NCBI GenBank assembly: GCA_038154685.1
Contig: JAYPYW010000001.1
Location: 36,761 to 100,760 of the forward strand
Direction: 5' to 3'
DNA from: Flavobacteriales bacterium
GTDB lineage: Bacteria > Bacteroidota > Bacteroidia > Flavobacteriales_C > GCA-002722245
Length of the DNA: 64,000 nt
The notes below the pieces were generated by a model, which ran no database searches, was not told the DNA's origin, and was given only the letters and a program-made list of their open reading frames with translations. This document shows positions 1-64,000 of the stretch, in pieces. How positions within the stretch are numbered: position 1 is the first letter of the stretch; the number at the start of each line of letters is the position of its first letter. Both the position numbers and the translations under genes were made by a program.

Positions 1-897
1 ATGGGAATTGTTGCTTCGTTATTATGTTCTCTTTCTACTTTCTACCCAGATTCTCAAAATCCAAACAGAACTGAGGAAGAAGTTGAATTAACTATCTACA
101 GATTATTAGCAAAGTTACCAACTATCGCTGCTTGGGCTTATAAAAACTTTGTTGGTCATCCAGTTGTTTACCCTAAGAATAACTTAGATTACAACGAGAA
201 CTTCTTAAACATGATGTTCGGATTACCATCAGAAGAATACAAGTTAGATCCAGTTATTACTGATGCGTTAAACAAATTATTAATCTTACATGCTGATCAC
301 GAGCAAAACTGTTCGGCGTCAACTGTAAGAATCGTTGGTTCTTCGCATGCTAACTTATACTCTTCAATTTCTGCTGGTGTTATCGCATTATGGGGACCAC
401 TTCATGGAGGTGCTAACCAAGCAGTAATCGAAATGTTAGAAGCTATTCACAAAGATGGTTCTCCATTAGAAGAGTGGATTGCAAAAGCAAAAGATAAGAA
501 TGATCCATTTAGATTAATGGGATTCGGACATAGAGTTTACAAAAACTTTGACCCTAGAGCAAGAATCATCAAGAAAGCTGCAGATGATGTATTAAACAAA
601 TTAGGAATCGAAGATCCATTAATTGAAATCGCTAAAGAATTAGAGCAAGTTGCTCTTAACGACGAGTACTTCAAAGCAAGAAACTTGTATCCTAACGTTG
701 ATTTCTACTCTGGAATCATTTACAAAGCATTAGGAATACCAACTGAAATGTTTACTGTAATGTTCGCATTAGGTAGATTACCAGGATGGATTGCACAATG
801 GAAAGAAATGATCGAAAACAAAGAACCAATCGGTCGTCCACGTCAGATTTACGTTGGAGAAAACGAAAGAGCTTATGTTCCTGTTGAGAACAGATAA
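1..897 (+). CDS. gltA: Citrate synthase, C-terminal ~300 aa (5'-truncated by window edge)
   Basis: Translation contains the citrate synthase motifs [14 protein letters not shown] and [13 protein letters not shown], and the ORF runs off the window start. Type II citrate synthase. Confidence 0.9.
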
Positions 898-922
898 GAT
901 CAAATCAGAATAAATTAGAAAA

Positions 923-953
923 AGAGGTTTCAATTTTGAAGCCTCTTTTTTTG
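923..953 (+). terminator. Rho-independent terminator after gltA
   Basis: AGAGGTTTCAA/TTGAAGCCTCT stem with one G-U pair, followed by TTTTTTTGTTTT, about 25 nt after the stop. Confidence 0.6.
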
Positions 954-1032
954 TTTTATAGTACTTTAAAGCCTCCAAATACCTTAATTTTATGGAACCA
1001 TTTTTTTCAAATAACGTATTTGGAAAGATGCT

Positions 1033-4000
1033 TTGGGGATGAAAAAAATTCTATTCCATCTTTTTCTATTATTATCTGGAACTTTGTTATCGCAAAGTTA
1101 CCACATGCGTACGCTTACCCAAGAGGATGACAGCTTAGCAGACAACACCGTAAATGATCTTCTTCAGGACAGAAGGGGGTTAATTTGGATGGCAACCGAT
1201 CAAGGGATTTCACAATGGAACGGTATCGAATTCTCCCAAATAATTAAAACCAAAGATCTTCCAGCTAAAGAAGTACAATGTTTATATGAGGATGTAAAAG
1301 GTCATTTGTGGATTGGTACATCAGGCGGTTTATCTGTTTATGATGGCTATAACTTAAAAAATTTCACCGAAGAAGATGGTCTTCCTTCCAATGCTATTAA
1401 ATCAATCGTTGAAGATGGATTTGGCCGTTTATGGATTGGTACTCACAGAGGTGGATTATGTACTTTAGATAACTTTTCGAATGATGGGACTAAGTTTTTA
1501 AAATATGAACTCAGATCCAGATCAATACAAAACCTTACTATAAATAAAGTAATAGAAACTCCTGACGCAAAAGTTTATGCTGGTACGGACATTGGGTTGT
1601 TTGAAATAGACAATGGAAATGATAAGTTATTTGGAGCCAGACAAGGCGTAAGAGGCCAGGTTGAAGACATAATTGAAGATGTTAATGGGGATATTTGGAT
1701 TGGAACTGATGAAGGTCTGATTCTTAAATCCAATACAAACATCAAAAAATTCCACATATCTACAGGATTTCCCATAAGAGGTGTTAAATCCTTGGAGATT
1801 GATAAATCTGATAACATATGGATTGGAACTCTTATCAACGGAGTTATCAAACTAAACATCAATACCTTCGAATACAAAGTTTACAACAATAACAACAGTA
1901 ATCTTTGTGGTAACTCAGTGAGCGCCATTCTTGAGGACGCGAATGATAATATTTGGGTCGCAGCAAGCGATATGGGTGTTTCCAAACTTACAGGAATATC
2001 ATTTTCTTATTTAAATGAAAAAAATGGTTTGCCAAATGAAAAAATCAACTCACTAATTCAGGGCCAAGATGGAAACTTCTGGTTTGGTACGGAAAGAGGA
2101 TTGATATGGTCAGATCAAAAGGATTCAATATATGTATTTAATAAATCCAATGGTTTACCAACCAATTATGTCTCAACTGTTTTCGAAGATGATGAAGATA
2201 ACATATGGGTAGGTACGATTGCGGGACTTACAAAAATCAGAAACAGAGAAATTGTTAAAACCTATGGTTTTATGGATGGATTTTCTCCTATTACATGTAT
2301 TTCCCAGGATGATGAAGGAATAGTTTGGGTAGGAACTAAAGGTGGTGGAGTTGCCCAAATTGATGGAGAAAAAATCAAATTCCTAAGAATGATCGATGGT
2401 TTGCCAAACGGAGATATTACAGCTGTTACAAAGGACCAATCTGGCAAGATTTGGATTGGAACAAGGAATACTGGTATCATTTGGTATAACGGGATTGAAT
2501 TTGCCACTATAACAGAGGAGGACGGGCTATTACCTTCCAATAAAATTAATACCATGATTAAGGGTCCAAGGAAAGAGATTTACATTGGAACTAGAAATGG
2601 TTTAACTATTTATAATGAAAGCAGACAAGGAAGTGAAACTAATATTACTACTATTACCTCAAAGAATTCAAAACTCTCCTCAGACAATATTAAATCTTTA
2701 ATTGTTGATGAAGACAATGATTTGTGGGTGGCTACGAATGCGGGCTTAGACCGTATTTCTTTTAACCCACCGCAAGTTACTCGACAAACAGGGGAATTGA
2801 TTTCAGAAATCAAGCACTTTGGAAACACACATGGAGTAATCGGAAGGAAAATTAACACCAATGCCGTTTGTGAGGATTTTGATGGTAATGTATGGTTCGG
2901 AACGACAATTGGAGCGCTTAAACATGATAGGACGGTAGATAATACTAATGATGTTGCTCCTCAGGTTTTCTTTACAGGGTTAAACCTTAATGGACAAAAA
3001 ATAGATTGGAAAAATAGAAACTTTGAAGTTGAACCTTGGAGTGGGATTCCAAAAAACCTTGTACTTCCTTATGATTCTTCTACCGTTACTTTTGAGTTTG
3101 TTGGAGTAAACCATGATAATACTTCAAACGGGACAGCTTATTATTGGTATCTGCAAGGATATGAAGAACCTAATTTCATCCCTAAATTCGAAAACGAAAT
3201 TGAGTACAAAAAAATCCCTCCTGGAGATTATACTTTCATCGTATACTCTTGTAATGGTGATGAAATTTGTAGTGATAAAACACCTGCTAAATTCTCTTTC
3301 ACTATTTCACCACCCTTTTGGCAAGAAATCTGGTTTATTTCATTGCTTGTAATTGTTGTAATTGGATCAATCATTCTTTTCATCCAGTTCAGAGAAAGAA
3401 AACTAGTTGCTGAAAGAGAATTATTGGAAGAAAAAGTAAAAGAACGTACGCAGGAGGTTGTAGATAAAAACAAACAGCTTGAATTAGTTAACCTTGAAAT
3501 GGTTGCTAAAAACAAAGAGATTGAAGAAAAAAATAACGACCTGAACTCAAGTATTAGGTATGCTTTAACAATTCAGCAAGCATCCTTCCCACCTGTTCAG
3601 GATTTAAAAGATCAAATTCCAAACTCATTTATTTACCATCTACCAAGAGACATTGTTTCTGGAGACTTTTATTGGTACAGAAAAGTTGGATCGAAATTCG
3701 TTATTGCATGTGCCGATTGTACAGGGCATGGTGTTCCAGGTGCTTTAACTAGTATGATTGGAATTGCCCTTTTAAATGAAATTGTCGGGGGTAATAAAAT
3801 AACTGATCCTGCATTAGCCCTTGCTAATCTTGATAAAGGTATTTTAAAGGCTTTCGAGAACAGTGAATCTGAAACTAATGACGGGATGGATATTAGTTTG
3901 ATTACTGTTGATATTGAAAACAAGGTTATTGAATATGCTGGTGCTTACCGACCATTAATTATGGTTAGAGATGGAGAGTTAGCAGAACACAAGGCTACTA

Positions 4001-4284
4001 AAATGTCCATTGGGTTTAAAGACGTTCCAAACAAAGTTTTTGAAAAAACTACACTTCAATTCCAAGAAGGTGATTGCTTCTACATGTTCTCAGATGGTTA
4101 CCCTGATCAATTCGGAGGAGAAAAAAATAAGAAGTTTAAAACTAAAACCATGAAAGAGATGCTAGTTCAAGCTGCATCTATTGATATGGCCTCTCAAAAA
4201 GAAATTGTTGACCAACGATTAAGAGAATGGATGGGAGATAACGAACAAGTTGATGACATACTTGTTATGGGGATAAAGTTCTAA
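1033..4284 (+). CDS. Membrane sensor protein: signal peptide, two-component-regulator beta-propeller repeats, Y_Y_Y domain, TM helix, coiled coil, C-terminal SpoIIE/PP2C-type Ser phosphatase domain
   Basis: N-terminal MKKILFHLFLLLSGTLLSQ signal peptide. Many W.GT..GL repeats of the Reg_prop type, then YYWYL...DYTF of the Y_Y_Y type. Hydrophobic segment EIWFISLLVIVVIGSIILFIQF, then a K/E-rich coiled coil. C-terminal DFYWY...CADCTGHGVPGAL...NDGMDISL matches SpoIIE/RsbU PP2C phosphatase motifs. Confidence 0.8.
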   Translation: MGMKKILFHLFLLLSGTLLSQSYHMRTLTQEDDSLADNTVNDLLQDRRGLIWMATDQGISQWNGIEFSQIIKTKDLPAKEVQCLYEDVKGHLWIGTSGGLSVYDGYNLKNFTEEDGLPSNAIKSIVEDGFGRLWIGTHRGGLCTLDNFSNDGTKFLKYELRSRSIQNLTINKVIETPDAKVYAGTDIGLFEIDNGNDKLFGARQGVRGQVEDIIEDVNGDIWIGTDEGLILKSNTNIKKFHISTGFPIRGVKSLEIDKSDNIWIGTLINGVIKLNINTFEYKVYNNNNSNLCGNSVSAILEDANDNIWVAASDMGVSKLTGISFSYLNEKNGLPNEKINSLIQGQDGNFWFGTERGLIWSDQKDSIYVFNKSNGLPTNYVSTVFEDDEDNIWVGTIAGLTKIRNREIVKTYGFMDGFSPITCISQDDEGIVWVGTKGGGVAQIDGEKIKFLRMIDGLPNGDITAVTKDQSGKIWIGTRNTGIIWYNGIEFATITEEDGLLPSNKINTMIKGPRKEIYIGTRNGLTIYNESRQGSETNITTITSKNSKLSSDNIKSLIVDEDNDLWVATNAGLDRISFNPPQVTRQTGELISEIKHFGNTHGVIGRKINTNAVCEDFDGNVWFGTTIGALKHDRTVDNTNDVAPQVFFTGLNLNGQKIDWKNRNFEVEPWSGIPKNLVLPYDSSTVTFEFVGVNHDNTSNGTAYYWYLQGYEEPNFIPKFENEIEYKKIPPGDYTFIVYSCNGDEICSDKTPAKFSFTISPPFWQEIWFISLLVIVVIGSIILFIQFRERKLVAERELLEEKVKERTQEVVDKNKQLELVNLEMVAKNKEIEEKNNDLNSSIRYALTIQQASFPPVQDLKDQIPNSFIYHLPRDIVSGDFYWYRKVGSKFVIACADCTGHGVPGALTSMIGIALLNEIVGGNKITDPALALANLDKGILKAFENSESETNDGMDISLITVDIENKVIEYAGAYRPLIMVRDGELAEHKATKMSIGFKDVPNKVFEKTTLQFQEGDCFYMFSDGYPDQFGGEKNKKFKTKTMKEMLVQAASIDMASQKEIVDQRLREWMGDNEQVDDILVMGIKF

Positions 4285-4610
4285 TTTACCGGAACAATTT
4301 CAGCCAATTCTAAGCGAAGAAAAGCAAACTCTAGTAGTTCAATACTTTCATTCATTTCCTTTCTATTTAATGCTATCATTAAATTAGAAACAGGTGTTTT
4401 CAGGAATATCTTATCGATTAATTTATTGGACTTGTCTCCATATTCTTCTAAAGTGGCCTTCAAAGCCCTTAAAAATATTTTTGCTTGATCCTTTTTGAAT
4501 TTTAATATAAGGGTTCCGATACCTATAATTAACTCATCAGATACTCCGCAGTACATTACATTACCTATTGAACTGGAAGAGATTAATTTATGACTACAAT
4601 CTTTCATCAT
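4281..4610 (-). CDS. Hypothetical small protein (109 aa), possibly the last gene of the MoxR cluster operon
   Basis: ORF only. It overlaps the stop of the convergent sensor gene by 4 nt. No recognizable motif. Confidence 0.3.
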   Translation of the reverse strand: MMKDCSHKLISSSSIGNVMYCGVSDELIIGIGTLILKFKKDQAKIFLRALKATLEEYGDKSNKLIDKIFLKTPVSNLMIALNRKEMNESIELLEFAFLRLELAEIVPVN

Positions 4611-4700
4611 TTTATTTTTAGTTTCTTTCTAAAAACAAATATGAAATATTCAAACACTTATTGCAATCGCTAAAAAAAGTGAAAAAATGATAACTATCTA

Positions 4701-5987
4701 TTAAATTAACCCTCTAGATTTTAACTCCAAGTATTTGTTAATTGTATCTACATTCAACTTTTGTGGAGTTGTTAAGATGGTATTTATACCATATTTCTGT
4801 AGCTCGGCAGCAATGGTTTGTTTTTCAATAACCGCTTTTTGGGCCATTGTTTGAACATAAATATCTTCAATGGTTTCCGCCTTCTTATTGGCTTTTTCAA
4901 CCAAACCAGTATTCTCAAAAAAGATAACTACCAATAAATGAAGCTTGCTTATTTTTCTAAGCATCGGCATTGCGCGCTCCATGGCGTATAAACTCTCGAA
5001 ATTTGAATACAAAAAGAGTAAACTTCTACCTTTTATATTTTGACGAACACCATAATAAAGCATTTCATAATTAGCATCGTTAAACCTTGTTTTTTGTCGG
5101 TAAAGATTTTCTAAAAGTTTTCTCAATTGACCGCCTAATTTCTCTGCTTTTACGTGAACCCCCAACTTATCAGAAAAGGTCATCAATCCAACTTTATCAT
5201 CTTTTCGAAGCGCAATATTTGAAATTACTAATGCAGAGTTAACGCTATGATCCAACAAAGTCATATCATCAAACGGCATCTTCATGGCTCTACTCTTATC
5301 AATAATGGAATAAACACTTTGTGAACGTTCATCCTGATATTGATTAACCATGATCTCCCCTTTCCTACTGGTTGCCTTCCAGTTTATTTTACGAAAATCA
5401 TCTCCTTGAACATAAGGTTTGATTTGCTCAAACTCCTGCGCATTTCCTAATCGTCTTACCTTCTTAACTCCGTGATTTAAATTAGAGTTAGTAAATACCT
5501 TCAATTCATATTCTCTCATTAACCTAACTGAAGGATATACCTTTGAAGCAAAATCCTGAGAGTAACGAATCCTCCTTTGGGCCACTCTTAAGGAAGTTCC
5601 TACAAATAAGTTCAGCGCACCAAATTTATACTCTCCTCTTTTAACCGGCTTTAGGTAATAATCAATTATTTCCTCCTCTCCAGGAGCCAGATTTAAAAAG
5701 CGCTTAAAATCTCTAATTTGAAACTGGTATGGCAATTCATCAATAACCTTAAGAGTAACTGGCATATTGTAATGATTCTTAACCAGTATTCTTACATGAT
5801 TGTCTTCTCCTAAATTCAATTGCTCTTTAACAATCCTTTCTGCTTCAATTTTTGTTGAGCTGCTGTATAGAATAAGTATGTCTACAAACAAATAAGCAAA
5901 AACAAGCGCCAGGAATAATTGGGCAAAAAAGAACAGCGAACTCCATAAAAAACTTGCTACAAAGAAAGCAGCAGCTATCCCTAACAA
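4701..5987 (-). CDS. DUF58 family protein (MoxR partner; two N-terminal TM helices)
   Basis: DUF58 signature region RRLGNAQEFEQIKPYVQGDDFRKINWKATSRKGEIMVNQY. Two N-terminal hydrophobic helices. Sits directly downstream of the MoxR ATPase gene. Confidence 0.8.
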   Translation of the reverse strand: MLGIAAAFFVASFLWSSLFFFAQLFLALVFAYLFVDILILYSSSTKIEAERIVKEQLNLGEDNHVRILVKNHYNMPVTLKVIDELPYQFQIRDFKRFLNLAPGEEEIIDYYLKPVKRGEYKFGALNLFVGTSLRVAQRRIRYSQDFASKVYPSVRLMREYELKVFTNSNLNHGVKKVRRLGNAQEFEQIKPYVQGDDFRKINWKATSRKGEIMVNQYQDERSQSVYSIIDKSRAMKMPFDDMTLLDHSVNSALVISNIALRKDDKVGLMTFSDKLGVHVKAEKLGGQLRKLLENLYRQKTRFNDANYEMLYYGVRQNIKGRSLLFLYSNFESLYAMERAMPMLRKISKLHLLVVIFFENTGLVEKANKKAETIEDIYVQTMAQKAVIEKQTIAAELQKYGINTILTTPQKLNVDTINKYLELKSRGLI

Positions 5988-6043
5988 AAGGAAAAACCAA
6001 TTGGTTTAATATAAGTTCGATATGAATTTATTTGTTTTCAAGA

Positions 6044-7159
6044 TTATCTAGGCACTTCAATTTTTTGTACAATTTCAGCAATTACATCCTCTGCTGAAAT
6101 CCCTTCCATTTCGGTTTCTGGCGTAAGAATTATTCTATGATTTAAAACAGGTTCACACACATATTGAATATCGTCCGGAGTAACAAAATCTCTTCCTCTA
6201 ACTGCAGCAGCTGTTTTAGCAGATCTTAAAATAGATAAGGAGGCTCTTGGAGATGCTCCTAAATATAAACGAGCATGATTTCTTGTTTCAGCGACTATTT
6301 TAGCAATGTATTCAATTAACTGATCCTCAATTTTCACCTCCTCAATTAAACCTTGAAACTCCTCAATATCAGCAGCTGTTAAAACCGAATTAATGTCATC
6401 GAAGGATACTTCCTTAATGTTGTTTTTAAACCTTTGTAAAATTGCAACCTCATCCTGAATTCCTGGATATTCTAGTTTAATTCTAAAAAGAAATCTATCC
6501 AATTGAGCTTCAGGCAAGCGATAAGTTCCTTCCTGCTCTATTGGGTTTTGGGTGGCCATTATAAAAAATGGAGGATCTAACTTAAAAGTTTCTCCATCGT
6601 TAGTTATTTGTCGCTCCTCCATTACCTCAAAAAGTGCAGCTTGAGTTTTAGCAGGCGCTCTGTTAATCTCATCAATCAACACGATATTCGAGAAAATAGG
6701 TCCTTTCTTATAAGTGAATTCCGATGTTTTAACATTAAAAACAGAAGTTCCCAGCACATCAGAAGGCATTAAATCTGGCGTAAACTGAATTCTTGAATAA
6801 TCTACCGAAAGGGTTTTAGAAACCACTTTAGACGTCATTGTTTTGGCAATTCCTGGAACCCCTTCTAGTAATACATGTCCACGAGAAAAAATTGCCAAAA
6901 TAATTTGATCAATTAGCTCATGCTGACCAATAATCATTTTCCTTGCTTCGGCTTTAACTTCTTCAATCTTATTTTGAAACTTTTGAAGCTTTAATCGTGA
7001 TTCAGGTACAAAAGGCTTTGGAGCTTCCTCAACCATCTCTTCTTTTGGATCAATTATATCCTCTGATGGCACTTGTTCACTATTTACCGGCGCTTCATTA
7101 GAAGTATTATTTACTTGCTCCTCTTGATTTTCTGACTGGTTATTTTCGTTTAATTCCAT
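6044..7159 (-). CDS. MoxR-family AAA+ ATPase (AAA_3) with acidic N-terminal extension
   Basis: Walker A reads GVPGIAKT (the GxPGxAKT MoxR form), followed by VLIDEINRAP and a C-terminal MoxR lid. About 60-aa E/Q/N-rich N-terminal tail. Confidence 0.9.
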   Translation of the reverse strand: MELNENNQSENQEEQVNNTSNEAPVNSEQVPSEDIIDPKEEMVEEAPKPFVPESRLKLQKFQNKIEEVKAEARKMIIGQHELIDQIILAIFSRGHVLLEGVPGIAKTMTSKVVSKTLSVDYSRIQFTPDLMPSDVLGTSVFNVKTSEFTYKKGPIFSNIVLIDEINRAPAKTQAALFEVMEERQITNDGETFKLDPPFFIMATQNPIEQEGTYRLPEAQLDRFLFRIKLEYPGIQDEVAILQRFKNNIKEVSFDDINSVLTAADIEEFQGLIEEVKIEDQLIEYIAKIVAETRNHARLYLGASPRASLSILRSAKTAAAVRGRDFVTPDDIQYVCEPVLNHRIILTPETEMEGISAEDVIAEIVQKIEVPR

Positions 7160-7161
7160 AT

Positions 7162-8466
7162 TTACTTCGCTTTTTTGTAAAAATCGTTTAATCTCTTGTA
7201 AAGGTTAACCAGGTATTCATCCGATACAGCGGTTATGTTTTTCCCTCCTTTAAAATGTTTTAATAAGGCTTTTATTTCTTCCTCTTCAACGCCAGATTTC
7301 TGAGCTAATCTTTTAGCATAAGATGCGTCATCATTGTAAGCAACATAGTACTTAGCACGCATCTTATTTTTAAAGATTTTCTCCATATGGACAATGAGCT
7401 TATTATGCTGATTTTGTTTTAAGTACAACCTTGCAATTGTTTCAGTAAATTCCAAGGACGAATTGTCGTTAGATTGTGTGGTTGGAATAATCTTCTGCTC
7501 TCTTTTCCCTCTGAAAATAATAAATAGAACTACTGCAAAAATGATTAATAAGTAAGCCCACCTTAATTGCATATTTGAAAGTAGGAAATTGAAAGAACTA
7601 TCACTCGATAGCCACCTTCCTGTGCTATGATTGCTATTACTGTGATCGATTTCCATTAATTCATTTTCATAAACTCCTGTTGTATAATTATCAAACAAAA
7701 TTGCACTGTTTGGAAAATATGAAAGCACTATTTCTACATATTCTCGCCCTTGATTTGTAGAAAGGTATTTATTGGTAAAAGCTTGAGGAACTGTATGTAA
7801 TAAGATCTTCCCACCACCGTATTCAAACTCAATGAAACATGGTCGGTATTTTGCTTTTCCTCTCACATTCCCATTTGTGTAAGAAATACCATAATTTACA
7901 TATCTCCAACGCCTAGTTTTCGGTTTGCCCTTTTCCCAGTTGATTAAGTTGTATTCATTAGGGAAGTTTTCGTTGTTAAAACTTAAAACAATTAAAGTAT
8001 CGCTGGTGTAATCAAAGTAATCGGCACTGTTATAATTAACAAATAAATTATCCAATAACCTTGCAGGCAAAAACTCTGCAGCAATAAAAACATTATTCCC
8101 GGCGTCTACAAAGTCAAGTAGATCCTGAACTTCAGACGGAAATAAATTCAAAGACTTCCCCACAAACATATAGGTTACCTCCTTTGCATCTAATTGTAAT
8201 TCTGTACTGTCAAAATATTCCTCTACTGAAACATCAATATCCTTAACAGTGTGATTTGGCAAGCCTTCTTGGAGTATCTCTCTAATAAAGTAGGTTCCGT
8301 AAGGATGTTTACTTTTCGAGTTATAATCTTTCTCCCAATTAATTGATTCAACTTTTCGGTCTGAAAGTTCCTTCGATTCTGCATCCTCATTCCCAACAAA
8401 ATATATCAACCCTCCCAGTCCGAAAACCAGAACAGCCATAATTAAGTATTTTACTGAGTTATTCAA
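7162..8466 (-). CDS. Membrane protein, DUF4350-like (N-terminal TM, second TM near residue 300)
   Basis: Topology and size (434 aa; TM helices at residues 9-25 and about 295-312) match the DUF4350 proteins that accompany MoxR/DUF58 in this conserved cluster. Family assignment is from memory of the cluster, not from a search. Confidence 0.5.
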   Translation of the reverse strand: MNNSVKYLIMAVLVFGLGGLIYFVGNEDAESKELSDRKVESINWEKDYNSKSKHPYGTYFIREILQEGLPNHTVKDIDVSVEEYFDSTELQLDAKEVTYMFVGKSLNLFPSEVQDLLDFVDAGNNVFIAAEFLPARLLDNLFVNYNSADYFDYTSDTLIVLSFNNENFPNEYNLINWEKGKPKTRRWRYVNYGISYTNGNVRGKAKYRPCFIEFEYGGGKILLHTVPQAFTNKYLSTNQGREYVEIVLSYFPNSAILFDNYTTGVYENELMEIDHSNSNHSTGRWLSSDSSFNFLLSNMQLRWAYLLIIFAVVLFIIFRGKREQKIIPTTQSNDNSSLEFTETIARLYLKQNQHNKLIVHMEKIFKNKMRAKYYVAYNDDASYAKRLAQKSGVEEEEIKALLKHFKGGKNITAVSDEYLVNLYKRLNDFYKKAK

Positions 8467-9465
8467 TTATTTAGTGATTGCTTCAATTAGTTTTTGAAAA
8501 TGCTTTTCCACCACTTCAAAATCGCTGGATCCAATTTCATATTTACCATACCAAATGAATTCGTAACTTTTAATGGCTTCCTTAAAATCAGCAAAGAAAG
8601 ATTGACCTTGAACTTCAATTTGGTAATGGTAATTCGTTTTCCTTTTTTTCCATTGGATAAAGCCTTTGTCGGATAATTCCTTGATCACCCAAACAAAATA
8701 AAGTCGTGTTGCACTTCGGAAATCATTATTTGATTTTGCAGCTAATATTTTCTTCTCCAATTCAGACAATTGTACCGCTTCAGGGTTCATGTCCTGGTCG
8801 TATAATATTTTATGGCCTTCTCCCTCAATTGGAGTTTTTGCAAATAACATATACCCAGCAAAACCAAGGATTCCGGCTATTAGAATAATTAAGAGTAATT
8901 TGAAAAAACTACCATTAAGGTTAGCATTAGACTGTTCATTGTACTTTTTTTCTTGTCGAGGATCACTTTTGCTTTTATCCTCTTTCCTTTTTAACCTACT
9001 TTTTTCAATAGCAGCTCGTCTGTTTTCATCCCTTTTGTATGAATTCCGTCTTTTAAATGCCTTTCTTTCGTACCTTCTTGAATCTGATTGAATACCATCA
9101 TTCGAATTTTTTTGCCCGCTTCCTCTATGATATTCTCTGGTGGTTATTGTTCCCGAAATGGAATCATATTCCCAAATAACATAAGTATCCCCCTTTTCAA
9201 CCCCATAACCTAATCCAAACTCGGAACTATCTCCCTCCAGGCGCTTTTGCTCCATTTCTTCTATTAAATCAACTTCTTTTTTAAGGCGTTCATATTCATC
9301 ATTTTTGAACGTCTTTTTCTCAACCACTTCATTATCCTCATTTAGGAAAAGAGGTAATTCTTCCTCTCCCTTTAAAAACAAAGAAGTGAACAAAAAGACG
9401 GCTATTGATATGAACCTAATAATCTCCCTCATCAGCTTGTTCGAAAAGATTATTTTTTGACCCAA
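8467..9465 (-). CDS. Membrane-anchored protein, DUF4129-like C-terminal domain, with charged coiled-coil middle region
   Basis: N-terminal hydrophobic segment and a mid TM helix (FFKLLLIILIAGILGFAGYMLF). A K/R/E-rich segment of about 80 aa. The C-terminal about 120 aa is taken as DUF4129 from its position in the cluster. Start is adjacent to the stop of the downstream gene. Confidence 0.45.
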   Translation of the reverse strand: MGQKIIFSNKLMREIIRFISIAVFLFTSLFLKGEEELPLFLNEDNEVVEKKTFKNDEYERLKKEVDLIEEMEQKRLEGDSSEFGLGYGVEKGDTYVIWEYDSISGTITTREYHRGSGQKNSNDGIQSDSRRYERKAFKRRNSYKRDENRRAAIEKSRLKRKEDKSKSDPRQEKKYNEQSNANLNGSFFKLLLIILIAGILGFAGYMLFAKTPIEGEGHKILYDQDMNPEAVQLSELEKKILAAKSNNDFRSATRLYFVWVIKELSDKGFIQWKKRKTNYHYQIEVQGQSFFADFKEAIKSYEFIWYGKYEIGSSDFEVVEKHFQKLIEAITK

Positions 9466-11317
9466 AATCCTTTAATCTCGAGTAAAGAGATTTAGCTTGA
9501 ATTCTTTCTCTAATGGAATGAAATTGAATAATCAAACCAACAACCACAAAGGATACAATTAAAGAGAAGAAGGCATAATACAATGCAAAGTTTAACGAGT
9601 TAGCTAAAGCTGAGATGTCATCAACAAATGGTTTAACATGATCCAAAATAAACTCTGATAAGAAATCAATATTAAAAGTAGCATTAACGCCAAACACCTG
9701 CGAAAAAAGATAACCCACAACAAAAACAATTAACGGGATTACCATTTGTAATAGGAACATTCCTACGGATCCAAACCATGATTTAAACACCAAGTTAAGG
9801 CCTCCCTTTAAGTTAGAAGTGTGTTTTTCATCCTCATAAAATCCAGCGTAGGAAAATTGGAATATGAATGGAACCAATAAGATTCCAAAAAATATCATGA
9901 ATGATTTAGGCCACAACTGAACCAAAAGAACGAATAATATTGTTGGCCAAAGTTTTAAAACCCCAAAAGCACTAAATTTCAAATACTCGATAATTCTAAA
10001 TTCTTGTTGTTTTCTGTATAAATAAACCGCATAATAAACGGCTAAGAATAAAGGAATCACCAATCCCAAAGATGCAAAATAATGAAACCCTGTAGCACCT
10101 TCTCCTCCCAAAACTTCTTTGATATTCACCCACCAATAAAGCTCCTGGTTATAACTTTCGTGATTAAAAAAATGGAGCGCTGGAATTAAAAGCATCAAAG
10201 GAAAACAAAAAAGCATCCAACCCTTAAAAAAATTACTAAACGATTGCCTATAAAGGTTAAGTGAATCGTTAAAAATCTCTCCAACCTCTCTTACTTTTTC
10301 TAATGCAATAGTTTTGTTTTTAACGTGTGGAATATCATCGTTAAAAACAAAATGACCTGGTTTAATTTTAGTGCGATAAAGGTAAATGGGATACGCCACG
10401 AAAAAAAAACAAATAAATGCTAAAGAACCCAAAACTATGATATACTTAAAAGCCATTGGCATTCCCGTATACCTAGTTACGCTCCCTTCGATAAACCCCG
10501 AAAAGATTAAAATGAAAACACAACTTAACGCAATTTTAAAACTTCTTTTTGCTGATATTCTTAATGATTGTAATCGGGTATATGTTCCAGGAAACAACAA
10601 ACCTCCTCCTAGGACTAACCCTGCTCCTCCCGCAATAATGATAGTTGCTATTTCCAAAACCCCATGAATCCAAATGATCCACATAGCCTCTGATAAAACT
10701 CCTTTGTGGTAGAGGTAATAATGGAAGGTCCCCAACATAATTCCGTTATGTACCATTATAATTACAGGAGGAACTCCAGCTGCAATTCCGGTAATATAAG
10801 TCCGGGATGCAACCATGGTATTATTGTAAGTAATATTAAAGCTCGACCATGCTGAATTACCATGCTGATGATAAACAGCCATTGGATCTCCATTGGCAAT
10901 ATTCTCATCTGTCATTGAAATATATCTTTCCCCCATAATTTGAGTCGCGTAATCGATATCATTAGCAGTAGATACAATTCCAACCATCATGGAGCTCATA
11001 AAAATGAAAAGTGCAAGTACCATAGCTTTCCAGCTTCTTGCAAACTCCACTGGTAAACCATGCGTCCAAAAATTAATAAACTTTTTTATCCTAACCTTTC
11101 GGTTACGGTTAACTTTTAGAAATACTAACTGGGAAAGGTAATTTAGGTAAACTCTAACTGATCTTTTTGCATAAAAAGTCCTCGAATAACTCAAGTCATC
11201 AGTGATTTCCACAAACAAATCTGTCAGTTTATCTGGATCAGCATTTTCATTTTGCTGCATCTGCTCAAACTTCTTCCAGCTTTTCTTTTTTTGTTTTATA
11301 AAAGTGGTTTCCCTCAA
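9416..11317 (-). CDS. Polytopic membrane protein, SpoIIM-like (DUF95) N-terminal half plus about 300-aa additional multi-TM C-terminal domain
   Basis: Residues about 90-330 resemble 'stage II sporulation protein M'/DUF95 (GxxxGxxxG-rich helices, RYTGM motif). 633 aa is about twice the usual size. The 3' end overlaps the next gene by 50 nt. Confidence 0.6.
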   Translation of the reverse strand: MRETTFIKQKKKSWKKFEQMQQNENADPDKLTDLFVEITDDLSYSRTFYAKRSVRVYLNYLSQLVFLKVNRNRKVRIKKFINFWTHGLPVEFARSWKAMVLALFIFMSSMMVGIVSTANDIDYATQIMGERYISMTDENIANGDPMAVYHQHGNSAWSSFNITYNNTMVASRTYITGIAAGVPPVIIMVHNGIMLGTFHYYLYHKGVLSEAMWIIWIHGVLEIATIIIAGGAGLVLGGGLLFPGTYTRLQSLRISAKRSFKIALSCVFILIFSGFIEGSVTRYTGMPMAFKYIIVLGSLAFICFFFVAYPIYLYRTKIKPGHFVFNDDIPHVKNKTIALEKVREVGEIFNDSLNLYRQSFSNFFKGWMLFCFPLMLLIPALHFFNHESYNQELYWWVNIKEVLGGEGATGFHYFASLGLVIPLFLAVYYAVYLYRKQQEFRIIEYLKFSAFGVLKLWPTILFVLLVQLWPKSFMIFFGILLVPFIFQFSYAGFYEDEKHTSNLKGGLNLVFKSWFGSVGMFLLQMVIPLIVFVVGYLFSQVFGVNATFNIDFLSEFILDHVKPFVDDISALANSLNFALYYAFFSLIVSFVVVGLIIQFHSIRERIQAKSLYSRLKDFGSKNNLFEQADEGDY

Positions 11318-11402
11318 TCCAATTTAATTAAGGGTTAAAAATCTTGTTTATCCATCGGAATGCAAAATTATTTGTATTATTTATTCTTAATTTGGCACCT
11401 AA

Positions 11403-12149
11403 ATGCGAACAATCAGTATAAATACCACTCAAAACGTAGCTATCGATTATGAATTAGCTGGTATTATGGAAAGAATCCTTGCTTTCCTGCTGGACACGGT
11501 AATTGTTGTTGCATACATAGTGATTGTTTCTACGTTCTCACTTTTAGGAGGTTTAATCAGCTTTGATGATGGAGGAATTGGCTCTTTCATTGTTTCGGTA
11601 ATATTCATTTTCCCAGTTTTTATTGCTTATCACTTATTTTGTGAAGCCTTATGGAACGGACAATCAATTGGGAAAAAGGCATTAGGAATTAAAGTAGTTA
11701 AATGTAATGGTCAGCAAATGGACATGGGCGATTACGGAAAAAGATGGATGTTTAGACTTTTAGATATCCTTTTATCTGCGGGCTCTGTTGCTGTACTAAC
11801 CATTTTAAGTAATGACTATAATCAAAGATTAGGAGATATTGTTGGAGATACATGTGTTGTAAAAACCCGACCAACAAATCAGATTTCTATTAAGGATATT
11901 CTTAAAATAAAATCGCAAGAAAATTACGAACCCAAATACGAAGGAGTTGTGCGGTTTACAGAAGAAGATATGTTGTTACTAAAAAACACACTCGATCGTG
12001 CAAAATCTACTCCTAATGATCACTACAGAAAACTACTTGCTGAACTTACAGAGAAAATTTGCAAGGAGTTAGAAATCACAAAAATCCCTAAAAAGAGAAC
12101 AGCTTTTCTTAAAACTATTTTGAACGATTACATTGTTCTTACTAGATAA
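11403..12149 (+). CDS. RDD family membrane protein
   Basis: R..D..D pattern in MERILAFLLDTVIVVAYIV...GKKALGIKVV, with three TM helices. Divergently transcribed from the MoxR cluster. Confidence 0.75.
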   Translation: MRTISINTTQNVAIDYELAGIMERILAFLLDTVIVVAYIVIVSTFSLLGGLISFDDGGIGSFIVSVIFIFPVFIAYHLFCEALWNGQSIGKKALGIKVVKCNGQQMDMGDYGKRWMFRLLDILLSAGSVAVLTILSNDYNQRLGDIVGDTCVVKTRPTNQISIKDILKIKSQENYEPKYEGVVRFTEEDMLLLKNTLDRAKSTPNDHYRKLLAELTEKICKELEITKIPKKRTAFLKTILNDYIVLTR

Positions 12150-12152
12150 AAA

Positions 12153-12295
12153 GCCGCCCGCTAATCCCAAAAATCCTTTCTTTAAAGCAAAGCTTTAATG
12201 ACCAGGGTCAAGTACTTTTAAAGTAAAACAACTTTGTAGTTTGATTAAAGATTTATGGGATTCACGGGATCTGCGGGCGACATTTTAATTTTTTC
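12153..12295 (+). other. Structured intergenic element: nested long-range stems closed by GCCGCCCGC/GCGGGCGAC and followed by a U-tract (elaborate terminator of the RDD gene or a small structured RNA)
   Basis: GCCGCCCGC (12153-12161) pairs with GCGGGCGAC (12274-12282), 8 of 9 positions. Nested AATCCCA/TGGGATT stem. Internal hairpins TTAAAGC-AAA-GCTTTAA and ACTTT/AAAGT. Followed by ATTTTAATTTTTT. Confidence 0.25.
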
Positions 12296-12448
12296 CGTAA
12301 TTTTGTCGTCCACTTATGAATGGTGTATCTCAACATATCATTGCAACAAACATTCTTTTAAGGATAAGGATGCGCAGGAGCTCTAAGGCATAATCACCTG
12401 TAAATCAAATTCATTATCCTAAAAAATCACTATTTAAAACATAAAAGA

Positions 12449-12988
12449 ATGGCAGTAGATATTCAAGTAGCAAACCAAGAACATACAAAGTACGCAAGTA
12501 AAATTGTAACTATGATTGAAGATGCTGCGCAAAAGCGCGGTACTGGAATTGCTAAAAGGAAGCCTGAATACATCGTTCAAAAAATGGAAGAAGGAAAAGC
12601 TATTATCGCTTTGGACGGGGAAACTGTTGCTGGCTTTTGCTACATAGAATCGTGGGGACATGATAAATATGTTGCTAACTCAGGATTAATTGTCAATGAG
12701 GAGTATCGTGGACAAGGTTTATCCAAAAAAATCAAGAAAACTGCTTTCGATCTTTCAAGAGAAAAATTCCCAAATGCAAAGCTTTTCGGTTTAACAACCT
12801 CTCTTCCAGTGATGAAAATCAATTCTGAATTAGGATATCGCCCAGTTACTTTTAGTGAATTAACAGACGACGAACAATTCTGGAAAGGTTGTCAGAGCTG
12901 TGTAAATTACGACATCCTCACTCGTACAGAAAAAAAGCATTGCCTTTGTACAGGGATGCTCATGGATCCCGATAAGGAAAAAAAGTAG
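12449..12988 (+). CDS. GNAT family N-acetyltransferase
   Basis: GNAT core EEYRGQGLSKKIKKTAFD (Q/RxxGxG/A acetyl-CoA site), 179 aa. May be the arg-cluster-associated GNAT of Bacteroidota, but a reverse-strand gene separates it from argG. Confidence 0.75.
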   Translation: MAVDIQVANQEHTKYASKIVTMIEDAAQKRGTGIAKRKPEYIVQKMEEGKAIIALDGETVAGFCYIESWGHDKYVANSGLIVNEEYRGQGLSKKIKKTAFDLSREKFPNAKLFGLTTSLPVMKINSELGYRPVTFSELTDDEQFWKGCQSCVNYDILTRTEKKHCLCTGMLMDPDKEKK

Positions 12989-13008
12989 GAAGATTAATAA
13001 ATTCATAT

Positions 13009-14073
13009 TCAACTCCTAGCAAAAATTACCTTGTCGCCCTTTAACCTAATTGGTGAATCAAAATTTTGCTCGAAAAGCTGTCCTGTACCTAAACCTTGAG
13101 GTAATTTAGCAATCATATTTTGCGAAAACTGAGCAATAGCGTTTAAAGCTATATTTCCTTCTAACGCAGATGTTGTCCACCAACCAATATTTAGTTTTTC
13201 AGCCAAATTAATCCACTCATTACATGATTTAATCCCACCTAATAAACTTGGTTTTAAGATGATATACTGAGGTTTAATCGACATCAAAAGTGCTTGTTTT
13301 TCTTCGTATGTTTTGATTCCTATTAGCTCTTCATCCAAAGCTATTGGAACAGGAGTTTCAGCACACAATTCGGCCATCTTTTCCTTTTGACCAGCCATTA
13401 TAGGTTGTTCGATAGAATGAATTTTTAAGTCTGCTAAAACGCTCAATTTATCCATCGAATTCTCAGGAGAAAAAGCACCATTTGCATCAACTCTTAATTC
13501 AATTTCTTCCGCGGAGAATCTACTTCTAATATTCTGCAATAACTGCTTTTCTTCTTCCCAATCGATTGCACCAATTTTTAACTTAACACAATTAAAACCT
13601 ACAGCTAATTTCTCCTCAATTTGCTGGGACATATAATCAAAATCACCCATCCAAATCAATCCATTAATCTGGATTTCGGTTTTACCCTCAGTAAACTCCC
13701 CAGGAAAAATAATCTGTTTACCTCCGTTTTGCAGATCCAACAATGCCGTTTCTAAACCAAATTGAATACTTGGATAATCTGATAATTCATTTGAAGCAAT
13801 TATCTGATCCCAACGATTAATATTAGCACATACCCAATCTAATTTTTCTGAATAAGATTCCTTAGGGTCAATACTTAAAGTCCAAAGCGGAGAACACTCC
13901 CCTATTCCAAAAGTCTCAACTTCTCCATCCGAATATCCAACTTTTAAAAGATAAGTATCCTTTGTTTTGAAGGTTTCACGAGAAGTTTTAGCTGGTCTCT
14001 TAAATATCAAATCATGCTTTTCCCACGTCGCTTTAAGTGGTTTGTTTTGTAAGGAAATTTGGGCTTCGAACAT
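13009..14073 (-). CDS. Enolase-superfamily enzyme (mandelate racemase/muconate lactonizing family; o-succinylbenzoate synthase or dipeptide epimerase-like)
   Basis: KxK catalytic pair in CVKLKIGAIDWEEE; metal-ligand acidic residues in RVDANGAF and ALDEEL. 354 aa. Confidence 0.7.
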   Translation of the reverse strand: MFEAQISLQNKPLKATWEKHDLIFKRPAKTSRETFKTKDTYLLKVGYSDGEVETFGIGECSPLWTLSIDPKESYSEKLDWVCANINRWDQIIASNELSDYPSIQFGLETALLDLQNGGKQIIFPGEFTEGKTEIQINGLIWMGDFDYMSQQIEEKLAVGFNCVKLKIGAIDWEEEKQLLQNIRSRFSAEEIELRVDANGAFSPENSMDKLSVLADLKIHSIEQPIMAGQKEKMAELCAETPVPIALDEELIGIKTYEEKQALLMSIKPQYIILKPSLLGGIKSCNEWINLAEKLNIGWWTTSALEGNIALNAIAQFSQNMIAKLPQGLGTGQLFEQNFDSPIRLKGDKVIFARS

Positions 14074-14151
14074 ATTACAAATATAATTGTGATTTACATA
14101 ACGTATCTATCTATCAAGAAATACCTCAAAATCCACTAAAATTCGGTAATT

Positions 14152-15384
14152 TTGCACCACTTAAAGCCATTTTCGTGGCGCAAAAATTATAAAATGAAAA
14201 AAGTAGTTTTAGCATACAGTGGAGGTTTAGATACAACTTACTGTGTAAAGTATTTGGGTGATTTGGGTTATGAAGTACATGCTGTGTTAGTTGATACAGG
14301 TGGATTTAGCCAAGAAGAGTTAGACTTTGTTGAAAAGAGGGCTAACACAATTGGATTAGCTTCATACAAAGCAATCAGGGTTACTCAGGAGTTTTACGAT
14401 AAGTGTATTAAGTACTTAATCTTTGGGAATATTTTAAAGAATAACACTTACCCATTATCGGTAAGTGCTGAGCGTATTTTCCAAGCTGTTGCTATTGCTC
14501 AATATGCGAAAGAATTAAAGGCTGATGCTATTGCTCACGGTTCAACTGGTGCTGGGAATGATCAAGTTCGTTTTGATATGGCTTTCCACATCATCTACCC
14601 TGAAGCAGAAATCATTACTCCAATCCGTGACAACAAATTATCACGTGAGGAAGAGATTGAATTCTTAGAGAAGCATGGTGTTGAAGGAGACTGGAGTAAA
14701 GCTGCATACTCAATTAATAAAGGAATTTGGGGAACATCTGTAGGAGGTAAAGAAACTTTAACTTCTCATGAGTTCTTACCAGAAGAAGCTTTCCCATCAC
14801 AAATTCAGAAACACGATTCTGAGGAAGTTGAGTTAACATTCAAGCAAGGTGAGGTTGTTGGAATTAATGGAGAAGAGTTAGATCCTGTTTCTGCAATTAA
14901 CAAATTAAACGAAATTGCTTGTCAGTACGGAATTGGAAGAGACGTTCACGTTGGTGATACAATTGTTGGGATTAAAGGAAGAGTTGGTTTTGAAGCTGCT
15001 GCACCATTAATTATCATCAAAGCTCACCATACTTTAGAAAAGCACACATTAGCTAAGTGGCAGTTATATTGGAAAGAACAGTTAGCTAACTGGTACGGAA
15101 ACTTATTACATGAGGGTCAATACTTAGATCCAGTAATGAGAAACATTGAGACTTTCCTTCAGGATACTCAAAAGTATGTTACTGGAACAGCTAGAATAAA
15201 ATTATCACCGAATCACTTCCAAGTTTTAGGAATTGAAAGTAAGCACGACTTGATGAACAGCTCAGCTGCTCAATATGGTGAGATGAATAAGCTTTGGGAC
15301 GGAAATGATGTTAGAGGATTCTCTAAAATCGCTGCAGTTCCAAACATTATTTTTAATGCAGTTAATGGTTCAATCCTAGACTAA
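14152..15384 (+). CDS. argG: Argininosuccinate synthase (likely true start at Met 14194, MKKVVLAYSGG)
   Basis: PP-loop AYSGGLDTT, and the ArgG pattern is conserved throughout. Confidence 0.9.
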   Translation: MHHLKPFSWRKNYKMKKVVLAYSGGLDTTYCVKYLGDLGYEVHAVLVDTGGFSQEELDFVEKRANTIGLASYKAIRVTQEFYDKCIKYLIFGNILKNNTYPLSVSAERIFQAVAIAQYAKELKADAIAHGSTGAGNDQVRFDMAFHIIYPEAEIITPIRDNKLSREEEIEFLEKHGVEGDWSKAAYSINKGIWGTSVGGKETLTSHEFLPEEAFPSQIQKHDSEEVELTFKQGEVVGINGEELDPVSAINKLNEIACQYGIGRDVHVGDTIVGIKGRVGFEAAAPLIIIKAHHTLEKHTLAKWQLYWKEQLANWYGNLLHEGQYLDPVMRNIETFLQDTQKYVTGTARIKLSPNHFQVLGIESKHDLMNSSAAQYGEMNKLWDGNDVRGFSKIAAVPNIIFNAVNGSILD

Positions 15385-15396
15385 AAACAACAAACT

Positions 15397-16374
15397 ATGA
15401 TTACAGTTGGAGTTGCCGGAGGGGCAGGATATACAGGAGGAGAATTACTTCGAATCATCATTAACCACCCTGAGGTTGATATAAAATATGTTTACAGTAC
15501 ATCTCAAGCTGGTAATCCAGTTTATGCAACTCACAAAGATTTATTAGGGGAAACTAATTTAGTTTTTACTGATAAATTAGTTGAAGTTGATGTACTTTTC
15601 TTGTGTTTACCACATGGGACGTCAAAGACTTTCTTAGAAGAGAATACAATCTCGGAAAGCACAAAAATTATTGATTTAAGTACAGATTTCCGTCACTCGA
15701 TCGAAGAGTTCGAAAGTGATAAAAGCGGATTTGTATACGGTTTACCTGAGTTCCAAAAAGAGGTTATCAAAGGAGCAACAAAAATTGCAAACCCTGGATG
15801 TTTTGCGACAGGAATTCAGTTTGCTTTATTGCCGTTAGCAAAAGCTGGATTAATTAAGGAAGATATTCATGTTAGTGCAGTAACTGGTTCTACAGGAGCT
15901 GGACGCGTACCAACTGACACTTCTCACTTCTCATGGAGAAACGGAAACATTTCTGTTTACAAGCAATTTAATCACCAACACTTAAAGGAGATTAAAGCAA
16001 CATTAAAGCATTTACAACCGTCATTTGATCAGGCAGTAAACTTCGTTCCATTTAGAGGGAATTTTACGCGTGGAATTTTAGCAAGCGTTTACACAAAGTT
16101 TGATGGGACATTAGAAGAAGCGAAGAAATTGTACGCCGATTTTTACGCTGATGCACCTTTCGTTCATTTTATAGAAAAGGGATTAGACTTAAAACAAGTA
16201 GTAAATACGAACAAATGTTTATTACAAGTTGAATTGCATGATGGGAATATATACATCCAAAGTGCGATCGATAACTTATTAAAAGGAGCATCTGGTCAGG
16301 CAGTTCAAAACATGAATTTATTATTTGGATTAGACGAGAGAACAGGATTGAGACTAAAAACAGTTGCTTTTTAA
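15397..16374 (+). CDS. argC: N-acetyl-gamma-glutamyl-phosphate reductase
   Basis: NAD-binding GVAGGAGYTGGELLR and catalytic Cys in NPGCFATG. Confidence 0.9.
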   Translation: MITVGVAGGAGYTGGELLRIIINHPEVDIKYVYSTSQAGNPVYATHKDLLGETNLVFTDKLVEVDVLFLCLPHGTSKTFLEENTISESTKIIDLSTDFRHSIEEFESDKSGFVYGLPEFQKEVIKGATKIANPGCFATGIQFALLPLAKAGLIKEDIHVSAVTGSTGAGRVPTDTSHFSWRNGNISVYKQFNHQHLKEIKATLKHLQPSFDQAVNFVPFRGNFTRGILASVYTKFDGTLEEAKKLYADFYADAPFVHFIEKGLDLKQVVNTNKCLLQVELHDGNIYIQSAIDNLLKGASGQAVQNMNLLFGLDERTGLRLKTVAF

Positions 16375-16404
16375 TTCAATCACAAACTTTTTAATTCAAC
16401 CAAA

Positions 16405-17532
16405 ATGAAATTATTTGATGTATATCCGTTATTCCCAATCGAGCCAGTAAAGGCTTCGGGAGCTTATGTATACGATAAGCACGGAACAGAATATTTAGAT
16501 TTTTATGGCGGACACGCAGTAATATCCGTAGGGCATTCACACCCAACATATGTTGAGAAGATTACTAGCCAATTAAACAATATTGGTTTTTATTCTAACT
16601 CTGTAATCAATAACCTACAAGTAAACCTAGCTGAGCAATTAGGTAGAGTTTCAGGTTATGAAGATTACAACTTATTCTTATGTAACAGTGGAGCGGAGGC
16701 AGTTGAAAATGCCTTAAAAATGGCAAGTTTTCACAACTGTAAGACGAAAATTTTAGCTTTCGAAAAAGGATTCCACGGAAGAACTTCGGGAGCGCTTCAA
16801 GTTACTGATGGACCAAAAATAAAATCTGCATTTAACGGAAGTATTACTACTGAATATCTTCCTTTAAATGAATTAGGTCCTGTAGAGGAAGCTTTGGAAG
16901 AGGGTGATGTTGCAGGAATTATAGTTGAAGGTATTCAGGGTGTTGCCGGAATTATTGAGCCAACAAATGAATTCTTGCAAGGCTTAAGAGACTTAGCGAA
17001 TAAGTTTGGAGTTGTTTTAATCTTAGATGAAGTTCAGAGTGGATTTGGACGTACTGGAGATTTCTTCGCTCATCAACACGCTGGAATCAAGGCTGATGTT
17101 ATTACAATGGCAAAAGGGATGGGTAATGGTTTCCCAATTGGTGGAATCATTTTAAGCCAGGATTTCAAAGCTAGTTATGGTTTACTAGGTACTACATTCG
17201 GTGGAAACCATTTGGCATGTGCTGCTTGTTCAGCAGTGCTTGATGTAATCGAAAATGAAAAGTTGTTGGAAAATGCTAAATCGCAAGGTGAGTACCTAAT
17301 CCAAGAGCTTTCAAAAATAGATGGTATTGAAACCATAACAGGTCGTGGATTAATGTTAGGTTTAGTGGTAAAAGGAGATGGAAAAGCGTTGCGTTCTGCT
17401 CTTCTAACTAAGCACAACATTTTCACTGGGGGTTGTGCTAATCCAAGTATTCTTCGATTATTACCTCCTATGAACATTACTCAAAAAGAGAGTAATAAAT
17501 TGATCAATGCAATCAAAGCCGAATTAGCTTAA
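16405..17532 (+). CDS. argD: Acetylornithine (or succinylornithine) aminotransferase, class III PLP aminotransferase
   Basis: LILDEVQSGFGRTG, and the PLP lysine in ITMAKGMGNGFP. Confidence 0.8.
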   Translation: MKLFDVYPLFPIEPVKASGAYVYDKHGTEYLDFYGGHAVISVGHSHPTYVEKITSQLNNIGFYSNSVINNLQVNLAEQLGRVSGYEDYNLFLCNSGAEAVENALKMASFHNCKTKILAFEKGFHGRTSGALQVTDGPKIKSAFNGSITTEYLPLNELGPVEEALEEGDVAGIIVEGIQGVAGIIEPTNEFLQGLRDLANKFGVVLILDEVQSGFGRTGDFFAHQHAGIKADVITMAKGMGNGFPIGGIILSQDFKASYGLLGTTFGGNHLACAACSAVLDVIENEKLLENAKSQGEYLIQELSKIDGIETITGRGLMLGLVVKGDGKALRSALLTKHNIFTGGCANPSILRLLPPMNITQKESNKLINAIKAELA

Positions 17533-17552
17533 TGATTCTTTAGATAAACTTT

Positions 17553-17579
17553 AAGGCACTCGAATGAGTGCCTTTTTTG
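17553..17579 (+). terminator. Rho-independent terminator after argD
   Basis: AAGGCACTC-GAAT-GAGTGCCTT hairpin followed by TTTTTTG. Confidence 0.75.
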
Positions 17580-17640
17580 TTATCAACAGATTAGACAGAA
17601 TCCTTTTTATCTTATAATCTTAATAATCCTTTGAAAAGAA

Positions 17641-17850
17641 ATGGAACAAGACGAAACTGACGGAAGATATAGGAGAAATGTTAAGTTTGGATACGAAGTA
17701 GAAATCGTACAAAAACATCATCAACGAACGGGGGAGCTAACCCAAGGAACAGTAAAGAAACTACTTACAAAATCTCAGCACCATCCCCATGGAATAAAAG
17801 TTATGTTAACAGATGGGAAAGTAGGGCGCGTTAAAAACGTATTACTTTAA
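17641..17850 (+). CDS. YwbE-like small protein (DUF2196)
   Basis: 69 aa; GYEVEIVQKHHQRTGELTQG...GIKVML.DGKVGRV pattern typical of the YwbE family. Confidence 0.6.
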   Translation: MEQDETDGRYRRNVKFGYEVEIVQKHHQRTGELTQGTVKKLLTKSQHHPHGIKVMLTDGKVGRVKNVLL

Positions 17851-18371
17851 CAACACCCACTACCAGGTGTACAAACGTTTTCAGATGAAGCTTGGATCGT
17901 TTTCAATTGAACTTTTGGCTTTTCTTCCCTAGCTGGAGGGGCGCAACATGCAGAAGCATCCTCTGAAGCATATTTAGGATCGTTAAACTCAACGTCTTCA
18001 TGGAAGTAATAAACTTCCCATTGAATTCCATCAGGATCGGTTACCCAAAATTTATCTTGAACTGCGTAACAACAGGAAGTTCCTATTTCTTCTTTAGTTG
18101 TTAACCCTAATAAATTAGCAACCTCTAATCGATCCTTCATTTCTTCATGAGTCGCAACTTGAAACCCTAAATGACCAAAATTAGATTGTACTCTTTCTGG
18201 ATTTTGAATAAAAGAAATAATCAAAGCAGGTTCGTTTAACTCATATTTAGCATATCCTTCTTTTACCTTCGATGGTAAAACCCCAAAAAAGGCGGTATAA
18301 AATTGAACCGACTTCCCTAAATCACTTACGTATAGGGAAACATGCATTCTAGGAAATTTATTCTCACTCAT
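17847..18371 (-). CDS. arsI: ArsI/CadI-family glyoxalase-fold protein (putative organoarsenical C-As lyase) with vicinal Cys pair and Cys-rich C-terminal tail
   Basis: VOC/glyoxalase fold (MHVSLYVSDL...FGHLGFQV). Vicinal cysteines in GTSCCYAVQD, as in ArsI. C-terminal ...ACCAPP...CTPGSGCC. Immediately downstream of arsR. Confidence 0.65.
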   Translation of the reverse strand: MSENKFPRMHVSLYVSDLGKSVQFYTAFFGVLPSKVKEGYAKYELNEPALIISFIQNPERVQSNFGHLGFQVATHEEMKDRLEVANLLGLTTKEEIGTSCCYAVQDKFWVTDPDGIQWEVYYFHEDVEFNDPKYASEDASACCAPPAREEKPKVQLKTIQASSENVCTPGSGCC

Positions 18372-18383
18372 CTTTCTTCACTT

Positions 18384-18719
18384 TTAACAACAATCATCGG
18401 TATTGCACTGCTGAATTGCAATTACAACGCCGCTAACAAAAACAGCTATTTCATTCAAAACATCAGGATTTATACAGTAGCATAAACTTGACCCACTTAC
18501 CTCTCCTTTTATAATTCCAACAGCCTTTAATTCACTTAAATGCTTAGAAATAGTACTTTGAGCAAGTGGCAATTCTTCAACAATATCATTACAAATACAT
18601 GAAGGGTTTTTAATCATGTACTCAATAATTGACATCCTAGCTGGGTGGCCAATAGCCTTGAACAACTCAGCTAATCTTAATGTTTCTTCCTTAAATCCTT
18701 CTACCTTTGAAATACCCAT
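18384..18719 (-). CDS. arsR: ArsR/SmtB family metalloregulator
   Basis: wHTH with As(III)-binding CxC in the DNA-recognition region (SCICNDIVEEL...STISKHL). Also a C-terminal CNTDDCC cysteine cluster. Confidence 0.85.
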   Translation of the reverse strand: MGISKVEGFKEETLRLAELFKAIGHPARMSIIEYMIKNPSCICNDIVEELPLAQSTISKHLSELKAVGIIKGEVSGSSLCYCINPDVLNEIAVFVSGVVIAIQQCNTDDCC

Positions 18720-18737
18720 ATCGTAATATTACGATAT
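18718..18737. promoter_or_regulatory. 20-bp perfect palindrome ATATCGTAATATTACGATAT overlapping the arsR start codon; candidate ArsR operator
   Basis: Perfect dyad read directly from the sequence; position spans the arsR ATG. Confidence 0.45.
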
Positions 18738-18745
18738 AAAGATAC

Positions 18746-18787
18746 ATAAAAAAAACACCTGTGCATACTTTATTACAACAGGTGTTT
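18746..18787 (-). terminator. Rho-independent terminator after PBP1A gene (reverse strand)
   Basis: AAACACCTGT...ACAGGTGTTT 10-bp stem with a T8 run on the reverse strand. Confidence 0.7.
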
Positions 18788-18822
18788 CTTTAATGACTTT
18801 TAATTACTTCTTATCAAACAGA

Positions 18823-21459
18823 TTAAAACTCATCGAAATCGACGGTTTCAGAAGTTTCAATCGCATTTGCCTTTCTCTTAGTACAATCAAACTCTTCGTT
18901 TTCGAGCGATTCAGGTACCTCAAACTCACCTTGCGAAATTTTCAATTTTGGATTCTTATAAATATCGTTCATATAATACCCCCAAATTGGTAATGCCATA
19001 TTTGTTCCCATTCCTAATTTTAACGATAAGAAATGAGCTGCACGATCTTCACAACCAGTCCATACACCAGTAACTAAATCAGGGGTAATCCCCATAAACC
19101 ATCCGTCACTCTGCATTTGAGTAGTCCCGGTTTTACCTGAGATTTTAATTGAGTATGGAAGTTTTCCATACGGACGATTTGGAGACCTTAATCTTACCCC
19201 TGTTCCGTATGTTGATTTACCTTGAACATTTGGTCCGTAATTAGCAACACCACTCAATAACTCAATCATTTTGTATGCATTCTCCTCTGTCATTGCCTCC
19301 TTTCGTTTTGCAGAAGGACGCCAAATTATAGATCCATTTTTATCTTCAATTCTTGTTATGAATTGAGGTTCAATTCTAATCCCTTTATTGGCAAATACAC
19401 AATATGCCGAAACCATATCATACAAAGAAACATCAGGCGTTCCTAAACAGATAGATGGTACTGGTTCAATTGGGGTTGTGATACCGCATCTTCTGGCAAC
19501 GTTTATTACTGCCTCTGGACCGAAATTCTTCATAATTCTGGCAGTAATTGAGTTGATTGAATTTGCTAGCGCCATTTTAAGGGTTAATGGTTGACCACTT
19601 AAATGCGATTCTCCTCCAGCATTCTTTGGTTTCCAAGGCTCCTCTAATCCATATAAGCCAGCAGGGAAAGTTACTTCTTCATTTAAATACTCTTCACAAG
19701 GATTTACACCATTCTCTATAGCTGTTGCATATACAAAAGGTTTAAATGTGGATCCAACTTGACGAGTTGCTCTTACATGATCATACTGGAAATATTTATA
19801 GTTAATTCCCCCAACCCAAGCTCTTATAAATCCAGTATGAGGATCAATAGACAATAATCCTGAACGCAGGTACCATTTATGATGGATAACTGAATCTCGA
19901 GGACTCATAACTGTGTCCTTCTCTCCTTCCCAAGTAAAGACACGCATACTAATCTTTTTATCGAACTCATCCATCATTTTTTTATCGAATGGTTCCCAAA
20001 ATTTTAGATATTCAGTACGTTTTTCTTCTAGTTCAGACTTAAAACTCTTGATCTTCTTCTTGTACTTTTTAATACTATCCTGAAAAGCTTCAATCTCTTT
20101 TCTTGCCCTTTGTTTTTCTTTTAAAATCGCTCTTGCATTAGTAGAATCACGATTTAATCTGTTTAACTCTTGTTGGACTAAATAACGCTTATCATCATTG
20201 GCTTTAACCTTATTTTTCCAGCGTTGATTTTTATATGTAGCCCTGTTGTAAGCGTAGGTAACTTTTTTAACCGAAGGGTTAGCATCTAAAGCCTTTTTAT
20301 AACGCCCGCTAGTTCTAATTCCGTTCTTAATTAGCTTTTCAACTGCATCCGCTTTTTCGTCAGCAGTATAGTCTTCAAAGTAGAATGGAGCATACTTTCT
20401 TAATCCTCTCGATTTAGATTTCCAATGCTTAAAGAAAGCTGGTTGTAGTTCCTTTCCAAGGTGAGTTTTAACAGCATTCTCAGCATACTTTTGCATGTCG
20501 TAATTTATACTTGTATAAATCTTTAACCCATCCTCATAAATATCATACTTAGTACCATCTGGTCTTTTTAATTCTTTGAAAATCTTCTTTAATTTCTTTC
20601 TTACTTCCTCCCTGAAATATGTAGCAATTCCACTTCTGTGAGATGCTCGCGTGAATCTTAACCCAAGTGGCAGGGTTTTTAAGCTGTCAAACTCTTCTTG
20701 TGTGATTTTTTCGTTTTTAAGCATCTGAGCGAAAACCACATTTCTTCTGAATAAAGTTGTATCAGGTCTTCTTAATGGATTAAATAATGATGGGTTTTTA
20801 GCCATTCCAACAAACATGGCTGCTTGTTCGATTTTTAAATCTTCGGGATTAGTATCAAAGTAAACTTGAGAGGCCGATTTTATTCCAGCCGCGTTATTAA
20901 CGAAATCCAGCGTATTGAAATACATCGTAAGGATCTCTTCCTTGGTATACTGACGTTCCAATTTAACAGCAACAACCCATTCCTTAAGTTTCTGAAATGC
21001 TCTTTCCCACTTGTTTTTTACAACCTGCTCAGTAAATAGCATTTTTGCTAACTGTTGGGTAATTGTAGATCCTCCCCCGGAACTTCCACCCTTTAGGACT
21101 GCTCTGGCTAAAGACTTACCATCAATTCCACTATGATCATAATATCGTTCATCCTCGGTACTAACAAGTGCCTCAATTAGATATGGTGATAACTCTTTGT
21201 ATTCTGCAAGCGCTCTATTCTCTTTAAAAATGGTACCTAATTGTTTACCATCCGATGATAACAACCTTGTTGCCAAAGAAGTACTTGGATTTTCGAGTTG
21301 TTGGAATGAAGGTAATTTCCCTAATAATTCATCGTTAGCAATACCATTAAAGAAGTAATAAACGGAACCTATTCCCATTAAAAAAACAATCCAAAAGGCG
21401 ATTATGAACCCTTTGTAGGAAGGCTTAACTTTTTCAGGGATGTTTGCTTCTTCAGTCAT
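18823..21459 (-). CDS. mrcA: Penicillin-binding protein 1A (bifunctional GT51 transglycosylase / transpeptidase)
   Basis: N-terminal TM. GT51 motifs EDERYYDHSGID and GGSTITQQLAK. Transpeptidase STFKPF (SxxK) and KTGT. About 150-aa coiled-coil insertion between the domains. Confidence 0.9.
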   Translation of the reverse strand: MTEEANIPEKVKPSYKGFIIAFWIVFLMGIGSVYYFFNGIANDELLGKLPSFQQLENPSTSLATRLLSSDGKQLGTIFKENRALAEYKELSPYLIEALVSTEDERYYDHSGIDGKSLARAVLKGGSSGGGSTITQQLAKMLFTEQVVKNKWERAFQKLKEWVVAVKLERQYTKEEILTMYFNTLDFVNNAAGIKSASQVYFDTNPEDLKIEQAAMFVGMAKNPSLFNPLRRPDTTLFRRNVVFAQMLKNEKITQEEFDSLKTLPLGLRFTRASHRSGIATYFREEVRKKLKKIFKELKRPDGTKYDIYEDGLKIYTSINYDMQKYAENAVKTHLGKELQPAFFKHWKSKSRGLRKYAPFYFEDYTADEKADAVEKLIKNGIRTSGRYKKALDANPSVKKVTYAYNRATYKNQRWKNKVKANDDKRYLVQQELNRLNRDSTNARAILKEKQRARKEIEAFQDSIKKYKKKIKSFKSELEEKRTEYLKFWEPFDKKMMDEFDKKISMRVFTWEGEKDTVMSPRDSVIHHKWYLRSGLLSIDPHTGFIRAWVGGINYKYFQYDHVRATRQVGSTFKPFVYATAIENGVNPCEEYLNEEVTFPAGLYGLEEPWKPKNAGGESHLSGQPLTLKMALANSINSITARIMKNFGPEAVINVARRCGITTPIEPVPSICLGTPDVSLYDMVSAYCVFANKGIRIEPQFITRIEDKNGSIIWRPSAKRKEAMTEENAYKMIELLSGVANYGPNVQGKSTYGTGVRLRSPNRPYGKLPYSIKISGKTGTTQMQSDGWFMGITPDLVTGVWTGCEDRAAHFLSLKLGMGTNMALPIWGYYMNDIYKNPKLKISQGEFEVPESLENEEFDCTKRKANAIETSETVDFDEF

Positions 21460-21551
21460 TAACGGTCAAGTTTTTGAATTCGTGCACCAACAGATACCAC
21501 CTCTTTCAAAACCTCCTCTCTCATTACCTGCTGAACTTTAATATTATAGAC

Positions 21552-21929
21552 TCACTTATAAGGGTTTTGAATTGCGTATGGATAATAAGCTACAAATTCT
21601 TTTACATCACCTCCTTCAACACCCTCTTTCCAATAGCCATCTGCAGTCATTAAGATATGATCGATAGTATCTTTAATAGGTTGATCTTTTCCCGGAATAT
21701 CTATTTCAACAAACAAATACAAATTGCGATAAGCATATGCTGTTGTATTTCGAATATTCAAACCAATAGTTACAACAGAAGGTAAATCAGTAAGGCTGTC
21801 TGTTTTAAAAGTTAGCGTTGAATCTTGATGCCAACCCTCAGCACTTAAATTATAATCTTCACCATAAATGAAGCTTCCATCACAAGATGTTAGTCCAAAT
21901 ACAATTAATATGGCGAAAATTACTCTCAT
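21552..21929 (-). CDS. gldH: Gliding-motility lipoprotein GldH-like
   Basis: Lipoprotein signal MRVIFAILIVFGLTSC, size 125 aa, NIRNTTAYAYRNLYLF motif, and a gene neighbourhood (PSP1 - gldH - PBP1A) that I recall for Flavobacterium johnsoniae gldH. Confidence 0.55.
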   Translation of the reverse strand: MRVIFAILIVFGLTSCDGSFIYGEDYNLSAEGWHQDSTLTFKTDSLTDLPSVVTIGLNIRNTTAYAYRNLYLFVEIDIPGKDQPIKDTIDHILMTADGYWKEGVEGGDVKEFVAYYPYAIQNPYK

Positions 21930-23281
21930 TAATCCTTTTTAGGAGTCTGTCCCCCTTCTGCTTTAGGTTCACCTCCCTGATTTGGTTTCCTATTTCTATT
22001 ATTTGGTCTTGGTTTACCAGACTTACCCTGAGGTTTGTTTTGGTTATTTCTTGGGCCTGAATTTTTCTTATTGTTTGGTCGGTTATTACCACCTTCCTTC
22101 TGCTGACCGCCCTCTTGTTTAGCGTTTTTCGATGGTCGGTTATTGTTGTTGCGCTTATTATTCGGACGCTTTTTCTTCTTTTTCTTATTGGCTTTATCGA
22201 AACGTGTAAGGTCATCTTGCCCTACAACATTCATGTAATCGATTTCTTTTTCCGCTTGAGTAGACTCCTTAATTTCAACCAGTTCTTCAGGATATTTCCC
22301 TTTTTTATTCATGGCTAAAACCTCTTTAACACGATCAACAGGAACAGCCACAAACTTCATTCTATCTTGCCTACAGATGTACCAATAAATTCCTTTGAAA
22401 ATATCTGTCTTGAAGTGGAAGTACTCCTCTTCATCTGTTTTCAAATTGATACTTGCATCAGGAAAATCCTTAACAGCGTCTAAGTAACTGTCTAATTCGA
22501 AATTAAGACAACATTTCAGTTTACCACATTGTCCAGCTAACTTCTGAGGGTTTAAGGATAACTGCTGATACCTAGCTGCACTAGTTGTTACAGATCTAAA
22601 ATCTGTTAACCATGAACTACAACAAAGTTCTCTACCACAAGCACCAACCCCACCTAACTTTGAGGCTTCCTGACGAGCACCAATCTGTCGCATTTCAATT
22701 CTAATTTTGAAACTTGAAGCGTAAATCTTTATAAGCTCTCTAAAGTCAACCCTTTGTTCTGCTGTATAGTAGAAAGTTGCCTTAGTTTTATCTCCTTGAT
22801 ATTCAACATCACAAATCTTCATATCAAGACCTAATTCAATAGCATGAACCCTAGCTTGGGTCATGGTAGGCTTTTCCAAACGCATTGCGTCTTGCCACTT
22901 GTCTATATCATTCTGACGAGCTTTTCTGTATATCTTAAGTATATCGTTAGACTTAATATTTTTCTTCTGAACCTGTAATCTAACAAGTTCACCAACTAAA
23001 GAAACAGTACCAATATCGTGTCCTGGGGAAGATTCAACTGCAACAACATCGCCAATACTTAGGCTTAAGTCGTCAATGTTATCAAAATATCCTTTACGTC
23101 CGTTTTTAAATCGAACCTCAACCCATTTTGGCTGGTTAGCCATGCTTGGGTTATCCATATTTGAAAGCCAATCGAAAACGTTTAGTTTATTACAACCACC
23201 GCTATCGCAGCCACCATTATTTTTACATCCACCAGGTAAATTATTGGTTCCTCTTCCTGTACTACAACCTGAACATCCCAT
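21929..23281 (-). CDS. PSP1 C-terminal domain protein (RicT/YaaT-like) with Cys-rich N-terminus and about 100-aa Lys/Asn/Arg/Pro/Gly-rich basic tail
   Basis: PSP1 core with conserved cysteines GACGRELCCSSWL and CGKLKCCLNFE. C-terminal KKKKKKRPNNKRNNNNRPSKN... low-complexity tail. Confidence 0.75.
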   Translation of the reverse strand: MGCSGCSTGRGTNNLPGGCKNNGGCDSGGCNKLNVFDWLSNMDNPSMANQPKWVEVRFKNGRKGYFDNIDDLSLSIGDVVAVESSPGHDIGTVSLVGELVRLQVQKKNIKSNDILKIYRKARQNDIDKWQDAMRLEKPTMTQARVHAIELGLDMKICDVEYQGDKTKATFYYTAEQRVDFRELIKIYASSFKIRIEMRQIGARQEASKLGGVGACGRELCCSSWLTDFRSVTTSAARYQQLSLNPQKLAGQCGKLKCCLNFELDSYLDAVKDFPDASINLKTDEEEYFHFKTDIFKGIYWYICRQDRMKFVAVPVDRVKEVLAMNKKGKYPEELVEIKESTQAEKEIDYMNVVGQDDLTRFDKANKKKKKKRPNNKRNNNNRPSKNAKQEGGQQKEGGNNRPNNKKNSGPRNNQNKPQGKSGKPRPNNRNRKPNQGGEPKAEGGQTPKKD

Positions 23282-23376
23282 AATCTATCTTAAAAAGGTA
23301 ATCTACCTCAGATAAAAATAAGGAAAAGGGAGGGAATTAAGATAAGAATAGAGGTTTAATGATAACAAAGAAATGT

Positions 23377-24210
23377 TTATTCACTAAAAATTTCTACTCT
23401 GTTTAGAGTTATAACAGAAGAAAGCTGATTTGGCATAATACCTTTGATACTTTTTCCCTCTTTGTTTTTTAAATCAATTTTTACACTGTGAGTTCCTTGT
23501 GTTAATCCGCTTATCCAGAAAGGAGCCCATTTTGTTATTTTGAATACTGACTTATCAATTGTAAGCTCAATAAAGTTACCATTCGATAGATCGACATTTT
23601 TCAGATAGAAGTCAAATAAAATCTTATTCTGAATTGTTGGCTCGTAACTTCCTCTTGGTTGAAGTAATGCTACTACTGTATCAGCCAAATTTGTTTCCGA
23701 AAAACAACCTGAAGGATCTGCATTTACTTTGAATAAAAACGAAGCATTCTTATTCTTTAAACTCAAATCGTAAGATCTACTCAAATAACATAAAAAAAGA
23801 TTTGTTCCCTTAAGAATATCTGTTTCAAAATCGCTCGAAATCACTTTAGTTACCTCTCCACTCGGAGTTAATATTCCTAAATATTGCCCTCCTTCATTTA
23901 ATCGAACATTATGCTTTTCTTCCTCAGCAGTTTTCTGTCCAAGATTGAATAACTCGTTTTTAAATTCGATTTTGTTGATCCCTAATTTGAAGGTTTGATT
24001 TTGAGATGAAATTTTAGTGGTTACATCACTAAAAGTAGGAAAATCAGTAAATTCAGTAAGTTTTATCCCACCTGTCTCTAAAATTATTGGGTTATAATTT
24101 GAAATAGCTAAAGCCTTATCAATTTCTTCTTGAGAAATATTTTCTTCGTCATCACCACCACAGGAAATGAGCAACAAACAAGCAAAAAGGTATAAAAAGA
24201 TGTTTTTCAT
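23377..24210 (-). CDS. Lipoprotein of unknown function
   Basis: Lipobox signal MKNIFLYLFACLLLISCGG; no recognizable catalytic motif. Confidence 0.5.
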   Translation of the reverse strand: MKNIFLYLFACLLLISCGGDDEENISQEEIDKALAISNYNPIILETGGIKLTEFTDFPTFSDVTTKISSQNQTFKLGINKIEFKNELFNLGQKTAEEEKHNVRLNEGGQYLGILTPSGEVTKVISSDFETDILKGTNLFLCYLSRSYDLSLKNKNASFLFKVNADPSGCFSETNLADTVVALLQPRGSYEPTIQNKILFDFYLKNVDLSNGNFIELTIDKSVFKITKWAPFWISGLTQGTHSVKIDLKNKEGKSIKGIMPNQLSSVITLNRVEIFSE

Positions 24211-24339
24211 CTACAAAATCATTTGAATCGCTAAAATAAGCGAAAATAATGAAGAGATATAGGATAAATAGAATTTCGTTAAAACAAAAAAAGGGACTAA
24301 AAAGTCCCCCAAGGCATTGTTTATTTTAGTCTTTAAGAA

Positions 24340-25179
24340 TTATAAAGTCTGGTAATCTCCAAATAATGGTGACTTGTTAATAAAGTCAGATGATGGGTTA
24401 ACCATTAAAACTGGAATCTGCGCTTCGTTTGTAATTAACTCTTCTTCTGAGTTCTTTAAGAAAGCGTTAATCGAACGGTAGTTTAAGTTTAATACCGCAA
24501 TGAAGTCAGCGTTAATACTTGCTGCGTAACGAGTAATTTGCTTAACAAAATCACCTGGTCCATCAGCTTTCTCAACTACATAATCAATTCCATGCTTGTC
24601 GAAAAACTTCTTAGTATATGCAACATTGTTCTCAATCTTCTGAGCATCAAACTTATCGTCGTCGTAATCTGCAAAAATGTGGACTTTAGCTCCTAATTTG
24701 TTAGCCATAGAAGCTGTTACTGAAATCTTTTGTTTTGTTTCCGCCTTGAAATCAATTGGGAAAACCAAATCTTTATAAGTTTCTGGAACAACCTTATCCT
24801 GAACAACAATAAATGGAATTGTTGAACTTGTGATAACTTTCATAGCGTAAGATCCAGTAATATGCTGAATTCCTTTACGACCATGAGTTCCCATGATGAT
24901 TAATCTTGCGCCCTCGTACTCTGCAACTTTATGAATATCATCAAAAATATTACCTGAAACAACCTTACCAACAGTTGGAATGTTATGTTCTTTGCTAACG
25001 TTTTCAGCGATTGGATCTAATTTTTCTCTTGCTTCTTCTGTTTTTGAATCTCTATCAACAACATGCAATAGAACGATCTCTCCTTCCATAATACTTGCGA
25101 TTTTAATTGCATGCTTTAAAGCTGTTTCTGCAACTGATGTAAAATCGGTAGGTACTAAAATTTTATAAACGTCTTTCAT
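24340..25179 (-). CDS. Universal stress protein, tandem UspA domains
   Basis: Two Usp domains with the ATP-binding G-x2-G-x9-G(S/T) pattern (MGTHGRKG...). Confidence 0.8.
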   Translation of the reverse strand: MKDVYKILVPTDFTSVAETALKHAIKIASIMEGEIVLLHVVDRDSKTEEAREKLDPIAENVSKEHNIPTVGKVVSGNIFDDIHKVAEYEGARLIIMGTHGRKGIQHITGSYAMKVITSSTIPFIVVQDKVVPETYKDLVFPIDFKAETKQKISVTASMANKLGAKVHIFADYDDDKFDAQKIENNVAYTKKFFDKHGIDYVVEKADGPGDFVKQITRYAASINADFIAVLNLNYRSINAFLKNSEEELITNEAQIPVLMVNPSSDFINKSPLFGDYQTL

Positions 25180-25326
25180 AATCTGATGTAACTTAATTAA
25201 TATAACTTCTTACTGATGCCCCCAAAATAACCATAAATTGAGCAACAACAATATCAAAATTAAAATTTTACAATAAAATCAAAGATTTTTAACCCTAGAA
25301 TCAATCAAGAATATGATTAATCTCAT

Positions 25327-25821
25327 CTATTTCTTAAAAACAGGAACAGTAGAACAAGCCTCTCCAAACATTAAACTTTTTACTACTGGTTGAAGTTTTT
25401 GAGTGATATTGATATAAGCGCTATCTGGAATTGATTCCTCTCCGCAACCTTTAATAATCACTCGTTTATCTTGATAGTCAGATTCGTTAATTGCCTCAAT
25501 GGAACGACGCAATAATGCTCCTTTTAAATGAGCTAAGTTTCCTCTAATTACCAATGAAGCATATGGTTGAAGTACAGAGGAAATCAACATATAAGCCCAT
25601 AATGGAATAATTCCTTCCGAAGAGTTTGTAACTGCTACAAAGGCATCTTGATATTCAGACCAATCCTTGTTTTTCAATTGGTCACGAAAATCTTTTTCAC
25701 GAAGGATTAAACCCTCATACATAAAGTCTTTTAGGTCTATAACAACCTGTTTACCTGATGGAATAAAATCCACTAGGTCCAATGTTATTAATCCGCTTTT
25801 CTCGACTTTATTTTCAATCAC
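25327..25821 (-). CDS. Hypothetical protein (DUF2480-like) at the distal end of the suf operon
   Basis: 164 aa with no catalytic motif. I recall this position and size from Bacteroidota suf clusters. Confidence 0.4.
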   Translation of the reverse strand: MIENKVEKSGLITLDLVDFIPSGKQVVIDLKDFMYEGLILREKDFRDQLKNKDWSEYQDAFVAVTNSSEGIIPLWAYMLISSVLQPYASLVIRGNLAHLKGALLRRSIEAINESDYQDKRVIIKGCGEESIPDSAYINITQKLQPVVKSLMFGEACSTVPVFKK

Positions 25822-25833
25822 GATGTGATAATT

Positions 25834-26154
25834 TTAAATCATTCCTAATTCAATCTGAGCTTCCTCGCTCATCATGTGGCGATCCCAAGTTGGTTCAAAT
25901 ACGATATTTACTTTACAAAATTTCACCAATTCCATTCCTCCCACTTTTCCTTCTACCTCAGCAGGTAAAGTTTCAGCTGCAGGGCAGTTTGGAGAAGTTA
26001 AAGTCATGTCAATTTTTACAATCGCATCGTCATCAATCTTGATATCATAAATCAATCCCAATTCGTAGATGTCTACTGGGATTTCTGGATCGTAAATAGT
26101 TTTAATAACTAAAACGATGTGCTCTTCTAATTCTTTCTTATCAAAATCAGCCAT
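25834..26154 (-). CDS. sufT: DUF59/MIP18-family Fe-S assembly protein (SufT-like)
   Basis: DUF59 pattern IYDPEIPV.IYELGLIY...TLTSPNCP with a conserved Cys. Lies in the suf operon. Confidence 0.7.
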   Translation of the reverse strand: MADFDKKELEEHIVLVIKTIYDPEIPVDIYELGLIYDIKIDDDAIVKIDMTLTSPNCPAAETLPAEVEGKVGGMELVKFCKVNIVFEPTWDRHMMSEEAQIELGMI

Positions 26155-26164
26155 TCTCCTCTAA

Positions 26165-26581
26165 TTATGCCTTGCTAAAAGCAAGTGCGTAAGCTTTCAT
26201 TTTCTTTATCATAGCCACCAAACCGTTACTCCTGTTTGGCGATAAGTGTTCCTTTAATCCGATTTCATCAACAAATGATAAATCATTATCAACGATGTCT
26301 TGTGCTGGCTGACCGTTAAATACTTTAACCAACAAAGCGATAATTCCTTTAGTAATGATCGCATCACTGTCAGCTTCAAAGTACACAATTCCATCTTTAT
26401 TTTCAGCTGTTAGCCATACTTGACTCTGACAACCTTTAACGATGTTATCTTCAACCTTGTCTTCAGCTTTCATGTCTGGTAAATCTTTTCCAAGGGAAAT
26501 GATATACTCATATTTGTCGGCCCAATCTTCGAAAAGATCAAAGTCTTCAACTAATTCCGCTGCTACTTTCTGTACACTCAT
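26165..26581 (-). CDS. sufE: Cysteine desulfuration protein SufE
   Basis: SufE fold with the sulfur-acceptor Cys in KGCQSQVW. Confidence 0.8.
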   Translation of the reverse strand: MSVQKVAAELVEDFDLFEDWADKYEYIISLGKDLPDMKAEDKVEDNIVKGCQSQVWLTAENKDGIVYFEADSDAIITKGIIALLVKVFNGQPAQDIVDNDLSFVDEIGLKEHLSPNRSNGLVAMIKKMKAYALAFSKA

Positions 26582-26586
26582 ATCTA

Positions 26587-27870
26587 TTATAAAAGCATAT
26601 TTAAAGCACGCTTTAAAGCGGCAATAAATACATCTACTTCTTCTTTTGTATTATAAAATGCGAACGACGCTCTGGCAGTACCAGTCACATTACATCTATG
26701 CATTAATGGCTCAGTACAATGGTGTCCTGTTCTTACTGCCACACCTAATTGATCTAGGATTGTTCCCATATCATAATGGTGTGCCTTTTCATGAACAAAA
26801 CTTAATACTCCAGCCTTATTTTTTGCTGTTCCTACGATCCTGATTCCTTCAATCTGACTGATTTGTTCAGTGGCATATTCCAATAACTCATCTTCATGAG
26901 CATGAACAGCCTCCCAATCTAGCTCATTCAAATAATCAACCGCAGCTCCAAGTCCGATTCCACCGGCAATATTAGGCGTACCAGCTTCAAACTTATGTGG
27001 TAAATCGTTGTAAGTTGTTTTCTCAAAAGAAACGGTCTTAATCATGTCGCCACCACCTTGGTAAGGAGGTAACTTATCCAACCACTCTTTCTTTCCGTAA
27101 AGGATTCCAATTCCTGTTGGTCCAAACATTTTATGACCACTGAAAGCGTAGAATTCACAGTCTAGTTCCTGAACATCTACCTTCATGTGTGGAACACTTT
27201 GCGCACCGTCAAATAAAACTGGAATATCTAAAGCATGAGCAGCTTCAACGATTTCTTTTACTGGGTTGATTGTTCCTAAAGTATTAGAAACATGAGTGAT
27301 CGCAACCAACTTTGTTTTCTCAGACAAAAGCGCTTTAAATTCTTCTAGAATCAACTCACCCTCATCCGTAATTGGAGCAACCTTTAAAGTAGCTCCAGTA
27401 TACTCACAAGCCATTTGCCAAGGCACGATGTTAGAATGGTGCTCCATAGCTGAAATCACCACCTCATCACCTTCTTTTAAGATTCCTCTTGTAAAACCAT
27501 TAGCTACAAGATTAATCCCATCTGTTGTTCCCTTAGTGTAAATTACTTCTTCTTCTAAAGGCGCATTGATGTATGCCTGAATTTTTCTTCGAGCTTCCTC
27601 ATAAGCAGCAGTTGCCTCCTGACTTAAAGTATGAACTCCTCTATGGATATTAGAGTTCTCATCTTGGTAATACTGATTAATTCTATCAATTACTACCTGA
27701 GGTTTTTGAGCAGTTGCTCCATTGTCGAAATAAACCAAATCCTTCCCATTGACCTTTCTTTTCAAAGTAGGAAAGTCATTTCTTAAATCGACTATACTTT
27801 TTTGTTCCACCATAATCATAATGTCCGAAGACAATGGGGATTTATGCTTTCGAGTTAAAGTTTGCAGCAA
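26587..27870 (-). CDS. sufS: Cysteine desulfurase SufS (class V aminotransferase, group II)
   Basis: PLP Lys in [12 protein letters not shown]; active-site Cys in RTGHHCTEP. Confidence 0.9.
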
Positions 27871-29152
27871 TTAATTTGTCCGCGTATTCACGAACTGCTT
27901 CTACTTTAATATTATCTAAAACTTCACCAATAAATGCATCTAATAATACCTTCTGAGCAGTAGATTCTTTAATCCCTCTAGCTCTCAAGTAGAATAATGC
28001 TTCATCATCAAACTGACCGATTGTACAACCGTGGCTACACTTTACGTCATCTGCATAAATCTCTAATTGAGGTTTAGCGTTTGCCTTTGCATCATCACTT
28101 AATAATATGTTTGCATTACTTTGGAATGCATTGGTCTTTTGAGCGATTTTATTAACGTAAATCTTACCGTTGAAAATTGCAGTTGATTTATCGTTAACAA
28201 CCGTTTTGTATAATTCATTCGACTCACAATTTGGCTTTGCATGGTCAACAAAAGTTTGGTTATCCACATGAATATCTCCATTCAAACAAATTGCACCGTA
28301 AAGGTTCGCCTCTGAATTTGGTCCGTCAAGGACAATGTTCAGGTTATTTCTAATCAATTTCCCGTTTGCAGGAATTGTATTTATTGTGAAAGTTGAATCC
28401 TTTGCTTGAGTAGCGAAATCAGCACCAATATGGTACGTGTTTTCGTTCTCGTTTTGGATTTTATCTAACTGAACATGTGCGCCTTCAGCTACAACAACTT
28501 CATTGATTACATTGCTTAATGCCGTTGCAGTGTCAATTGTTTCATAGGTAACAATCACTTGTGCTTCAGCCAATTTCTCAGCAACAATTAAGTTACGTGG
28601 GTATGCAGCTACTAAATCACCATCAACCAAATTGATTACATGAACTGGCTTATCTAATTGTGCTTTTGCTTTTACGTAAACAAACGCTCCATCCTGAGAG
28701 AAAGCAGAGTTTAGGTTTACAAAGAACTGATCCTTAGCTCTTGTTTGGAAACCTAAATGAGGTTCAACTAATTTGATAAAATCCTTCTTCGCTTTGTTTA
28801 AGCTCGTTACGATGAAATCTCCATCCTTATCCTCAGCAACTTCTGAGAAATTAGGCTCAAAAAATCCGTTTACGAAAACCAAAACATAAGCATCAAGGTT
28901 AGCTATTTTGTGCGCGTTAACCTTTTCAGCAATAATGTTTGTAGCTGATTGAGGACGGAATTCAGTTTTCCCAACCTCTCTCAAGCTTGTATATTTCCAA
29001 TCTTCCAACTTGTTAGTTGGAAAATCTAATTCTTTCAGGTTTTTAAGCGCGAGCTCTCTAATCTTAATGAAAGTCTTTGCTTCATGACTGAAGTCTTGCC
29101 CTTCTTGGTTGATTAAAAACCTGTCTTTATCTGTTAATGTCAATGTAGCCAT
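27842..29152 (-). CDS. sufD: Fe-S cluster assembly protein SufD
   Basis: SufB/SufD family C-terminal beta-helix. Position between sufC and sufS. Overlaps sufS by 29 nt. Confidence 0.85.
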
Positions 29153-29161
29153 GGCTATATT

Positions 29162-29917
29162 TTATGCTTCTTCAAACTCCTTGATGATCCAGTCGTAACC
29201 TTTCTCTTCAAGTTCTAATGCTAACTCTTTAGTTCCAGTCTTAATGATCTGACCGTTGTATAGTACGTGTACAAAATCAGGAACGATGTAATCTAATAAT
29301 CTTTGGTAGTGCGTTACTACAACAAATGCATTATTCTCAGACTTTAATTCGTTAACTCCGTTTGCAACGATTCTTAAAGCATCGATATCTAATCCAGAAT
29401 CAGTCTCATCTAAAACTCCCAATTTTGGCTCTAACATTGCCATTTGGAAAATCTCGTTTCTTTTCTTCTCACCTCCTGAGAAACCTTCGTTAACTGATCT
29501 GTTTGCTAATTTTCCAGAAAGCTCAACTAATTGCTGCTTTTCCTTTAAAAGCTTCATGAATTCTTTAGTCTCCAAGTTTGGTAAACCTCGGTATTCTCTT
29601 ACTTCGTTAACTGCAGTTTTGATGAAATTAATGTTTGAAACACCTGGAATTTCAACTGGGTATTGAAACGCTAAGAAAACTCCTTCACCAGCTCTTTCTT
29701 CTGGAGCTAAATCTAATAAGTCTTTTCCGTCGAAATCAACTGATCCTCCAGTTACTTCATACTCTTCTCTACCAGCTAAAACTGATGCTAAAGTAGACTT
29801 ACCTGAACCGTTAGGTCCCATGATTGCGTGAACTTCTCCTGGTTTAACTTCTAAGTTTAAACCTTTTAAGATTTGCTTTCCGTCGATTTCGGCCTCTAAA
29901 CCGTTTATTTTTAACAT
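29162..29917 (-). CDS. sufC: Fe-S cluster assembly ATPase SufC
   Basis: ABC ATPase with GPNGSGKST, LSGGEKKR and the SufC Q-loop/D-loop. Confidence 0.95.
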   Translation of the reverse strand: MLKINGLEAEIDGKQILKGLNLEVKPGEVHAIMGPNGSGKSTLASVLAGREEYEVTGGSVDFDGKDLLDLAPEERAGEGVFLAFQYPVEIPGVSNINFIKTAVNEVREYRGLPNLETKEFMKLLKEKQQLVELSGKLANRSVNEGFSGGEKKRNEIFQMAMLEPKLGVLDETDSGLDIDALRIVANGVNELKSENNAFVVVTHYQRLLDYIVPDFVHVLYNGQIIKTGTKELALELEEKGYDWIIKEFEEA

Positions 29918-29944
29918 TTTAAAATGTATTTATTGCTTAATTAA

Positions 29945-31390
29945 TTATCCTACTGATCCTTCTAAACTGATTTCTAATAATTTCTTCGCTTCAATTGCGA
30001 ACTCCATTGGCATTTGATCCATAACGTTCTTACAGAAACCGTTTACGATTAATCCAATTGCTTTATCAGTTTTAATTCCTCTTTGATTACAATAGAAAAG
30101 TTGATCTTCTCCAATTTTGGAAGTTGTTGCTTCGTGCTCAACTTTTGCTCCCTTATTTTGGCACTCAATGTATGGGAATGTATGAGCTCCACATTTTGCA
30201 CCGATTAGTAAAGAGTCACATTGACTAAAGTTTCTTGCGTTTTCAGCTCCTTTAGCAATCTTAACCAAACCTCTGTATGAGTTTTGAGATTTACCAGCCG
30301 AAATACCTTTTGAAACAATAGTACTCTTTGTATTCTTTCCTAAGTGAATCATTTTAGTACCAGTATCCGCTTGCTGCATGTTATTTGTAACAGCAACTGA
30401 GAAAAATTCTCCAATTGAGTTATCCCCTTTAAGAATACAAGATGGGTATTTCCAAGTAACTGCAGAACCTGTTTCAACCTGCGTCCAAGAAATCTTAGCG
30501 CTATCAAAACAAACTCCTCTTTTAGTTACGAAGTTGTAAATACCTCCTCTTCCTTTTTTATCTCCAGGATACCAGTTTTGAACTGTTGAGTATTTAACTT
30601 CTGCGTTATCTAAAGCAACGATTTCTACTACTGCAGCGTGCAACTGATTTTCATCTCTTTGGGGAGCAGTACATCCTTCTAAGTAAGAAACATAAGATCC
30701 TTCATCAGCAACAATTAATGTACGCTCGAACTGACCAGTGTTTGCTTCATTAATTCTGAAGTAAGTCGATAATTCCATTGGACATCTAACTCCTTTTGGA
30801 ATGTAACAGAATGAACCATCAGAGAAAACCGCTGAGTTTAATGCCGAGTAGAAGTTATCTGCTTGAGGAACTACCGAACCAATGTATTTCTTAACTAATT
30901 CCGGGTGCTCTTGAACAGCCTCCGAGAAAGAACAGAAAATAATCCCAAGTTCACTTAATTTATCTTTAAAAGTAGTGGCAACAGAAACAGAATCCATTAC
31001 AACATCAACAGCTACACCAGCTAAAGCTTTTTGCTCTTCGATTGGAACTCCTAATCTTTCAAAAGTCTTCAAAATTTCAGGATCAACCTCATCCAAGCTT
31101 TCATATTGCTTTTTAGGCTTCGGTGCTGCGTAATAAATAATGTCTTGGAAATCTGGCTTGTCGTATGAAACGTGAGCCCATTCTGGCTCTTCCATTTTCT
31201 CCCACATTCTAAATGCCTTCAATCTCCAATCTAATAACCATTCCGGCTCATTCTTTTTGTCAGAAATGAATCGAATAGTTTCTTCTGTTAAACCCTTTTG
31301 GGCTAATTCAGATTCAATATCAGAAACAAACCCGTACTTATATTCCCCGGTTGTTGCTTCTTCAATTATTTTATCCTCGTCCATGCTCAT
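29945..31390 (-). CDS. sufB: Fe-S cluster assembly scaffold SufB
   Basis: Highly conserved SufB pattern throughout the 481 aa. Confidence 0.95.
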
Positions 31391-31408
31391 AATAGAACCT
31401 CTTCTTTT

Positions 31409-31735
31409 TTAAACTGCAAAACTTTCCCCGCATCCACATGTGCGAGAAGCGTTAGGATTATTAAAACTGAATCCTTTACCATTAAGTCCTCCTTCGTATT
31501 CCAAAGTAGTACCAGCTAGGTATAGTAAACTCTTCTTTTCAACAACAACTTTTACCTCATTGTCTTCGAACTCCTGATCGTTATCTTGTAATTCGGTATC
31601 GAAACTTAAATCATATGATAAACCAGAACATCCGCCGCTTTTTACACCAACTCTAATAAAGCTGTCAGCAGGCATCTCTTCAAGCCTTTTAAGCTTTGCT
31701 ACCTGGTCTCTTGCGTTATCTGAAACTTTAATCAT
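31409..31735 (-). CDS. sufA: HesB/IscA-family A-type Fe-S carrier (SufA/ErpA)
   Basis: 108 aa; GCSGLSY...C-terminal CGCGESF three-Cys motif. Confidence 0.85.
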   Translation of the reverse strand: MIKVSDNARDQVAKLKRLEEMPADSFIRVGVKSGGCSGLSYDLSFDTELQDNDQEFEDNEVKVVVEKKSLLYLAGTTLEYEGGLNGKGFSFNNPNASRTCGCGESFAV

Positions 31736-31890
31736 AGCTTTTATTTTTATTTAGACTAATTCTAAACTAAAGACAAAAATACCCTTTTTTAGGTATTTGT
31801 CCAATCAAAATGATCGATAGTCACAAACCATTTATTGATTTTGGTTATTGACACTTAATAATCCTATGATTTAATGATAATTAGACCTTT

Positions 31891-34800
31891 TTGTTTTTTT
31901 CTAATAGTATACGCACCTTTGCCAATATGCGTGGTTTGAAGTATGTCTTACTATTATTTGTCCTTCTCTGTTTTTCGCCAGCGAAAGCTACAGATATAGA
32001 TTTACTCAAATGTGAGCAGTTCACTATTGATGATGGGCTTCCTCAAAGTTTTATTGAGAAGGTTTTCCAGGACGATAAAGGTTTTCTTTGGATTGCGACT
32101 CAAGATGGAATATCAAAATTTAATGGGTATCAATTCGAAAACTTCTTTTCAAACCCGTTTGATACAAGTACTATTGCTAGTAATTATGTGATTAATATCA
32201 ATAACTGGAATGGTGATTCGGTGTTATTCACTACTAGTATTGGACTTTCTATTTTCGATCCTGCTTCGAAAACATTTTCTAACAATGCCATTAGTTTAGA
32301 GCATAATGAAGTTGGAAATATTTCATCTTCTGTTATGCTATCTAAAGACTCCATATTTATTGGTGGAGGAAAAGGGCTATTCCAATTTGAATCCCTAAAA
32401 AACGGATATGATCTTAATCTTTTGGTTAAAAGAAATATTTCAAACACTGTATTTTTTAATCAAAAACTAACCTATAGCTCCGAAAACAAGATTTACCAGA
32501 TTATAAACGGTGAAGAAAAATTAATCCAAACATTTGATTCAAACATTCATGCTTTATTTGTTTCGAGGAATAGTTTATATGTTTCGCTTCAAAATGACTT
32601 TTTCAAACTTAAAAACAACTACGAACCAGACACAAGCTTTTGGGTTGATCACCGGGTAAACGATTTTATTATTGAAGATGGAGTTTATTGGCTTGCAACT
32701 CAAAATAATGGTGTTGTTGTTTGTGATCAGAACGTTTCGAATTCAGCCCTAAAACACCACAGCATAACTTTTTTAAGTAAAAGAATAAGCTCAATATACA
32801 AGGATAATTTTGGAGTTATTTGGATTGGGACCAACAAGGGATTAAATAAGATTGATCCTTCCAAAAAAGAGTTTTTGCAATACAAAGCATCCGCTTATCA
32901 CCCAGCATCAACCGACAATTGTTGGTCTTTCTTTGAAAACGATTCACTTTTCTTTTCTGGTTATGATAATGGTTTACAAATCAAAAAGAAAGGCTCTTCC
33001 GAATCAAAATGGATTGAATTCGATGGATTAATTCTTGATATCAACGCTGTTGATGAAAAAACGATCCTTGGAACTTCTTCTGGAGTTTATGAACTAAAAA
33101 TTGAAAATGATTCCATTTTTATTGGAGATACAAATCTCATCGATCTTGGAATAAACGGTAAACAAGATATTGTTTTCAAGTTCAAAAAATTTAAAAACAA
33201 ATTACTTGTCGGAAGTAACAACTACCTTTCTATATATGATGAAAATCTAACCCTTGTGAATAGATGGAATATTAAGGGTGTTCGAGATTTTACAATTTTT
33301 AATAACCAAATATACTTTACTGCATCTCCAACAGGAATTTACCAGCTTTACAATATTGAGGATTCAGAACTCACTAACTTTAAAAAAATAAACCTTCCAG
33401 AAGTTGAGCATTTACTGGGTTTATCGATCGCTAGTGGTAATGATCATATTTGGTTAGGTTTATATGGTGGAGGGTTAATTAAATACGATTACAAAAAGAA
33501 GAGTACTCAGCATTTCTCTACCCAAAATGGATTACCCAATAATACCATTTACTCCATTATTAATCACAAAAATTCCCTCTGGTTAAGTACGAATGGTGGT
33601 TTATCTAAACTAGACTTGAAAACAGAGGAATTTCAAAACTTTAATAATGCAGACGGAGTTCAAAGTTTAGAATTTAACTCTGGCGCAGGATTCAAAGGTA
33701 AAAATGGTAATATTTACTTCGGGGGTATTGATGGTTATAACATTGTTAATCCTAGGGTGGAAAACAGGAACTCATTCCCACCGAAAGTATACATCTCATC
33801 ATTCATGTACAAAGGGGAAAACTTATTACAAGTTGATGACAACAACAGTAACTATGATAAAGTATCCAAAACAATTACAATTCCCCACAGGAAGAATAGC
33901 TTTAAAATATTTGTGGATGCATTGCACTACTCATCACCAAATGACAATATTTTTAAAACAAAACTGGAAGGTTGGCAAAACGAATGGGTAATTAGTAAAG
34001 GAAAACCTGTTTTCCAATTTAGCAATCTAAAAGACGGAGAGTACTTTTTTGTTGTAAACGCAGCGAATTCCGATGGTGTATGGAGTTATAATGAGCAAAG
34101 GATAAAAATAATTATCAAACCCCCATTCTACTTAACTTGGTGGTTCATATCGGGTACTTCAGTAATTGTGATTGGTTTACTTGCTTTCTTAATTTATTCA
34201 AGAATAAACAGATCAAAATTCCAACGTGAAATATTAGAGCGTAAAGTAAGAGACCGCACTAGAGAAGTTGAAAATCAAAAGAAAAAACTAGAAGAAAAGA
34301 ACAAGGAACTAGAATACGAAAAAAACAAGGAAGAAGAAGTCCTTTTAAATGTTCTTCCTAGAGAAACGGCAAAAGAACTAGTATCCACTGGAAAATCTAC
34401 TCCCAAGAGTTACAAGATGGCAACAGTAATGTTCGCCGACTTTAAAAACTTCACCAAAATCACCGAAAATCTTGGTCCAAAAGAGTTAGTTGCAGAGTTG
34501 GATGATTCGTTTGCAAAGTTTGATGATATAGTTGGAAAACTAAACATCGAGAAAATCAAAACTTCCGGTGATGCTTACATGTGTGTTGGAGGAGTTCCTA
34601 TTAGAAACCAAACCAATCCTGTTGATTGTGTTTTAGCGGCTTTCCAATTCCAAAAGTATATGCACCAAAAACGTGAAATTAGGGAAGGAACTGGAAAACC
34701 TCAATGGCATTTAAGAATTGGAATGCATACCGGAGCTTTAGTTGCTGGAGTAGTAGGTAAAAAGAAATTCCTATATGATGTTTGGGGAGATACTGTAAAC

Positions 34801-35643
34801 ACTGCTGCACGAATGGAAACAAGTGCAGATGAAGGTAAGATCAACGTTTCTGGGACCACCTACGAATACATTAAAGATTACTTTGATTGTGAGTATAGAG
34901 GTAAATTACCTGTAAAAAATAAGGGCGCCATCGATATGTATTACGTAAACAGAATTAAGGCAGGTTTATGTAAAGATGAAGAAGGTCAAACACCGAATAG
35001 GAAATTCTTTGAACTACTCAACTTCAAGGTTTATACTCAGCAAAATTTCCATAACGTTCGAGATTACTTCCTAGACTTATTAGAGCAAAACGAGTTTGTT
35101 TCTAAACTCAAATACCATGGTCCCCACCATACACTAGATGTAATGGAAGCTGCCGAAAGAATTGGTCGTGCAGAAGGATTGGGAGAAGAAGAGCTAATGT
35201 TGGTTAAAGTCGCTGCCTTATTCCACGATAGTGGCTTCCTTAATAAATACCAAAATAACGAGCCTGAAGGTGCTAAATTGGCAAAGAGGGAACTTCCTCG
35301 TTATGGATTTACGGATGCTCAGGTTGAAATTGTAGAAGGAATGATTTTAGCTACTAAAATCCCTCAAGAGCCTAAAAATCATCTCGAGGAAATCCTTTGT
35401 GATGCAGATTTAGATTACTTAGGTAGAGACAAGGAAGAGTTTGATAAAATCAGTTCTTCACTTGCTCAGGAATTAATTGATATGAAGATTCTTAAATCCC
35501 TTGATGCCTGGGATCCAATACAGGTTAAATTTCTTGAGGCTCATCAATACTTCACCAAAACTTGTATTGAAACCCGAAGGCCAGGCAAAATTGAAAGATT
35601 GAGAGAAATTAGAGACCGACTGCAAGGACCTAATGAGGAGTAA
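31891..35643 (+). CDS. Membrane sensor protein: beta-propeller/Y_Y_Y periplasmic domain, TM, coiled coil, class III adenylate cyclase domain, C-terminal HD phosphohydrolase domain
   Basis: N-terminal hydrophobic segment. W.GT repeats and a Y_Y_Y region. TM LTWWFISGTSVIVIGLLAFLIYS, then a K/E coiled coil. Cyclase motifs VMFADFKNFT, KIKTSGDAYMCVGG, YDVWGDTVNTAARME, where the K/D specificity residues indicate ATP. HD motif HHTLDV...LFHDSG...DADLDYLG. Confidence 0.8.
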   Translation: MFFSNSIRTFANMRGLKYVLLLFVLLCFSPAKATDIDLLKCEQFTIDDGLPQSFIEKVFQDDKGFLWIATQDGISKFNGYQFENFFSNPFDTSTIASNYVININNWNGDSVLFTTSIGLSIFDPASKTFSNNAISLEHNEVGNISSSVMLSKDSIFIGGGKGLFQFESLKNGYDLNLLVKRNISNTVFFNQKLTYSSENKIYQIINGEEKLIQTFDSNIHALFVSRNSLYVSLQNDFFKLKNNYEPDTSFWVDHRVNDFIIEDGVYWLATQNNGVVVCDQNVSNSALKHHSITFLSKRISSIYKDNFGVIWIGTNKGLNKIDPSKKEFLQYKASAYHPASTDNCWSFFENDSLFFSGYDNGLQIKKKGSSESKWIEFDGLILDINAVDEKTILGTSSGVYELKIENDSIFIGDTNLIDLGINGKQDIVFKFKKFKNKLLVGSNNYLSIYDENLTLVNRWNIKGVRDFTIFNNQIYFTASPTGIYQLYNIEDSELTNFKKINLPEVEHLLGLSIASGNDHIWLGLYGGGLIKYDYKKKSTQHFSTQNGLPNNTIYSIINHKNSLWLSTNGGLSKLDLKTEEFQNFNNADGVQSLEFNSGAGFKGKNGNIYFGGIDGYNIVNPRVENRNSFPPKVYISSFMYKGENLLQVDDNNSNYDKVSKTITIPHRKNSFKIFVDALHYSSPNDNIFKTKLEGWQNEWVISKGKPVFQFSNLKDGEYFFVVNAANSDGVWSYNEQRIKIIIKPPFYLTWWFISGTSVIVIGLLAFLIYSRINRSKFQREILERKVRDRTREVENQKKKLEEKNKELEYEKNKEEEVLLNVLPRETAKELVSTGKSTPKSYKMATVMFADFKNFTKITENLGPKELVAELDDSFAKFDDIVGKLNIEKIKTSGDAYMCVGGVPIRNQTNPVDCVLAAFQFQKYMHQKREIREGTGKPQWHLRIGMHTGALVAGVVGKKKFLYDVWGDTVNTAARMETSADEGKINVSGTTYEYIKDYFDCEYRGKLPVKNKGAIDMYYVNRIKAGLCKDEEGQTPNRKFFELLNFKVYTQQNFHNVRDYFLDLLEQNEFVSKLKYHGPHHTLDVMEAAERIGRAEGLGEEELMLVKVAALFHDSGFLNKYQNNEPEGAKLAKRELPRYGFTDAQVEIVEGMILATKIPQEPKNHLEEILCDADLDYLGRDKEEFDKISSSLAQELIDMKILKSLDAWDPIQVKFLEAHQYFTKTCIETRRPGKIERLREIRDRLQGPNEE

Positions 35644-35664
35644 ATCTAGGACAAAAGATAAAAT

Positions 35665-35699
35665 TAAAAAAGCCCCGCATAAGCGGAGCTTTCTTTTTA
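35665..35699. terminator. Bidirectional hairpin terminator between sensor gene (+) and XRE gene (-)
   Basis: AGCCCCGC-ATAA-GCGGAGCT stem with one mismatch, flanked by A5 upstream and TTCTTTTT downstream. Confidence 0.5.
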
Positions 35700-35737
35700 T
35701 TGTATTTCGTATTCTGTCTTTCCTCTCTTGGTACCAA

Positions 35738-35965
35738 TTACACACTCACGATCTCAGACATCTTAACTTTTAATGCTTCCGAAATAATGTAGAGTGTATA
35801 AACATTTGCACTAACCTTTGCATTTTCAATTTTTTCCATGTGCTGCCTGTCCATTCCACACGCTCTAGCAAGCTGAGATTGATTTAAACCTTTCCCTTTT
35901 CTAATTCTTTTGATGTTTTCCCCAATTTTTACTGCCAAGTCCGTTTTTTCTAATTGCGCTTCCAT
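35738..35965 (-). CDS. XRE-family HTH transcriptional regulator
   Basis: 75 aa; HTH_3 pattern IRKGKGLNQSQLARACGMDRQHMEKIE. Confidence 0.8.
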   Translation of the reverse strand: MEAQLEKTDLAVKIGENIKRIRKGKGLNQSQLARACGMDRQHMEKIENAKVSANVYTLYIISEALKVKMSEIVSV

Positions 35966-36068
35966 GTTGTCTTTTTAGTAGTTTTTTCGTAATCGTTTGT
36001 ATTACGAAGTGTTAATTTACTTTTTTTTTTACAACTATTATTATCAAAGATCAACTTTTTAAATTCTT

Positions 36069-36665
36069 TTAAAGATTCATAGTTTCCTTACCTAGCTCAG
36101 GTTTTGAATGCAAGGCTATATTAATTTCTTTCGCCGTCATTATTTGATTTAAATGGTGTTCCGAATGTTTTATCGCAAAGTAAATTAACTGATATACATC
36201 CAATTTAATACCTGATAACACCTTCATATTCGCTAAATAATTATTGGCATAAAAAGCTGGTGCTTCCCTTACAAGTTTCATTAATTTTAAACTTTGAACA
36301 GCTAATTTGAATTCCAATTCTTGACAACTAAAAAATAATGGTGTAGTAAACTCTGGCAGTGTTTTCATTTTAAAAACACTTACGTTTAACATTGTTTCCA
36401 CTATTTTCAAATCAGATTCAGTGTATTCACTGTCTTCATTAACTAAACCTTCATGTAATAATTGAATGTGGTGCTCTACTTTTTCAATGATATATTTATT
36501 AACCAGATAAATATGCTCTGCGTGTCTTTTACCTGTCCATTGACTACCATCCGAAATACTGTCGTTATCATTAATAAGGCCCATTACCTTATTTAACTTT
36601 TTAGCTAAAACCTGACAGTTTGCTTTCAATAGAACTTGAGTTCTAGCGAATTCTGAATTTTCCAT
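36069..36665 (-). CDS. Hypothetical protein (possibly DinB/YfiT-like helical bundle), co-oriented with XRE regulator
   Basis: 198 aa, His-rich helical segments (HAEHIY..., VEHHIQLLHEG). Weak family guess. Confidence 0.35.
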   Translation of the reverse strand: MENSEFARTQVLLKANCQVLAKKLNKVMGLINDNDSISDGSQWTGKRHAEHIYLVNKYIIEKVEHHIQLLHEGLVNEDSEYTESDLKIVETMLNVSVFKMKTLPEFTTPLFFSCQELEFKLAVQSLKLMKLVREAPAFYANNYLANMKVLSGIKLDVYQLIYFAIKHSEHHLNQIMTAKEINIALHSKPELGKETMNL

Positions 36666-36705
36666 AATACCCTTTTTATAACACCAGATTTACTTTGGAA
36701 AAACT

Positions 36706-36733
36706 CCCTGAGAAGTTGAACGGCTTCTCAGGG
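36706..36733. promoter_or_regulatory. Perfect 10-bp inverted repeat CCCTGAGAAG-N8-CTTCTCAGGG about 40 nt upstream of the hypothetical gene start; on the reverse strand it is followed by TTTTT (leader terminator/attenuator or distal terminator of the upstream T9SS cargo gene)
   Basis: Seen directly; a GC-rich 10-bp stem is rare in this AT-rich DNA. Confidence 0.4.
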
Positions 36734-36943
36734 AATAACAATAGACACCATTTTTTTGGCGGCCAAGGTTATAAAAAGGGTTATTTATACTGGAGCGTAA
36801 TTCTTTTCTTGGCTCTTAATCTTTATTGATGCTCCAAAACCTATTTACAACCTTATTTCTTTTCCTTGGTTAACTTGGCAGTGCTAAACTATATTGGATA
36901 AAAGAGTATTTAGAATTGATTTTCCAATATGACAAATTGGATT

Positions 36944-37000
36944 TTTGCAGAAATTGCAAATTTTAACAAATAACACCTGTGTTTTTGCAAAAAATGCAAA
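36944..37000. promoter_or_regulatory. Two copies of the dyad TTTGCA-N5-TGCAAA spaced 40 bp apart (candidate dimeric-regulator operators)
   Basis: TTTGCAGAAATTGCAAA at 36944-36960 and TTTGCAAAAAATGCAAA at 36984-37000, immediately 3' of the T9SS cargo gene stop and about 280-340 bp upstream of the downstream reverse-strand gene. Confidence 0.3.
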
Positions 37001-38527
37001 TCACCTAACTATAAAAGATTTATTTACTACTCCATTATCACCACTCAATTGGGTAATATAGATGCCCGGTTTGAATGAACTTAAATTAACAGCGTAATTC
37101 TTTGCATTTACAATATGATTATTCATAACGATTTCACCATTCATATTGAATATTGAAATGCCTTCAATCTCTTTTTCGCAAACAAAATCAACAAATCCAT
37201 CTCTTTGAAAAACATAAACTTCTGATGCTTTATTATCCGGCGAAACCACAACTACTTCTGAGTAACCAAAAGTTCCATCAAAATCAATTTGTTTTAATCT
37301 GTAAAATGTTTTTTCGTGAGGAGCATAATCATCAACAAAAGTATAATCTATCATTTGCACTGCATTTCCAGCTCCTGATTCCCAGCCTATTTCTTCCCAA
37401 TTAAGCCCATCAATACTTCTTTGGATTTCAAATCCATCGTTATTTATTTCGGCTCCAGTTTTCCATTTTAAAACATTCTTACCCTCAAGATGTTCAGCCA
37501 TAAAACTCACCAAATCCACCGGTAATGCAGTGGTTGCAGTAATCCTAAAAACACTTTCTAACATTCCAAACATATCCGCTGCGCCAGAAGCTGAAAATTC
37601 GCTGGTAGAGGATAAAATTGTACCTGTACGATATTGAGCTCCTCCTGAGATACCATCTTGTTCAGAAAATCCAGTATATGTTCCACTCCCATTTGTAAGA
37701 GATGAATTATTAATGAGTGTTTGATTTGTTCCTGCAGATATCGTTCTGTCTCCAGAAGCTGCAGCCAAACTAAAAATTGCGTTATTTCCATCATTTGGTG
37801 CAGCAGAAGCGGTAGATATAGAATTACAATTACTACAATTAGCATTGCTCACATTACTCATCCCTGCGACATTTTCAAACATTAAAGCCCCAAAAATGGC
37901 ATCATCTCCAGCATTTGACGGGTTATTAAAATTAGCTGTTATATTAAAAGAGTTTGTACCGGTAGGTATATTCGCCTCCAACGTACCGTAAACCATAAGC
38001 TCTAAACTCATATCTGCATCCGATTCTGTATCGATTGCGTCATATTCATAAATCCATTGTGAACTTAAATGAGATAACGTGGTTGTAGAAATTTCAACCG
38101 TTGGCACACTACCTCCTGTTGGCGCATTACTTGCCCAGTTATCACCAGTGGCTCCAGGCGCATGATCTCTTTCTACTATCATAAAGAAAATCAACACCCT
38201 ATCCGACCCTGCTGTAGTAGTATATGATAAACTAGGAACGCCCCCTGCGCCACTCCCTGATGCCGTTGCTACATCGTAACTCCCCGATAAGTATGAAACC
38301 TGCCCTACTAACATCATGGGAAATAATAATATTGCCCAAATCCCCCTCATAATTCTATTAACGAGATTTTTAAAATAAGGTTTTACATGTAACGAAATAC
38401 GTTTTTTACCGTAGTAAATAGCTAAAAGGTTTTTAGTTATGAGAAATTTAAGGATTATAGGGGTAGTATTAGTGGGGTTGACACTAATTTCTTGTGAAAA
38501 AGACTTCGTTGAAGAAGATTTTGACAT
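37001..38527 (-). CDS. Secreted protein with type IX secretion system C-terminal sorting domain (T9SS cargo); Ser/Thr/Gly/Asn-rich central region
   Basis: C-terminal about 80 aa (GISIFNMNGEIV...PGIYITQLSGDNGVVNKSFIVR) matches the Por_Secre_tail pattern. Preceded by a conserved about 95-aa domain shared with the gene at 39967-41544. Confidence 0.7.
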   Translation of the reverse strand: MSKSSSTKSFSQEISVNPTNTTPIILKFLITKNLLAIYYGKKRISLHVKPYFKNLVNRIMRGIWAILLFPMMLVGQVSYLSGSYDVATASGSGAGGVPSLSYTTTAGSDRVLIFFMIVERDHAPGATGDNWASNAPTGGSVPTVEISTTTLSHLSSQWIYEYDAIDTESDADMSLELMVYGTLEANIPTGTNSFNITANFNNPSNAGDDAIFGALMFENVAGMSNVSNANCSNCNSISTASAAPNDGNNAIFSLAAASGDRTISAGTNQTLINNSSLTNGSGTYTGFSEQDGISGGAQYRTGTILSSTSEFSASGAADMFGMLESVFRITATTALPVDLVSFMAEHLEGKNVLKWKTGAEINNDGFEIQRSIDGLNWEEIGWESGAGNAVQMIDYTFVDDYAPHEKTFYRLKQIDFDGTFGYSEVVVVSPDNKASEVYVFQRDGFVDFVCEKEIEGISIFNMNGEIVMNNHIVNAKNYAVNLSSFKPGIYITQLSGDNGVVNKSFIVR

Positions 38528-38897
38528 TACTACAGAAAGTACAATTACAAAAGAAAAAAATACAACAAGGAAAAAAGGTGGTAAAACCCAGAAAATTGAT
38601 ATTTGCCATGGAAATGGCCATTTAATTAATGTAGGTATACCTTCAGCATTTTCACATCTAGAAAACGGCGGACAACTTATCAGTTGCGATCCAGATGAGG
38701 GGATTACATATTATGAATTAAGAGGTTATTTAAAAACCAAAGTTTTTAATGATGGAGGGAACTTTAATGATCCAACCGAGTTAGAAAACGCCTTTGAAGA
38801 CTGGTACATTAATGATTATCTAACAGGTAATTGGGATCCCGGTCAAAATAACACTGGCGGAACGGGTTCCGGAGGTATTGGAGGAGGATCTCTTTAA
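38439..38897 (+). CDS. Small lipoprotein with Gly-rich C-terminus
   Basis: Lipobox VGLTLISCEK; C-terminal GGTGSGGIGGGSL. Its start overlaps the 3' end of the convergent gene's listed ORF, so the true start of one of the two may be shorter. Confidence 0.4.
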   Translation: MRNLRIIGVVLVGLTLISCEKDFVEEDFDITTESTITKEKNTTRKKGGKTQKIDICHGNGHLINVGIPSAFSHLENGGQLISCDPDEGITYYELRGYLKTKVFNDGGNFNDPTELENAFEDWYINDYLTGNWDPGQNNTGGTGSGGIGGGSL

Positions 38898-38977
38898 AAT
38901 AAATAGTGGCTTCGGCCACTTTTTTGTTTTACAAATCATATAAAAACTGGGTTAAAATTGAAACATTTTATGTTTAA

Positions 38978-39640
38978 ATGCATAAAACGTCCATATTAGA
39001 ACGAGTAACTATGTTTAAGAAAGTAATATTAGGTGTTGGAGCATTGAGCTTAATTTTAGTTGGATGTAAACAACCTGAGTGTAATAAGGAAGCAGCTTGT
39101 CCTGAGCAGCCAACGCCAATTTCGCTGAATGAATGCAGCCCACATCTACAGAAATTAATTCAAAACCATAAAAGTCATATTAGAGGTTTAGTAGTTGGAA
39201 GCCCGGTTAGTGCTATAAGTGAAAATGATTCAAATTTTGTTTCTAAAACAAGTTTTTACTCTAGCTTTTCGCCAGACTTGGATATTAATTACTGGGCAAC
39301 AGTTGATTATTATTATAATGAGAATAACATAATTGATAAAGTAGAAACCGAAATTATTCCAGGTGGGCTTACTCCTCAAGAGAACGCTATTTTGGTTGAC
39401 TCTTTATATTTTGAATTAAGAGAATACTTATCTGGTAAATATGGGAATTCAACAACGAATACAGATTACAGATTAATCTGGAACGATGTTGATGTAAATA
39501 ATAACTCATTAACAATCTTCTCTTTAGATTATGAAGTGCCGGAAGAAGATATTTCTATTTATGTAGATGAAATTACAGGAGAAACTGATACAGTTGACAA
39601 TCCACCAACAGTTAAATATATTGTTAAATACTTAGAATAA
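38978..39640 (+). CDS. Lipoprotein of unknown function (probable start at MFKKV, 39011)
   Basis: Lipobox GALSLILVGCKQ; no other motif. Confidence 0.5.
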   Translation: MHKTSILERVTMFKKVILGVGALSLILVGCKQPECNKEAACPEQPTPISLNECSPHLQKLIQNHKSHIRGLVVGSPVSAISENDSNFVSKTSFYSSFSPDLDINYWATVDYYYNENNIIDKVETEIIPGGLTPQENAILVDSLYFELREYLSGKYGNSTTNTDYRLIWNDVDVNNNSLTIFSLDYEVPEEDISIYVDEITGETDTVDNPPTVKYIVKYLE

Positions 39641-39676
39641 AATATACTTAACCGTTATTACCAATTAACAAACTAA

Positions 39677-39698
39677 GCCGCATTAATGCGGCTTTTTT
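39677..39698 (+). terminator. Rho-independent terminator
   Basis: Perfect 16-nt palindrome GCCGCATTAATGCGGC followed by TTTTTT. Confidence 0.75.
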
Positions 39699-39966
39699 AT
39701 TATTTGATAAATAAACTAACCTATTGTATTACACAGCATCACACAATCGGTTCGGTAAGTCACCAAAATACATCGATAAAGTGCTATTTTTTCATGCAAA
39801 ATAAAAAATGTAACATTTTATTTAAATATACGTTGCGCTGTATCCTTTTTACATCTAAATTTGCACTCACTTCTAAGCCTAATAGAAGTTTTTAAAAGAT
39901 TATTTTTTTCAATCCCCCGCCTACCCTATCAGATTGAAAAAAGAATAGTCTTTAAAAAGGGGCTTT

Positions 39967-41544
39967 ATGAAAAACTTTAGTAAAATTTTATTCCCACTTC
40001 TTACGGGACTATTTTTCTTAAATATTAAATCAAGTACAGCACAGTGTTCGCAAGATCCTTGGGTTGCTTGTTTTCCTTCATGTACTTATGTTACAGGAGA
40101 TACAGTTTCTTACAGCAGTCAGGACTGGGTTGTAGGGGCAAATACAACATGGTCTTACCTCGCACCTGGTACAGATGGCGGAGGAACATGGACCGCTATT
40201 CCTGGTGCTTGTGCAGGAACTACAACTCCAATAGTATCTCCTACTGAAATAAGAGGAACCTATTGTACGACTACTTTCGGAATCGGTAATATTACTCGTA
40301 ATGGAGGAGCTGCAATTACGGCAAGAGGGCATGTTTTTAGCACCTCTCCAAATCCAACATTAACAGACGGAGTTTTAGTAGATGCCGGAAATGGTGTAGG
40401 AGATGAGTTTGAAGGATTAATTCCTGATTTAGCACCCTCAACTACGTACTACGTGCGAACATATGCTACAAACAGTCAAGGAACCAGATACGGTACCCAG
40501 GCAACACTAACTACTAAAGATGCAGTTGATTGTGCTGATTGTAATTTAGCCTGTGATGAAACGGATTCAAAATGGTTAGATCCAACCTCAGCAGAGTGGT
40601 CTACAGCTCCATTTGCAACAATCAACACAACCGATACAGTTTGTATTACACAAGATGTGACAATTGGTGGAACGATTACTTTATATGGTATGTTCAAGAT
40701 TTGTAACGGAGCAACAGTTACATTAAGTGGATCAATTGATGTACAAACTGCAACACCTACAAACCCCAATTATGAAGGACAAGTTGTATACGAAGGATGT
40801 AACGAAATTTTTGACGGTACTGGATCTTATACTGGCGAGTACTTAGTTATTGAAGCTAAAAACGATCCACTTCAAATGATCAGCTATTGCGAAACATGTA
40901 ATGAAAATGACCAATCACAGTTCTTCAAGCCAACTGTTTCTACTGCTTATTGGGCAGCTACTTGTAGACCAACTTCTACTGTTTTAACACCGCTTCCAGT
41001 TGAGCTAACTTCGTTTAGTGGACAATTAACAGAAAACGGTGTTGAGCTAAACTGGGAAACTGGTGCCGAAATAAACAATAGCCATTTCAATGTGCAAGTC
41101 TCTTACGATGGAGTTAATTGGAAAACTATTGGTGTTGTTCAGGGAGCTGGAAACTCAACGGTTAACCTAAATTACTTTTTCTTAGATAACCAAGAAGGAA
41201 CTGGTGTACAATACTACAGATTAGAGCAAGTTGATTTTGATGGAACTAATGCTTTTTCAAACGTAATTCATGTATCATTCAATGAAAAGGACATGCCAAA
41301 AGCTTTTATTGCTTTTCAAAATTCAGAAAGAAAAGTTGAAATACAAGCTAAATTTAGCGGTATGGGAGAGGCTTATTTAATGGATACTCGAGGAAGAATA
41401 GTTGATACCAAAACATTTATTAGTACAAGTAAATCTGGTACTCAATTCGAATTTGACTCTACCAATTTATCAGAGGGTGTTTACTTTGTAAAAATCAAAT
41501 CTGGTAACGCTCTACTTGGTGAGAAAGTTCAAATTACGAAGTAA
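39967..41544 (+). CDS. Secreted Cys-rich protein with T9SS C-terminal sorting domain (T9SS cargo)
   Basis: Signal peptide MKNFSKILFPLLTGLFFLNIKSSTA. C-terminal Por_Secre_tail-like domain (...LSEGVYFVKIKSGNALLGEKVQITK). Shares the LPVELTSF...NWETGAEINN...YRLEQVDFDGT domain with the gene at 37001-38527. Confidence 0.7.
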   Translation: MKNFSKILFPLLTGLFFLNIKSSTAQCSQDPWVACFPSCTYVTGDTVSYSSQDWVVGANTTWSYLAPGTDGGGTWTAIPGACAGTTTPIVSPTEIRGTYCTTTFGIGNITRNGGAAITARGHVFSTSPNPTLTDGVLVDAGNGVGDEFEGLIPDLAPSTTYYVRTYATNSQGTRYGTQATLTTKDAVDCADCNLACDETDSKWLDPTSAEWSTAPFATINTTDTVCITQDVTIGGTITLYGMFKICNGATVTLSGSIDVQTATPTNPNYEGQVVYEGCNEIFDGTGSYTGEYLVIEAKNDPLQMISYCETCNENDQSQFFKPTVSTAYWAATCRPTSTVLTPLPVELTSFSGQLTENGVELNWETGAEINNSHFNVQVSYDGVNWKTIGVVQGAGNSTVNLNYFFLDNQEGTGVQYYRLEQVDFDGTNAFSNVIHVSFNEKDMPKAFIAFQNSERKVEIQAKFSGMGEAYLMDTRGRIVDTKTFISTSKSGTQFEFDSTNLSEGVYFVKIKSGNALLGEKVQITK

Positions 41545-41566
41545 AACAATCACAAAATACTTTTAA

Positions 41567-41593
41567 GGGGAATCAAATTGATTCCCCTTTTTG
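41567..41593 (+). terminator. Rho-independent terminator
   Basis: GGGGAATCA-AAT-TGATTCCCC hairpin followed by TTTTTG. Confidence 0.8.
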
Positions 41594-41634
41594 TTTATTA
41601 ATCACTATATTTGTTGCAACAAATTTTATAAAGT

Positions 41635-42165
41635 ATGAAAAAGATAATCGCTTTCTCAGGAAGTAATAGTAAAAATTCTATTAATCAAAAATTAGCTATG
41701 GTAGCGTCTAAAATGGTTACTAAAGCTGAAGTTGAAATAATAAATCTTAGCGATTATTCTGCTCCCATTTATGGTATTGACGAAGAAACAGAGAATGGAT
41801 TTCCGCAAAGTATGATAGATTTAAAAAATAAGCTGGCAGAAGCGGATGGTTATATTATTTCAACTCCTGAGCATAATGGCTCAATTCCTGCTTTTTTCAA
41901 AAATGCAATAGATTGGCTTTCCAGACAAAGTAGATCTGTTTTAAACGACCAGCCAACTGTTTTCCTAAGCACATCACCAGGTGCCAGAGGAGGTAAAACT
42001 GCCTTAGCTCATTTGGTAAGTATCATGCCTTACCAGGGAGCAAAAGTCATTGGATCACACTCAGTGGGAAGTTTCAATGATAAAATGCTTAATGAAGACC
42101 TAATTGAAGGTGAAGATAAAACAGCAATCCTTCAATTAATTAAAGATTTAGAAAGTCAGTTATAA
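41635..42165 (+). CDS. NAD(P)H-dependent FMN reductase (flavodoxin-like fold)
   Basis: MKKIIAFSGSNSKNSINQKLA...ISTPEHNGSIPA pattern of the FMN_red family. Confidence 0.8.
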   Translation: MKKIIAFSGSNSKNSINQKLAMVASKMVTKAEVEIINLSDYSAPIYGIDEETENGFPQSMIDLKNKLAEADGYIISTPEHNGSIPAFFKNAIDWLSRQSRSVLNDQPTVFLSTSPGARGGKTALAHLVSIMPYQGAKVIGSHSVGSFNDKMLNEDLIEGEDKTAILQLIKDLESQL

Positions 42166-43089
42166 AGCTGATTCAACTAATTGTTTTAGTTCTTCTTGCG
42201 ATTGAAATTGGGCTATATTATCGTAATTCGATTTCAATTGATTTTCATCTCTGCAATGGAACCAAAGTTTTGGGTTATGCCCACTTTTTAATTGATGATG
42301 AATATCCTTAAGAAAACTACTTAGGTCCTGTATTTTAGGATAAACTGTAAAACTGGAAACATAAATTACATCTTCTAACTCGTTAAAAAGAGCTAAATTG
42401 TCTGTAGGGGTAGATTGTCCCAAGTACACAGTTTTTGCTCCTCTAATTCTTAAATAAAGATTAACGTACAACAGTCCTATTTCATGCAATTCGTAATCGG
42501 GTAAAAACAGTACAAAAACAGGTCCTTCACTCTTATAATTCTTCGGAACTTGAGCAGTACTTAAAATAAGCTTCTGTTTTACAACATTGGCTACAAAATG
42601 CTCGTGAGCCGGTGTTATTTTAGAGCTCTGCCAAAGGAGACCTACCTTATTTAAAATCGGAAAAATCACCTCCGTATAACCCAATTCAAGACCTAATCTT
42701 TCAATTATTTTATCGATTATTTTATCGATGGCCTCTTCATCAAAAGTAAGAATAGCCAGTTTTAATTGATCATTGAAATATAAATGCGACTTATCTCCAA
42801 TAATTTTTTCATTAACTAAAGTCTCTAACTGAGATTTTGGAAGACTGGCAATTTTGGAAATCTTATAACCGCTCTCCGTCAGGTAAGCTAAGTTCAACAA
42901 TCGTTTTAAAGATTCTGTTGAATATATCCTTTGATTTCCTTCCGAACGTTCAGGTTCTAACGCAGAATATCTTTGTTCCCAAACTCTTATTGTATGAGCC
43001 TTTATTTCAGATAAGTTCTCCAAATCTTTTATGGAGAATGTATTTTGTATCAATTTAGTCGCCAACTTCACTAGTATATGTGCAAGCAA
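42160..43089 (-). CDS. MerR-family regulator with C-terminal cobalamin-binding domain (CarH/LitR-like, putative light/B12-responsive)
   Basis: N-terminal MerR HTH (FSIKDLENLSEIKAHTIRVWEQRY). W-x9-EH motif (WQSSKITPAHEH) and B12 lower-ligand motif E-x-H-x-x-G (ELHEIG) within a Rossmann-like domain. Confidence 0.65.
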   Translation of the reverse strand: MLAHILVKLATKLIQNTFSIKDLENLSEIKAHTIRVWEQRYSALEPERSEGNQRIYSTESLKRLLNLAYLTESGYKISKIASLPKSQLETLVNEKIIGDKSHLYFNDQLKLAILTFDEEAIDKIIDKIIERLGLELGYTEVIFPILNKVGLLWQSSKITPAHEHFVANVVKQKLILSTAQVPKNYKSEGPVFVLFLPDYELHEIGLLYVNLYLRIRGAKTVYLGQSTPTDNLALFNELEDVIYVSSFTVYPKIQDLSSFLKDIHHQLKSGHNPKLWFHCRDENQLKSNYDNIAQFQSQEELKQLVESAL

Positions 43090-43117
43090 AATAAAAATTT
43101 TCCAAACAAAATCCTTT

Positions 43118-44161
43118 CTATTCTATAGCTTCCCACCATCGATTCGAATCAAAAGTTTCATTTATCAGTTTTTGCTGACCTAATTTAGGACAAACCCAAT
43201 AAAGGCCTTTTTCTTCAGCACTTTTAACGAAATCAATAACGGGTGTTTTCCATTTATGAGGAGCCAATGAAAAACCAGCCCAGTGAACTGGCATAATTCT
43301 TTTTACCCCAGCATCTAAAGCTGCCTGAACGCTTTCATCTGGAAACATGTGAATTTGACGCCACAATTCATGGTATTGACCACATTCCATAAATCCAAAA
43401 TCAAAAGGGCCTAGCTTCTCTCCTACCAATTTAAAATGATCGCCATAACCTCCATCTCCACTGAAGTAGATGTTTTCACTCGAACTCTTTATAGTCCAAC
43501 CACCCCAAAGGGATTTATTCCTGTCTAAAATTCCTCTTCCTGAAAAATGACGGGTAGGTGTAAATGTGATTTCTATACCCTCTAATTCAGATTTATCCCA
43601 CCAATCAAACTCTTTTACTTTCTCAGGGTAGATTCCCCAACTTTCAAAATGCCGTTTTGTACCTTTTGCTACCCAATACTTTTTTACTTTTGATTTTAGC
43701 TTATTTATGCTTGCTAAATCTAGATGATCATAGTGATCGTGACTCAACAAAAGCAAATCAATTTTGGGTAAATTATCAATTAAATCTAAAGTCCCTTTTG
43801 AAAACCTCTTAGTTTTAAATGGCGCTATTGGAGAAGCATCAGGACCTAACATTGGATCGATTACAATAATCTTTCCTTCAACATTAAGTAATACAACTGA
43901 ATGCCCAAACCAAATAAACTTCGCAGAGGAGGAGGATGATAAAAAAGAATCTTTGTCAAATTCCTCTATCGTAATCGGATTCATAGGTGATCTCCCTTTT
44001 GTTTTAAAAAAATTCTCGTAAATCATACCGGGAAAATCTTTTAGTTTAAAGTCCATTTTAGTTTCCACTAAATTCTCAAAACTCTTTCCTTTCCAATTTG
44101 ACGATTGTGCTAATTCGCGCTTTAATTGTTTAGTTATTTTCCCTCCAAATTGCTTTTTCAT
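43118..44161 (-). CDS. Metallo-beta-lactamase-fold hydrolase, NAPE-PLD-like (soluble paralog)
   Basis: FIWFGHSVVLL...IDLLLLSHDHYDHLD, then downstream His/Asp ligands. The pattern parallels N-acyl-phosphatidylethanolamine phospholipase D. Confidence 0.75.
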   Translation of the reverse strand: MKKQFGGKITKQLKRELAQSSNWKGKSFENLVETKMDFKLKDFPGMIYENFFKTKGRSPMNPITIEEFDKDSFLSSSSSAKFIWFGHSVVLLNVEGKIIVIDPMLGPDASPIAPFKTKRFSKGTLDLIDNLPKIDLLLLSHDHYDHLDLASINKLKSKVKKYWVAKGTKRHFESWGIYPEKVKEFDWWDKSELEGIEITFTPTRHFSGRGILDRNKSLWGGWTIKSSSENIYFSGDGGYGDHFKLVGEKLGPFDFGFMECGQYHELWRQIHMFPDESVQAALDAGVKRIMPVHWAGFSLAPHKWKTPVIDFVKSAEEKGLYWVCPKLGQQKLINETFDSNRWWEAIE

Positions 44162-45300
44162 TCTGCTAGCTTATCCCACCAAGGGTTATAATTTAAGTTT
44201 ATAGCATCTAATTTAATCGTCTCCCCAATTTGCGGTGTAATAATATTTACTCCAAGTGAATCTGCAGCCTTTTTTATCCTTACAGGTGGCTCAAACCAAT
44301 CATGTAAGGAAAGTGTAAAAGCTCCCCAATGAATTGGTATTCCAAATTTTGCTTTCAAATCTTTTACTGCCAAGGCTGACTCTTCTGGCTGCATATGAAT
44401 TTGCTTCCAGTTTTTATTGTACTGCCCACATTCAACCATTGCTATATCAAACGGGCCGTATTTATCCCCTATAGCTGCAAAGTGATCATCATATCCTCCA
44501 TCCCCACTAAAGAATATCTTCTGATTTTCTCCTTTAATAACCCATGAACCCCACAATGTTGAATTATGATTTAACAAACCTCTACCTGAAAAGTGTCGCG
44601 TTGGAGTAAGTGCAAAATTTAATCCATCAATCGAATCCTCATCCCACCAATTATATTCATGAATTTTATTTTCCGGGATACCCCAAGATTTAAAATGAGC
44701 TCCAACTCCGTATGGCAAAATAAATTGTTTAACCTTAGGATGAATTTGTTCTATCGTTTCATAATCCAAATGATCATAATGATCGTGAGAAATAAAAACA
44801 AAATCAATTGCTGGCAATTCTTCAATCTCAAGTGGAATATGTTTATTATATCTACTTCTCGAAAGCCATTTGATTGGAGAAGGAGCTTCGCCAAGCATAG
44901 GATCTAGCAAAATGTTTTTATTATCTAATTGAAGTAGAAACGCTGAATGGCCAAACCAAATTAGTTTGGGCTCTGAGCGAGTCTTTTCTAAAACCAAAGA
45001 ATCTTGATCTAAGAATGGTACTTCGAACAAAGGATCTCGATTAGGATTTTCTTTATAATACTCCTTTAGCGTGCTCCAAAACACATCCCATGAAAACCCG
45101 CGAGAGGTATTGTGATAGTTTTTAAATTTCCCATCTGAATAATGACCAGATTTTTCAAATTTCAAAACATCCTCTTCAGTAGGATCACCTCCAAACTCAG
45201 GGCTTACATTAACAAAAACAATCCCAATAAAAATTACTGATAGCAGCAAAAGGAAAAACCACTTAAGCAACTTCTTAAACCATTTCCACAGCAACTTCAT
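44158..45300 (-). CDS. Metallo-beta-lactamase-fold hydrolase, NAPE-PLD-like (N-terminal TM anchor paralog)
   Basis: N-terminal TM WFFLLLLSVIFIGIVFVNV, then LIWFGHSAFLL...IDFVFISHDHYDHLD. 4-nt overlap with the downstream paralog. Confidence 0.75.
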   Translation of the reverse strand: MKLLWKWFKKLLKWFFLLLLSVIFIGIVFVNVSPEFGGDPTEEDVLKFEKSGHYSDGKFKNYHNTSRGFSWDVFWSTLKEYYKENPNRDPLFEVPFLDQDSLVLEKTRSEPKLIWFGHSAFLLQLDNKNILLDPMLGEAPSPIKWLSRSRYNKHIPLEIEELPAIDFVFISHDHYDHLDYETIEQIHPKVKQFILPYGVGAHFKSWGIPENKIHEYNWWDEDSIDGLNFALTPTRHFSGRGLLNHNSTLWGSWVIKGENQKIFFSGDGGYDDHFAAIGDKYGPFDIAMVECGQYNKNWKQIHMQPEESALAVKDLKAKFGIPIHWGAFTLSLHDWFEPPVRIKKAADSLGVNIITPQIGETIKLDAINLNYNPWWDKLAE

Positions 45301-45306
45301 TAAATG

Positions 45307-45483
45307 CTATTTAAAGATCTTAAGAGAAACTAAGTTGGCTACAAAATCGGCGGAACCAAAAATTGATCTAACAAATAAATTAGACTGCTTATCCAATATT
45401 TCAGCTGAAAGCTTCCAAGTATTGAGCATCTTAAAAAATGCAATTCCAACAAGAATAGTTACGAAAGAATATACCAGTATCAT
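45307..45483 (-). CDS. Candidate 58-aa small membrane protein ORF upstream of the MBL-hydrolase operon (not in the supplied ORF track)
   Basis: My own reverse-strand translation gives MILVYSFVTILVGIAFFKMLNTWKLSAEILDKQSNLFVRSIFGSADFVANLVSLKIFK* with one TM helix. No independent support. Confidence 0.2.
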   Translation of the reverse strand: MILVYSFVTILVGIAFFKMLNTWKLSAEILDKQSNLFVRSIFGSADFVANLVSLKIFK

Positions 45484-45549
45484 TGCTTTAAGTTTCCTCT
45501 AATTTACCATTAAAGTTGCCTAAAGAATTCATTATTTGATGAACGGATC

Positions 45550-45574
45550 AAAAAAAAGGCCGAAAACCGGCCTC
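45550..45574 (-). terminator. Rho-independent terminator after the OmpA-family gene (reverse strand)
   Basis: On the reverse strand, AGGCCGG-TTTT-CGGCCT followed by T8, directly after the stop. Confidence 0.7.
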
Positions 45575-45577
45575 ACT

Positions 45578-47818
45578 TTATATTTGGATTTGTTGCTCAA
45601 TGTCTTCTTTAGAATCCGACTTTTCAAATTTTCGCAGCACAAAACTTATTCTATTCTGTTCTAAATTCTTCTTAAAATCTTCCTTTGGGATCATATAAGG
45701 ATTCATTTCATCATCAAATGCTATTAAAGCTTTCGCAAACTTTTTGCTAATCTCAAATTTGTACGGACTGTAATCCATGTAGCCATCAAATCTCATTACT
45801 CCGTTTAGCATCTCATCAAAAACATAAATAACTGCAATATCCAATTTCTTCCCGTTTTCATCTTTGTAATCTGCCACAATTAAATCAGGCTTCACTAATT
45901 GTTTTATAGCATCCGCGTTGAATGTCCCCATTGCACTCAGACTAACATTTAGCCCAGTGCCATCAAGGGCATTCTTCATTTTATCTTGTCGAGCCTGCTC
46001 CATCATATATTTATTATTTCTAAAACTACAATTTGCATACTCACTTGATAATAAGTGATTACTAATTGATGGATTAAAATTGGCTTGATCACCATCAAAT
46101 TCTCCTAACCATGCAACTTCATTTTGAGTGGTAAATTCTTTATCGAAACTAAAGCCAGCAAAAGTTGAAACATCTTTTAAAAACTGATGCTGAGTAATAA
46201 TAGCTTGCGCCTCTTCTATTTGCTTTCTTACAGGATCTAATTGAGCAGTGAGTTTATCTAACTTTTTATTAAGTTTTGCAAACGATTCTTGGTACTCATT
46301 ATATAATTCAGCGTACATGCTTAGTGCTCTTTTCCTTTTAGCAGGAGCTTTGTAAAAAGACAGCCATCCAACTGAACTAACTTTTAAATTAGGTAAGGAA
46401 TCGTTCAAAACCATGTTTGATTTGCTCCCCCTGCTCCATGTTTTATATAATAACTTGTAGGTTAAAGAAAGTTCTCCATTATTTTCCACAAGCGTCAAAT
46501 TTGTAATTTCTGATTTGTGTTTAAAAGCTGCTCTCCTATTTTTTGATCGAACTTCTTTTTTATTTACCTCAAATAGCATTTTATTAAAAGCATCCGTTTC
46601 GTCATTTCTATGGTTCTTAGATTTCCTATGCAGATTTAGTGAAAAATAGGCTTTACCATTTTTAGTGCTAACCTTTTTCAATTTATAACGATGCTCTTTG
46701 TTTTTGATCTTTACTCCAACTGCCTTTATCTTTTTTGTCAACCTAGCTTGTCTGGCAAATAATGATTTTCTTAAGCGATAAACACTATCAATATCTACTC
46801 CCTCAAGTAAGTTCAAGCTTTGCTGGTAATCAGGAGTTATTTCATTATTTGTGTATTTTGAATTCAACTTAAATGCCACCATCCCCCTTCTACAATCTGG
46901 CGTGTTTTCAAATTCTTCATCGTGGCCTAATGTGAGTGAATTCTGATTTATAGTTTGACCGTTATTCCACTCTTTGGTTTGATCATCGAAAGCATAAAAT
47001 CTTGATTCACTTTGGTTTTTCTTAAGGTTCAACTCCGTATCAATGGATTTCCCAGGAGCCAGGGATAACTCTTCATTTCCTTGTTTAGCTTCAATTCTAA
47101 ACATTCCATCAGATTGAAAAAATGCAATCCTACCATCTTGCTCTAAATTCATAGGTTCATTCGCGAAAACAAAGTCTAGCGGGTCTCTATATTCAATAAC
47201 TTCAACGGTCACGCTCCCTTCGATTAGGTTTCCATTTTTATCTACAAAAGCATCCTTAGGAATATTAAATTTACTACCTGACTTTGTTTCAATTTCAGCC
47301 CCATTAGCACAAGAAAAATTGTAAGCTTCTGCCTTCAGTTCATACCCAGCAATATTAGTAGGTTGATAATTCTTTGTTGAAATTTCTACATGAGTTCTTC
47401 GGTTAATAGCTTTACCAGCATCCGTATTATTGGAAGCCACAGGGTTATCTGAACCATAGTAATTAATCACTATTTGATCTTCTGGTATTCCCATTTCTAC
47501 TAAATAATTCTTAACAGAGGCTGCTCTCTTTTGAGATAAAATTTGATTCTTTTCTGGATCTCCAGATGCATCTGTATAACCAGATAATTTCACCTCATAA
47601 GCTTTCTTAATATTAGTAAGTTCTCCAAAGTTTTTTTTCAGTTTGCTATACTCCTCTGGCTTAAATCTACTTGAGTTAGAATCAAAAAAGACATCAAATT
47701 CCTTTACAATTTTTTGCCCGAAAAGAGTTGAATAAATAAAAAACGACAGAATTAATAATATTGAGTTTCTCATGGTGCTTGATTTTTTATTTATAACACT
47801 AAAAACTAGAAAAGACAC
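45578..47818 (-). CDS. OmpA-family protein with N-terminally placed OmpA-like domain and about 600-aa C-terminal region of unknown function
   Basis: Signal peptide (MRNSILLILSFFIYSTLFGQ is the likely start). OmpA_C-like motif LSGYTDASGDPEKNQILSQKRAASVKNYL...NRRTHVEI at residues about 60-140. The rest is K-rich and unassigned. Confidence 0.7.
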   Translation of the reverse strand: MSFLVFSVINKKSSTMRNSILLILSFFIYSTLFGQKIVKEFDVFFDSNSSRFKPEEYSKLKKNFGELTNIKKAYEVKLSGYTDASGDPEKNQILSQKRAASVKNYLVEMGIPEDQIVINYYGSDNPVASNNTDAGKAINRRTHVEISTKNYQPTNIAGYELKAEAYNFSCANGAEIETKSGSKFNIPKDAFVDKNGNLIEGSVTVEVIEYRDPLDFVFANEPMNLEQDGRIAFFQSDGMFRIEAKQGNEELSLAPGKSIDTELNLKKNQSESRFYAFDDQTKEWNNGQTINQNSLTLGHDEEFENTPDCRRGMVAFKLNSKYTNNEITPDYQQSLNLLEGVDIDSVYRLRKSLFARQARLTKKIKAVGVKIKNKEHRYKLKKVSTKNGKAYFSLNLHRKSKNHRNDETDAFNKMLFEVNKKEVRSKNRRAAFKHKSEITNLTLVENNGELSLTYKLLYKTWSRGSKSNMVLNDSLPNLKVSSVGWLSFYKAPAKRKRALSMYAELYNEYQESFAKLNKKLDKLTAQLDPVRKQIEEAQAIITQHQFLKDVSTFAGFSFDKEFTTQNEVAWLGEFDGDQANFNPSISNHLLSSEYANCSFRNNKYMMEQARQDKMKNALDGTGLNVSLSAMGTFNADAIKQLVKPDLIVADYKDENGKKLDIAVIYVFDEMLNGVMRFDGYMDYSPYKFEISKKFAKALIAFDDEMNPYMIPKEDFKKNLEQNRISFVLRKFEKSDSKEDIEQQIQI

Positions 47819-47914
47819 AGAAAAATTGTCTGGTTTATTTTTTTCATCAAGAAAACTATTCCTTTAGTGATAGAGGTCACAGCTAAAAAAAACTAGATAA
47901 ATTAGTTTCACCAA

Positions 47915-48520
47915 ATGAAATCTCATTGGGAAAATATTTATTCGAAAAAAGGTGATCAAGAAGTTAGCTGGTATCAGGAAACTCCCAGTTCTTCCTTGGA
48001 TTTAATTAACAAGAATTCTATTGATAAAGAATCCGATCTGATAGATGTTGGCGCTGGTAATTCTAACTTAATTATCGAACTAAATAAACAAGGATTTAAA
48101 AATTTGACGGCACTTGATATTTCAGGTAAAGCCCTAGAGAGAACAAAAGAAAAACTAGGCCCTAAAGCTGATGAAATAAACTGGGTTGAAACAGATATTC
48201 TAGATTTCGAGCCAGACAAAACATTTGATGTTTGGCATGATCGTGCTGTTTTCCATTTTTTAACTAATGAAAATGAAATAAAGCAATATGTTGATCTAGT
48301 TTCCAAAAATTTATCCCCTGGAGGACTTTTTATTCTTTCCACTTTCTCATCAGAAGGTCCATTAAAATGTAGCGGATTAGAAATTAGCCAATATAACGAG
48401 GCGCAACTTGTTAAACTTTTCGGAACCAGTTTTGAATTAAAAAGTTGTTTTACCAAAGATCATATTACTCCTTTTAGTACAAAGCAAAATTTTATTCACG
48501 CTGTTTTTTCCAAGAAATAG
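47915..48520 (+). CDS. Class I SAM-dependent methyltransferase
   Basis: Motif I LIDVGAGNSNL; 201 aa. Confidence 0.8.
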   Translation: MKSHWENIYSKKGDQEVSWYQETPSSSLDLINKNSIDKESDLIDVGAGNSNLIIELNKQGFKNLTALDISGKALERTKEKLGPKADEINWVETDILDFEPDKTFDVWHDRAVFHFLTNENEIKQYVDLVSKNLSPGGLFILSTFSSEGPLKCSGLEISQYNEAQLVKLFGTSFELKSCFTKDHITPFSTKQNFIHAVFSKK

Positions 48521-48773
48521 TTAAATCTAAACAAGTTTAGCCCTGCAACCTCAAAACACATCCGGTTGTAAATCAACAACTTGCCTTGTTTTAGTAATGA
48601 TTTTACATTAATTTAACGCCAAGAAATTAAGGCGGATCTTTCAAAACCTTGGCTTTTTAGAATTATTACCATTGGAAATCCGAATTGAAAAATAATATCC
48701 TTCCGCTCATAAGTATGGGGGTACTTAGAAGTTATGGTTGGATGTAAACTTGGTTCACAGAACTTAAGGTAGG

Positions 48774-48800
48774 AAAAAGGGATGCTTTGCATCCCTTTTG
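48774..48800 (-). terminator. Rho-independent terminator after the AAA+ ATPase gene (reverse strand; A-run on plus side makes it potentially bidirectional)
   Basis: AAAAA-GGGATGC-TTT-GCATCCC-TTTTGTTTT. Confidence 0.65.
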
Positions 48801-48802
48801 TT

Positions 48803-50266
48803 TTATAGTCCTCCTAAAACTGAACTGAAGTAGTCTTGGAAGGATGTACTTCTTTTTAATTGTTTTCTATCTAACAATGAGAACTCAGCTAAAGCAGTAA
48901 GCAAAAATTCTTTTAAAACTGCTTGTTCTGATTTATCCGAAGTTAACTTGTTAGTTTTTTCTTCTAATCCAGAAACAGTATCTAAACCAGACTCATATTC
49001 AGCTTGAGGCATTTCATTTAGCAAGTCTAATTTCTGACCACTCTCAAACCAACTTGTAATTGCCATGTATTGCTCTTTTAAATCTTGGGGAGCACGCTTT
49101 TGACTTAAGTGATGAATGTTTTGGAAGTATTCAGGAGCAATAGATCTAATTGCTTGTCCAATTAATCTTCTGGCCACATTTGGAGCGCCTTCTTGCTCTC
49201 CTTCATAAACCATTTCAATCTTACCAATGATTGCTGGAATAGTAGCCGTTAAATCACCTATTCTTGCAATTCCTTTTTCATCTCCATTAATCAGCATTCT
49301 ACGCTCAACAGCACTTAAAACATTTTCGTAAGCAGATATTGGTAAACGAGCTGAAACACCACTCTTAGCATCAATAAACTCACTCTCTCGAGCTTCTATT
49401 GCTATTTGTTCTATCAGTTTTTCAATCACTTCAGGAACAACAATATTCTCTTGTCCTCTTTGTTTTGAAACTTCTTGCTTGGTAATGATTCTTCCTATTT
49501 CATTTGATTCAGGATAATGCGTGTAAATCTGACTCTGAATTCTGTCTTTTAAAGGAGTAATAATAGATCCCCTATTTGTATAATCCTCAGGGTTAGAAGT
49601 AAATATAAACTGAACATCCATTGGGATTCTTAATTTATAACCTCTGATTTGTAAATCACCTTCTTGCAATAGATTAAACAAGGCAACCTGAATTCGAGGT
49701 TGTAAATCTGGCAATTCATTGATCACAAATAAACCTCTGTTGGACCTTGGAATTATCCCGTAATTAATTACTTCTTCGCTAGAAAGGCTCAACTTTAGGT
49801 TAGCCGCCTTAATTGGATCTACATCTCCAATTAAATCTGCAATATTTACATCAGGAGTGGCTAATTTTTCAGCGTACCTGCCTGATCTATGCAACCAATC
49901 TATAGGTGTTTCGTCACCCATTTCAGCCACCTTACCCTTTGAAGCTGTGGTAATTGGATGTAAAGGATCTTCATTTAACTCTGACCCTTCAATTATAGGA
50001 ATATATTCATCTAATAATTGAATTAATAACCTAGCCATTTTAGACTTTCCCTGACCTCTTAAACCTAAAAAGTTAATACTATGACCAGCTAAAACAGCCC
50101 TTTCCAATTCAGGAATAACAGTATCGTCATATCCAATTATGTTTTCAAAAACCTTTTCACCAGATCGAAGCTTTTGAGCTAAATTATCTCTTAACTCCTC
50201 CGTTACGGTTTTAAATTGGTATCCTGCAGCTTTTAAAGCTCCTAATGTTTTGATTGAAGTATCCAT
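48803..50266 (-). CDS. AAA+ ATPase, Mg-chelatase ChlI/BchI-like
   Basis: Walker A GLRGQGKSKMARLL. The segment GLFVINELPDLQPRIQVALFNLLQEGDLQIRGYKLRIPMDVQFIFTSNPEDY...PLKDRIQ parallels the ChlI sensor-1/arginine-finger region. Start overlaps the upstream VWA gene stop (TAATG). Confidence 0.6.
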   Translation of the reverse strand: MDTSIKTLGALKAAGYQFKTVTEELRDNLAQKLRSGEKVFENIIGYDDTVIPELERAVLAGHSINFLGLRGQGKSKMARLLIQLLDEYIPIIEGSELNEDPLHPITTASKGKVAEMGDETPIDWLHRSGRYAEKLATPDVNIADLIGDVDPIKAANLKLSLSSEEVINYGIIPRSNRGLFVINELPDLQPRIQVALFNLLQEGDLQIRGYKLRIPMDVQFIFTSNPEDYTNRGSIITPLKDRIQSQIYTHYPESNEIGRIITKQEVSKQRGQENIVVPEVIEKLIEQIAIEARESEFIDAKSGVSARLPISAYENVLSAVERRMLINGDEKGIARIGDLTATIPAIIGKIEMVYEGEQEGAPNVARRLIGQAIRSIAPEYFQNIHHLSQKRAPQDLKEQYMAITSWFESGQKLDLLNEMPQAEYESGLDTVSGLEEKTNKLTSDKSEQAVLKEFLLTALAEFSLLDRKQLKRSTSFQDYFSSVLGGL

Positions 50267-51360
50267 TATCTTCTCTTTTTATTTCTTTCGTAATCGGCAA
50301 AAATAAAGTTGCCTAATCCCTCTAAGCTGGCGTAAAATGCCTTTCCTCTATTAGTCTCGGTGAATTGCTCCACAAATTCCTGTAAATAAGGATCTTGAGC
50401 AATCATGAATGTGGTAACAGGAATTTTCAGCTTCCTACATTGAGCCGCCAAATTGATCGTTTTCCTTAACACTTTTGGGTCCTGCCCCATACTGTTTTTA
50501 TAATACGTTCCATCCGCATTTTTTAGGCATGTTGGCTTCCCATCAGTAATCATGAAAATCTGTTTATTTCCAGCTTTCCGCTTCCTTAATAAGTCCATTG
50601 CCAATTCCAAACCAGCTACGGTATTTGTATGATAAGGCCCAACCTGTAAATAGGGTAAATCCTTAATTTGAATTTGCCAGGCGTCATTTCCAAAAACAAT
50701 CACATCTAAATTATCCTTCGGATATTTAGTCCTGATTAATTCAGCTAAAGCCATAGCCACTTTTTTTGCGGGCGTAATTCGGTCTTCACCGTAAAGTATC
50801 ATCGAATGGGAGATATCAATCATCAAAACGGTACTCATGCTGCTTTTATGTTCATTTTCATAAACAACAAGGTCTTCATTTTGAAGATCAAAATCATCAA
50901 TACCACCCCTTATTTGGGCATTTTTTATACTCGTTTGAAAATCGATTTGCTGCAAAGAATCTCCATATTGATATGGCCTTTGATCGGGCGTAAACTCATC
51001 CCCTTTTCCAATCTTACTGGAACGATGATTTCCACCGGTATCCTTCTTTAGTTTCCCAAAAATTTGATCAAGTGATCTCTTTCGGATTAATTGCTCGGCT
51101 TTACCTGTTAATTTCTGACTTTTCCCTTGAGTGGAACTAGATAAATATCCGTTTTTTTCAAGGTCGTTTCTAAAATCTTCCAGCGTATAATCAGGAGTTG
51201 TTAATTTATGCTCCTGATCAATCATTTCCATCCATCTGAAGGTTTCTTCAACATCCCCAGAAGTATGCACCATAATCTCTAAAAAAAGCTCTAACAACTT
51301 CTCAAATGGTGAACGATTATCTTCTGGTTCTATGTATTTTTCAAATCGATGTCCAAGCAT
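50266..51360 (-). CDS. von Willebrand factor A (VWA/MIDAS) domain protein, partner of the ChlI-like ATPase
   Basis: MIDAS motif in VLMIDISHSM (DxSxS), downstream T and D ligands (FMITDGKPT), 364 aa. Confidence 0.7.
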   Translation of the reverse strand: MLGHRFEKYIEPEDNRSPFEKLLELFLEIMVHTSGDVEETFRWMEMIDQEHKLTTPDYTLEDFRNDLEKNGYLSSSTQGKSQKLTGKAEQLIRKRSLDQIFGKLKKDTGGNHRSSKIGKGDEFTPDQRPYQYGDSLQQIDFQTSIKNAQIRGGIDDFDLQNEDLVVYENEHKSSMSTVLMIDISHSMILYGEDRITPAKKVAMALAELIRTKYPKDNLDVIVFGNDAWQIQIKDLPYLQVGPYHTNTVAGLELAMDLLRKRKAGNKQIFMITDGKPTCLKNADGTYYKNSMGQDPKVLRKTINLAAQCRKLKIPVTTFMIAQDPYLQEFVEQFTETNRGKAFYASLEGLGNFIFADYERNKKRR

Positions 51361-51516
51361 AGTTTTAAGTTAACGAATTAACTCACTTGGATGCTGGATT
51401 TAACTTAATTTATGTTGATATGATGTTTGAGTGACATGATGGCTTTAAATACTCAAACGTACAATACTATCTGATAAAATAACACCGTACAATTAAGTTA
51501 GGAAACAGGATAACAG

Positions 51517-52293
51517 TTATGTTAAAGCGTAAGCATTTATTTCATTATTAATACCAGACCATAAATCAAACCTAGCATTTAATGATAATTTTGCTACCTC
51601 TTCTGATTCTTCCCATTTCTGATCACTTTCACCGCATAACTCTGAAATCATTTTCAAAGCAAGAGGACCGTGATCATCGCCATCCAACTCAATATGTCGC
51701 TCTAAATAATACCTAAGCTTTTTGTATTGATTGTTTTCAGGATCAACTGATTTGACAATCGATAAAAACATCTCTGGAATAACATCCTCTCTTCCAAATG
51801 TAAATGAAGAAGCTACTTTATGAGCAGAATTGCTATTGATAATCTTAAAAGTATTAAGAACAAACGCTTTAGTTTGATCAGCTATTTTTAAGTTTTTTAA
51901 AGCATCTTCAATAGATCCACCCTTTTGCAAATTATAAACAAAAGTTACAATTGGTTGCGTATCTGCCCCTATTTCATTCATCGCATCTAAATACATTTCA
52001 AAATGACTTCTTGGATTTCCATCAATGTCTAAGTCAGACTCTTCCCCAAGAACGATTTCGTTTATAAATCTTGATGTCAATGAATTATCAACGGGTAGCC
52101 ATGGAATTTCAACACAAGTCAATCTCTTTTGCAAACATTTTAAAAGACTCATAAAATCCCAAACCGCAAAGACATGATTTTTCATAAAAACCTTAATGTC
52201 TTCAATAGATTTTAGATTATTATAGAAATCATGCTCAGAAAGCTTTTTCTGATAAACTTCAATAGAACTCTCTAACTTTTGAATCTTATCCAT
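51517..52293 (-). CDS. Hypothetical protein, DUF3050-like
   Basis: HVFAVWDFMSLLKCLQ motif, which I recall from DUF3050 proteins (heme-oxygenase-like fold). Not verified. Confidence 0.4.
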   Translation of the reverse strand: MDKIQKLESSIEVYQKKLSEHDFYNNLKSIEDIKVFMKNHVFAVWDFMSLLKCLQKRLTCVEIPWLPVDNSLTSRFINEIVLGEESDLDIDGNPRSHFEMYLDAMNEIGADTQPIVTFVYNLQKGGSIEDALKNLKIADQTKAFVLNTFKIINSNSAHKVASSFTFGREDVIPEMFLSIVKSVDPENNQYKKLRYYLERHIELDGDDHGPLALKMISELCGESDQKWEESEEVAKLSLNARFDLWSGINNEINAYALT

Positions 52294-52331
52294 AGTGCAA
52301 AAATAGACACTTTTGATACTACAAACAACTA

Positions 52332-52991
52332 CTAAAACTTCGCAAACAAAAACACATTAAATTGGTCTCTATTGATGGCTGACATGAATTGGTTCATGTA
52401 CCCCATTTCCATTTTTAGTTTTGGATTAATTTGGTAACCTAATCCTCCGTATAATCTATTTCTGTCGAATGCTGTTTCCTTTTCAACATCCATAAATAAC
52501 TCTGTGTAACTAGAAAGGTAAACGGCTCCTGGATCCAATGTTGTTTTGTTTAATGGCACTCTTAAATTTAGGAAATACCTCAAACGCATTTTGAAATTAT
52601 CTTCGATAAATCTTTGCTCAAATCTGTAACGATGCCCCCAGAAAAATCTTCCTGCAGATTGCTTGGAAACAAATTGCTGATAAATCCTATGCTCATTTAC
52701 TCTGAACTTTTCTCCGAAAGCATCATAATTTTCGCTTCCAATGTATCCGTAACCTAAAAGCAAATTATTATTTCCTTCGGTTAAATTATAACCAATTCCT
52801 GTTCTTAATAACAATTGCTCCAAATCACCAATCGCGTTATAATTACGATATTGAACTTCGTGGTGTAGATTAAACTTATCGTTTAACTTTTTACTACCAA
52901 TGTAAATTAACCAATTTCCAAAATCACTGTCCTGAGCCGAAGCTCCAAAAGTGAAAACTGATAATAACGTTAATGCTAATGACTTTCTCAT
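52332..52991 (-). CDS. Secreted/outer-membrane protein, DUF2490-like
   Basis: Signal peptide MRKSLALTLLSVFTFGASA. Alternating hydrophobic pattern suggesting a beta-barrel and a C-terminal Phe. Family guess from memory. Confidence 0.4.
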   Translation of the reverse strand: MRKSLALTLLSVFTFGASAQDSDFGNWLIYIGSKKLNDKFNLHHEVQYRNYNAIGDLEQLLLRTGIGYNLTEGNNNLLLGYGYIGSENYDAFGEKFRVNEHRIYQQFVSKQSAGRFFWGHRYRFEQRFIEDNFKMRLRYFLNLRVPLNKTTLDPGAVYLSSYTELFMDVEKETAFDRNRLYGGLGYQINPKLKMEMGYMNQFMSAINRDQFNVFLFAKF

Positions 52992-53623
52992 AGTAAATTC
53001 AATTTATTTAAGTTCTGCTTTAATTGTTCGGCGTATTTCTTCACCATTGCTTTATCAACCTTAGGCTCTTCTTCTACCTCTAATAAAACTGGTAATTGAG
53101 TGTAGTTTAGGATATATTCTTTACCTGACTCGTTTTTTGGTCCATTAAAAACCCATCCTAACATTGATATTTCATATTGTTTTAATATCTCGTAAGTCAT
53201 TAAAGAGTGATTAATGCTTCCTAAATAATTTCTAGATACTAAAACAACCGGCACGTTTAACTTTTTAATCAAATTTGTTAAGTGTTCCTTTTCGTTTAAA
53301 GGAACTAACAAACCTCCTGCCCCCTCAATAACCAAAGGGTTTTCAGTTTCCGGTAATATAATTTTATCTAAATCTATTTTTATATTATCTAACTCTGCTG
53401 AAGTATGCGGCGAAAGCGGATTATTTAGTCTATAAACCTCATTATGAAATGTCCCACTGGTGTCCGTCCACTCTTGAACTTTATGGGTGTCTGTATAATG
53501 TAAATCTCCAGATTGAATTGGCTTTAGGTAATCCGACTGAAAAGCCTCCACGAAGATGGCTGAAATAACCGTTTTACCTACTTCTGTCCCAATCCCAGTT
53601 ATAAATATCTGCTTGTTTTTCAT
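52988..53623 (-). CDS. bioD: Dethiobiotin synthetase
   Basis: P-loop GIGTEVGKTVIS and overall BioD pattern; 211 aa. Confidence 0.85.
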   Translation of the reverse strand: MKNKQIFITGIGTEVGKTVISAIFVEAFQSDYLKPIQSGDLHYTDTHKVQEWTDTSGTFHNEVYRLNNPLSPHTSAELDNIKIDLDKIILPETENPLVIEGAGGLLVPLNEKEHLTNLIKKLNVPVVLVSRNYLGSINHSLMTYEILKQYEISMLGWVFNGPKNESGKEYILNYTQLPVLLEVEEEPKVDKAMVKKYAEQLKQNLNKLNLL

Positions 53624-53627
53624 TTTC

Positions 53628-54452
53628 TTATGGATTACAAATCTGACAATATTGTGGATCTAAATATTTTTGCTGGTGAACTGCTTCAACAATCTCCTCC
53701 TCTCCACAATGATCACAAACTTTACCATGATTTTTAGGATAGTTTGAAGGGAAGTTACAAACCTCACAAGGCAATCCAGGAATTGATTTTTTAACTGTAA
53801 AACCGGCTTTACCGCAGTTTGGACAATTTGATTGAAGCGCCGCTACCAAATTCTCTGCAGCCTTGGCAATATTTTTCATCCTTAAAGGATTATTCATGGC
53901 CCTTACATCTGTTTCTAACGTAATCTTCCCATAATTCTGTAAGGTCTGACTAACCTCTTCTTGCGACGAAACTCCTTTTAAAATAACCTTTTGATCTTCA
54001 TATGATTTTACGATGAACTTTGCTGGTTCGAAACGATTAAAAAACCTTTCCAGCTCTTCTGCTGAAGAAATTTCCTGACTAATAAAATTGGTTTCGGTTG
54101 TTCCATTTTTCGCATAAACGAACTCGCTGTTGGATTTATCAACAAACACCAACCATTCCTCATTATAAGGCAAGTAAACACTATCTGGATGATTTCCGAA
54201 TGAACCTTCACTAGCTATAGCATAATCGTATTCAGGATTTAATTTCAATCCAGACTTACATTTATCTAAAACTGTTTCCTTAGATGATTTTTCTCGCTTA
54301 ATCTCTCCTGAGAACATCCCGAACTGGTCGGTATCAAAACCTGAAACAACATCAATGTTAGCGTTAAAAGCTGCTTTAAAAACGGGAGCTATTGCCTCCT
54401 CTTTTCCATGCTTTGTAACTAATAATATGTTCTTACCAGAAAGATTAATCAT
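53628..54452 (-). CDS. Hypothetical protein with C-terminal tandem CxxC zinc-ribbon motifs
   Basis: CPNCGKAGF...CEVCNF...CDHCGEE...CQICNP gives four CxxC pairs in the last 70 aa. No alpha/beta-hydrolase motif, so not BioH/BioG. Confidence 0.4.
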   Translation of the reverse strand: MINLSGKNILLVTKHGKEEAIAPVFKAAFNANIDVVSGFDTDQFGMFSGEIKREKSSKETVLDKCKSGLKLNPEYDYAIASEGSFGNHPDSVYLPYNEEWLVFVDKSNSEFVYAKNGTTETNFISQEISSAEELERFFNRFEPAKFIVKSYEDQKVILKGVSSQEEVSQTLQNYGKITLETDVRAMNNPLRMKNIAKAAENLVAALQSNCPNCGKAGFTVKKSIPGLPCEVCNFPSNYPKNHGKVCDHCGEEEIVEAVHQQKYLDPQYCQICNP

Positions 54453-54627
54453 TTTCCGTTGGTTCTATCTCAGAGGGTAATCTCGAAGAAATAGCTTTTA
54501 AAATAGTTACTAAAAAAAACACCAATAGTACCTTGAAGAAGGTTAAAAACGATTCGTCTCCTGTTTCATTAAACAGATACAAGAAAACGTTTAAAACAAC
54601 TATTTGTACTATTAATGCAATTTTCAT
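54445..54627 (-). CDS. Small membrane protein (60 aa, two hydrophobic helices)
   Basis: ORF only, hydrophobic profile. Overlaps both neighbours by a few nt, suggesting coupling. Confidence 0.3.
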   Translation of the reverse strand: MKIALIVQIVVLNVFLYLFNETGDESFLTFFKVLLVFFLVTILKAISSRLPSEIEPTEND

Positions 54628-55979
54628 GATCGATCCTTTTCAAACATTAATCGCTTGCTATTCTTTCCTTGAATTTCAAACTCATTTTCAGCATCGTATA
54701 CCTTAGTTCCGTTCACCCAAGTCCCTAGAATTCTAGATTTAAAATCATATCCTAAGAAAGGTGACCAACCACATTTATACAGGATGTTCTTAGCGGTAAC
54801 TGTATAGTTGTCCGAAAGATCTACTAAAACAGCATCAGCGTATAAACCTTCTTTTAAATAACCTCTTTCGGTTATTCTGTATGCTTCAGAAACATTAGCA
54901 CTTGTTAATTTCACAATCCCAGGCAAGGTTAGTTTACCTTGATGGTAAAGCTCCAATACACTTAGCAAAGCATGTTGAACCAAAGGTCCTCCCGACATAC
55001 TTTTAGTGTAATCTCCCATCTTCTCATTTAATCCATGAGGGGCATGATCGGTAGCAATGAAATCAATTCTTCCATTCTTCAACCCTTCTATTAATCCTTC
55101 CTTATTGTGCTTTGCTTTAACCGCTGGATTCCACTTAATTAACGGCCCCCAAGTATCATAATCATCTGCAGTAAAATGTAAATGATGCGCACAGGCTTCG
55201 GCGGTTATTCTTTTATTTCTGACATTCATTTCGTCTGAAAAAAGATCTAATTCAGCAGCTGTTGAAACATGGTAAATATGTAAACGAGTATTGTGTCGCT
55301 TAGCTATTTCAACAACTTGCTCTGTTGCTTGGTAACAAGCCTCTTCTGATCTAATCTCGGGGTGAAACCTAAAAGGAATATCATTCCCGTATTTTTCATG
55401 ATACTTCTTAAAATTTGCAGCAATCGTATCATCGTTTTCACAATGCAATGCCACCAAAGTTTCTGTTCTGGAGAATAATTTATCTAAATACTCAGGATAA
55501 TTAGCTAAAATTCCTTTTTCATCAGAAAAATACAATCCATCATCTGTAATCCCAGGAACTTTGGTGTTATCCACTTTAAGTGCTTCCTCAAGATTGTTAT
55601 TATTAATCCCCATGAAGAAGGAGTAATTAATGAAAGATTTCTTTTCGGCTGCTGTGTATTTTTCTTCCATCAAATCTATAGTAAGTGTTGCCGGATTAGT
55701 ATTAGGCATATCCATAAAAGTGGTAATACCTCCAGCTGCAGCTGCGAAAGATTCGGAAGAAATATCAGCTTTATGACTAAAACCTGGATCTCTAAAATGA
55801 ACCTGATCATCAATCATTCCAGGTAACAAATATTTTCCTTCTCCATCTACTTCGTCAAAATTTCCATCTACCGAAATGTTCGATCCAATTTTAGCTACCT
55901 TCTCGTCCTCAAAAAGTACGTCCGTAACAGTAATACCTTTGTGAGAAACAAGGCTGATATTTTTGAATAATGTTTTCAT
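54624..55979 (-). CDS. pyrC: Dihydroorotase-type cyclic amidohydrolase
   Basis: GMIDDQVHFRDPG metal-binding HxH-region pattern, and downstream His/Asp ligands (IDFIATDHAPH). Confidence 0.75.
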   Translation of the reverse strand: MKTLFKNISLVSHKGITVTDVLFEDEKVAKIGSNISVDGNFDEVDGEGKYLLPGMIDDQVHFRDPGFSHKADISSESFAAAAGGITTFMDMPNTNPATLTIDLMEEKYTAAEKKSFINYSFFMGINNNNLEEALKVDNTKVPGITDDGLYFSDEKGILANYPEYLDKLFSRTETLVALHCENDDTIAANFKKYHEKYGNDIPFRFHPEIRSEEACYQATEQVVEIAKRHNTRLHIYHVSTAAELDLFSDEMNVRNKRITAEACAHHLHFTADDYDTWGPLIKWNPAVKAKHNKEGLIEGLKNGRIDFIATDHAPHGLNEKMGDYTKSMSGGPLVQHALLSVLELYHQGKLTLPGIVKLTSANVSEAYRITERGYLKEGLYADAVLVDLSDNYTVTAKNILYKCGWSPFLGYDFKSRILGTWVNGTKVYDAENEFEIQGKNSKRLMFEKDRS

Positions 55980-56921
55980 TTAAAAGTTTTGTGCGCGTGA
56001 TAATTTATCATGAATTGCCTTTCCAATTCCTTCATCGGGAACCTCCTCAGCCACAATAAGACCAAAATCCATATTGTCTAATTCATGTAATGTTTCATAT
56101 AGTTTTTCTGCTGCTTCCCTTAATCCATTTTCTTTGGTTAAATAAACAATATGATCCACCAAATGGGTATCATATTCTTTATCAGAAAATTGAATGAAAG
56201 CGGTTTTTGTAACAGCATGGTCTATAAACACCTTTTCCGGGTCGTTAGTGTAAATTAAATGCGTTCGCGGAGAATAGTGTTTTTTCTCCTGACCAGGCAT
56301 TATAATTTTTTCACTGTTGTATTCTGTAACAGCTTGATTTAAGCAATTAGCAATTTGTTCACCAGTAATTAATCCGTGACGATAAATAATCGCCGTATCT
56401 CCTTCAAAACCAACAATGGTTGATTCAATTCCTTCGGAGCACTGACCACCATCGATAACTGGAAAGTCATCTCCAAAAGCTTGCTTAACATGTTCTGCCT
56501 TTGTTGGGCTGATTGCCTTGTACTTATTAGCACTTGGAGCAGCCAAAGGATAATCCAATTGCTCTAATAACTCCAAGGTTAATTTATGATCAGGCATTCT
56601 AATGGCCACGGTATCTTTATTCCCAGTGGTAACATCAGGAACAGATTGCTTTTTAGGAAGAACAATAGTTAAAGGACCTGGCCAAAATTCCTGAGCCAAT
56701 TGAAAAGCTTCGTTAGGAATATTCTTAGCCAAACTGTATATATCACCTAAATCAGATACATGAACAATTAAAGGGTTGTATAAAGGACGTTGTTTAGCCT
56801 TGAAAATTTTAGTTACCGCCTCCCTATCTAAAGCGTTAGCTGCTAAACCATAAACGGTTTCTGTAGGTATCCCCACTAAACCTCCTTCGTCTAATATTTC
56901 CTTTGCCTTTGCTAAATTCAT
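55980..56921 (-). CDS. L-threonylcarbamoyladenylate synthase (Sua5/YrdC family, with Sua5 C-terminal domain)
   Basis: YrdC motif GIPTETVYGLAANALD; at 313 aa it includes the Sua5 extension. Confidence 0.9.
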   Translation of the reverse strand: MNLAKAKEILDEGGLVGIPTETVYGLAANALDREAVTKIFKAKQRPLYNPLIVHVSDLGDIYSLAKNIPNEAFQLAQEFWPGPLTIVLPKKQSVPDVTTGNKDTVAIRMPDHKLTLELLEQLDYPLAAPSANKYKAISPTKAEHVKQAFGDDFPVIDGGQCSEGIESTIVGFEGDTAIIYRHGLITGEQIANCLNQAVTEYNSEKIIMPGQEKKHYSPRTHLIYTNDPEKVFIDHAVTKTAFIQFSDKEYDTHLVDHIVYLTKENGLREAAEKLYETLHELDNMDFGLIVAEEVPDEGIGKAIHDKLSRAQNF

Positions 56922-57010
56922 TCTGCTAAGAATTCCTGCAAATATCCCAAGAAAGGTTCATAAGTAAAAATTTAAATAATTGATGTTTATTATAACTTGA
57001 TAGTAATGAC

Positions 57011-57044
57011 AAAAAAAGCCGTGCATATTGGGGGAATGCACGGC
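57011..57044 (-). terminator. Rho-independent terminator after the glutathione peroxidase gene (reverse strand)
   Basis: On the reverse strand, GCCGTGCAT-loop-ATGCACGGC followed by T7. Confidence 0.7.
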
Positions 57045-57092
57045 AACAACTAAAAGGGGCCTGAATTTTAAACAAGCCGTCGTATGAAGATT

Positions 57093-57665
57093 TTACTTAA
57101 TCAAACTCAATATTTTTTCGTCCATTGGATTTACTGAACTTTCAAAATGAGCAATCATTTTTCCGTTCTCATCAACTAAAAACTTATTAAAGTTCCAACT
57201 AACCTTAGCGTCTAAAACACCATTCTTTTCTTTTTGTGTTAACCACTGGTATAATGGATGTTGATCTTTTCCTTTAACATCCGCTTTCTCTAACATCGTG
57301 AAAGTAACTCCATAGTTTTTCTGACAAAATTCCGCGATCTTTTCATTTGATCCTGGTTCCTGACCCATAAATTGGTTGCAAGGCATTCCAACTACTTCTA
57401 CCTTATCACTGTGTTGATCATATAACTTCTGTAAGTCAGCATACTGTTTCGTGAAACCACATTTAGACGCAGTATTTACAATTAAAACTTTCTTTCCTTT
57501 AAACTTTTCAAGGGTTAAATCTTCCCCAGAAAGACTCTTTAATTTAATATCTAATATCGAAGTTGCATTCATAACTAACATGCTCATTAAGATGATGATG
57601 GCTTTCATATTATTGTTTTTCCAAGAGACGATACTGACTTTAAAAATGTGGTACACCAAAAACAT
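57093..57665 (-). CDS. Glutathione peroxidase (secreted; likely start at MKAIIILMSM)
   Basis: Active-site NTASKCGFT, and the WNFNKFLV motif. Confidence 0.9.
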   Translation of the reverse strand: MFLVYHIFKVSIVSWKNNNMKAIIILMSMLVMNATSILDIKLKSLSGEDLTLEKFKGKKVLIVNTASKCGFTKQYADLQKLYDQHSDKVEVVGMPCNQFMGQEPGSNEKIAEFCQKNYGVTFTMLEKADVKGKDQHPLYQWLTQKEKNGVLDAKVSWNFNKFLVDENGKMIAHFESSVNPMDEKILSLIK

Positions 57666-57681
57666 TTAATCTTTATTTTAC

Positions 57682-58335
57682 ATGAATTGTTTGCCCACCC
57701 AAAGGCTTCATCGTAATATTGCGATATATTTTTTTACCATGGCATTACAAACCACAATTGAGAAAGCATTAACCGAATTTGATTTAATTCCGGATGAAAG
57801 AAAGGCAGATTTACAGAAATTAAGTGATTTTGTTAAAGACAGGAATGGAATGGCAGATTTGATTTTCATTTGCACTCATAATTCAAGAAGAAGTCACTTA
57901 TCTCAGGTTTGGGCACAAGTTGCTGCTCATCATTATGGTTTGTTTGGCGTTACTTGTTATTCAGGAGGAACTGAAGCAACTGCGTTTTTCCCTTCTGCAA
58001 TCGAAGCTTTAAAACATCATGGTATAAATATCAAAGCACTATCAGCTGAGCCCAATCCAGTTTATGCTGTTAAATACGACGAAGATGTTCATCCAATTAT
58101 TTGTTTCTCGAAAACTTATGATGATTCGTTTAACGCACAAAATGATTTTGCAGCGGTAATGACCTGTGATCACGCCGATCAAAACTGCCCTTTTATCCCA
58201 ACAGCTGGTGCTAGAATTCCAGTTAGATACGAAGACCCAAAAGTTGCCGACGGTACTCCTGGACAATTAGATAAATACATCGAAAGAAGCGCGCAAATCT
58301 GCAGAGAGATGCTGTATGCGTTTTCTCTAATTTAA
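57682..58335 (+). CDS. arsC: Low-molecular-weight phosphotyrosine phosphatase family protein, ArsC-like (thioredoxin-coupled arsenate reductase type); true start probably at an internal Met
   Basis: CX5R P-loop CTHNSRRS, plus two downstream cysteines spaced C-x7-C (TCDHADQNCP), consistent with the Cys10/Cys82/Cys89 relay of Bacillus-type ArsC. Confidence 0.65.
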   Translation: MNCLPTQRLHRNIAIYFFTMALQTTIEKALTEFDLIPDERKADLQKLSDFVKDRNGMADLIFICTHNSRRSHLSQVWAQVAAHHYGLFGVTCYSGGTEATAFFPSAIEALKHHGINIKALSAEPNPVYAVKYDEDVHPIICFSKTYDDSFNAQNDFAAVMTCDHADQNCPFIPTAGARIPVRYEDPKVADGTPGQLDKYIERSAQICREMLYAFSLI

Positions 58336-58491
58336 TATTTCGATAACTCTTTTGATTAATAATTCTCCCTCAGATATTTCTATTCCTTGGATTTTAATCT
58401 GAGAAATCTGAGGGCAAATAATCGTCATCTTGTCAATAAAAAATTTTCGAGATCAATCAGATCAGCAAACGAAAAATTTATCTTTATGTGA

Positions 58492-60663
58492 ATGTCGCAA
58501 GAGATAAAACGTAGCCACGAATTCGACTTAGCTTTTAAGTTTATTACCCAAACCAATAAGAATGTATTTCTTACTGGAAAAGCAGGTACTGGTAAGACTA
58601 CGTTTTTAAAATATCTTAAGGCAAATACCCACAAAAACATTGTGACTGCTGCACCAACTGGGGTGGCAGCAATTAATGCTGGTGGTGTTACTTTGCATTC
58701 GTTATTCCAATTACCGTTTGCGCCATACGCACCAACCGAAGACCCTAATCAGAATACACTCTCAAAACATCCTTTACTTTCACAAATAAAACTCAACGCT
58801 CAAAAAAGGAAGGTCCTGAGTAACATGGATCTGCTAGTGATTGATGAAGTTAGTATGGTTGCATCCAATACACTAGATGCAATTGATATTATTTTGAAAA
58901 GTGTTCGGAAGAACTTCGATTATCCATTTGGTGGGGTGCAAGTTCTTTTCATTGGGGACTTAAGACAATTACCTCCTGTGATTAAGAATCTCTCTCCTGA
59001 GGTTTTTCAAAGGATTTACAGATCCTACTTCTTTTTTGACAGCCTAATTCTTCAACAGTATCCGCCTGTCATGGTCGAACTGAAAAAGGTTTACCGACAG
59101 GACGATGATGTTTTTGTTGATATTCTTAATGCTGTTAGGGAGAATAGCTTGAACCCAGATCATTTGGGAATTCTTAATGCTAGGTTAAATCCTAGTTTCA
59201 ATCCAAAAAATGATGATGGATATATCACCTTAACTACCCATAATTCTCAAGCTGACGAGATTAACCAAACTCAAATAAATCAGCTTAAACAAGAAGAATT
59301 CGTTTTTAAGGCGACGATAAAGGATGATTTCCCAGAATCCATGTACCCTGCAGAGGAAAGTTTGGTGCTTAAAAAAGGAGCCCAAGTAATGTTCCTGAAA
59401 AACGATACGGAAGAAAAAAAGTATTTCAACGGTAAAATTGGGATCATTGATTACTTAACCGACAATGAAATATTTGTCAAATGTGAAGGTGATGAAGGGT
59501 TAATTGAAGTCAAGAAAGAAAAGTGGGAAAACGTACATTATAAAATAGACGCTTCTACAAGAGATGTTGAGCAAGAAGTACTTGGTTCTTTCGTTCAATT
59601 CCCATTAAGGTTAGCATGGGCAATCACTATTCATAAAAGCCAGGGACTAACCTTCGACAAACTAATTGTTGATGCTCAAAAAGCTTTTGCGAACGGACAA
59701 GTTTACGTGGCTTTATCTCGAGTAAGGTCATTGGACGGCTTAGTACTTACTAGTCAAATATCAAAGCAATTTCTAGGCGCAAGTCATAACTTACAACATT
59801 GGGAAGCACATCATAATAAACCGGAAAAACTTCCAGCATTATTGGAAGATTCGAAAGTAGATTGTATTAGGACCGAATGTTTATTGATCTTCGATTGGAG
59901 TAATCCGGTAAAATTAGTTTCAGAAATAAACGGAGCTTCCAATGGAAATAAAGATAAACTAGATCCAGAAATACCAAATTGGACTTTAGCTTTACTAAAT
60001 AAAGTTATCGAATTAAACTCCGTAGCGAAGAAGTTTCAAGTTAGTATTTTCAAACTAACCTCTGATCCAGAATTTAAAGCCAATCAAGTTCAATTCCAAC
60101 AAAGATTAAAAGATGCAGCCACTTATTTCTTACCTAAAATTGAAATGGTAAAGGAAATGGTTTTACAACATCCAATTACATGCAAAACAAAGAAGTTAGC
60201 TGAGTTGTTTGATGAACCATTTGGTGAATTTGCTTCCTTCTTACACGACATTGTGCACCAAATGAAATATTTGGAGAAAGGTGAATTCGATTTAGAAGTC
60301 TACTTAAAAGATTATCGAGTAAACAAAACACCGGAATTAAAGATTAAGAAGAGTTACGTTGCTAAAAAGTCTAAATCCCAATCACTAGTTTCTGCAGCCG
60401 AAATTGAGCACATCAATCTTTACCAGCAAATAGCATTATACAGAAAAGGACAATCCGAGAAAAAGAAAACACCTATCTACAAGATATTCTCCAATAAAGC
60501 CGTTAAAGAAATGTGCGAGTTCCTACCAAAAACGGAAGAAGCATTATTGATGGTAAATGGAATGGGGCCTAAAACAGTAGAGCAATATGGCGAAGACCTA
60601 ATCATGATAATCAAGCAATATTGCGAAGACAACAAGATTCAACCTAAGAGTTTGTTTGGATGA
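58492..60663 (+). CDS. PIF1/RecD-like superfamily-1 DNA helicase with C-terminal HRDC-like domain
   Basis: Walker A LTGKAGTGKTT, DEVSM (Walker B) and ITIHKSQGLTFD (motif VI region). The C-terminal IYKIFSNKAVKEMCEFLPKTEEALLMVNGMGPKTVEQYG resembles HRDC. Confidence 0.8.
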   Translation: MSQEIKRSHEFDLAFKFITQTNKNVFLTGKAGTGKTTFLKYLKANTHKNIVTAAPTGVAAINAGGVTLHSLFQLPFAPYAPTEDPNQNTLSKHPLLSQIKLNAQKRKVLSNMDLLVIDEVSMVASNTLDAIDIILKSVRKNFDYPFGGVQVLFIGDLRQLPPVIKNLSPEVFQRIYRSYFFFDSLILQQYPPVMVELKKVYRQDDDVFVDILNAVRENSLNPDHLGILNARLNPSFNPKNDDGYITLTTHNSQADEINQTQINQLKQEEFVFKATIKDDFPESMYPAEESLVLKKGAQVMFLKNDTEEKKYFNGKIGIIDYLTDNEIFVKCEGDEGLIEVKKEKWENVHYKIDASTRDVEQEVLGSFVQFPLRLAWAITIHKSQGLTFDKLIVDAQKAFANGQVYVALSRVRSLDGLVLTSQISKQFLGASHNLQHWEAHHNKPEKLPALLEDSKVDCIRTECLLIFDWSNPVKLVSEINGASNGNKDKLDPEIPNWTLALLNKVIELNSVAKKFQVSIFKLTSDPEFKANQVQFQQRLKDAATYFLPKIEMVKEMVLQHPITCKTKKLAELFDEPFGEFASFLHDIVHQMKYLEKGEFDLEVYLKDYRVNKTPELKIKKSYVAKKSKSQSLVSAAEIEHINLYQQIALYRKGQSEKKKTPIYKIFSNKAVKEMCEFLPKTEEALLMVNGMGPKTVEQYGEDLIMIIKQYCEDNKIQPKSLFG

Positions 60664-61778
60664 TAAAGTCTAGCGACAAATATTATTTACCCAATCTACA
60701 TGGGTTAAGATTTATTGCCGCCTTTTTAATCATTATTCAACACATCGAACAAGTTAAATACTTGTTTGGCATTAGTTCCAACTGGATCGAATATTCTTTT
60801 TTACCTCAAATTGGAGAGCTTGCAGTGGTTTTCTTTTTTGTGCTTAGTGGGTTTCTTATCACTCACTTATTAATCAAAGAAGAAAAAGAAAACGGAGTCA
60901 TAGGTATTAAAAAGTTTTACATCAGACGTTTTTTAAGGATAGCTCCGCTATACTTTCTAATTGTTGCCATTGCTTTTACTGTTCTTTTATATTTTAATAT
61001 TTTCCATATACCTGGCTCCTCTCCGGATTCTACATCAAACAATCTCTGGGGAAAGTTATTATTTTACGCATTGTTTTTATCTAATGCAGTAATGCCAGTT
61101 TTTGGAGTTGTTCCTTATGCCGCGCCTACATGGTCTATTGGAACTGAGGAGCAGTTTTACTTAATATGGCCAGTACTCATTAAGAGAATAAGAAGGCGGC
61201 GAATTCAACTAATATCGTCAGTAATAGGTGTTTATATTCTTATTAAACTTTTGTTGTACTCGCCTCTATTTACCGAATCGGAATGGGTGAATAAAACATT
61301 AAATATTTGGAATGCATTTAAAATTGATTGCTTAGGAATTGGAGCTTTAGTTGCTGTTTTATTGGCGGAAAACAAACAATTAATCAAACGTTTTTTAAAT
61401 ATAAAACTGTTCTATTTAACTGCCTTCCTCATTCCTGTTTTAGTTCTTTCTGGTTTTGAGATCCCTTATTTAAATCAGGACTTTTACAGTATTCTGTTCA
61501 CTGTTATAATCCTCAACCTTGCCCTAAACAACGGCATAAAAATTTCACTAGAAAATAAGATCTTAAATTACCTAGGAAAGATCTCTTATGGATTGTACCT
61601 ATACCATATGATTGCTGTAGTATTTACCATTAAACTTTGTTTAGCTTTTGAAATTTATTCGAGTTGGGTTATTTATCCTCTATCCATTTTAATGTCTATT
61701 TTGGTTTCAAGTATATCTTTCGAATATTTTGAGGGTCATTTTTTAGGCCTCAAAAAGAAATTTGATTTTAGAGAATAA
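60660..61778 (+). CDS. Acyltransferase family 3 (OafA-like) polytopic membrane protein
   Basis: About 10 TM helices and an N-terminal LHGLRFIAAFLIIIQH pattern typical of acyltransferase_3. 4-nt overlap with the helicase gene. Confidence 0.8.
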   Translation: MIKSSDKYYLPNLHGLRFIAAFLIIIQHIEQVKYLFGISSNWIEYSFLPQIGELAVVFFFVLSGFLITHLLIKEEKENGVIGIKKFYIRRFLRIAPLYFLIVAIAFTVLLYFNIFHIPGSSPDSTSNNLWGKLLFYALFLSNAVMPVFGVVPYAAPTWSIGTEEQFYLIWPVLIKRIRRRRIQLISSVIGVYILIKLLLYSPLFTESEWVNKTLNIWNAFKIDCLGIGALVAVLLAENKQLIKRFLNIKLFYLTAFLIPVLVLSGFEIPYLNQDFYSILFTVIILNLALNNGIKISLENKILNYLGKISYGLYLYHMIAVVFTIKLCLAFEIYSSWVIYPLSILMSILVSSISFEYFEGHFLGLKKKFDFRE

Positions 61779-61809
61779 CAAAAAAGCCACACCAAAGTTG
61801 GAATGTTAA

Positions 61810-62691
61810 TTATTTAAAACAATCTTCATCAATATCAATAACAAATGTTTTTGAAGTTCCCATTGGACAACCTTCACCTTCGAATCCAATTTCAATTGTG
61901 TATGATTCTGCATGTTTAGGATCCCAATCAAATCCTTTATGACCACTAGCAACTAATTCTCCATCTACCTTCATATATGCATTATCAACGTTAGTCATAA
62001 AAGTGAAACTGTTACAAGAATGCTGAGTTTTCTCAACAGCAAAGCTTTCGCAATCAACCTCTTCATCTTTCTTAAAACACTCCTCATCAACATCGATTAC
62101 AAAAGTTCTTGATGTTCCACCTGGACAACCTTCACTTTCATGGGCAATTTTTACTTCATATCTACCTGGTTCTTTAGGATCCCAGTCATATGCCTTATTA
62201 CCACTAGCGACTAACTCTCCATCAACATACATTGCTGTAGCCTCGGAATTTGCCGTAAAAGTATAACTACTACATGAATGTTCTGTTTTCTCAACAGCAA
62301 AGCTTTCGCACTCAACCTCTACATCCTTTTTAAAACACTCCTCATCTACATCAACATCAAAACCAACAGTCACTGGCTCATCGCATAAATCACTTTTATA
62401 TACAGCTTCAACAGTATAATTCCCTGCTTCAGTTGGATTAAACTCAAAAGCACTAGAATCATTACCAAAATGCACTGGAGTAGGATTTGGATGTGTATAT
62501 ACATACCAATCTGGGTTAGGATCTACTTTACTTACGTTGGATGTAAATGTATAACTGCTGCATGAATTTTCAGTTCTTTCAACTCCAAACTCTTCACAGT
62601 CAGTAATGTGATCTGTAGTTACTTCTTTTTCACATGCAGCAAAGGAAGCTGCGAATAACACTAGTAAACTTGTTTTTTTTAAAAAATTCAT
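61810..62691 (-). CDS. Lipoprotein composed of three tandem about 86-aa Cys4 repeats
   Basis: Lipobox LFAASFAACEK. Repeats begin with CE(E/S)F(G/A)VE(R/K)TE(N/H)SC.SYTFT and end with GCPGGTS.TFVIDVDEECFKKD. Confidence 0.6.
   Translation of the reverse strand: MNFLKKTSLLVLFAASFAACEKEVTTDHITDCEEFGVERTENSCSSYTFTSNVSKVDPNPDWYVYTHPNPTPVHFGNDSSAFEFNPTEAGNYTVEAVYKSDLCDEPVTVGFDVDVDEECFKKDVEVECESFAVEKTEHSCSSYTFTANSEATAMYVDGELVASGNKAYDWDPKEPGRYEVKIAHESEGCPGGTSRTFVIDVDEECFKKDEEVDCESFAVEKTQHSCNSFTFMTNVDNAYMKVDGELVASGHKGFDWDPKHAESYTIEIGFEGEGCPMGTSKTFVIDIDEDCFK
61813..62598. repeat. Tandem about 260-bp intragenic DNA repeats (three copies; the two distal copies are near-identical over stretches)
   Basis: For example, 62026-62100 and 62288-62364 share TTCTCAACAGCAAAGCTTTCGCA.TCAACCTCT.CATC.TT..TAAAACACTCCTCATC.ACATC. 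Confidence 0.6.
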
Positions 62692-62786
62692 AATTCTTAG
62701 TTTAAGTTCTTAATAACCTCAATAGCGAGGGGTTTTGTAATAAGAGAAACTACCTTAAAAAAGGTTGGGTGAAGAATGAAAAAAAA

Positions 62787-63917
62787 TTAAAATTTATAAA
62801 AAAATCCGCTGTAAACCCTAATAGAATAAGGGTTAAATTGAAATTCAGAATTTTTAGAAAATCCGCTAGTTTGATAATTTAAACTCGGTAATAAAGTAAT
62901 TCCTAGTCCATTTATTAAGTCAATTTGTGTACCTAAACCGAAAGAACTAGAAAAGTTTAAACTCGCAATTTGAGCATGATTTTCCGTTGTAGCTGTTTCT
63001 GATAAAAAGGTTATAGATACTTCCGAAGAAGAATTAGTCATGATATTAAATTCGCCTCCTAATTTAATTAATGGTTTTATCCATTTATTACCCGGCACCC
63101 ATTTAACATCAAATGGAATATTAATCGAAGTATAGACTAACTTTTCATTGTAGGTTATCTCTTTATTAAACAAGAACTCATTTAAATCAGTTCCCTCAGG
63201 AGCCATTTTAATTTCAATTAAGTCTGGGCTTTGGGTATTTCCAAATAGTCCGTTTATTTCAACTATGCCAGATGGATAGCTGGCCTTTATTACAGGTAAG
63301 TTATTTATACCATCCACTGTTTTTTCATAATCATAGTTGAATTTACTTGCACTAAATCCAAATCCAATTTGGAATTGGTTTTTGATTGTATAACTGGCTC
63401 CGATTTCAAATAACCAAGTGAAATTGGAAGTTAAAAGAGAATCGAAGAAATGATTATTAGAACCGTTTTTGGTAACCCTTTGATATTGATACTCAGGAAC
63501 AGCATAAGCTGTTATCATCCATTTTCTAGTCGAATCATTCTTCAATTTTTTCTTTTGTTCCCTTTCGCTTGGTTTTACTTTACTAGTATCGGAAATAACA
63601 GCCAAATTAGAATCTAATGTAGTATCAGGTGAGTTAAAATTATTAGTATCAAGAATTGAACTATTCAATGCTAATGTAGAGTCTTGAGTAGAATTTAAAC
63701 TATCTGTATTGATCTCTGAACTTGTATTTAATGAACTTGATGTCTCTCCTTTATTATCTAGATTTTGAACCGTTGTTCTCAATGGTTTACTCGTAACAAG
63801 TTCATCCGACTTATTTTCTAAAGATGCTTTTAATGAATCCGATGAAGGTTGAGTTTTTTGAATGCCATTTTGAACTAATTCAGCACCTTTTTCTGAGGTA
63901 GATTTTTTAGTACCCAA
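62787..63917 (-). CDS. Hypothetical protein: Ser/Thr/Asn-rich disordered N-terminal about 120 aa plus beta-rich C-terminal domain ending in Phe (possible outer-membrane beta-barrel)
   Basis: Low-complexity S/T/N/D region. The C-terminal half has alternating hydrophobic residues and a terminal ...SGFFYKF. No clear signal peptide at the listed start, so the start is uncertain. Confidence 0.35.
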   Translation of the reverse strand: MGTKKSTSEKGAELVQNGIQKTQPSSDSLKASLENKSDELVTSKPLRTTVQNLDNKGETSSSLNTSSEINTDSLNSTQDSTLALNSSILDTNNFNSPDTTLDSNLAVISDTSKVKPSEREQKKKLKNDSTRKWMITAYAVPEYQYQRVTKNGSNNHFFDSLLTSNFTWLFEIGASYTIKNQFQIGFGFSASKFNYDYEKTVDGINNLPVIKASYPSGIVEINGLFGNTQSPDLIEIKMAPEGTDLNEFLFNKEITYNEKLVYTSINIPFDVKWVPGNKWIKPLIKLGGEFNIMTNSSSEVSITFLSETATTENHAQIASLNFSSSFGLGTQIDLINGLGITLLPSLNYQTSGFSKNSEFQFNPYSIRVYSGFFYKF

Positions 63918-64000
63918 ATCAATTAAATCTGTTTCAGAATCTTGACCTTTAAGATTTTGACTAACTGATTTTCTATTAATTAATTTTTGTCTGGTTCCTA

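Follow-up and report, generated by a model that had tools for sequence, protein, structure and literature searches.

The locus considered here, part of a 64,000-nucleotide stretch of DNA from a member of the Flavobacteriales (the window), raises the question of whether a compact set of genes around a MoxR-type AAA+ ATPase encodes a single system and, if so, of what kind. A single conserved inner-membrane machine is encoded here, in which the cytoplasmic AAA+ ATPase MoxR is joined by six membrane-protein modules: DUF58, DUF4350, DUF4129, SpoIIM, a second polytopic module referred to as SpoIIM-C, and RDD (Table 1). The identity and composition of this seven-module system are very nearly certain. 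The gene content given in the preliminary description of this DNA, which was made from the sequence alone, was borne out by Pfam matches to DUF58, AAA_3, DUF4350, SpoIIM, and RDD, as was its view that the cluster has no demonstrated biochemical role, since full-text literature searches revealed no experimental function for it. The present copy is an ordinary member of its kind, with a few lineage-specific additions.

Table 1. Features of the locus, with positions numbered from the first nucleotide of the window
Feature	Positions	Strand	Size or extent
DUF6686 small protein	4281-4610	-	109 aa
DUF58	4701-5987	-	428 aa
MoxR	6044-7159	-	371 aa
DUF4350 gene	7162-8466	-	
p5 (putative divergent DUF4129 protein)	8467-9432 from ATG (8467-9465 from first TTG)	-	
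SpoIIM fusion gene	9416-11317	-	633 aa
SpoIIM-C (second polytopic module)	9431..10321	-	residues 333-629
SpoIIM module	10358..11317	-	residues ~1-320 of the 633-aa protein
Divergent RDD/SpoIIM intergenic region	11318..11402		85 bp
RDD family	11403-12149	+	248 aa, polytopic membrane protein

The five reverse-strand genes reported to diverge from the RDD gene were confirmed, but the same interval also contains a sixth reverse-strand gene, which codes for the DUF6686 protein. The p5 and DUF4350 reading frames abut and a 2-nt gap separates DUF4350 from MoxR, as originally described, whereas the gap between MoxR and DUF58 is 56 nt rather than 57 nt, and a SpoIIM/p5 overlap of 50 nt presupposes a p5 start at the first TTG; p5 homologs begin at an ATG equivalent to position 9432, which reduces the overlap to 17 nt. 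The RDD/SpoIIM intergenic region presumably serves as the promoter region for both directions. No sigma-70 consensus site was found in these 85 bp, which is to be expected because the host belongs to Bacteroidota.

The same gene set is found, in the same order, in most of 80 genomes from Bacteroidota and allied phyla (those tested were Ignavibacteria, Chlorobiales, Rhodothermales, and Balneolales). With synteny counted in these 80 related loci wherever the flanks permit testing, the seven modules occur in a fixed order in 58 to 77 of about 70 to 78 testable loci, which represent five or more phyla of the Bacteroidota group: DUF4129 is present in 77 of 78, SpoIIM-C in 73 of 76, SpoIIM in 68 of 71, MoxR in 68 of 75, RDD in 61 of 69, and DUF58 in 58 of 70. 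This synteny is far beyond chance. Alphaproteobacteria, Gammaproteobacteria, and Actinomycetota have permuted versions, and those in Catenovulum, on Rhizobium and Paracoccus plasmids, and in Nocardia are complete. The suggested conservation across phyla thus holds for all the groups tested here (Bacteroidota and the allied phyla, Alpha- and Gammaproteobacteria, and Nocardia) and, through published annotation, for Mycobacterium (PMC8191103). In a minority of genomes (~10 to 17% of the loci), MoxR and/or DUF58 lie apart from the membrane genes, so their coupling is not obligatory at the level of gene order; nothing else favors a coincidental adjacency of genes that form no functional unit. The gene order is kept across classes and phyla, loci with a permuted order still have the gene set, and there are gene fusions and overlapping or abutting reading frames; such a coincidence has a negligible probability and is effectively refuted by the synteny across the 80 related loci. 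No further flanking gene family is common to more than 20 of these loci, which indicates that no external client, regulator, or effector is co-inherited with the cluster; across phyla, only the seven modules remain together.

The MoxR protein combines AAA_3 (209 bits) and AAA_lid_2 (89.5 bits) Pfam domains with an acidic N-terminal extension of ~45 aa, and among solved structures, 2R44, from Cytophaga hutchinsonii, is the nearest (E value of 2.5e-84). Its Walker A, Walker B, and remaining nucleotide-site motifs are kept across 71 orthologs; judging by its sequence, it is a catalytically intact cytoplasmic ATPase. The presumed adaptor of MoxR, the DUF58 protein (56.7 bits, with a cutoff of 23.4), starts with a hydrophobic hairpin, as seen in hydropathy analysis, followed by a vWA-like domain with a weak VWA_2 match at residues 228 to 305, and its archaeal counterpart has been described as an Ig-like plus vWA protein (Makarova et al. 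2015, PMC5898192). The statement that no VWA protein is present was therefore wrong, DUF58 being the vWA-type partner, and no extra VWA proteins of the BatA/BatB type are found in the cluster. In 63 orthologs, the MIDAS position of DUF58 reads ID-K-[G/S]-R-[V/A]-M, a degenerate motif, so the canonical vWA client grip may not apply. The topology of bacterial DUF58 is uncertain: the N-terminal hairpin is a predicted anchor, Makarova et al. regarded the archaeal vWA protein as secreted (PMC5898192), and a bacterial vWA domain that faced the periplasm could not bridge to MoxR.

The intact MoxR motifs would also suit a chaperone that inserts a cofactor into, or activates, an unlinked membrane or periplasmic enzyme, similar to NorQ/NorD, CoxD/CoxE, and CbbQ/CbbO, with the membrane proteins merely localizing the chaperone. 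The experimentally understood MoxR–vWA pairs are chaperones of this kind. NorQ/NorD has been cited as one such pair (PMC11834572). However, DUF58 has not kept the DxSxS MIDAS, which is the client grip of these vWA adaptors, the 80 loci show no conserved candidate client enzyme beside the cluster, and five membrane modules would be a large investment for localization alone, all of which makes this option unlikely.

A MoxR gene followed by DUF58 and combined with membrane-anchored partners is also found, within the same phylum, in the Bacteroides Bat operon (MoxR–DUF58–BatA–BatB–BatC–BatD–BatE). The pair is at the front of that operon and at the end of the present one, and the partners are the VWA proteins BatA and BatB and the TPR proteins BatC and BatE there but DUF4350, DUF4129, SpoIIM, and RDD here. 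The common core could point to a functional analog that provides oxidative or heat stress tolerance with other membrane partners, but Bacteroidota commonly have a separate Bat operon, so the present cluster is probably not redundant with it. Although mutations in Bat operons cause stress sensitivity in Bacteroides, Francisella, and Riemerella (PMC11834572), neither the BatA/BatB VWA proteins nor the BatC/BatE TPR proteins are encoded in the present cluster, and a Bat-like function is very unlikely.

The DUF4350 protein (45.5 bits, with a cutoff of 30.4) is predicted to comprise an N-terminal anchor, a periplasmic GATase1/GIFT-like domain, a single transmembrane (TM) helix, a juxtamembrane motif that is conserved (consensus, KRRQRIIPV) and reads GKREQKIIPT here, and a helical domain in the cytoplasm. 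The GATase1/GIFT domain has no conserved Cys or His residue and is non-catalytic; folds of the GIFT type are assembly or oligomerization platforms in IFT52, OST48, and GH42 enzymes. Of the two family assignments proposed earlier for this protein and its neighbor p5, the former stood, whereas p5, placed in DUF4129, had no Pfam match even at an E value of ≤10, at the Pfam level the kind of outcome that the preliminary description had named as refuting, and was rescued by profiles and synteny. Weak DUF4129 matches were detected in 12 of 34 close p5 homologs, 7 of 10 sampled remote relatives likewise matched DUF4129 weakly (one of them above the cutoff), and p5 itself matches the same-position DUF4129 protein in 79 of the 80 related loci. 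This evidence indirectly supports p5 as a divergent member of DUF4129, one that carries an additional periplasmic domain. From its N terminus, p5 is predicted to have a signal peptide and a lineage-specific periplasmic domain, followed by a strongly basic helix, a single TM span, and, in the cytoplasm, the helical bundle of DUF4129 (nt 8473-8769); both helical tails, that of DUF4350 and that of p5, are predicted to be on the same side of the membrane as MoxR. The same arrangement, with a C-terminal DUF4129 domain past the last TM helix, is the Pfam architecture of TgpA. The MoxR–DUF58–TgpA triad, for example, PA2875-PA2874-PA2873 of Pseudomonas aeruginosa (PMC3507681), has in common with the present locus that a membrane protein with a periplasmic domain is co-transcribed with MoxR and DUF58; in contrast to the triad, the present cluster has no transglutaminase domain, carries DUF4129 on a small single-span protein, and additionally includes DUF4350, SpoIIM, and RDD.

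The 633-aa “SpoIIM” is SpoIIM fused to a second polytopic protein. The SpoIIM module has a basic cytoplasmic N terminus followed by a polytopic domain (according to hydropathy) that matches Pfam SpoIIM at residues 102 to 282 (104.5 bits), and its orthologs carry an N-terminal DUF8413; the SpoIIM-C part is matched by a profile of 73 stand-alone same-position genes (E value of 1e-12). SpoIIM-C is encoded separately in most other loci, and its orthologs weakly resemble GPDPase_memb, DUF7544, UPF0259, and DUF7847. The same fusion is found in loci L003, L085, and L091, and Catenovulum has a fusion of a polytopic and a DUF4129-like protein; these fusions argue for physical association. The RDD gene (67.4 bits) is divergent and upstream in most loci. 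In Ignavibacteria, Rhizobium, and Paracoccus, it closes the operon in the same direction as the other genes, and in Catenovulum, it is the first gene of the operon; its retention in such varied positions shows that RDD belongs to the unit. The SpoIIM protein had been called channel-like, but nothing points to a channel. The SpoIIM domain is common to the DMP engulfment complex of Bacillus subtilis; Bacteroidota are non-sporulating, there is no SpoIID or SpoIIP partner within the present cluster, and, by analogy, only a membrane-scaffold role could plausibly carry over.

The same annotated families, RDD, SpoIIM, DUF58, MoxR, and DUF4350, make up the mycobacterial regions Rv3689–Rv3695 (the moxR2 region) and MAB_0386c–0392c, and such genes are co-regulated in M. 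chelonae (PMC8191103). Nocardia farcinica carries DUF4129–MoxR–DUF58 with RDD and SpoIIM adjacent. These clusters differ in order and orientation, with SpoIIM and RDD downstream of DUF58, and their DUF4350 sequences are too diverged to be detected by the Bacteroidota profiles. In M. tuberculosis, Rv3694c (SpoIIM) and Rv3695 (RDD) were co-purified with the divisome protein Rv0954 (PMC8093794).

A related archaeal cluster, like the present one, combines a DUF4350 protein (signal peptide, large extracytoplasmic GldG/flavodoxin-like domain, and C-terminal TM helix) with an adjacent MoxR ATPase and a vWA-type protein. It also has S-layer or Ig-like proteins (arCOG02884 and others) that are absent here, whereas the bacterial cluster adds DUF4129, SpoIIM, the second polytopic module, and RDD. 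For the archaeal DUF4350–MoxR–vWA cluster, Makarova et al. (2015, PMC5898192) predicted a role in secretion, as a novel secretion system, or in membrane remodeling, and remarked in passing that, in bacteria, SpoIIM homologs have a vWA protein and a COG0714 ATPase as neighbors. If the present locus encoded a system for secretion or transport, SpoIIM, RDD, and SpoIIM-C would form the conduit, DUF4350 would be a GldG-like periplasmic accessory, and MoxR–DUF58 would energize or gate the export of a polymer or protein, in keeping with the GIFT/GldG-type fold of DUF4350 and the many polytopic membrane proteins encoded here. However, the cluster keeps no substrate gene, outer-membrane component, or glycosyltransferase with it across the 80 loci, and none of the membrane proteins of the cluster matches a transporter family above the threshold. 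To our knowledge, MoxR ATPases do not act as translocases, and an export function appears improbable.

Our preferred interpretation, held tentatively and with less than even confidence, is that the system could be an ATP-driven device for the assembly or remodeling of an inner-membrane envelope complex. The DUF58 protein, anchored through its N-terminal hairpin, would dock the MoxR hexamer at the membrane, in line with other MoxR–vWA pairs, and the motor could then act on the cytoplasmic tails of DUF4350 (the KRRQRIIPV motif and the helical domain) and DUF4129 (a HEPN-like bundle). ATP hydrolysis may in this way alter the assembly or conformation of the periplasmic domains of these two proteins and of the membrane scaffold made up of SpoIIM and RDD. 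The clients would be the membrane proteins of the cluster itself, and the output would be the upkeep or remodeling of a cell-envelope complex rather than metabolism, defense, or gene regulation. A role in membrane-protein maturation or remodeling, as proposed in the preliminary description, is plausible.

Extracytoplasmic domains are also paired with MoxR–vWA in the MoxR–vWA–beta-propeller (Esr-type) systems, and a comparable device for signal transduction or threat sensing in the envelope would have periplasmic domains that sense a cue and a MoxR–vWA pair that sets the threshold of a cytoplasmic response; for Actinobacteria, an Esr pathway has been described (bioRxiv 10.64898/2026.09.08.750141). 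The MoxR protein does match the bpMoxR model (50 bits), but beneath its far stronger AAA_3 match. Across the 80 loci, the cluster is not accompanied by any conserved kinase, FHA protein, transcription factor, or effector, the PADLOC defense models give only generic AAA+ similarity, and the cluster looks single-copy and vertically inherited rather than variable; a sensing device is accordingly quite unlikely.

A beta-propeller plus PP2C phosphatase gene adjoins the cluster in this lineage. Such a neighbor would suit a sensing function, but it was observed only in close relatives and is not among the annotated cluster neighbors in Pedobacter or Saprospiraceae. The DUF6686 gene (31.1 bits), which follows DUF58 on the downstream side after 90 nt, occupies the same position in the close relatives L085 and L091 but occurs in none of the 80 distant loci; it is a lineage-specific neighbor that doubtfully belongs to the system.

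The locus in the window is an ordinary member of a conserved, uncharacterized variant of the MoxR–vWA membrane systems. Its lineage-specific features are a SpoIIM fusion, the periplasmic domain of the DUF4129 protein, an acidic extension of MoxR, and a DUF6686 neighbor; beyond such fusions and extensions it contains nothing unusual and offers no surprise to a specialist. The ORF map of the region comprises six reverse-strand genes and one forward gene, and the DUF58, MoxR, DUF4350, SpoIIM, and RDD proteins exceed the curated Pfam cut-offs. A search of NCBIfam returned no specific model for any membrane protein of the cluster. The junctions between the genes are broadly those listed in the preliminary description, except that the gap between MoxR and DUF58 is 56 nt, not 57, and that the 50-nt overlap of the SpoIIM gene with p5 (the ORF of the DUF4129 protein) presumes a TTG start: in all homologues of p5 the start is an ATG located twelve codons downstream of this TTG, which reduces the overlap to 17 nt. 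GC content is even (about 0.32-0.36 over the cluster region), its profile there gives no sign of a foreign insert, and a scan for sigma-70 promoters and terminators yielded fewer sites than in shuffled sequence.

Features of the cluster and of its immediate surroundings in the window
Feature	Coordinates	Strand	Basis or content
Reg_prop/PP2C gene	1033-4284	+	1083 aa; Reg_prop beta-propeller and Y_Y_Y repeats, TM helix, C-terminal SpoIIE/PP2C phosphatase domain
DUF6686	4281-4610	-	109 aa; Pfam 31.1 bits
DUF58	4701-5987	-	Pfam 56.7 bits, cut-off 23.4
MoxR	6044-7159	-	AAA_3 209.1 bits and AAA_lid_2 89.5 bits
MoxR N-terminal extension	7025-7159	-	residues 1-45
DUF4350	7162-8466	-	Pfam 45.5 bits, cut-off 30.4
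p5	8467-9465	-	332 aa; divergent DUF4129 by homology and synteny
p5 periplasmic domain	8900-9360	-	residues ~36-189
SpoIIM protein	9416-11317	-	633 aa; Pfam SpoIIM 104.5 bits, residues 102-282
RDD, divergent	11403-12149	+	Pfam RDD 67.4 bits

The neighborhood, which had been predicted to recur in related genomes, is indeed conserved, with the same set and order of genes in most of the best 80 related loci and with permuted sets beyond the Bacteroidota group. A scan of one genome per species with the conserved juxtamembrane motif of DUF4350 (consensus KRRQRIIPV; a narrow alignment) detected at least 590 species of the Bacteroidota group, and the best 80 of these loci come from several classes of Bacteroidota as well as from Ignavibacteria, Chlorobiales, Rhodothermales, and Balneolales. 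When only those of the best 80 loci are counted whose flanks allow the test, DUF4129 is present in 77 of 78, SpoIIM-C (the second polytopic module, discussed below) in 73 of 76, SpoIIM in 68 of 71, MoxR in 68 of 75, RDD in 61 of 69, and DUF58 in 58 of 70. Among the best 80 loci, the order is always SpoIIM, SpoIIM-C, DUF4129, DUF4350, MoxR, DUF58. The RDD gene is mostly divergent and located upstream; in Ignavibacteria it is found co-directional after DUF58 and therefore belongs to the unit. No other flanking gene family is common to more than 20 of the best 80 loci, and the conserved unit consists of exactly seven modules: RDD, SpoIIM, SpoIIM-C, DUF4129, DUF4350, MoxR, and DUF58. A minority of genomes encode MoxR and/or DUF58 at another location; loci L005, L012, L027, L051, L065, L078, and others carry the SpoIIM-to-DUF4350 genes without MoxR and/or DUF58 after them, so the ATPase module can be unlinked.

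Outside the Bacteroidota group, a tblastn search of plasmids with DUF4350 gave no match, and a search with DUF58 led to proteobacterial and actinobacterial clusters. According to the annotated records, the arrangement is RDD–SpoIIM–hypothetical–DUF4350–MoxR–DUF58 in Catenovulum adriaticum (Gammaproteobacteria), DUF805–DUF4129–DUF4350–MoxR–DUF58–SpoIIM–RDD on plasmids of Rhizobium leguminosarum and Paracoccus aminovorans, and DUF4129–MoxR–DUF58, adjoined by RDD and SpoIIM, in Nocardia farcinica. The annotated Rhizobium and Paracoccus plasmid clusters show no gene of its own for the second polytopic module. The DUF805 product preceding these alphaproteobacterial clusters is a small membrane protein (3282-3728 in the Rhizobium locus L088 and 3051-3491 in the Paracoccus locus L089). 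In mycobacteria, the co-regulated genes MAB_0386c-0392c are annotated as RDD, SpoIIM, DUF58, MoxR, and DUF4350 and have been equated with Rv3689-Rv3695 (PMC8191103); the range of the cluster apparently includes M. tuberculosis. Two published observations bear on it circumstantially: Rv3694c (SpoIIM) and Rv3695 (RDD) were co-purified with the divisome protein Rv0954 (PMC8093794), a hint that the cluster may be enriched at the septum or poles, and one D-cycloserine-resistant mutant of M. tuberculosis carried a non-synonymous mutation in Rv3690, presumably a cluster member judging from its gene number only, together with a second mutation (bioRxiv 10.1101/114116). The MoxR/DUF58 genes of the M. 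smegmatis SigF regulon (PMC4694148) look like a different MoxR cluster and were set aside.

Most of the related genomes have two genes at the SpoIIM position, one encoding SpoIIM (about 325 aa) and the other a further polytopic protein (about 300 aa), referred to here as SpoIIM-C. The window gene is a fusion of SpoIIM and SpoIIM-C: a profile built from 73 second genes that stand alone aligns with residues 333-629 of its product (E 1e-12). Saprospiraceae and the close relatives L085, L091, and L092 have the fused form as well. SpoIIM-C resembles GPDPase_memb, DUF7544, UPF0259, and DUF7847, in each case below the threshold. The window cluster differs from the SpoIID/SpoIIM/SpoIIP engulfment machine in lacking both the partners and the sporulation context, as neither SpoIID nor SpoIIP is found in the cluster or conserved in the examined flanks of the best 80 loci. 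In C. adriaticum, the position of SpoIIM-C and DUF4129 is occupied by a 515-aa protein (L087, 3997-5544, pCadTS8_2) with a polytopic N-terminal half, a TM helix, and a C-terminal region resembling DUF4129. This protein may represent the SpoIIM-C and DUF4129 modules joined in one chain; no homology of its N-terminal half to SpoIIM-C was detected. Such gene fusions, of SpoIIM to SpoIIM-C in the window and of the polytopic to the DUF4129-like region in Catenovulum, support a physical association of the encoded modules.

The preliminary description assigned p5 to DUF4129 and named failure of a profile search to place it there as an outcome that would speak against its reading. In formal terms this is what Pfam returned: no family is matched even at E<=10, and the DUF4129 cut-off (24.8 bits) is not reached. 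The evidence from homologues nevertheless points to DUF4129, which is the commonest family match among the close homologues of p5, albeit a weak one (12 of 34; best E 7e-4). The profile of these 34 homologues matched 6033 representative proteins in a library of 1.84 billion, with matches confined to the TM helix and C-terminal domain, and 7 of 10 sampled remote relatives have DUF4129 at the aligned position, one of them above the cut-off (27.3 bits). The gene at the equivalent position is recorded as PF13559 in both Pedobacter and Saprospiraceae, and p5 matches such a Saprospiraceae protein in a phmmer comparison with E 4e-14. Furthermore, p5 directly matches the equivalent-position protein in 79 of the best 80 related loci (E down to 2e-22). 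The homologue matches, the profile, the PF13559 records, and the same-position matches together identify p5 as a divergent DUF4129 protein. The periplasmic domain at its N-terminus is confined to its own lineage and contains an invariant motif, DSSxFGxGYGVExG…Y…DS, with a strongly basic helix (residues 128-176) after it; no family or fold was matched by this domain, and AF2 confidence is low. The HEPN RNase motif Rx4-6H is not conserved, which speaks against an HEPN RNase. A common origin of the cytoplasmic tail domains of DUF4350 and DUF4129 was rejected, as hhalign detects no relation between them; the DUF4350 tail spans residues 319-434 and the DUF4129 domain of p5 residues 225-332.

MoxR retains intact Walker A, Walker B, and remaining nucleotide-site motifs. 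Conservation across 71 orthologues covers GVPGIAKT, LIDEINRA, ATQNP, LPEAQLDRF, and GASPRAS; the last three presumably represent sensor 1, the arginine finger, and sensor 2. The closest solved structure is that of a Cytophaga hutchinsonii protein (PDB 2R44; E 2.5e-84), and sequence searches turned up no solved structure for DUF58, DUF4350, or the DUF4129-like protein. At its N-terminus the window MoxR carries about 45 additional residues, acidic and of low complexity, that the Bacteroidota consensus lacks; its counterparts in the relatives L085 and L091, with 356 and 366 aa, are similarly long. DUF58 has a hydrophobic N-terminus of about 42 residues, and a central proline in the orthologue consensus suggests a two-helix hairpin. 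The earlier statement that the cluster has no VWA protein does not hold, because DUF58 carries a vWA-like domain (a weak VWA_2 match to residues 228-305, 18.7 bits, below the cut-off of 27) and is itself the vWA partner, albeit an atypical one; what is missing is the extra VWA proteins of the BatA/BatB type. At the MIDAS position, the window protein has IDKSRAM and its 63 orthologues ID-K-[G/S]-R-[V/A]-M, and the canonical DxSxS is not conserved. Together with the absence of any co-conserved enzyme, this degenerate motif counts against classical cofactor insertion, and a chaperone for an unlinked enzyme is unlikely. Nearly all homologues of DUF4350 are annotated as PF14258. An enzymatic role of DUF4350 as a GATase was rejected, given that the Cys-His-Glu catalytic triad of class I glutamine amidotransferases is missing.

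A full-text literature search found no functional study of the MoxR–DUF58 membrane cluster. The nearest published description (Makarova, Galperin and Koonin 2015; PMC5898192) concerns the arCOG01314-type DUF4350–MoxR–vWA cluster, which similarly combines DUF4350, a COG0714 ATPase, and an Ig/vWA protein in one predicted operon. In contrast, its S-layer/Ig-like membrane proteins (arCOG02884 and relatives) are missing from the window, where the partners are DUF4129, SpoIIM, and RDD. Experimental data exist for the Bat (PMC11834572), TgpA (PMC3507681), and Esr/beta-propeller (bioRxiv 10.64898/2026.09.08.750141) systems, which have only the MoxR–vWA core in common with the cluster. A Bat-like stress system is very unlikely: the window cluster has no VWA (BatA/BatB) or TPR (BatC/BatE) genes, and none are conserved in the flanks. 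The MoxR–vWA–beta-propeller ternary conflict systems (Kaur et al. 2020; Esr) differ in that their sensor and effector or kinase/FHA modules are not co-conserved with the cluster. A signaling device appears quite unlikely, since no effectors or regulators are co-conserved and the PADLOC scan was negative; the same observations count against defence, which was rejected for want of any PADLOC model match beyond generic AAA+ similarity.

With one cytoplasmic ATPase and one vWA-type, two single-span, and three polytopic modules, the cluster is a genuine unit that is widely inherited. Its flanks contain no co-inherited client, regulator, or effector common to more than 20 of the best 80 loci, and a hidden conserved one was rejected on these counts. 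The retention of the same seven modules with no obvious client suggests that the cluster acts on its own membrane proteins as substrate. DUF58 would tether the MoxR hexamer to the membrane, and the MoxR motor would work on the DUF4350 and DUF4129 tails in the cytoplasm, controlling how their periplasmic domains and the SpoIIM/RDD scaffold are assembled, with an envelope assembly or remodeling device as the outcome. In its fullest form, this proposal would make the seven modules an unrecognized multi-phylum machine of envelope biogenesis, in which an AAA+ motor is mechanically coupled via DUF58 and two single-span tails to a GIFT-domain platform in the periplasm and a membrane scaffold of SpoIIM and RDD. 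The machine would act where the envelope grows or divides, and Rv3689–Rv3695 of M. tuberculosis would be among its members; as a whole, the proposal in this form is unlikely to be correct. That the modules instead form a secretion or transport system is likewise improbable. The preliminary description, which saw a candidate system for membrane-protein maturation or remodeling, is confirmed in its observation and borne out in part in its interpretation. MoxR–vWA pairs are widespread, and few have known clients; this cluster is a widely distributed and testable “known unknown” whose function computation alone cannot resolve. Working out its role would provide a function for six families (DUF58, DUF4350, DUF4129, non-sporulation SpoIIM, RDD, and the GPDPase_memb-like module) and could reveal a new coupling of cytoplasmic ATP hydrolysis to envelope events.

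The DUF6686 gene, located 90 nt downstream of DUF58, lies within the originally reported interval and had gone unmentioned. It follows DUF58 only in the close relatives L085 and L091, which are syntenic across the whole neighborhood, and was found at none of the best 80 distant loci. Convergent on it, with a 4-nt overlap of the ORF ends, is the Reg_prop/PP2C gene, which is syntenic in L085 and L091 and absent among the annotated cluster neighbors in Pedobacter and Saprospiraceae. Next to RDD lie small membrane proteins (L001, 5766-6599), in Pedobacter those of DUF5684 and DUF2752, and one flanking family of about 136 aa is found at 20 of the 80 loci.

Follow-up and report, generated by a model that had tools for sequence, protein, structure and literature searches.

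Among the described systems closest to the locus reported here is the ars operon of the Bacillus subtilis skin element, whose gene order we take to be arsR-yqcK-acr3(arsB)-arsC. YqcK has been discussed as a relative of ArsI (PMC12607644). In the ArsI of Bacillus sp. MD1, the Fe ligands are His5, His62 and Glu115 and the cysteines are Cys96/97, according to a review that also gives Lys105 as required for activity (PMC12607644); residue roles in ArsI enzymes have also been published in PMC6138428.

The regulator closest to the one described below is ArArsR, from Arsenicibacter rosenii SM-1 (Cytophagaceae), which carries cysteines at positions C41, C43, C80, C82, C107 and C108 (PMC11868830). Reporter assays with Cys-to-Ser mutants have shown that the response to As(III) requires C41, C80 and C82, and that the response to MAs(III) requires C41 and C82. 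The C43S, C107S and C108S variants were fully responsive, these three residues being dispensable, and the C80S variant alone was MAs(III)-selective (PMC11868830). The DNase I footprint and EMSA probe of this repressor is a 27-mer, TTTTATCGTAATATTGCGATCACAATC, that contains the core ATCGTAATATTGCGAT (PMC11868830).

In this study we focus on a 64,000-nucleotide stretch of DNA from a Flavobacteriales bacterium (the whole stretch is hereafter called the window), in which an arsR gene is directly followed by an arsI gene.

Results

The arsR-arsI pair and its neighbourhood

Both genes lie on the minus strand. The arsR gene (18384-18719) encodes a protein of 111 aa, identified by ORF calling and by the NF033788 (64.1 bits, cut-off 55) and PF01022 (36.4 bits, cut-off 22) models, and arsI (17847-18371) encodes a 174-aa metalloenzyme of the ArsI/CadI family of VOC proteins, matched by NF041414. 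According to the ORF calls, 12 nt separate the two genes, and the stop codon of arsI overlaps that of a convergent ywbE/DUF2196 gene. An arsR gene paired with a gene for a glyoxalase-fold protein had been proposed in a first-pass annotation of this DNA, and both reading frames, with their features, were recovered at these positions.

Upstream of arsR lies a PBP1a gene (18823-21459). Inverted-repeat detection revealed between the two genes, on the minus strand, a hairpin AACACCTGT...ACAGGTGTT followed by T8 (18754-18786), which is not listed by the terminator scan because its loop is 15 nt long. This element is probably, from its sequence, the terminator of the PBP1a gene, and arsR would therefore need a promoter of its own within the next ~30 nt; the palindrome described below is found only ~10 nt beyond the hairpin and its T8 run. 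The same layout is repeated in a relative (L203), with another gene upstream.

The GC content of the module (0.34-0.36) is that of the window (mean 0.35). A relative with an 85% identical ArsR is syntenic with the window, and in close relatives the two genes are arranged identically amid the same housekeeping genes. It follows that the module is resident and not a recent island, and recent horizontal acquisition was ruled out by the normal GC content together with the synteny.

ArsR and its predicted sensing cysteines

The cysteines of the window ArsR are C41 and C43 (in SCICND), C80, C82, C105, C110 and C111. Among 70 arsI-linked relatives, none deviates at C41, C82, C110 or C111; C80 is shared by 69 of them, whereas C105 varies. 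The best 120 ArsR homologues, which form a closer set, have C41 and C82 in all 120 and C80 in 115, all six positions being nearly invariant. An AF2 model displays a helix-turn-helix and a beta hairpin, with C41 and C43 in a loop or short strand and C80 and C82 in the second wing strand; a homology model of ArArsR places these cysteines likewise (PMC11868830). No close solved structure was found for this ArsR subfamily.

ArArsR (OR208258) is absent from the best 120 homologues of the window ArsR, and the homology between the two proteins rests on fragments derived from the primers in the supplement of the ArArsR paper, on the register of the cysteines and on the operator. The fragments (MGVTKTE..., QLLAQKKACVCGDLVDEL, EINPPRVCYCINEAVW and ...TFTPNNCC) are in register with the window protein, with 6/18 and 7/16 identities. 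On this basis, the window ArsR is classified as an ArArsR-type repressor (the 'type 4' or 'new type').

The CxC motif (C41 and C43) had been taken as the As(III) site of the protein. This assignment could not be maintained, since C43S ArArsR is fully responsive and C43, a Cys in 25 of the 70 arsI-linked relatives, is N or S in the other 45; an R773-type CxC sensing site is ruled out on the same grounds. Moreover, the R773-type (type 1) Cys32-Cys34-Cys37 triad is incomplete: C41 and C43 correspond to C32 and C34, and the Cys37 position is occupied by Ile46 (CICNDIV). ArArsR likewise has no Cys at this position (PMC11868830). As regards the AfArsR/SpArsR-type (type 2) Cys95-Cys96(-Cys102) site, the C110-C111 pair is retained in the relatives and C105, although found in the window protein, is not, and the ArArsR C107S and C108S variants stay responsive.

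The operator at arsR

The predicted ArsR operator is a perfect 20-nt palindrome, ATATCGTAATATTACGATAT, at 18718-18737 (16-nt core at 18720-18735), whose first two bases belong to the arsR start codon, being the 'AT' of its minus-strand ATG. The perfect palindrome announced for the arsR start is thus indeed there. Such a palindrome is not rare by itself: a perfect one of at least 20 nt occurs in 31 of 200 Markov-1 simulated 64-kb windows of the same composition, and the window contains a second perfect 20-nt palindrome at 39675-39694. The significance of the site is therefore argued from its conservation.

The core at the arsR site is identical in 15/16 positions to the footprinted ArArsR core. 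That the palindrome is an operator of ArsR, as the first-pass annotation had it, is consequently supported by a footprint obtained with the orthologous repressor (PMC11868830), the assignment here being by sequence match. In 59 of 80 related genome loci, ATCGTAATATTRCRAT is found exactly, and once, upstream of arsR. Among the metagenome matches listed, the exact 16-mer occurs in at least 120 contigs (at least 123 occurrences), and 84 of the 123 are followed by an arsR homologue within 80 nt; a few further occurrences among these listed matches directly precede arsC200, arsM or DUF6428 genes, and four are chance matches inside ABC-ATPase genes. The Pontibacter loci have a different palindrome, ATGaCGTATGTTTACGTCAT.

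Position 11 of the operator is G (ATTGC) in 48 of 48 distinct related operators and A at the window arsR site. Hence the consensus is not a perfect palindrome, and the symmetry to which attention had been drawn, although real at this site, is a one-base exception. The A at this position could weaken the promoter box embedded in the operator.

A probable promoter within the operator

The sigma-70 promoter scan gave no minus-strand site upstream of arsR, but its model is not applicable to Bacteroidota, and the published -7 box consensus was used in its place. In Flavobacterium, the sigmaA -7 box (TAnnTTTG) extends from -12 to -5 (PMC9723704). The operators contain a conserved TAATATTG that resembles this box, the form present in the window arsR operator being TAATATTA. 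Nearly all loci have 0-20 nt between operator and ATG; in the window, as in L203 and eight further loci, this distance is 0. From the sequence, we infer that the operator harbours the -7 box and that the arsR transcript is leaderless, starting at the A of the ATG. Because the operator abuts the ATG, the overlap with a '-35' element proposed for ArArsR cannot hold in the window. Three loci have no arsR (L001, L002 and L061); upstream of their arsI, an operator was found only in L061, in a degenerate form with 3 mismatches.

A second operator in front of an ArsC-like gene

The footprinted core ATCGTAATATTGCGAT occurs in the window on the plus strand at 57710-57725, where the predicted second operator is identical to it in 16/16 positions. 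This copy, 39 kb from arsR-arsI, ends 13 nt before an ATG at 57739 and is oriented toward the downstream gene as in all arsR loci. The gene, arsC200 (57739-58335, plus strand), encodes an ArsC-like protein of 198 aa with the LMW-PTP fold. An ArsC-like gene had been placed at 57682-58335; the gene is present, but its start is almost certainly at 57739, given that homologues of 199-201 aa align from residue 17 in the same register and that the operator copy lies inside the longer ORF starting at 57682.

Over its whole length, the arsC200 product shares 50% identity with that of L006:8512-9117, the gene that follows arsI in Aquirufa/Cytophagaceae operons. Its P-loop CX5R(S/T), formed by C45-x5-R51-S52 (CTHNSRRS), and its C143 and C150 (tCdhADqNCP) align with C10, C82 and C89 of the S. 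aureus pI258 ArsC. The protein scores 26.7 bits against Pfam LMWPc and is below the NCBIfam ArsC cut-offs, reaching 44.8 bits, over the N-terminal half only, against 174.3 for TIGR02691 (the pI258, thioredoxin-coupled type). Stand-alone operator-arsC200-acr3 units are found in metagenomes (L101 and L128). Since an operator precedes arsC200 and its orthologue directly follows arsI in relatives, the arrangement is, as read from sequence, a split ArsR regulon joined by two copies of one operator and not a stand-alone organoarsenical module.

The ArsI enzyme

ArsI matches the NCBIfam equivalog NF041414 (ArsI_CadI_VOC) with 144.9 bits (cut-off 116), residues 8-150 covering profile positions 1-142 of 147. 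Among solved structures, the best match is TcArsI from Thermomonospora curvata (PDB 5c4p; E=1e-23, 40% identity over 120 aa). In the alignment of the two proteins, H10, H67 and E119 correspond to the TcArsI Fe(II) ligands Q8, H65 and E117, C100/C101 to the substrate pair C98/C99, and K107 to K105; C100/C101 and K107 sit in the substrate loop TSCCYAVQDKFWV. These six residues are invariant in 33 relatives (65-76% identity), as is the loop TxCCYAxQDKxWVxxPxGxxWEVY across the ArsI clade. Homologues number 1,780 proteins at E<=1e-10, for the most part from Bacteroidota.

The family assignment made earlier is therefore borne out by the score and by the presence of the vicinal CC pair and the metal triad. 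The Q/H/E iron triad that an alignment was expected to reveal is found as a triad, but without the Q: judged by this alignment, it is H/H/E as in the Bacillus MD1 enzyme and not as in T. curvata. In the AF2 model of ArsI, the pairing of the two modules departs from that in the TcArsI crystal structure, and global superposition is contradictory or ambiguous; the model carries no weight in the family assignment.

The cysteine-rich tail

Residues 8-126 of ArsI constitute the catalytic core and residues ~128-174 a Cys-rich tail (CC...CxPGSGCC), the second feature, beside the C100-C101 pair, that had been pointed out in this protein. The tail cysteines C142, C143, C167, C173 and C174 are invariant in the 33 relatives, and the tail, with a pLDDT below 50 in the AF2 model, is predicted to be disordered. 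It is homologous to the C-termini of DUF6428 proteins and of some ArsM proteins (E=1e-7 and 2e-4 by blastp-short), the majority of which end in GCC; this common tail accounts for a sub-threshold match of ArsI to DUF6428. In the literature collection searched, no paper on DUF6428 was found.

Related loci, and genes absent from the window

Close relatives of ArsI are encoded in 80 genome loci, from Aquirufa, Crocinitomicaceae, Fluviicola, Pontibacter and others. In 77 of them arsR is directly upstream of arsI, and 63 have the order arsR-arsI-arsC, to which a MIP channel is added in 22. Acr3 is found in 8 loci, of which the seven from Pontibacter have arsR-arsI-(phosphoesterase)-acr3 without arsC and L078 has arsR-arsI-arsC-acr3. 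The bare arsR-arsI pair is found only in L003, L045 and the near relative L203. Among the metagenome matches listed, the second gene behind the operator encodes DUF6428 in ~31 cases and ArsM in ~28, and arsI follows arsR in 7.

The module had been described as lacking an arsenite pump, ArsM and ArsH, and tblastn, Pfam and NCBIfam searches found none of them in the 64 kb. The tblastn search, for which the only queries were the Acr3, MIP channel and phosphoesterase of the relatives, gave nothing below E=0.1. The multi-pass membrane proteins of the window belong to the SpoIIM, acyltransferase_3 and RDD families, and a DUF58 protein is unrelated. The methyltransferase at 47915-48520 has no ArsM match, and the FMN reductase at 41635-42165 reaches 24 bits against an ArsH cut-off of 292.

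Discussion

The arsR-arsI pair reported here is quite probably a minimal, split form of the Bacteroidota ArArsR-type arsenic regulon. When no arsenic is present, an ArsR dimer would occupy the inverted repeat ATCGTAATATT(A/G)CGAT, as has been shown for ArArsR on the same core; one operator copy would cover the promoter and start codon of arsR-arsI, and the other, 39 kb away, would act from its position 13 nt upstream of arsC200. Binding of As(III) to C41, C80 and C82, or of MAs(III) to C41 and C82, would release the repressor from DNA, as shown by the ArArsR mutants and expected here from the positions of the cysteines. The arsR and arsI genes would then be co-transcribed from the -7-box-like TAATATTA, on an mRNA that is probably leaderless or nearly so. 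With Fe(II) held by H10, H67 and E119, its substrate by C100/C101, and O2, ArsI would release As(III) from methylarsenite and trivalent aromatic arsenicals by breaking their C-As bond, a reaction demonstrated with the enzymes of Bacillus MD1, Nostoc and T. curvata and suggested here by the family and the conserved catalytic residues. The ArsC-like protein, de-repressed separately, may reduce arsenate through a C45/C143/C150 thiol cascade, and As(III) would exit via a channel or pump encoded outside the window.

The pair had been interpreted as a dedicated organoarsenical response. On such a reading it would be a stand-alone module of an R773-like CxC ArsR and a demethylating ArsI, independent of the handling of inorganic arsenic. 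In its favour, the operon consists of arsR and arsI alone, 64 kb of DNA contain no pump, ArsM or ArsH, and the same bare pair exists in L003, L045 and L203. This interpretation is nevertheless improbable, since all three cysteines of the As(III) site (C41, C80 and C82) are in place and, among the variants, only C80S is MAs(III)-selective, ArArsR does not need C43 and arsI-linked relatives do not conserve it, the operator is also found before the ArsC-like gene of the window, and arsI is co-operonic with arsC in 63 of 80 relatives, often together with MIP or Acr3.

Two further explanations concern what the VOC protein does. It could be something other than a C-As lyase in vivo, namely a CadI-like protein, a protein that binds or buffers As(III) through its tail, or a dioxygenase acting on another thiol-reactive substrate: NF041414 lumps ArsI with CadI, the conserved five-Cys tail is common to DUF6428 and ArsM proteins of the same regulon, and the AF2 model does not have the module arrangement of TcArsI. 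Against this, the metal triad, the CC pair, the Lys105 equivalent and the whole substrate loop are invariant in the clade, and the protein is 40% identical to an enzyme with solved substrate complexes, so that we regard a non-lyase function as unlikely. A response to cadmium or soft metals, in which the ArsR-family protein would sense Cd(II) and the VOC protein would be the CadI orthologue, is very improbable. CadI is a cadmium-induced protein for which we know of no function. The cadmium alternative, also raised in the first-pass annotation, can draw on the family name ArsI/CadI, on the regulator's weak match to CmtR (31 bits, cut-off 150) and on the ArArsR inducer panel, which is without Cd (PMC11868830). 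[quoted passage not shown] The context gives it no support, the co-operonic partners in relatives all being arsenic genes, and it was rejected on this evidence.

A more speculative proposal, which we consider doubtful, is that the Cys-rich extension (ACC-x23-CxPGSGCC) may serve as a transferable As(III)-binding unit, in effect a metallochaperone built into the enzyme, which would capture the As(III) product or substrate and hand it over. If true, an As(III)-binding tail would explain how a pump-less arsR-arsI pair stands alone in this lineage.

Our work leaves the current understanding of arsenic resistance unchanged. It widens the range of the ArArsR-type regulator, first described from an arsRMC operon in 2025, to include arsI operons across Flavobacteriales and Cytophagales, and it indicates that the footprinted operator is a phylum-wide, highly specific signal by which dispersed arsenic regulons can be recognised, the detached ArsC-like gene being an example. 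It also draws attention to DUF6428, the commonest partner gene behind the operator, as an unstudied arsenic protein. With its two genes and two operators, the system is simple enough to serve as a natural test bed for how aquatic Bacteroidota sense and demethylate methylarsenite.

Comparison with known systems

With ArArsR and the ArarsRMC operon of A. rosenii SM-1 (Zhang et al., mLife 2025, PMC11868830), the locus shares cysteines at the same numbers and a C-terminal CC, the N-terminus MG[IV][ST]K, an autoregulated first gene, the Bacteroidota host and the operator core ATCGTAATATTGCGAT, matched in 16/16 positions at arsC200 and 15/16 at arsR. It differs in that arsI is downstream of arsR in place of arsM-arsC, that the arsC-type gene lies apart, behind an operator of its own, that a G-to-A change makes the arsR site perfectly palindromic, and that this site abuts the ATG, as opposed to -46..-19 in A. 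rosenii. SpArsR of Shewanella putrefaciens 200, which is MAs(III)-selective, is likewise an ArsR controlling organoarsenical genes and has a vicinal C-terminal Cys pair. In the ArArsR type, by contrast, the C-terminal CC is dispensable and there is a three-Cys As(III) site, so that MAs(III) selectivity is not expected.

The window ArsI has the VOC fold, the Fe(II) triad, the vicinal Cys and the Lys105 equivalent of the C-As lyases (Bacillus MD1 ArsI, Nostoc NsArsI, and TcArsI, 5c4p and related structures), with a near-identical substrate loop and the H/H/E triad of the Bacillus enzyme, and departs from them by a Cys-rich tail of ~45 residues (CC-x23-CxPGSGCC). As in the B. subtilis skin element, an ArsI-like VOC gene directly follows arsR; in that operon, however, a pump and a reductase belong to the same transcription unit, and the repressor and the operator are of another type. 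CadI of Mycobacterium tuberculosis (Rv2641) also belongs to the NF041414 family and adjoins an ArsR-family gene, but the window regulator fails the model of the Rv2640c family (40.7 against 155 bits) and the context in the window is arsenic-specific. The locus is thus made of known kinds of components, an ArArsR-type repressor and an ArsI-family lyase, and what is new in it is that the regulon is split, that the operator directly adjoins the start codon and that the Cys-rich tail is shared with DUF6428 and ArsM proteins.

Operator asymmetry and variant operators

The 16-nt core of the ArsR site carries a conserved asymmetry, which falls on the terminal G of the TAATATTG stretch resembling the -7 box (TAnnTTTG, the Flavobacterium sigmaA promoter element). 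This G, at operator position 11, is found in all 48 distinct related operators from the genome loci L003-L080; in the window it is present at the site preceding the ArsC-like gene arsC200 (57710-57725), and an A is found at the arsR site (18720-18735). In Pontibacter (L012, L015, L021, L022, L027, L032 and L033), arsR-arsI-(phosphoesterase)-acr3 operons use another palindrome, ATG(A/T)CGTATGTTTACGTCAT, which likewise encloses a TAnnTTTG-like box (TATGTTTA). Additional operator-like repeats lie 5' of arsR in L008, L023, L031 and L039 (e.g. TAATATTGCGATATAGCAATATT...CAATATTGC).

Genes at the second operator and arsI loci lacking arsR

The intergenic region containing the second operator of the window is shared by the ArsC-like gene and a divergent glutathione-peroxidase gene (57093-57665, minus strand), and it is possible that the two genes are co-regulated.

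The closest ArsI relatives found in genomes are encoded at L001 and L002 (76% identity). At these two loci, as well as at L061, no arsR adjoins arsI. Of the three, only L061 retains an operator, in degenerate form (ATCGTTATTTTGCAAT), at a distance of 20 nt before arsI. This pattern points to regulation of arsI in trans or to a loss of its control.

Other features of the window

A second perfect 20-nt palindrome, AAGCCGCATTAATGCGGCTT, is located between two lipoprotein-like genes (39675-39694) and is probably a terminator stem. Two very large proteins, which bear no relation to the arsenic genes, are encoded at 1033-4284 and 31891-35643. From inspection of the translations by eye, both appear to be sensors of the beta-propeller/Y_Y_Y type; one has an apparent terminal PP2C/SpoIIE-like phosphatase domain, and the other an apparent terminal adenylate/guanylate cyclase domain together with an HD domain.

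DUF6428 and the Cys-rich tail of ArsI

Among the listed metagenome contigs with the exact operator (L083-L202), the gene most often found directly 3' of an arsR of the Arsenicibacter rosenii ArArsR type encodes DUF6428 (about 31 cases), an uncharacterised Pfam family that is not mentioned in the literature searched. In L145 and L176, a second exact operator lies within the operon, before the DUF6428 gene.

ArsI of the window ends in a Cys-rich tail (ACC...CxPGSGCC; residues ~128-174, encoded at 17847-17987). Homology to this tail is seen at the C-terminal ends of DUF6428 proteins, and of certain ArsM enzymes, whose genes follow the same operator at L145, L151, L176 and other metagenome loci, and 26 of the 31 DUF6428 proteins from the metagenome loci terminate in GCC. 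From these sequences, the tail common to ArsI, DUF6428 and some ArsM proteins looks like a portable module.

Follow-up and report, generated by a model that had tools for sequence, protein, structure and literature searches.

A periplasmic-sensor adenylate cyclase with a C-terminal HD domain, a predicted cyclic-nucleotide phosphodiesterase, in the Flavobacteriales

Can a single bacterial receptor both make and remove its second messenger? The question is raised by one gene in the window (the whole 64,000-nucleotide stretch of DNA from a marine Flavobacteriales bacterium that was analysed), which encodes a propeller sensor, a class III nucleotidyl cyclase and an HD domain. To our knowledge, the breakdown of cAMP in bacteria is ascribed to phosphodiesterases (PDEs) of classes II and III (CpdA, Rv0805 and CpdP-type enzymes), and PDEs of class I, the HD type, are considered eukaryotic. 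A literature search on bacterial cyclase-HD fusions, COG4339 or cAMP signalling in Bacteroidota found nothing relevant; in IMG, such proteins already carry the label 'class 3 adenylate cyclase/HD superfamily phosphodiesterase'.

An earlier note on this DNA described positions 34336..35500 as part of a single polypeptide combining the three modules. This span lies inside one open reading frame (31891..35643, plus strand) and corresponds to residues 816-1204. It comprises the end of a signalling helix, the entire cyclase domain and the greater part of the HD domain; the latter runs on past 35500 to about 35622. The motifs quoted in that note were all found (VMFADF, KIKTSGDAYM, YDVWGDTVNTAARME, YHGPHHTLDV, LFHDSGF and CDADLDYLG), and the reading frame, Pfam matches and hydropathy agree with a single polypeptide of this composition. 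The observation of a cyclase together with an HD domain is far beyond chance. Residue numbers throughout are those of the 1250-aa frame starting at TTG. The ATG at 31927 is the likely start; the exact 1238-aa sequence is already in a public protein collection and relatives are of equal length. MAGs of Flavobacteriaceae and Flavobacteriales contain full-length relatives that are 71% and 67% identical. The gene and its parts are as follows.

31891..35643, plus strand: longest open reading frame, TTG start at 31891, 1250 aa
31927..35643, plus strand: sensor-cyclase-HD gene, likely start ATG 31927, 1238 aa
31927..31992, plus strand: N-terminal hydrophobic signal peptide or anchor (MRGLKYVLLLFVLLCFSPAKA...), Kyte-Doolittle hydropathy over 1.6 in windows at residues 10-36
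31993..34125, plus strand: periplasmic sensor, Reg_prop beta-propeller repeats and then a Y_Y_Y domain (Pfam, phmmer)
33928..34119, plus strand: Y_Y_Y domain, residues 680-743 (Pfam, E 1e-12)
34135..34206, plus strand: single transmembrane helix (TWWFISGTSVIVIGLLAFLIYS), hydropathy maximum 1.85 at residues 749-772
34207..34404, plus strand: charged coiled-coil or signalling helix, cyclase-transducer-like (…EEVLLNVLPRETAKELV…), from alignment with the helix preceding AC9 C2
34405..34950, plus strand: class IIIa nucleotidyl cyclase catalytic domain (Pfam PF00211, PDB matches, residue conservation)
34999..35622, plus strand: C-terminal all-helical HD domain, predicted cNMP phosphodiesterase (H1076, H1080, H1112, D1113, T1155, D1173, E1194, Q1211, F1214)

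The architecture and membrane topology of the protein are established. An N-terminal signal or anchor and a single transmembrane helix at about residues 749-772 place the propeller in the periplasm, where the earlier note had put it, and therefore the cyclase and HD domains in the cytoplasm. The segment between membrane and cyclase (34207..34404), which we take to be a cyclase transducer element, includes a weak match to the C-terminal part of HNOBA (residues 789-830, Pfam), and a PxxxxWWF-TM segment like that of the window protein also opens short homologues of about 515 aa. The sensor resembles the periplasmic domains of hybrid two-component sensors (HTCS) in phmmer searches (BT4663 4a2l, E 9e-56; 3v9f, E 1e-39; 3ott, E 3e-27), and Pfam, phmmer and hydropathy agree on propeller repeats and a Y_Y_Y domain followed by a transmembrane helix. 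The Reg_prop double propeller, Y_Y_Y domain and single transmembrane helix are shared with Bacteroides HTCS sensors (BT4663; PDB 4a2l/4a2m), whereas the output differs: histidine kinase, receiver and AraC DNA-binding domains in HTCS proteins, cyclase and HD domains here, with HisKA, HATPase_c, Response_reg and HTH_AraC all absent in a Pfam scan of the protein. In contrast to the Bacteroides HTCS sensors, no polysaccharide-utilisation genes were noted adjoining the window gene. For BT4663, a scissor-like model of transmembrane signalling has been reported (PMC8534201).

The cyclase domain matches Guanylate_cyc (PF00211) at residues 839-1020 (E 2e-48; 164.8 bits vs a cutoff of 21.9), and its nearest solved relatives are AC9 C2 and the mycobacterial class IIIa Cya enzymes (E 1e-56 to 1e-40), with AC8 and AC5 also among the PDB matches. 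Residue positions were assigned by alignment to AC9 and from Rv1625c numbering, giving D850 and D894 for metal binding, K890 and D963 for substrate recognition, and N970 and R974 for the transition state. Among 53 non-identical fused homologues, five of these (D850, K890, D894, D963 and N970) never vary, and 49 of the 53 keep R974. The Lys/Asp pair that had been read as a sign of ATP specificity is thus located at K890 (KIKTSGD) and D963 (YDVWGD), and the two catalytic Asp residues, whose absence would have marked a pseudo-cyclase, are both in place. A pseudo-cyclase is rejected on this residue set, and judged by its residues the domain is a complete class III enzyme. It is very improbable that the domain makes no cAMP, being instead a guanylate cyclase, a cyclase for another nucleotide or a receptor-like module devoid of activity. 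Although two residues cannot prove specificity, and Gln or His replaces the transition-state Arg in 4 of the 53 homologues, none of the six canonical residues, the Lys/Asp pair among them, is missing from the window protein, and its best solved matches are adenylate cyclases. Catalytic sequence, Lys/Asp pair and the preceding helical transducer segment are common to the class IIIa cyclases of the mycobacterial Cya/Rv1625c type and the mammalian membrane enzymes, but those have 6-TM or 12-TM anchors and neither a propeller sensor nor a C-terminal HD domain.

The C-terminal domain matches HD (PF01966) at residues 1080-1173 with 29.4 bits vs a cutoff of 22 (a scan of this domain by itself gives 33.2 bits), and with its H...HD...D motif it belongs to the HD superfamily of metal-dependent phosphohydrolases. 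It is not of the HD-GYP type, as had been proposed, lacking that type's combination of GYP motif, extra C-terminal subdomain and di- or trinuclear ligand set (H..HD..H..HH..D); a phmmer search of the region against PDB gave just a non-significant HD-GYP match (E 0.26). Nor is it a RelA/SpoT-like hydrolase, the family whose presence would have counted against a role in cyclic-nucleotide turnover: similarity to Rel, SpoT, Mesh1 and SAH hydrolase was looked for and not found. No variation was seen in the metal ligands H1080, H1112, D1113 and D1173, nor in the putative general-acid His, among 53 fused and 66 mostly standalone members, so that a degenerate domain is unexpected and the catalytic residue sets of both cyclase and HD domain are complete and conserved. 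Inactive HD-like domains such as HDOD do serve as regulatory modules, and weak HDOD matches occur in 5 of 66 members of the HD family. A non-catalytic dimerisation, scaffold or nucleotide-binding module that tunes the cyclase, e.g. by product feedback, is nevertheless a slim prospect given this invariance and the wide occurrence of the family as an independent protein of about 195 aa.

The HD family was compared with the eukaryotic class I PDEs. Because the comparison of the HD family with PDE4D alone was weak (hhalign, E 0.04), a profile was built from five verified PDE families, with five sequences only, which were verified against PDB chains. Profile-profile alignment of the HD family to this profile gave E 1.2e-5 to 1.8e-5 over 174-180 columns, compared with 0.14 and 0.33 for reversed controls. 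Of 12 column pairs that are invariant on both sides, 11 are identical (PDE4D H160, H164, H200, D201, G206, L241, T271, D318, E339, Q369 and F372), a set that takes in all four metal ligands and the general-acid His as well as the purine-recognising Gln and the clamp Phe. The class I catalytic core, i.e. the general-acid His and the four metal ligands, is present, H1076, H1080, H1112, D1113 and D1173 pairing with PDE4D H160, H164, H200, D201 and D318 in hhalign, where the D318 pairing was ambiguous in one run. An invariant Q1211-V-K-F1214 aligns to Q369-V-G-F372 of PDE4D in three alignments, at a moderate probability (78-81%) from sequence profiles only. The HD domain, for which an MSA-based model was used and a single-sequence AF2 model (pLDDT 48.6) discarded, has the fold of PDE catalytic domains, and this fold relationship is established.

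The domain is not a canonical class I PDE. The window protein has no match to Pfam PDEase_I (PF00233) at E values up to 1, and 4 of 66 HD family members show weak matches (best E 0.0072). What we take to be the PROSITE class I signature PS00126, H-D-[LIVMFY]-x-H-x-[AG]-x(2)-[NQ]-x-[LIVMFY], is not found either: the window reads HDSGFLNKYQNN (HDSGFLNKYQ), with Ser at the third position and no His at +4, and in the alignment the signature region falls at a 3-residue deletion relative to PDEs. PDE His204 and the histidines of 'ENHH' are absent as well. Class I PDEs (PDE1-11; PF00233) carry all of these, the signature in the form HDxxHxG, are about 120 residues longer and are eukaryotic, whereas the HD domain is bacterial and found mostly in Bacteroidota.

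Small HD hydrolases offer another comparison. YpgQ itself is a (d)NTP pyrophosphohydrolase, and it is unlikely, though the foremost alternative, that the HD domain is a nucleotide pyrophosphohydrolase or nucleotidase of the YpgQ/YedJ type acting on NTPs, dNTPs or NMPs, e.g. to keep down the substrate available nearby or to dispose of cyclase by-products. The sequence resembles 2pq7 and 3dto only as far as about profile position 127, short of the C-terminal Gln/Phe helix that aligns to the PDE profile, and the C-terminal half of YpgQ-type proteins has no detectable sequence similarity to the window HD domain. After the first metal His, YpgQ-type proteins have Arg (HIRRV in 3dto, HTFRV in 2pq7), which is not conserved in the window, where Leu/Asp (HTLDV) is found as in PDE4 and PDE7 (HAADV). 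One or more Arg at this place are shared by YpgQ, BH2835 (3dto), YedJ, 2pq7 and the plant proteins AtCN-PDE1 and BDPDE1 (PMC8431786, PMC8177086), and neither the YpgQ-type proteins nor their plant relatives are fused to a cyclase. The recurrent fusion or adjacency to cNMP-binding domains would be left unexplained by such an enzyme, and the YpgQ-like AtCN-PDE1 and BDPDE1 have themselves been reported to hydrolyse cAMP and cGMP (PMC8431786).

The cyclase-HD architecture is no singular oddity but a large family common in Bacteroidota. The best 120 of 7,489 proteins matching the cyclase-HD module are 46-64% identical over about 98% of its length, and the HD family of about 200 aa has 8,567 representatives at 50% identity. 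Fusions, counted as independent of one another, have the cyclase first (sensor-cyclase-HD, TM-cyclase-HD, TPR-cyclase-HD, cyclase-AAA-TPR-HD) or the HD domain first (HD-cyclase, HD-PAS-cyclase, HD-cNMP_binding, HD-cNMP_binding-SpoIIE). Standalone orthologues of about 195 aa (45-54% identical) could be placed in 18 loci with usable flanks; in 10 of these they adjoin a cyclase gene, a cNMP-binding gene or both, and in the other 8 neither neighbour is present. Conversely, among 68 cyclase reading frames in 785,385 bp from 90 loci, 61 are fused to an HD domain, 6 lie within 161 bp of an HD gene and 1 is a frameshift fragment of a fusion, leaving 0 of 68 away from HD. Genomic coupling of the family to cyclases and cNMP-binding domains is thus established. 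The earlier suggestion that the HD domain could be a cyclic-nucleotide PDE has in this way gained substantial independent support, from the fold, the class I residue alignment, the repeated independent fusions and the gene neighbourhood.

The same fusions bear on the nature of the substrate. HD-cNMP_binding and HD-cNMP_binding-SpoIIE proteins fit a cNMP-regulated hydrolase equally well, HD enzymes act on many nucleotides (PMC8177086), and some neighbouring cyclases have pairs other than Lys/Asp (Q/C in L004, M/D in L059). It is improbable, slightly more so than a YpgQ-type enzyme, that the HD domain hydrolyses another signalling nucleotide (cGMP, a 2',3'-cNMP, a cyclic dinucleotide or an alarmone), coupling two pools so that cAMP rises as the other messenger falls; the domain would then be an output or effector, not a sink.

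We favour hydrolysis of cAMP itself. The gene product would be a dimeric, single-pass membrane receptor, with a periplasmic double-propeller/Y_Y_Y sensor of the kind that Bacteroides hybrid two-component sensors use for glycan fragments. Binding of a ligand would be passed through the transmembrane helix and the signalling helix to the class IIIa adenylate cyclase, which would convert ATP to 3',5'-cAMP, and the HD domain, a putative compact bacterial relative of the class I PDEs, would hydrolyse adjacent cAMP to 5'-AMP. As the HD domain would remove cAMP made alongside it, the signal would stay close to the receptor and fade unless stimulation went on; another possibility is that the two activities are switched reciprocally. 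We give this explanation as a whole a probability of about 0.6. A broader proposal, which we hold more tentatively and at a little under even odds, is that the HD family of about 200 aa is an unrecognised, widespread class of bacterial 3',5'-cAMP PDEs, a pared-down prokaryotic sister group to the class I enzymes of eukaryotes, already with a Gln-switch/Phe-clamp nucleotide pocket. It might be the standard cAMP 'off' enzyme of Bacteroidota, either as a separate protein encoded in cyclase/cNMP-binding operons or as a domain of receptor cyclases, the latter yielding bifunctional ligand-gated sensors driven by HTCS-type glycan-sensor domains.

Precedents for such a combination exist. CAPE (COMBINED AC with PDE), known from the liverwort Marchantia polymorpha and from further streptophytes, likewise joins an adenylate cyclase of class III to a cyclic-nucleotide PDE of the HD superfamily in one polypeptide, with both activities demonstrated (PMC5159850, PMC8115329), whereas the PDE role in the window protein is predicted. 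CAPE is eukaryotic, lacks a periplasmic sensor and has an N-terminal, canonical class I PDE domain of about 330 aa, in contrast to the order cyclase then HD, the HD domain of about 210 aa and the failed class I signature here. GGDEF-EAL and GGDEF-HD-GYP proteins follow the same logic for c-di-GMP, with synthesis and hydrolysis domains for one messenger in one sensor protein. By prediction, the fusion is bifunctional by nature, as are GGDEF-EAL proteins and CAPE, and it could model how synthesis and degradation are coordinated inside one receptor dimer. In it, the glycan-sensor module known from Bacteroides HTCS regulators has been rewired to a second-messenger output. If the HD family hydrolyses cAMP, it would be a fourth and very common type of bacterial PDE, the catalytic core of class I enzymes would gain a plausible relative among prokaryotes, and cAMP signalling in Bacteroidota would be opened to direct experiment.

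As to what would receive the signal, no CRP-type effector was found in the window (Pfam scan, ten Crp-sized reading frames) and no cNMP-binding effector in the window or beside the fused genes. Compared with an HMM of a narrow cNMP-binding subfamily, a broader one picked up a single further gene, the Crp-like one of L005/L006 (two entries for one place), and none in the window. Genes for Usp, ferritin and the suf operon are recurrent neighbours. They suggest a connection with stress and iron physiology and make Usp proteins candidates for cAMP receptors.

A scan for sigma-70 promoters performed no better than on shuffled sequence. Downstream, the cyclase gene converges on a small HTH gene, with a hairpin between the two.

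35666..35695, no strand: G+C-rich hairpin, 13-bp stem with A/T runs on either side, terminator-like
35738..35965, minus strand: XRE-type HTH gene, 75 aa, convergent to the cyclase gene

By pattern match only, the hairpin is probably a bidirectional terminator. In the window's clade the HTH gene is conserved directly beside the cyclase gene: a homologous neighbour, matching Pfam HTH_3 (E 3e-9), is present in 8 loci.

Sensor, cyclase and HD domains reside in one polypeptide. A single long open reading frame (31891..35643, + strand; residues are numbered from its TTG at 31891) encloses the span for which the earlier note had proposed such a protein. Its first in-frame ATG, at 31927, would give a product of 1238 aa with a signal-like start, MRGLKYVLLLFVLLCFSPAKA. 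The identical 1238-aa sequence is already present in a public protein collection, where it has no name, and two MAGs, one of Flavobacteriaceae (71% identity) and one of Flavobacteriales (67%), encode full-length relatives of equal length. Metagenomic copies with an HD domain 85-94% identical to that of the window (G+C about 35%) come from marine and TARA samples, which assigns the window to a marine, uncultured member of the Flavobacteriales. Pfam identified the following domains, to which an NCBIfam scan of the protein made no specific addition:

N-terminal region: Reg_prop propeller repeats
Residues 680-743: Y_Y_Y domain
Residues 839-1020: class III cyclase domain (E 2e-48)
Residues 1080-1173: HD domain (above the gathering threshold)

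Over its first 700 residues, the protein matches periplasmic sensors of Bacteroides hybrid two-component systems (HTCS), namely BT4663 (4a2l, E 9e-56), 3v9f (E 1e-39) and 3ott (E 3e-27), and judged by this homology the sensor is of the HTCS type. Hydropathy analysis revealed only two hydrophobic segments, an N-terminal signal or anchor and one TM helix at about 749-772, so that the propeller and Y_Y_Y domain are predicted to face the periplasm, with the charged coiled coil and all that follows it in the cytoplasm. Reading frame, Pfam domains and topology fully confirm the single polypeptide. The segment preceding the cyclase domain, EEVLLNVLPRETAKELV, aligns with the helix ahead of the AC9 C2 domain, the place at which class IIIa/b cyclases have their 'cyclase transducer element'.

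The catalytic domain is nearest to those of the mammalian membrane adenylate cyclases AC9, AC8 and AC5 (E 1e-56 to 1e-49), with mycobacterial class IIIa Cya enzymes also near (4p2m, 7yz9 and 5o5k; E about 1e-40). Six of six canonical cyclase residues are present:

D850 and D894: metal Asp residues
K890 and D963: substrate-specifying pair
N970 and R974: transition-state residues

The first five (D850, D894, K890, D963 and N970) are invariant in 53 non-identical homologues in which cyclase and HD domain are fused, and R974 is kept in 49 of the 53. The Lys/Asp pair, already read as indicative of ATP in the earlier note, predicts ATP as the substrate; beside these residues, a product other than cAMP, or none at all, has only a very slim chance. 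A pseudo-cyclase is ruled out, as all six residues are present, both metal Asp included. In the R974 column three fused homologues have Gln and one His, everything else being retained, and these four may be weaker cyclases in which the HD activity dominates.

An alignment of 66 HD-family members (A1) was the basis for an AlphaFold model of the HD domain, which is all-helical (pLDDT 94.4, pTM 0.89); an earlier single-sequence model was set aside as unusable. The generic Pfam HD model is found in 63 of the 66 members, and a weak PDEase_I match in four. When the HD region was used to search PDB sequences, the only match was a non-significant one to an HD-GYP domain (E 0.26), and neither the GYP motif nor the H..HH pair is among the invariants of the family, which bears out the earlier view that the domain is not of the HD-GYP type. 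Nor is it RelA/SpoT-like. With the catalytic Asp residues of the cyclase present as well, neither of the two findings named beforehand as speaking against the proposal was made.

In a profile-profile comparison, A1 matched an alignment of the PDE4D, 5A, 10A, 9A and 7A catalytic domains (A2) with a probability of 78-81% and E 1.2e-5 to 1.8e-5 over 174-180 columns, compared to E 0.33 and 0.14 for reversed-sequence controls. The A2 sequences were checked against PDB chains: the PDE4D query is identical to its chain over 335 residues, and the other four gave ungapped full-length matches of the same bit density (2.25-2.34 bits per residue). Twelve column pairs are invariant in both alignments, with the same residue in 11 of them. 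Equivalent residues of PDE4D2 are given here with their roles (in part after PMC8177086):

H1076: H160, general acid
H1080: H164, metal ligand
H1112: H200, metal ligand
D1113: D201, metal ligand
G1115: G206
L1135: L241
T1155: T271
D1173: D318, metal ligand
E1194: E339
Q1211: Q369, the purine-recognising 'glutamine switch'
F1214: F372, clamp Phe

Local motifs are strikingly alike (YHGPHHTLDV, ILATK and IQVKFLE in the window; YHNNIHAADV, LATD and SQVGFID in PDE). However, the catalytic domain of class I PDEs is about 120 residues longer, and their HDxxHxG signature, His204 and the ENHH histidines are all absent from the window's domain, which has HDSGF instead. For this reason we refrain from classing it with the class I PDEs and call it a compact class-I-PDE-like HD domain. 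By its sequence, the protein joins an HTCS-type sensor to a single TM helix and a signalling helix, and its adenylate-type cyclase and metal-dependent HD hydrolase site are both complete; with the HD site complete, a non-catalytic role of the HD module appears very improbable.

Matches of the HD-family profile to 2pq7 (E 5.8e-6) and BH2835/3dto (E 0.005) raise the alternative of a YpgQ-like NTP or nucleotide hydrolase, which we consider unlikely. Both matches are confined to the N-terminal half (single PDEs gave E 0.1-0.7), and the YpgQ group has one or more basic residues after the first metal His (HIRRV in 3dto, HTFRV in 2pq7), whereas the window reads HTLDV. YpgQ-like plant HD proteins have moreover been reported as cNMP PDEs (PMC8431786).

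Database matches indicate that the architecture is not unique to the window and characterizes a large family. A cyclase+HD query found 7,489 proteins; the 120 matches listed (61-100% query coverage, 46-80% identity) are mostly from Bacteroidota MAGs (Vicingaceae, Marinifilaceae, Labilibaculum, Saprospiraceae). Automated pipelines label the family 'class 3 adenylate cyclase/predicted metal-dependent HD superfamily phosphohydrolase' or '.../HD superfamily phosphodiesterase'. The HD domain alone retrieves 'HD domain-containing proteins' of about 195 aa (45-54% identity) from Dyadobacter, Larkinella, Pontibacter and Chitinophagaceae, and an exhaustive HD profile search of cluster representatives gave 8,567 at E<=1e-3, 3,699 at <=1e-10 and 1,736 at <=1e-30.

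Cyclase or cNMP genes adjoin five of six standalone HD genes on long contigs, the sixth lying within a his operon; three of these loci have a response-regulator- or GAF-cyclase immediately upstream in the same orientation, and four have a neighbouring cNMP-binding or Crp-type gene. In a wider survey of 80 further metagenomic loci, annotated with purpose-built HMMs, cyclase fusions account for 61 of the 92 HD-family ORFs. Among the complete non-identical fusions (n=45), 33 have the full sensor architecture (1220-1332 aa) and nine a TM segment only (511-537 aa). A cyclase and/or cNMP-binding gene lies no more than two genes away in 10 of 18 standalone loci with usable flanks. The 785,385 bp surveyed contain 68 cyclase ORFs (61 HD-fused, six within 161 bp of an HD gene and one a frameshift fragment of a fusion), none of them away from an HD gene. 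Other architectures of the HD family, whose named sources are Bacteroidetes or Bacteroidia MAGs, are:

With a cNMP-binding domain: HD-cNMP_binding; HD-cNMP_binding-SpoIIE
With a cyclase: HD-cyclase (reversed order); HD-PAS-cyclase; TPR-cyclase-HD; cyclase-AAA-TPR-HD
With a universal stress protein (Usp) domain: HD-Usp

The HD family has been joined repeatedly and independently to cNMP-binding domains and, in either order, to cyclases, a pattern difficult to account for if its substrate or ligand were anything but a cyclic mononucleotide. That the domain hydrolyses another messenger, or is an output enzyme regulated by cNMP, is rather improbable; the HD-cNMP_binding architectures would be compatible with the latter. 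We favor, with a probability of about 0.6, a bifunctional receptor whose cyclase would make cAMP and whose HD domain would hydrolyse it. A periplasmic ligand would shift the TM helices of the dimer, for which a scissor-like movement has been reported in BT4663 (PMC8534201), and activate the head-to-tail cyclase dimer; the HD domain would convert 3',5'-cAMP to 5'-AMP, making the net cAMP output local, transient and dependent on sustained stimulation. Alternatively, bifunctional GGDEF-EAL or Rel enzymes could be the model, with reciprocal control of the two activities.

Receptor class III cyclases, AC-PDE fusions and HD phosphodiesterases are known kinds, and plant CAPE is a single polypeptide for which both AC and PDE activities have been demonstrated (PMC5159850). 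Our literature search, with most subscription-journal papers outside its reach, found no publication describing or testing a bacterial cyclase-HD fusion. New here are three points: the HD family is tied to class I PDEs by residues and by fold, its genomic association with cyclases and cNMP-binding domains is put in numbers, and the sensor is recognised as HTCS-type. Together they form a solid, testable computational prediction of a widespread type of bacterial cAMP PDE and of bifunctional cAMP receptors in Bacteroidota, a phylum whose cAMP signalling is still essentially unexplored territory.

Searches for cNMP-binding or CRP-type genes found none in the window or beside fused genes. Three loci with a standalone HD gene have Usp genes beside it, and in other clades a tandem-Usp gene, mostly convergent downstream, accompanies the fused gene in 15 loci. 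Examples of this association with Usp are protein P0465 and, among the surveyed loci (L001-L090):

L042, 6769..7629, - strand
L019, 6693..7520, - strand
L064, 5172..5969
L066, 6589..7452

As Usp genes lie beside fused and standalone HD genes, an HD-Usp fusion exists, and mycobacterial Usp proteins bind cAMP (PMC11107214), Usp is a candidate cAMP receptor, which we offer by analogy as a lead and not as a result. Further recurrent neighbours in other clades are ferritin (20 loci; directly upstream of the fused gene, in the same orientation), RNase R (11 loci) and DUF2490 (nine loci). The surroundings of the cyclase gene in the window are:

27842..31735, - strand: suf-like Fe-S assembly operon, divergent from the cyclase gene at about 190 bp; kept in 5 loci
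35666..35695: hairpin with a 13-bp stem, between the cyclase gene and the XRE-type gene
35738..35965, - strand: 75-aa XRE/HTH_3-type gene, convergent to the cyclase gene; homologue in the same place in 8 loci of the window's clade
36069..36665: DinB-family gene, recurring in 7 loci of this clade

The XRE-type gene may act as a local transcriptional partner of the cyclase gene. The suf operon encodes, by eye from translations, a 108-aa SufA/IscA-like protein followed by SufB, SufC and SufD. An iron or oxidative-stress theme recurs around fused genes, with the suf operon in the window's clade and ferritin in a different one (among the upstream genes of L028-L081).

Several minor observations concern individual loci. 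L019 carries a sensor-cyclase-HD gene (2728..6636, +) and, 1.3 kb downstream, a 194-aa HD paralogue (7984..8565, +), with the Usp gene between them. In L065 (+) the fused gene appears as two overlapping ORFs (2759..5692, 978 aa; 5590..6642, 351 aa), probably a frameshift or assembly error. Cyclases beside standalone HD genes have Gln/Cys (L004, 3166..4842), Met/Asp (L059, 42..1943) or Lys/Thr (L001, L076) at the specificity positions, and some of these partners may make a different cyclic nucleotide. In Cytophagales-like genomes, MFS/HEAT-repeat proteins of about 1075-1105 aa with a terminal cNMP-binding domain adjoin standalone HD genes:

L001, 5683..8916, - strand
L003, 5578..8892, - strand
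L076, 6555..9776, - strand

In L002, L005 and L090 this gene is split, giving a protein of about 890-920 aa and a cNMP-binding protein of about 150 aa. In L067 (5390..5860), L072 (5166..5687) and L088 (5366..5866) a DUF4920 gene immediately precedes the standalone HD gene, with a MORN-repeat/caspase (Peptidase_C14) gene just past it in two of the three. Downstream of the cyclase gene, the window encodes two predicted secreted proteins (37001..38527, -; 39967..41544, +), which by eye have in common a conserved region of about 90 residues near the C-terminus with the motif LPV[DE]L.SF...W.T..E.NN..F...DG..W..IG...GAGN...Y.F.D...YRL.Q.DFDG, followed by a further C-terminal segment.

Follow-up and report, generated by a model that had tools for sequence, protein, structure and literature searches.

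Among the light-dependent regulators of the LitR/CarH family, the class I protein TtCarH of Thermus thermophilus (PDB 5C8D, 5C8E, 5C8F), a photoreceptor and repressor using adenosylcobalamin (AdoCbl), is best suited for comparison. It is composed of a MerR-type DNA-binding domain, a four-helix bundle and a Rossmann-like B12 domain, and proteins of this type are neighboured by carotenoid or photolyase genes. According to reviews, the motifs W-x9-EH and E-x-H-x-x-G together define CarH homologs (PMC8156234). W-x9-EH caps the adenosyl group and does not occur in CarA of Myxococcus. The CarH proteins of Thermus and Bacillus bind tandem direct repeats, not palindromes; the TtCarH operator comprises three 11-bp direct repeats (nAnnTnnACAn) and overlaps a promoter element. 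In flavobacteria, MerR-family regulators head crtI-crtB-crtZ(-crtY) gene clusters, as in Sediminicola sp. YIK13 (PMC4732338) and Nonlabens spongiae (PMC11855829). The class II LitR proteins of Pseudomonas (PplR/PmlR) possess no Rossmann B12 domain and have LOV partners; their light regulon extends beyond carotenoid synthesis to oxidoreductases and to a lipid-modifying enzyme, the furan fatty acid synthase UfaM (PMC9758184).

The 64-kb stretch of DNA analysed here (the window) encodes a putative relative of these regulators, which is adjoined not by carotenoid or photolyase genes but by an FMN reductase gene. The ORFs have the coordinates given in the first reading, and all its genes and motifs were found in the window (Table 1). 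On the minus strand, a mini-gene is followed by the hydrolase genes MBL380 and MBL347 and by the gene of the MerR regulator, whose B12 domain is of the CarH type. The initial annotation had placed the regulator correctly behind the second hydrolase; the gap, however, is not 29 nt but 46 nt to the start codon GTG 43071, which is aligned across five loci (28 nt to the first TTG). The reductase is indeed a neighbour of the regulator, but not divergently placed: both genes are convergent and their 3' ends overlap by 6 nt, with the stop codons lying in the palindromic TTATAA (42160-42165). The reading preferred here, with a probability of about 0.55, is that the CarH/LitR paralog represses the YieF/ChrR-like reductase in the dark and that the reductase, not the hydrolases, is its most likely direct target.

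Table 1. Positions of genes, motifs and putative control elements in the window
Feature	Position	Strand	Remarks
Terminator hairpin belonging to the T9SS-cargo gene upstream	41565..41589	+	11-bp stem, then T-run; bounds the FMN reductase unit on its 5' side
-7 box TATATTTG	41606-41613		FMN reductase promoter
Perfect 14-bp palindrome TTTGTTGCAACAAA	41610..41623	.	Candidate operator; overlaps the -7 box of the row above
FMN reductase	41635..42165	+	YieF/ChrR-like, NAD(P)H-dependent; convergent with the regulator
Regulator from homolog-supported GTG	42160..43071	-	303 aa; MerR winged helix, four-helix bundle, Rossmann-like B12 domain
Regulator, open frame	43089 (TTG) to 42160	-	CarH/LitR-type
E-x-H-x-x-G codons (E194, H196, G199)	42475..42492	-	Predicted lower axial His ligand; aligned to TtCarH H177
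W-x9-E-H codons (W147 to E157-H158, numbered in the 303-aa form)	42598..42633	-	Aligned to TtCarH W131, E141, H142
TATTTTG	43087..43093	-	Candidate regulator promoter; near match to the Bacteroidota -7 element TAnnTTTG
MBL347	43118..44161	-	MBL380 paralog without N-terminal hydrophobic segment
MBL380	44158..45300	-	NAPE-PLD-like metallo-beta-lactamase-fold hydrolase; N-terminal hydrophobic signal-anchor
58-aa mini-gene	45307..45483	-	Leads the hydrolase unit; hydrophobic helix at the N-terminus
-7-like box TAAATTAG	45499..45506	-	Mini-gene/hydrolase unit; four upstream regions aligned; TAAATTTG in L002 and L090
Block CCGTTCATCAA	45536..45546	-	Upstream of the hydrolase promoter; conserved in the window, L006, L002 and L090
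Terminator of the upstream OmpA-domain gene	45556..45574	-	8-bp stem and T-run; 5' boundary of the hydrolase unit

Domain structure of the regulator

In Pfam searches the regulator matched MerR_1 (E 3.5e-14) and B12-binding_2 (E 6.6e-12). Both hydrolases matched Lactamase_B_2 (E 9e-40 for MBL380 and 4e-39 for MBL347). At a cut-off of E <= 0.01, PF02310, the B12-binding Rossmann model, gave no match with the regulator, even though structure prediction yields this fold. The alignment to TtCarH (5c8d, E 6e-16), with an identity of only 20-22%, places TtCarH W131, E141-H142 and H177 column for column opposite the W-x9-EH and E-x-H-x-x-G motifs of the regulator, and these motifs and the MerR helix-turn-helix stand as annotated. 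The AlphaFold model (pLDDT 85) found its best structural match in full-length TtCarH, and the modelled B12-binding domain alone reached a target-normalised TM-score of 0.8, with a superposition of 2.8-3.6 A. Because both B12 subdomains and both motifs are present, alignment and model classify the protein as a CarH/LitR-type B12 regulator, class I-like, in contrast to the class II LitR proteins of Pseudomonas.

The B12 domain may have diverged to such an extent that the regulator responds to B12 independently of light, or acts independently of B12 like Myxococcus CarA. This would agree with the failure of PF02310 and with the score of 82 bits against the NCBIfam CarH model (cut-off 400). Furthermore, GxxH, one of four published light-response signature elements, reads YxxH in the window regulator, unlike in TtCarH, and the glycine position is occupied by other residues throughout the family alignment; in our reading of this alignment, the GG typical of B12 Rossmann domains cannot be recognised either. 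However, 46 members of the regulator family without exception carry W-x9-EH, the very motif that is missing from CarA, as well as E-x-H-x-x-G and G-x-x-x-P, and the modelled domain superposes on TtCarH as described above. Loss of the light response or of B12 dependence is therefore regarded as very improbable, and the regulator presumably binds B12 and responds to light.

The hydrolase unit and its relation to the regulator

MBL380 and MBL347 share 39% identical amino acids in an alignment which begins at residue 32 of MBL380, past its hydrophobic N-terminus, and their genes overlap by 4 nt. Compared with human NAPE-PLD (4QN9), MBL380 yielded an E value of 6e-51 over residues 108-353, with SHDHYDH, TRHF, GDGGY, IHM and IHWG aligned, and MBL347 one of 3e-42 with all metal-ligand motifs aligned. 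Both cover the whole MBL core (NAPE-PLD residues 122-372) and possess equivalents of H-x-H-x-D-H, H253, D284 and H343. In contrast, no similarity exists to the first ~120 residues of the human enzyme; the N-terminal ~100 residues of the hydrolases are their own, in one case with a membrane anchor. The proposal of two overlapping NAPE-PLD-like paralogs, one of them without the hydrophobic N-terminus, is thus borne out. The same applies to the membrane mini-ORF thought to lead the unit. It matched no Pfam or NCBIfam model, but it has a length of 58 aa in the window, L006, L002, L090 and L087 and is 66% identical in L173, and substitutions occur mainly at third codon positions (e.g. 10/0/36 by codon position). 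Because the length is kept in five loci and the differences have this distribution, comparison of the sequences identifies it as a real gene.

The regulator could form one autoregulated operon with the mini-gene and both hydrolases, repressed in the dark, so that the hydrolases would be the output controlled by light and B12. All four genes share one strand with a gap of only 28-46 nt in front of the regulator, and four lineages (the window, L002, L006 and L090, all with the linked reductase) retain this gene order, down to a regulator identity of 71%. No terminator was found in the gap between MBL347 and the regulator, whereas in L087, which possesses the mini-gene and both hydrolases but no regulator, MBL347 is followed by a terminator-like hairpin and a T-run. 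The presence of UfaM in the class II LitR regulon also means that lipid outputs would not be unprecedented.

Several observations argue against such an operon. Linkage of regulator and hydrolases is confined to a narrow lineage (regulator identity at least 71%), and among 80 GTDB loci that encode a hydrolase homolog, none had the regulator within 7 kb. The MBL380 family is widespread and single-copy, and elsewhere its recurrent neighbours are TetR and SDR genes; no lipid genes conserved near the homologs were found in the neighbourhood comparison. Besides L087, the regulator is missing at L088, which contains a single hydrolase, and at L173, where both hydrolases occur with a TetR gene. In the promoter of the hydrolase unit neither TTTGTT/AACAAA arms nor direct repeats of the TtCarH type were found, and its conserved CCGTTCATCAA block also occurs in L087. 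Finally, a -7-like element (TTATTTTG/TTACTTTT) is kept before the GTG of the regulator in the window, L006, L002, L090 and L089; in L089 it lies inside a 258-nt non-coding stretch with no co-directional gene in front. A common autoregulated operon is accordingly considered improbable. The best explanation, judging from gene order and promoter comparison, is that the hydrolase unit is older, separate and independent of the regulator, with a promoter of its own.

The shared strand, the 46-nt gap and the lack of a detectable terminator in it nevertheless make it possible that transcription of the hydrolases reads through into the regulator. In this case, the hydrolase promoter would drive expression of the regulator, and the hydrolases would not be its output. 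TATTTTG is possibly the regulator's own promoter. Since the regulator occupies the place in which a close relative has a terminator, its transcription may result from read-through as well as from a weak promoter in the gap. If the reductase is the target, the common orientation of regulator and hydrolases, which is conserved in four lineages, has to be put down to a chance insertion, and this speaks against that reading.

The FMN reductase promoter and its candidate operator

The reductase belongs to the FMN_red family (Pfam E 9e-40) and matched YieF (3svl, E 3e-19) and a chromate reductase (E 3e-17). With 176 aa it is similar in size to E. coli YieF and the ChrR-type reductases of Pseudomonas and Gluconacetobacter (3SVL, 3S2Y), the match extending over residues 4-140. 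It differs from these in the palindrome of CarH-family type on its promoter and in the tail-to-tail gene of a B12 photoreceptor-like regulator, a pairing for which no report was found in the literature searched. The regulator adjoins the reductase in the window, L002, L006, L090 and L089, i.e. in five of six lineages with a reductase at least 69% identical. One of these has different flanks: the regulator of L089, with 56% identity, adjoins the reductase, and no hydrolase is located upstream.

An exact TTTGTT-NN-AACAAA occurs only once in the window, with the centre GC; we estimate a chance expectation of ~0.03 per 64 kb. The orthologous promoters of L006, L090, L089 and L173 contain the exact site with the centres GC, AC, AT and AC, and the palindrome thus lies on the -7 box in five of the six related lineages; in L002 (regulator 72% identical) the site is degenerate. 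Operators typically show such conserved arms around a spacer that is free to vary. By guilt by association, the palindrome is a candidate operator of the adjacent regulator, and like that of TtCarH it overlaps a promoter element; the TtCarH direct repeats are replaced here by a 13-14-bp palindrome on a -7 box of the Bacteroidota type.

The arms recur in the crt-linked branch of the family. The next-nearest regulators (37-46% identity, ~300 aa, with the same B12 motifs) almost all head crtI-crtB-crtZ operons; crtI and/or crtB lie directly downstream in 71 of 80 metagenomic relatives (37-44% identity), and L004 and L171 are organised likewise. The sequence TAnnTTTGTT[TA]AA precedes the start codon by ~25 nt in 46 of 72 regulators from these metagenomic relatives, while only ~4% of the other TAnnTTTG sites at the same loci carry this extension. 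Exact TTTGTT-N-AACAAA was detected 24 times in 586 kb, in 22 cases upstream of the regulator or between the regulator and crtI/crtB, and the arms are placed on the -7 box as at the reductase promoter. The recognition helix KAHTIRxWExRY is invariant in both clades. In comparison, the window clade (members at least 56% identical) has no adjacent crt genes, a convergent FMN reductase and a centre of 2 nt instead of mostly 1 nt. The window regulator is best read as a diverged paralog or relocated copy of the CarH/LitR-type regulators of flavobacteria, whose usual place is at the head of a carotenoid operon.

These relationships also allow the view that the protein is the carotenoid regulator of the genome, or belongs to a light regulon with scattered members, and acts in trans on crt genes elsewhere. 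Both adjacencies would then be incidental, and another factor may bind the palindrome. The examined relatives below 56% identity are almost all crt-linked and share the recognition helix, no crt genes were found in the 64-kb window, and what lies between the hydrolases and the TonB/HMA block differs from relative to relative. In addition, L173 has kept the exact palindrome without an adjacent regulator gene; at this locus the factor therefore acts in trans and may be another protein. On the other hand, regulator and reductase remain neighbours in five of six lineages, one with different flanks, and the palindrome combines the arms of the family with the position on the -7 box known from crt-linked promoters. 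Merely incidental adjacency is thus rather unlikely, and action on crt genes elsewhere can coexist with control of the reductase if the regulon holds both.

If the reductase is the target, the regulator would, by analogy with the CarH proteins of Thermus and Bacillus, bind AdoCbl in the dark, oligomerise and occupy the operator overlapping the promoter; light would cleave the Co-C bond and release it. Because the palindrome TTTGTT-GC-AACAAA covers the -7 box, the reductase would be silent in the dark and expressed in the light. A role of the enzyme in the defence against photo-oxidative stress is plausible. Since the regulator most likely controls the FMN reductase gene, the light-controlled lipid-hydrolase module suggested by the initial annotation finds no support: 0 of 80 loci, the relatives without a regulator and a hydrolase promoter without the palindrome all speak against it.

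Two further distributions of such sites bear on the assignment of the palindrome to the regulator, the first against it and the second in its favour. At the regulator and crt promoters of the crt-linked set, sites with a 2-nt centre comprise only one exact and three one-mismatch copies; L171 has one exact 2-nt-centre site before crtI. The 258 nt upstream of the regulator in L089 contain seven copies of TTGTTTAA/TTAAACAA, where 0.1 would be expected.

Organization of the locus and assignment of the regulator

The window is AT-rich (GC ~35%), and its best matches are uncultured Flavobacteriales. Neither crt genes nor tRNAs nor Rfam families, including cobalamin riboswitches, were detected in it. 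Homologs, together with five aligned loci, place the start of the regulator at GTG 43071 (303 aa), so that the gap between the second hydrolase gene (MBL347) and the regulator gene is 46 nt. The adjacency given in the initial annotation is thereby retained, but not its figure of 29 nt; the 4-nt overlap of the two hydrolase genes was confirmed. The FMN reductase gene had been described as divergent and is instead convergent, and its Leu-stop codons overlap those of the regulator gene by 6 nt in a palindromic TTATAA. Neither strand of this convergent pair showed a strong terminator, so that the transcripts of both genes could each run antisense into the partner gene; in L089 (L numbers denote homologous loci from other genomes), 105 nt separate the two genes. 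In the MBL347-regulator gap, no terminator was detected and a -7-like TTATTTTG is conserved; the regulator gene may thus be transcribed on its own as well as by read-through out of the hydrolase unit (mini-gene, MBL380 and MBL347).

Coordinates of the features discussed (window positions unless a locus is named)
Feature	Position	Strand	Remark
58-aa ORF (mini-gene)	45483-45307	(-)	
MBL380	45300-44158	(-)	
MBL347	44161-43118	(-)	4-nt overlap with MBL380
MerR-type regulator, open frame	TTG 43089 to 42160	(-)	
FMN reductase gene	41635-42165	(+)	convergent with regulator
Shared TTATAA of regulator and reductase	42160-42165; L002 8907-8912; L006 4308-4313; L090 3703-3708		
Strong terminator of upstream OmpA-domain gene	45574-45556		
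Terminator of T9SS-cargo gene ahead of reductase	41565-41589		
-7-like box of hydrolase promoter	45506-45499		
Exact TTTGTT-NN-AACAAA	41610-41623		reductase promoter
Candidate operator of crt-linked MerR/B12 regulators	L091-L170, L004, L171		upstream of regulator and regulator-crtI interval
Repeat region upstream of L089 regulator	L089 309-566		
Variable slot compared	39967-42165; L087 8752-9061; L088 8141-8272; L173 4265-6290		
TetR gene and 83-aa SDR fragment	L173 8498-9847; L174 6845-7964		between mini-gene homolog and MBL380
OmpA-family protein	45578-47818	(-)	
Por_Secre_tail proteins	37001-38527; 39967-41544	(-); (+)	
MoxR-like AAA protein, then VWA-domain protein	48803-51360, 51517-52293	(-)	

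The proposed CarH/LitR-like nature of the regulator was supported in Pfam by MerR_1 (E 3.5e-14, residues 18-81) and B12-binding_2 (E 6.6e-12), but not by PF02310, for which no match was obtained. Since it reached 82.1 bits with the NCBIfam equivalog model NF052513 (TransRegCarH; cut-off 400), the regulator is, as judged by this score, a relative within the family rather than an equivalog of the CarH on which the model is based. The best solved-structure match was CarH of Thermus thermophilus (TtCarH; E about 5e-16), to whose DNA-binding domain the N-terminus of the regulator aligned. Both motifs on which the assignment had been based were recovered in this alignment: LLWQSSKITPAHEH (W-x9-E-H) aligns to W131, E141 and H142, and ELHEIG aligns to ERHEIG (H177) of TtCarH. 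W, E and H of the first motif are invariant in 46 family members, as is the E/D-x-H-x-x-G motif in the family. The W-x9-E-H motif sits in the four-helix bundle and caps the adenosyl group, and the E/D-x-H-x-x-G motif supplies the lower axial His. CarH homologs are defined by W-x9-EH and E-x-H-x-x-G jointly (PMC8156234).

An AlphaFold model of the regulator, built on the 46 family sequences (pLDDT 85, pTM 0.80), comprises a winged helix (helix-turn-helix and wing), a helical bundle and a five-stranded Rossmann-like domain. In Foldseek, full-length TtCarH gave the top matches to this model, and the B12 domain alone matched TtCarH with a target-normalised TM of 0.77-0.83 (rmsd 2.8-3.9 A). Three of the four elements of the published light-response signature (GxxW, EH, GxxH, GxxxP; PMC11796333) are present as GLLW, EH and GQSTP; the GxxH position reads YELH, and its glycine is replaced in 14 of 14 aligned family sequences. 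Sequence and analogy with TtCarH place the regulator among class I-like members of CarH/LitR, for which AdoCbl binding, a dark-state oligomer and light-induced release from DNA are predicted.

Hydrolases and their linkage to the regulator

Both hydrolases matched the whole MBL core of human NAPE-PLD (E 3e-42 and 6e-51). The metal-ligand motifs SHDHYDH, TRHF, GDGGY and (I/V)HW are all aligned in MBL380 and MBL347 and are invariant in 25 homologs, and both paralogs possess the MBL fold and the binuclear-zinc ligand set (H-x-H-x-D-H and equivalents of H253, D284 and H343). The NAPE-PLD likeness noted initially applies to this metal-binding region, but not to the first ~120 residues of the human enzyme, which have no counterpart: the alignments begin at residue 122-124, and the N-terminal ~100 residues of the bacterial hydrolases are unrelated to eukaryotic NAPE-PLD. 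A literature search for characterised bacterial NAPE-PLD homologs yielded nothing relevant. The paralogs share 39% identical amino acids and differ, as described before, in a membrane-anchor-like N-terminus, which in MBL380 consists of an extra lysine-rich and then hydrophobic segment; MBL347 begins at the equivalent of MBL380 residue 32. The ORF ahead of them, previously regarded as possible, has a constant length of 58 aa in five loci, with differences overwhelmingly at third codon positions; by this pattern it is a real gene.

It had been proposed that the light/B12 regulator controls these hydrolases in one operon, and such a coupling of light sensing to the hydrolysis of N-acyl lipids would have represented a novel theme in regulation. 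The full block of mini-gene, MBL380, MBL347, regulator and convergent reductase also occurs in L006, L002/L003 and L090 (regulators 88%, 72% and 71% identical, respectively). The comparative evidence nevertheless argues against a light-controlled lipid-hydrolase module. In L087 (MBL380 70% identical; same VWA/AAA/helicase flank), the mini-gene and both hydrolase genes are followed by a hairpin with a T-run, and neither regulator nor reductase is present at the hydrolase locus; L088 (64%) possesses a single hydrolase. In L173/L174, a TetR gene and an SDR fragment accompany the hydrolase pair, the regulator is absent from the locus, and the reductase gene is convergent at a distance of 757 nt. 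A search for a degraded regulator remnant between reductase and MBL347 in these two loci gave no tblastn match even at E <= 10. Furthermore, the regulator was found within 7 kb of a hydrolase homolog in none of 80 species-representative genomes (homologs of 40-59% identity; Bacteroidota, Paenibacillus, Bdellovibrio, Vibrio and others), in almost all of which the hydrolase homolog is single-copy. Conversely, L089 (regulator 56%, reductase 70% identical) contains the regulator-reductase pair, preceded upstream by 258 nt of non-coding DNA and a gene in the opposite orientation, but by no hydrolase gene.

The hydrolase promoter, with its -7-like box and a conserved CCGTTCATCAA block, contains neither TTTGTT/AACAAA arms nor direct repeats of the TtCarH type, and the CCGTTCATCAA block is also present in L087, which lacks the regulator. 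An inverted repeat in this promoter, TTCAT-N6-ATGAA, was rejected; it is not conserved in L002, and the block containing it is kept in L087. In our interpretation, the hydrolase unit is older and independent. The slot separating the hydrolase gene(s) from the conserved T9SS-cargo/TonB-receptor/HMA block varies: in relatives it is empty, or contains the reductase gene alone or regulator and reductase genes, which suggests repeated local insertion and deletion at this position.

Conserved neighbours of the hydrolase family in the 80 genomes were SDR (18 loci), TetR (10) and NAD(P)-binding proteins (9) as well as response regulators. None of these neighbours, SDR and TetR included, hints at a lipid substrate. 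Because TetR and SDR genes belong to the most frequent neighbours and also occur in L173/L174, the usual regulator of the hydrolase family may be a TetR-type ligand sensor.

A candidate operator at the reductase promoter

CarH/LitR regulators and their place at flavobacterial crt clusters are already known. The homolog search with the regulator gave > 7000 matches, and the relatives below 56% identity that were examined are carotenoid-linked. L004 (Mariniflexile) and L171 show the order regulator-crtI-crtB-crtZ-crtY, and crtI and/or crtB lie directly downstream in 71 of 80 metagenomic loci (regulators 37-44% identical), in line with earlier reports of a MerR gene heading these clusters (PMC4732338, PMC11855829). 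In 46 of 72 crt-linked regulators, TAnnTTTGTT[TA]AA precedes the ATG at a fixed distance of ~25 nt, whereas the remaining TAnnTTTG sites of these loci carry this extension in only ~4% of cases. The exact palindrome TTTGTT-N-AACAAA was found 24 times in 586 kb, 22 times upstream of the regulator or between regulator and crtI/crtB. Both clades share an invariant recognition helix, KAHTIRxWExRY, and are therefore expected to be similar in DNA specificity.

A single exact TTTGTT-NN-AACAAA exists in the 64-kb window, 12 nt upstream of the reductase ATG, where it extends the promoter's -7 box TATATTTG. Exact sites are also present at the orthologous promoters of L006 (centre GC on the reductase strand), L090 (AC), L089 (AT) and L173 (AC). 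L173 has kept its site without an adjacent regulator and has a second one with one mismatch 27 nt downstream; in L002 the site is degenerate, and a more distant reductase (61%, regulator not nearby) has no palindrome. The centre measures 2 nt at the reductase sites, in contrast to mostly 1 nt at the crt sites, and the DNA sites of characterised CarH proteins are direct repeats rather than palindromes (PMC8156234). Tandem direct repeats of the TtCarH type (ANNTNNACA x2, <=1 mismatch) were not enriched in the window (9 matches, 11 expected) and none is near the locus; TTGTTTAA was likewise not enriched in the window (10 matches, 11.6 expected). One-mismatch palindromes at 24275-24288 and 38923-38935 are T-tails of terminators and not promoter sites, and that at 43998 falls within the coding sequence of MBL347. 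In L089, seven TTGTTTAA/TTAAACAA copies occur in the 258 nt upstream of the regulator (0.1 expected), the last abutting the GTG start. This arrangement looks like a multi-site autoregulatory region, which is missing from the 46-nt gap of the window.

The reductase matched FMN_red (PF03358; 136 bits, cut-off 24) and YieF (3svl; E 3e-19). Based on these sequence comparisons, the most probable local target of the regulator is this YieF/ChrR-like reductase, with the palindrome as candidate operator. By analogy with CarH, the regulator would repress the reductase gene in the dark and light would release it. Both the pairing of a CarH-type regulator with an operator-bearing FMN reductase and the operator inferred for the flavobacterial branch of CarH/LitR seem not to have been described in the literature that was searched.

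A more far-reaching reading of the arrangement is improbable (about 0.07): in it, the tail-to-tail pair would form a self-contained light switch with chromophore maintenance. Release of the repressor by light would switch on the flavin reductase, which would reduce photolysed cob(III)alamin for re-adenosylation. This would provide the step by which AdoCbl, once irreversibly photolysed, is recovered and reused, a step that reviews still list as unidentified (PMC8156234), and transcription reading through from the hydrolase genes would also couple the dosage of the regulator to the envelope or lipid state.

If our best explanation, light-controlled repression of the reductase gene by the regulator, holds, CarH-type B12 photoreceptors of marine Flavobacteriales control more than carotenoid genes, and a quinone/flavin reductase would join the light regulon; for class II LitR, outputs other than carotenoids have been described, a lipid-modifying enzyme among them (PMC9758184). 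TTTGTT-N1-2-AACAAA on a -7 box is a concrete and testable candidate operator for a very large uncharacterised flavobacterial branch. It could serve the mapping of light regulons in abundant ocean bacteria and provide a compact green-light switch for Bacteroidota genetics.

Further genes in the window

The OmpA-family protein contains ~600 residues without a family match, an unusual layout for this family. In two further proteins, a C-terminal Por_Secre_tail (type IX secretion sorting) is the only recognisable domain, and both genes flank small unannotated lipoprotein-like ORFs. The MoxR-like AAA protein (weak Mg_chelatase and Sigma54_activat matches) and the VWA-domain protein form a pair whose synteny with the hydrolase locus is seen in L087 and L088 and which is adjoined by a DUF3050 protein (E 5e-98).
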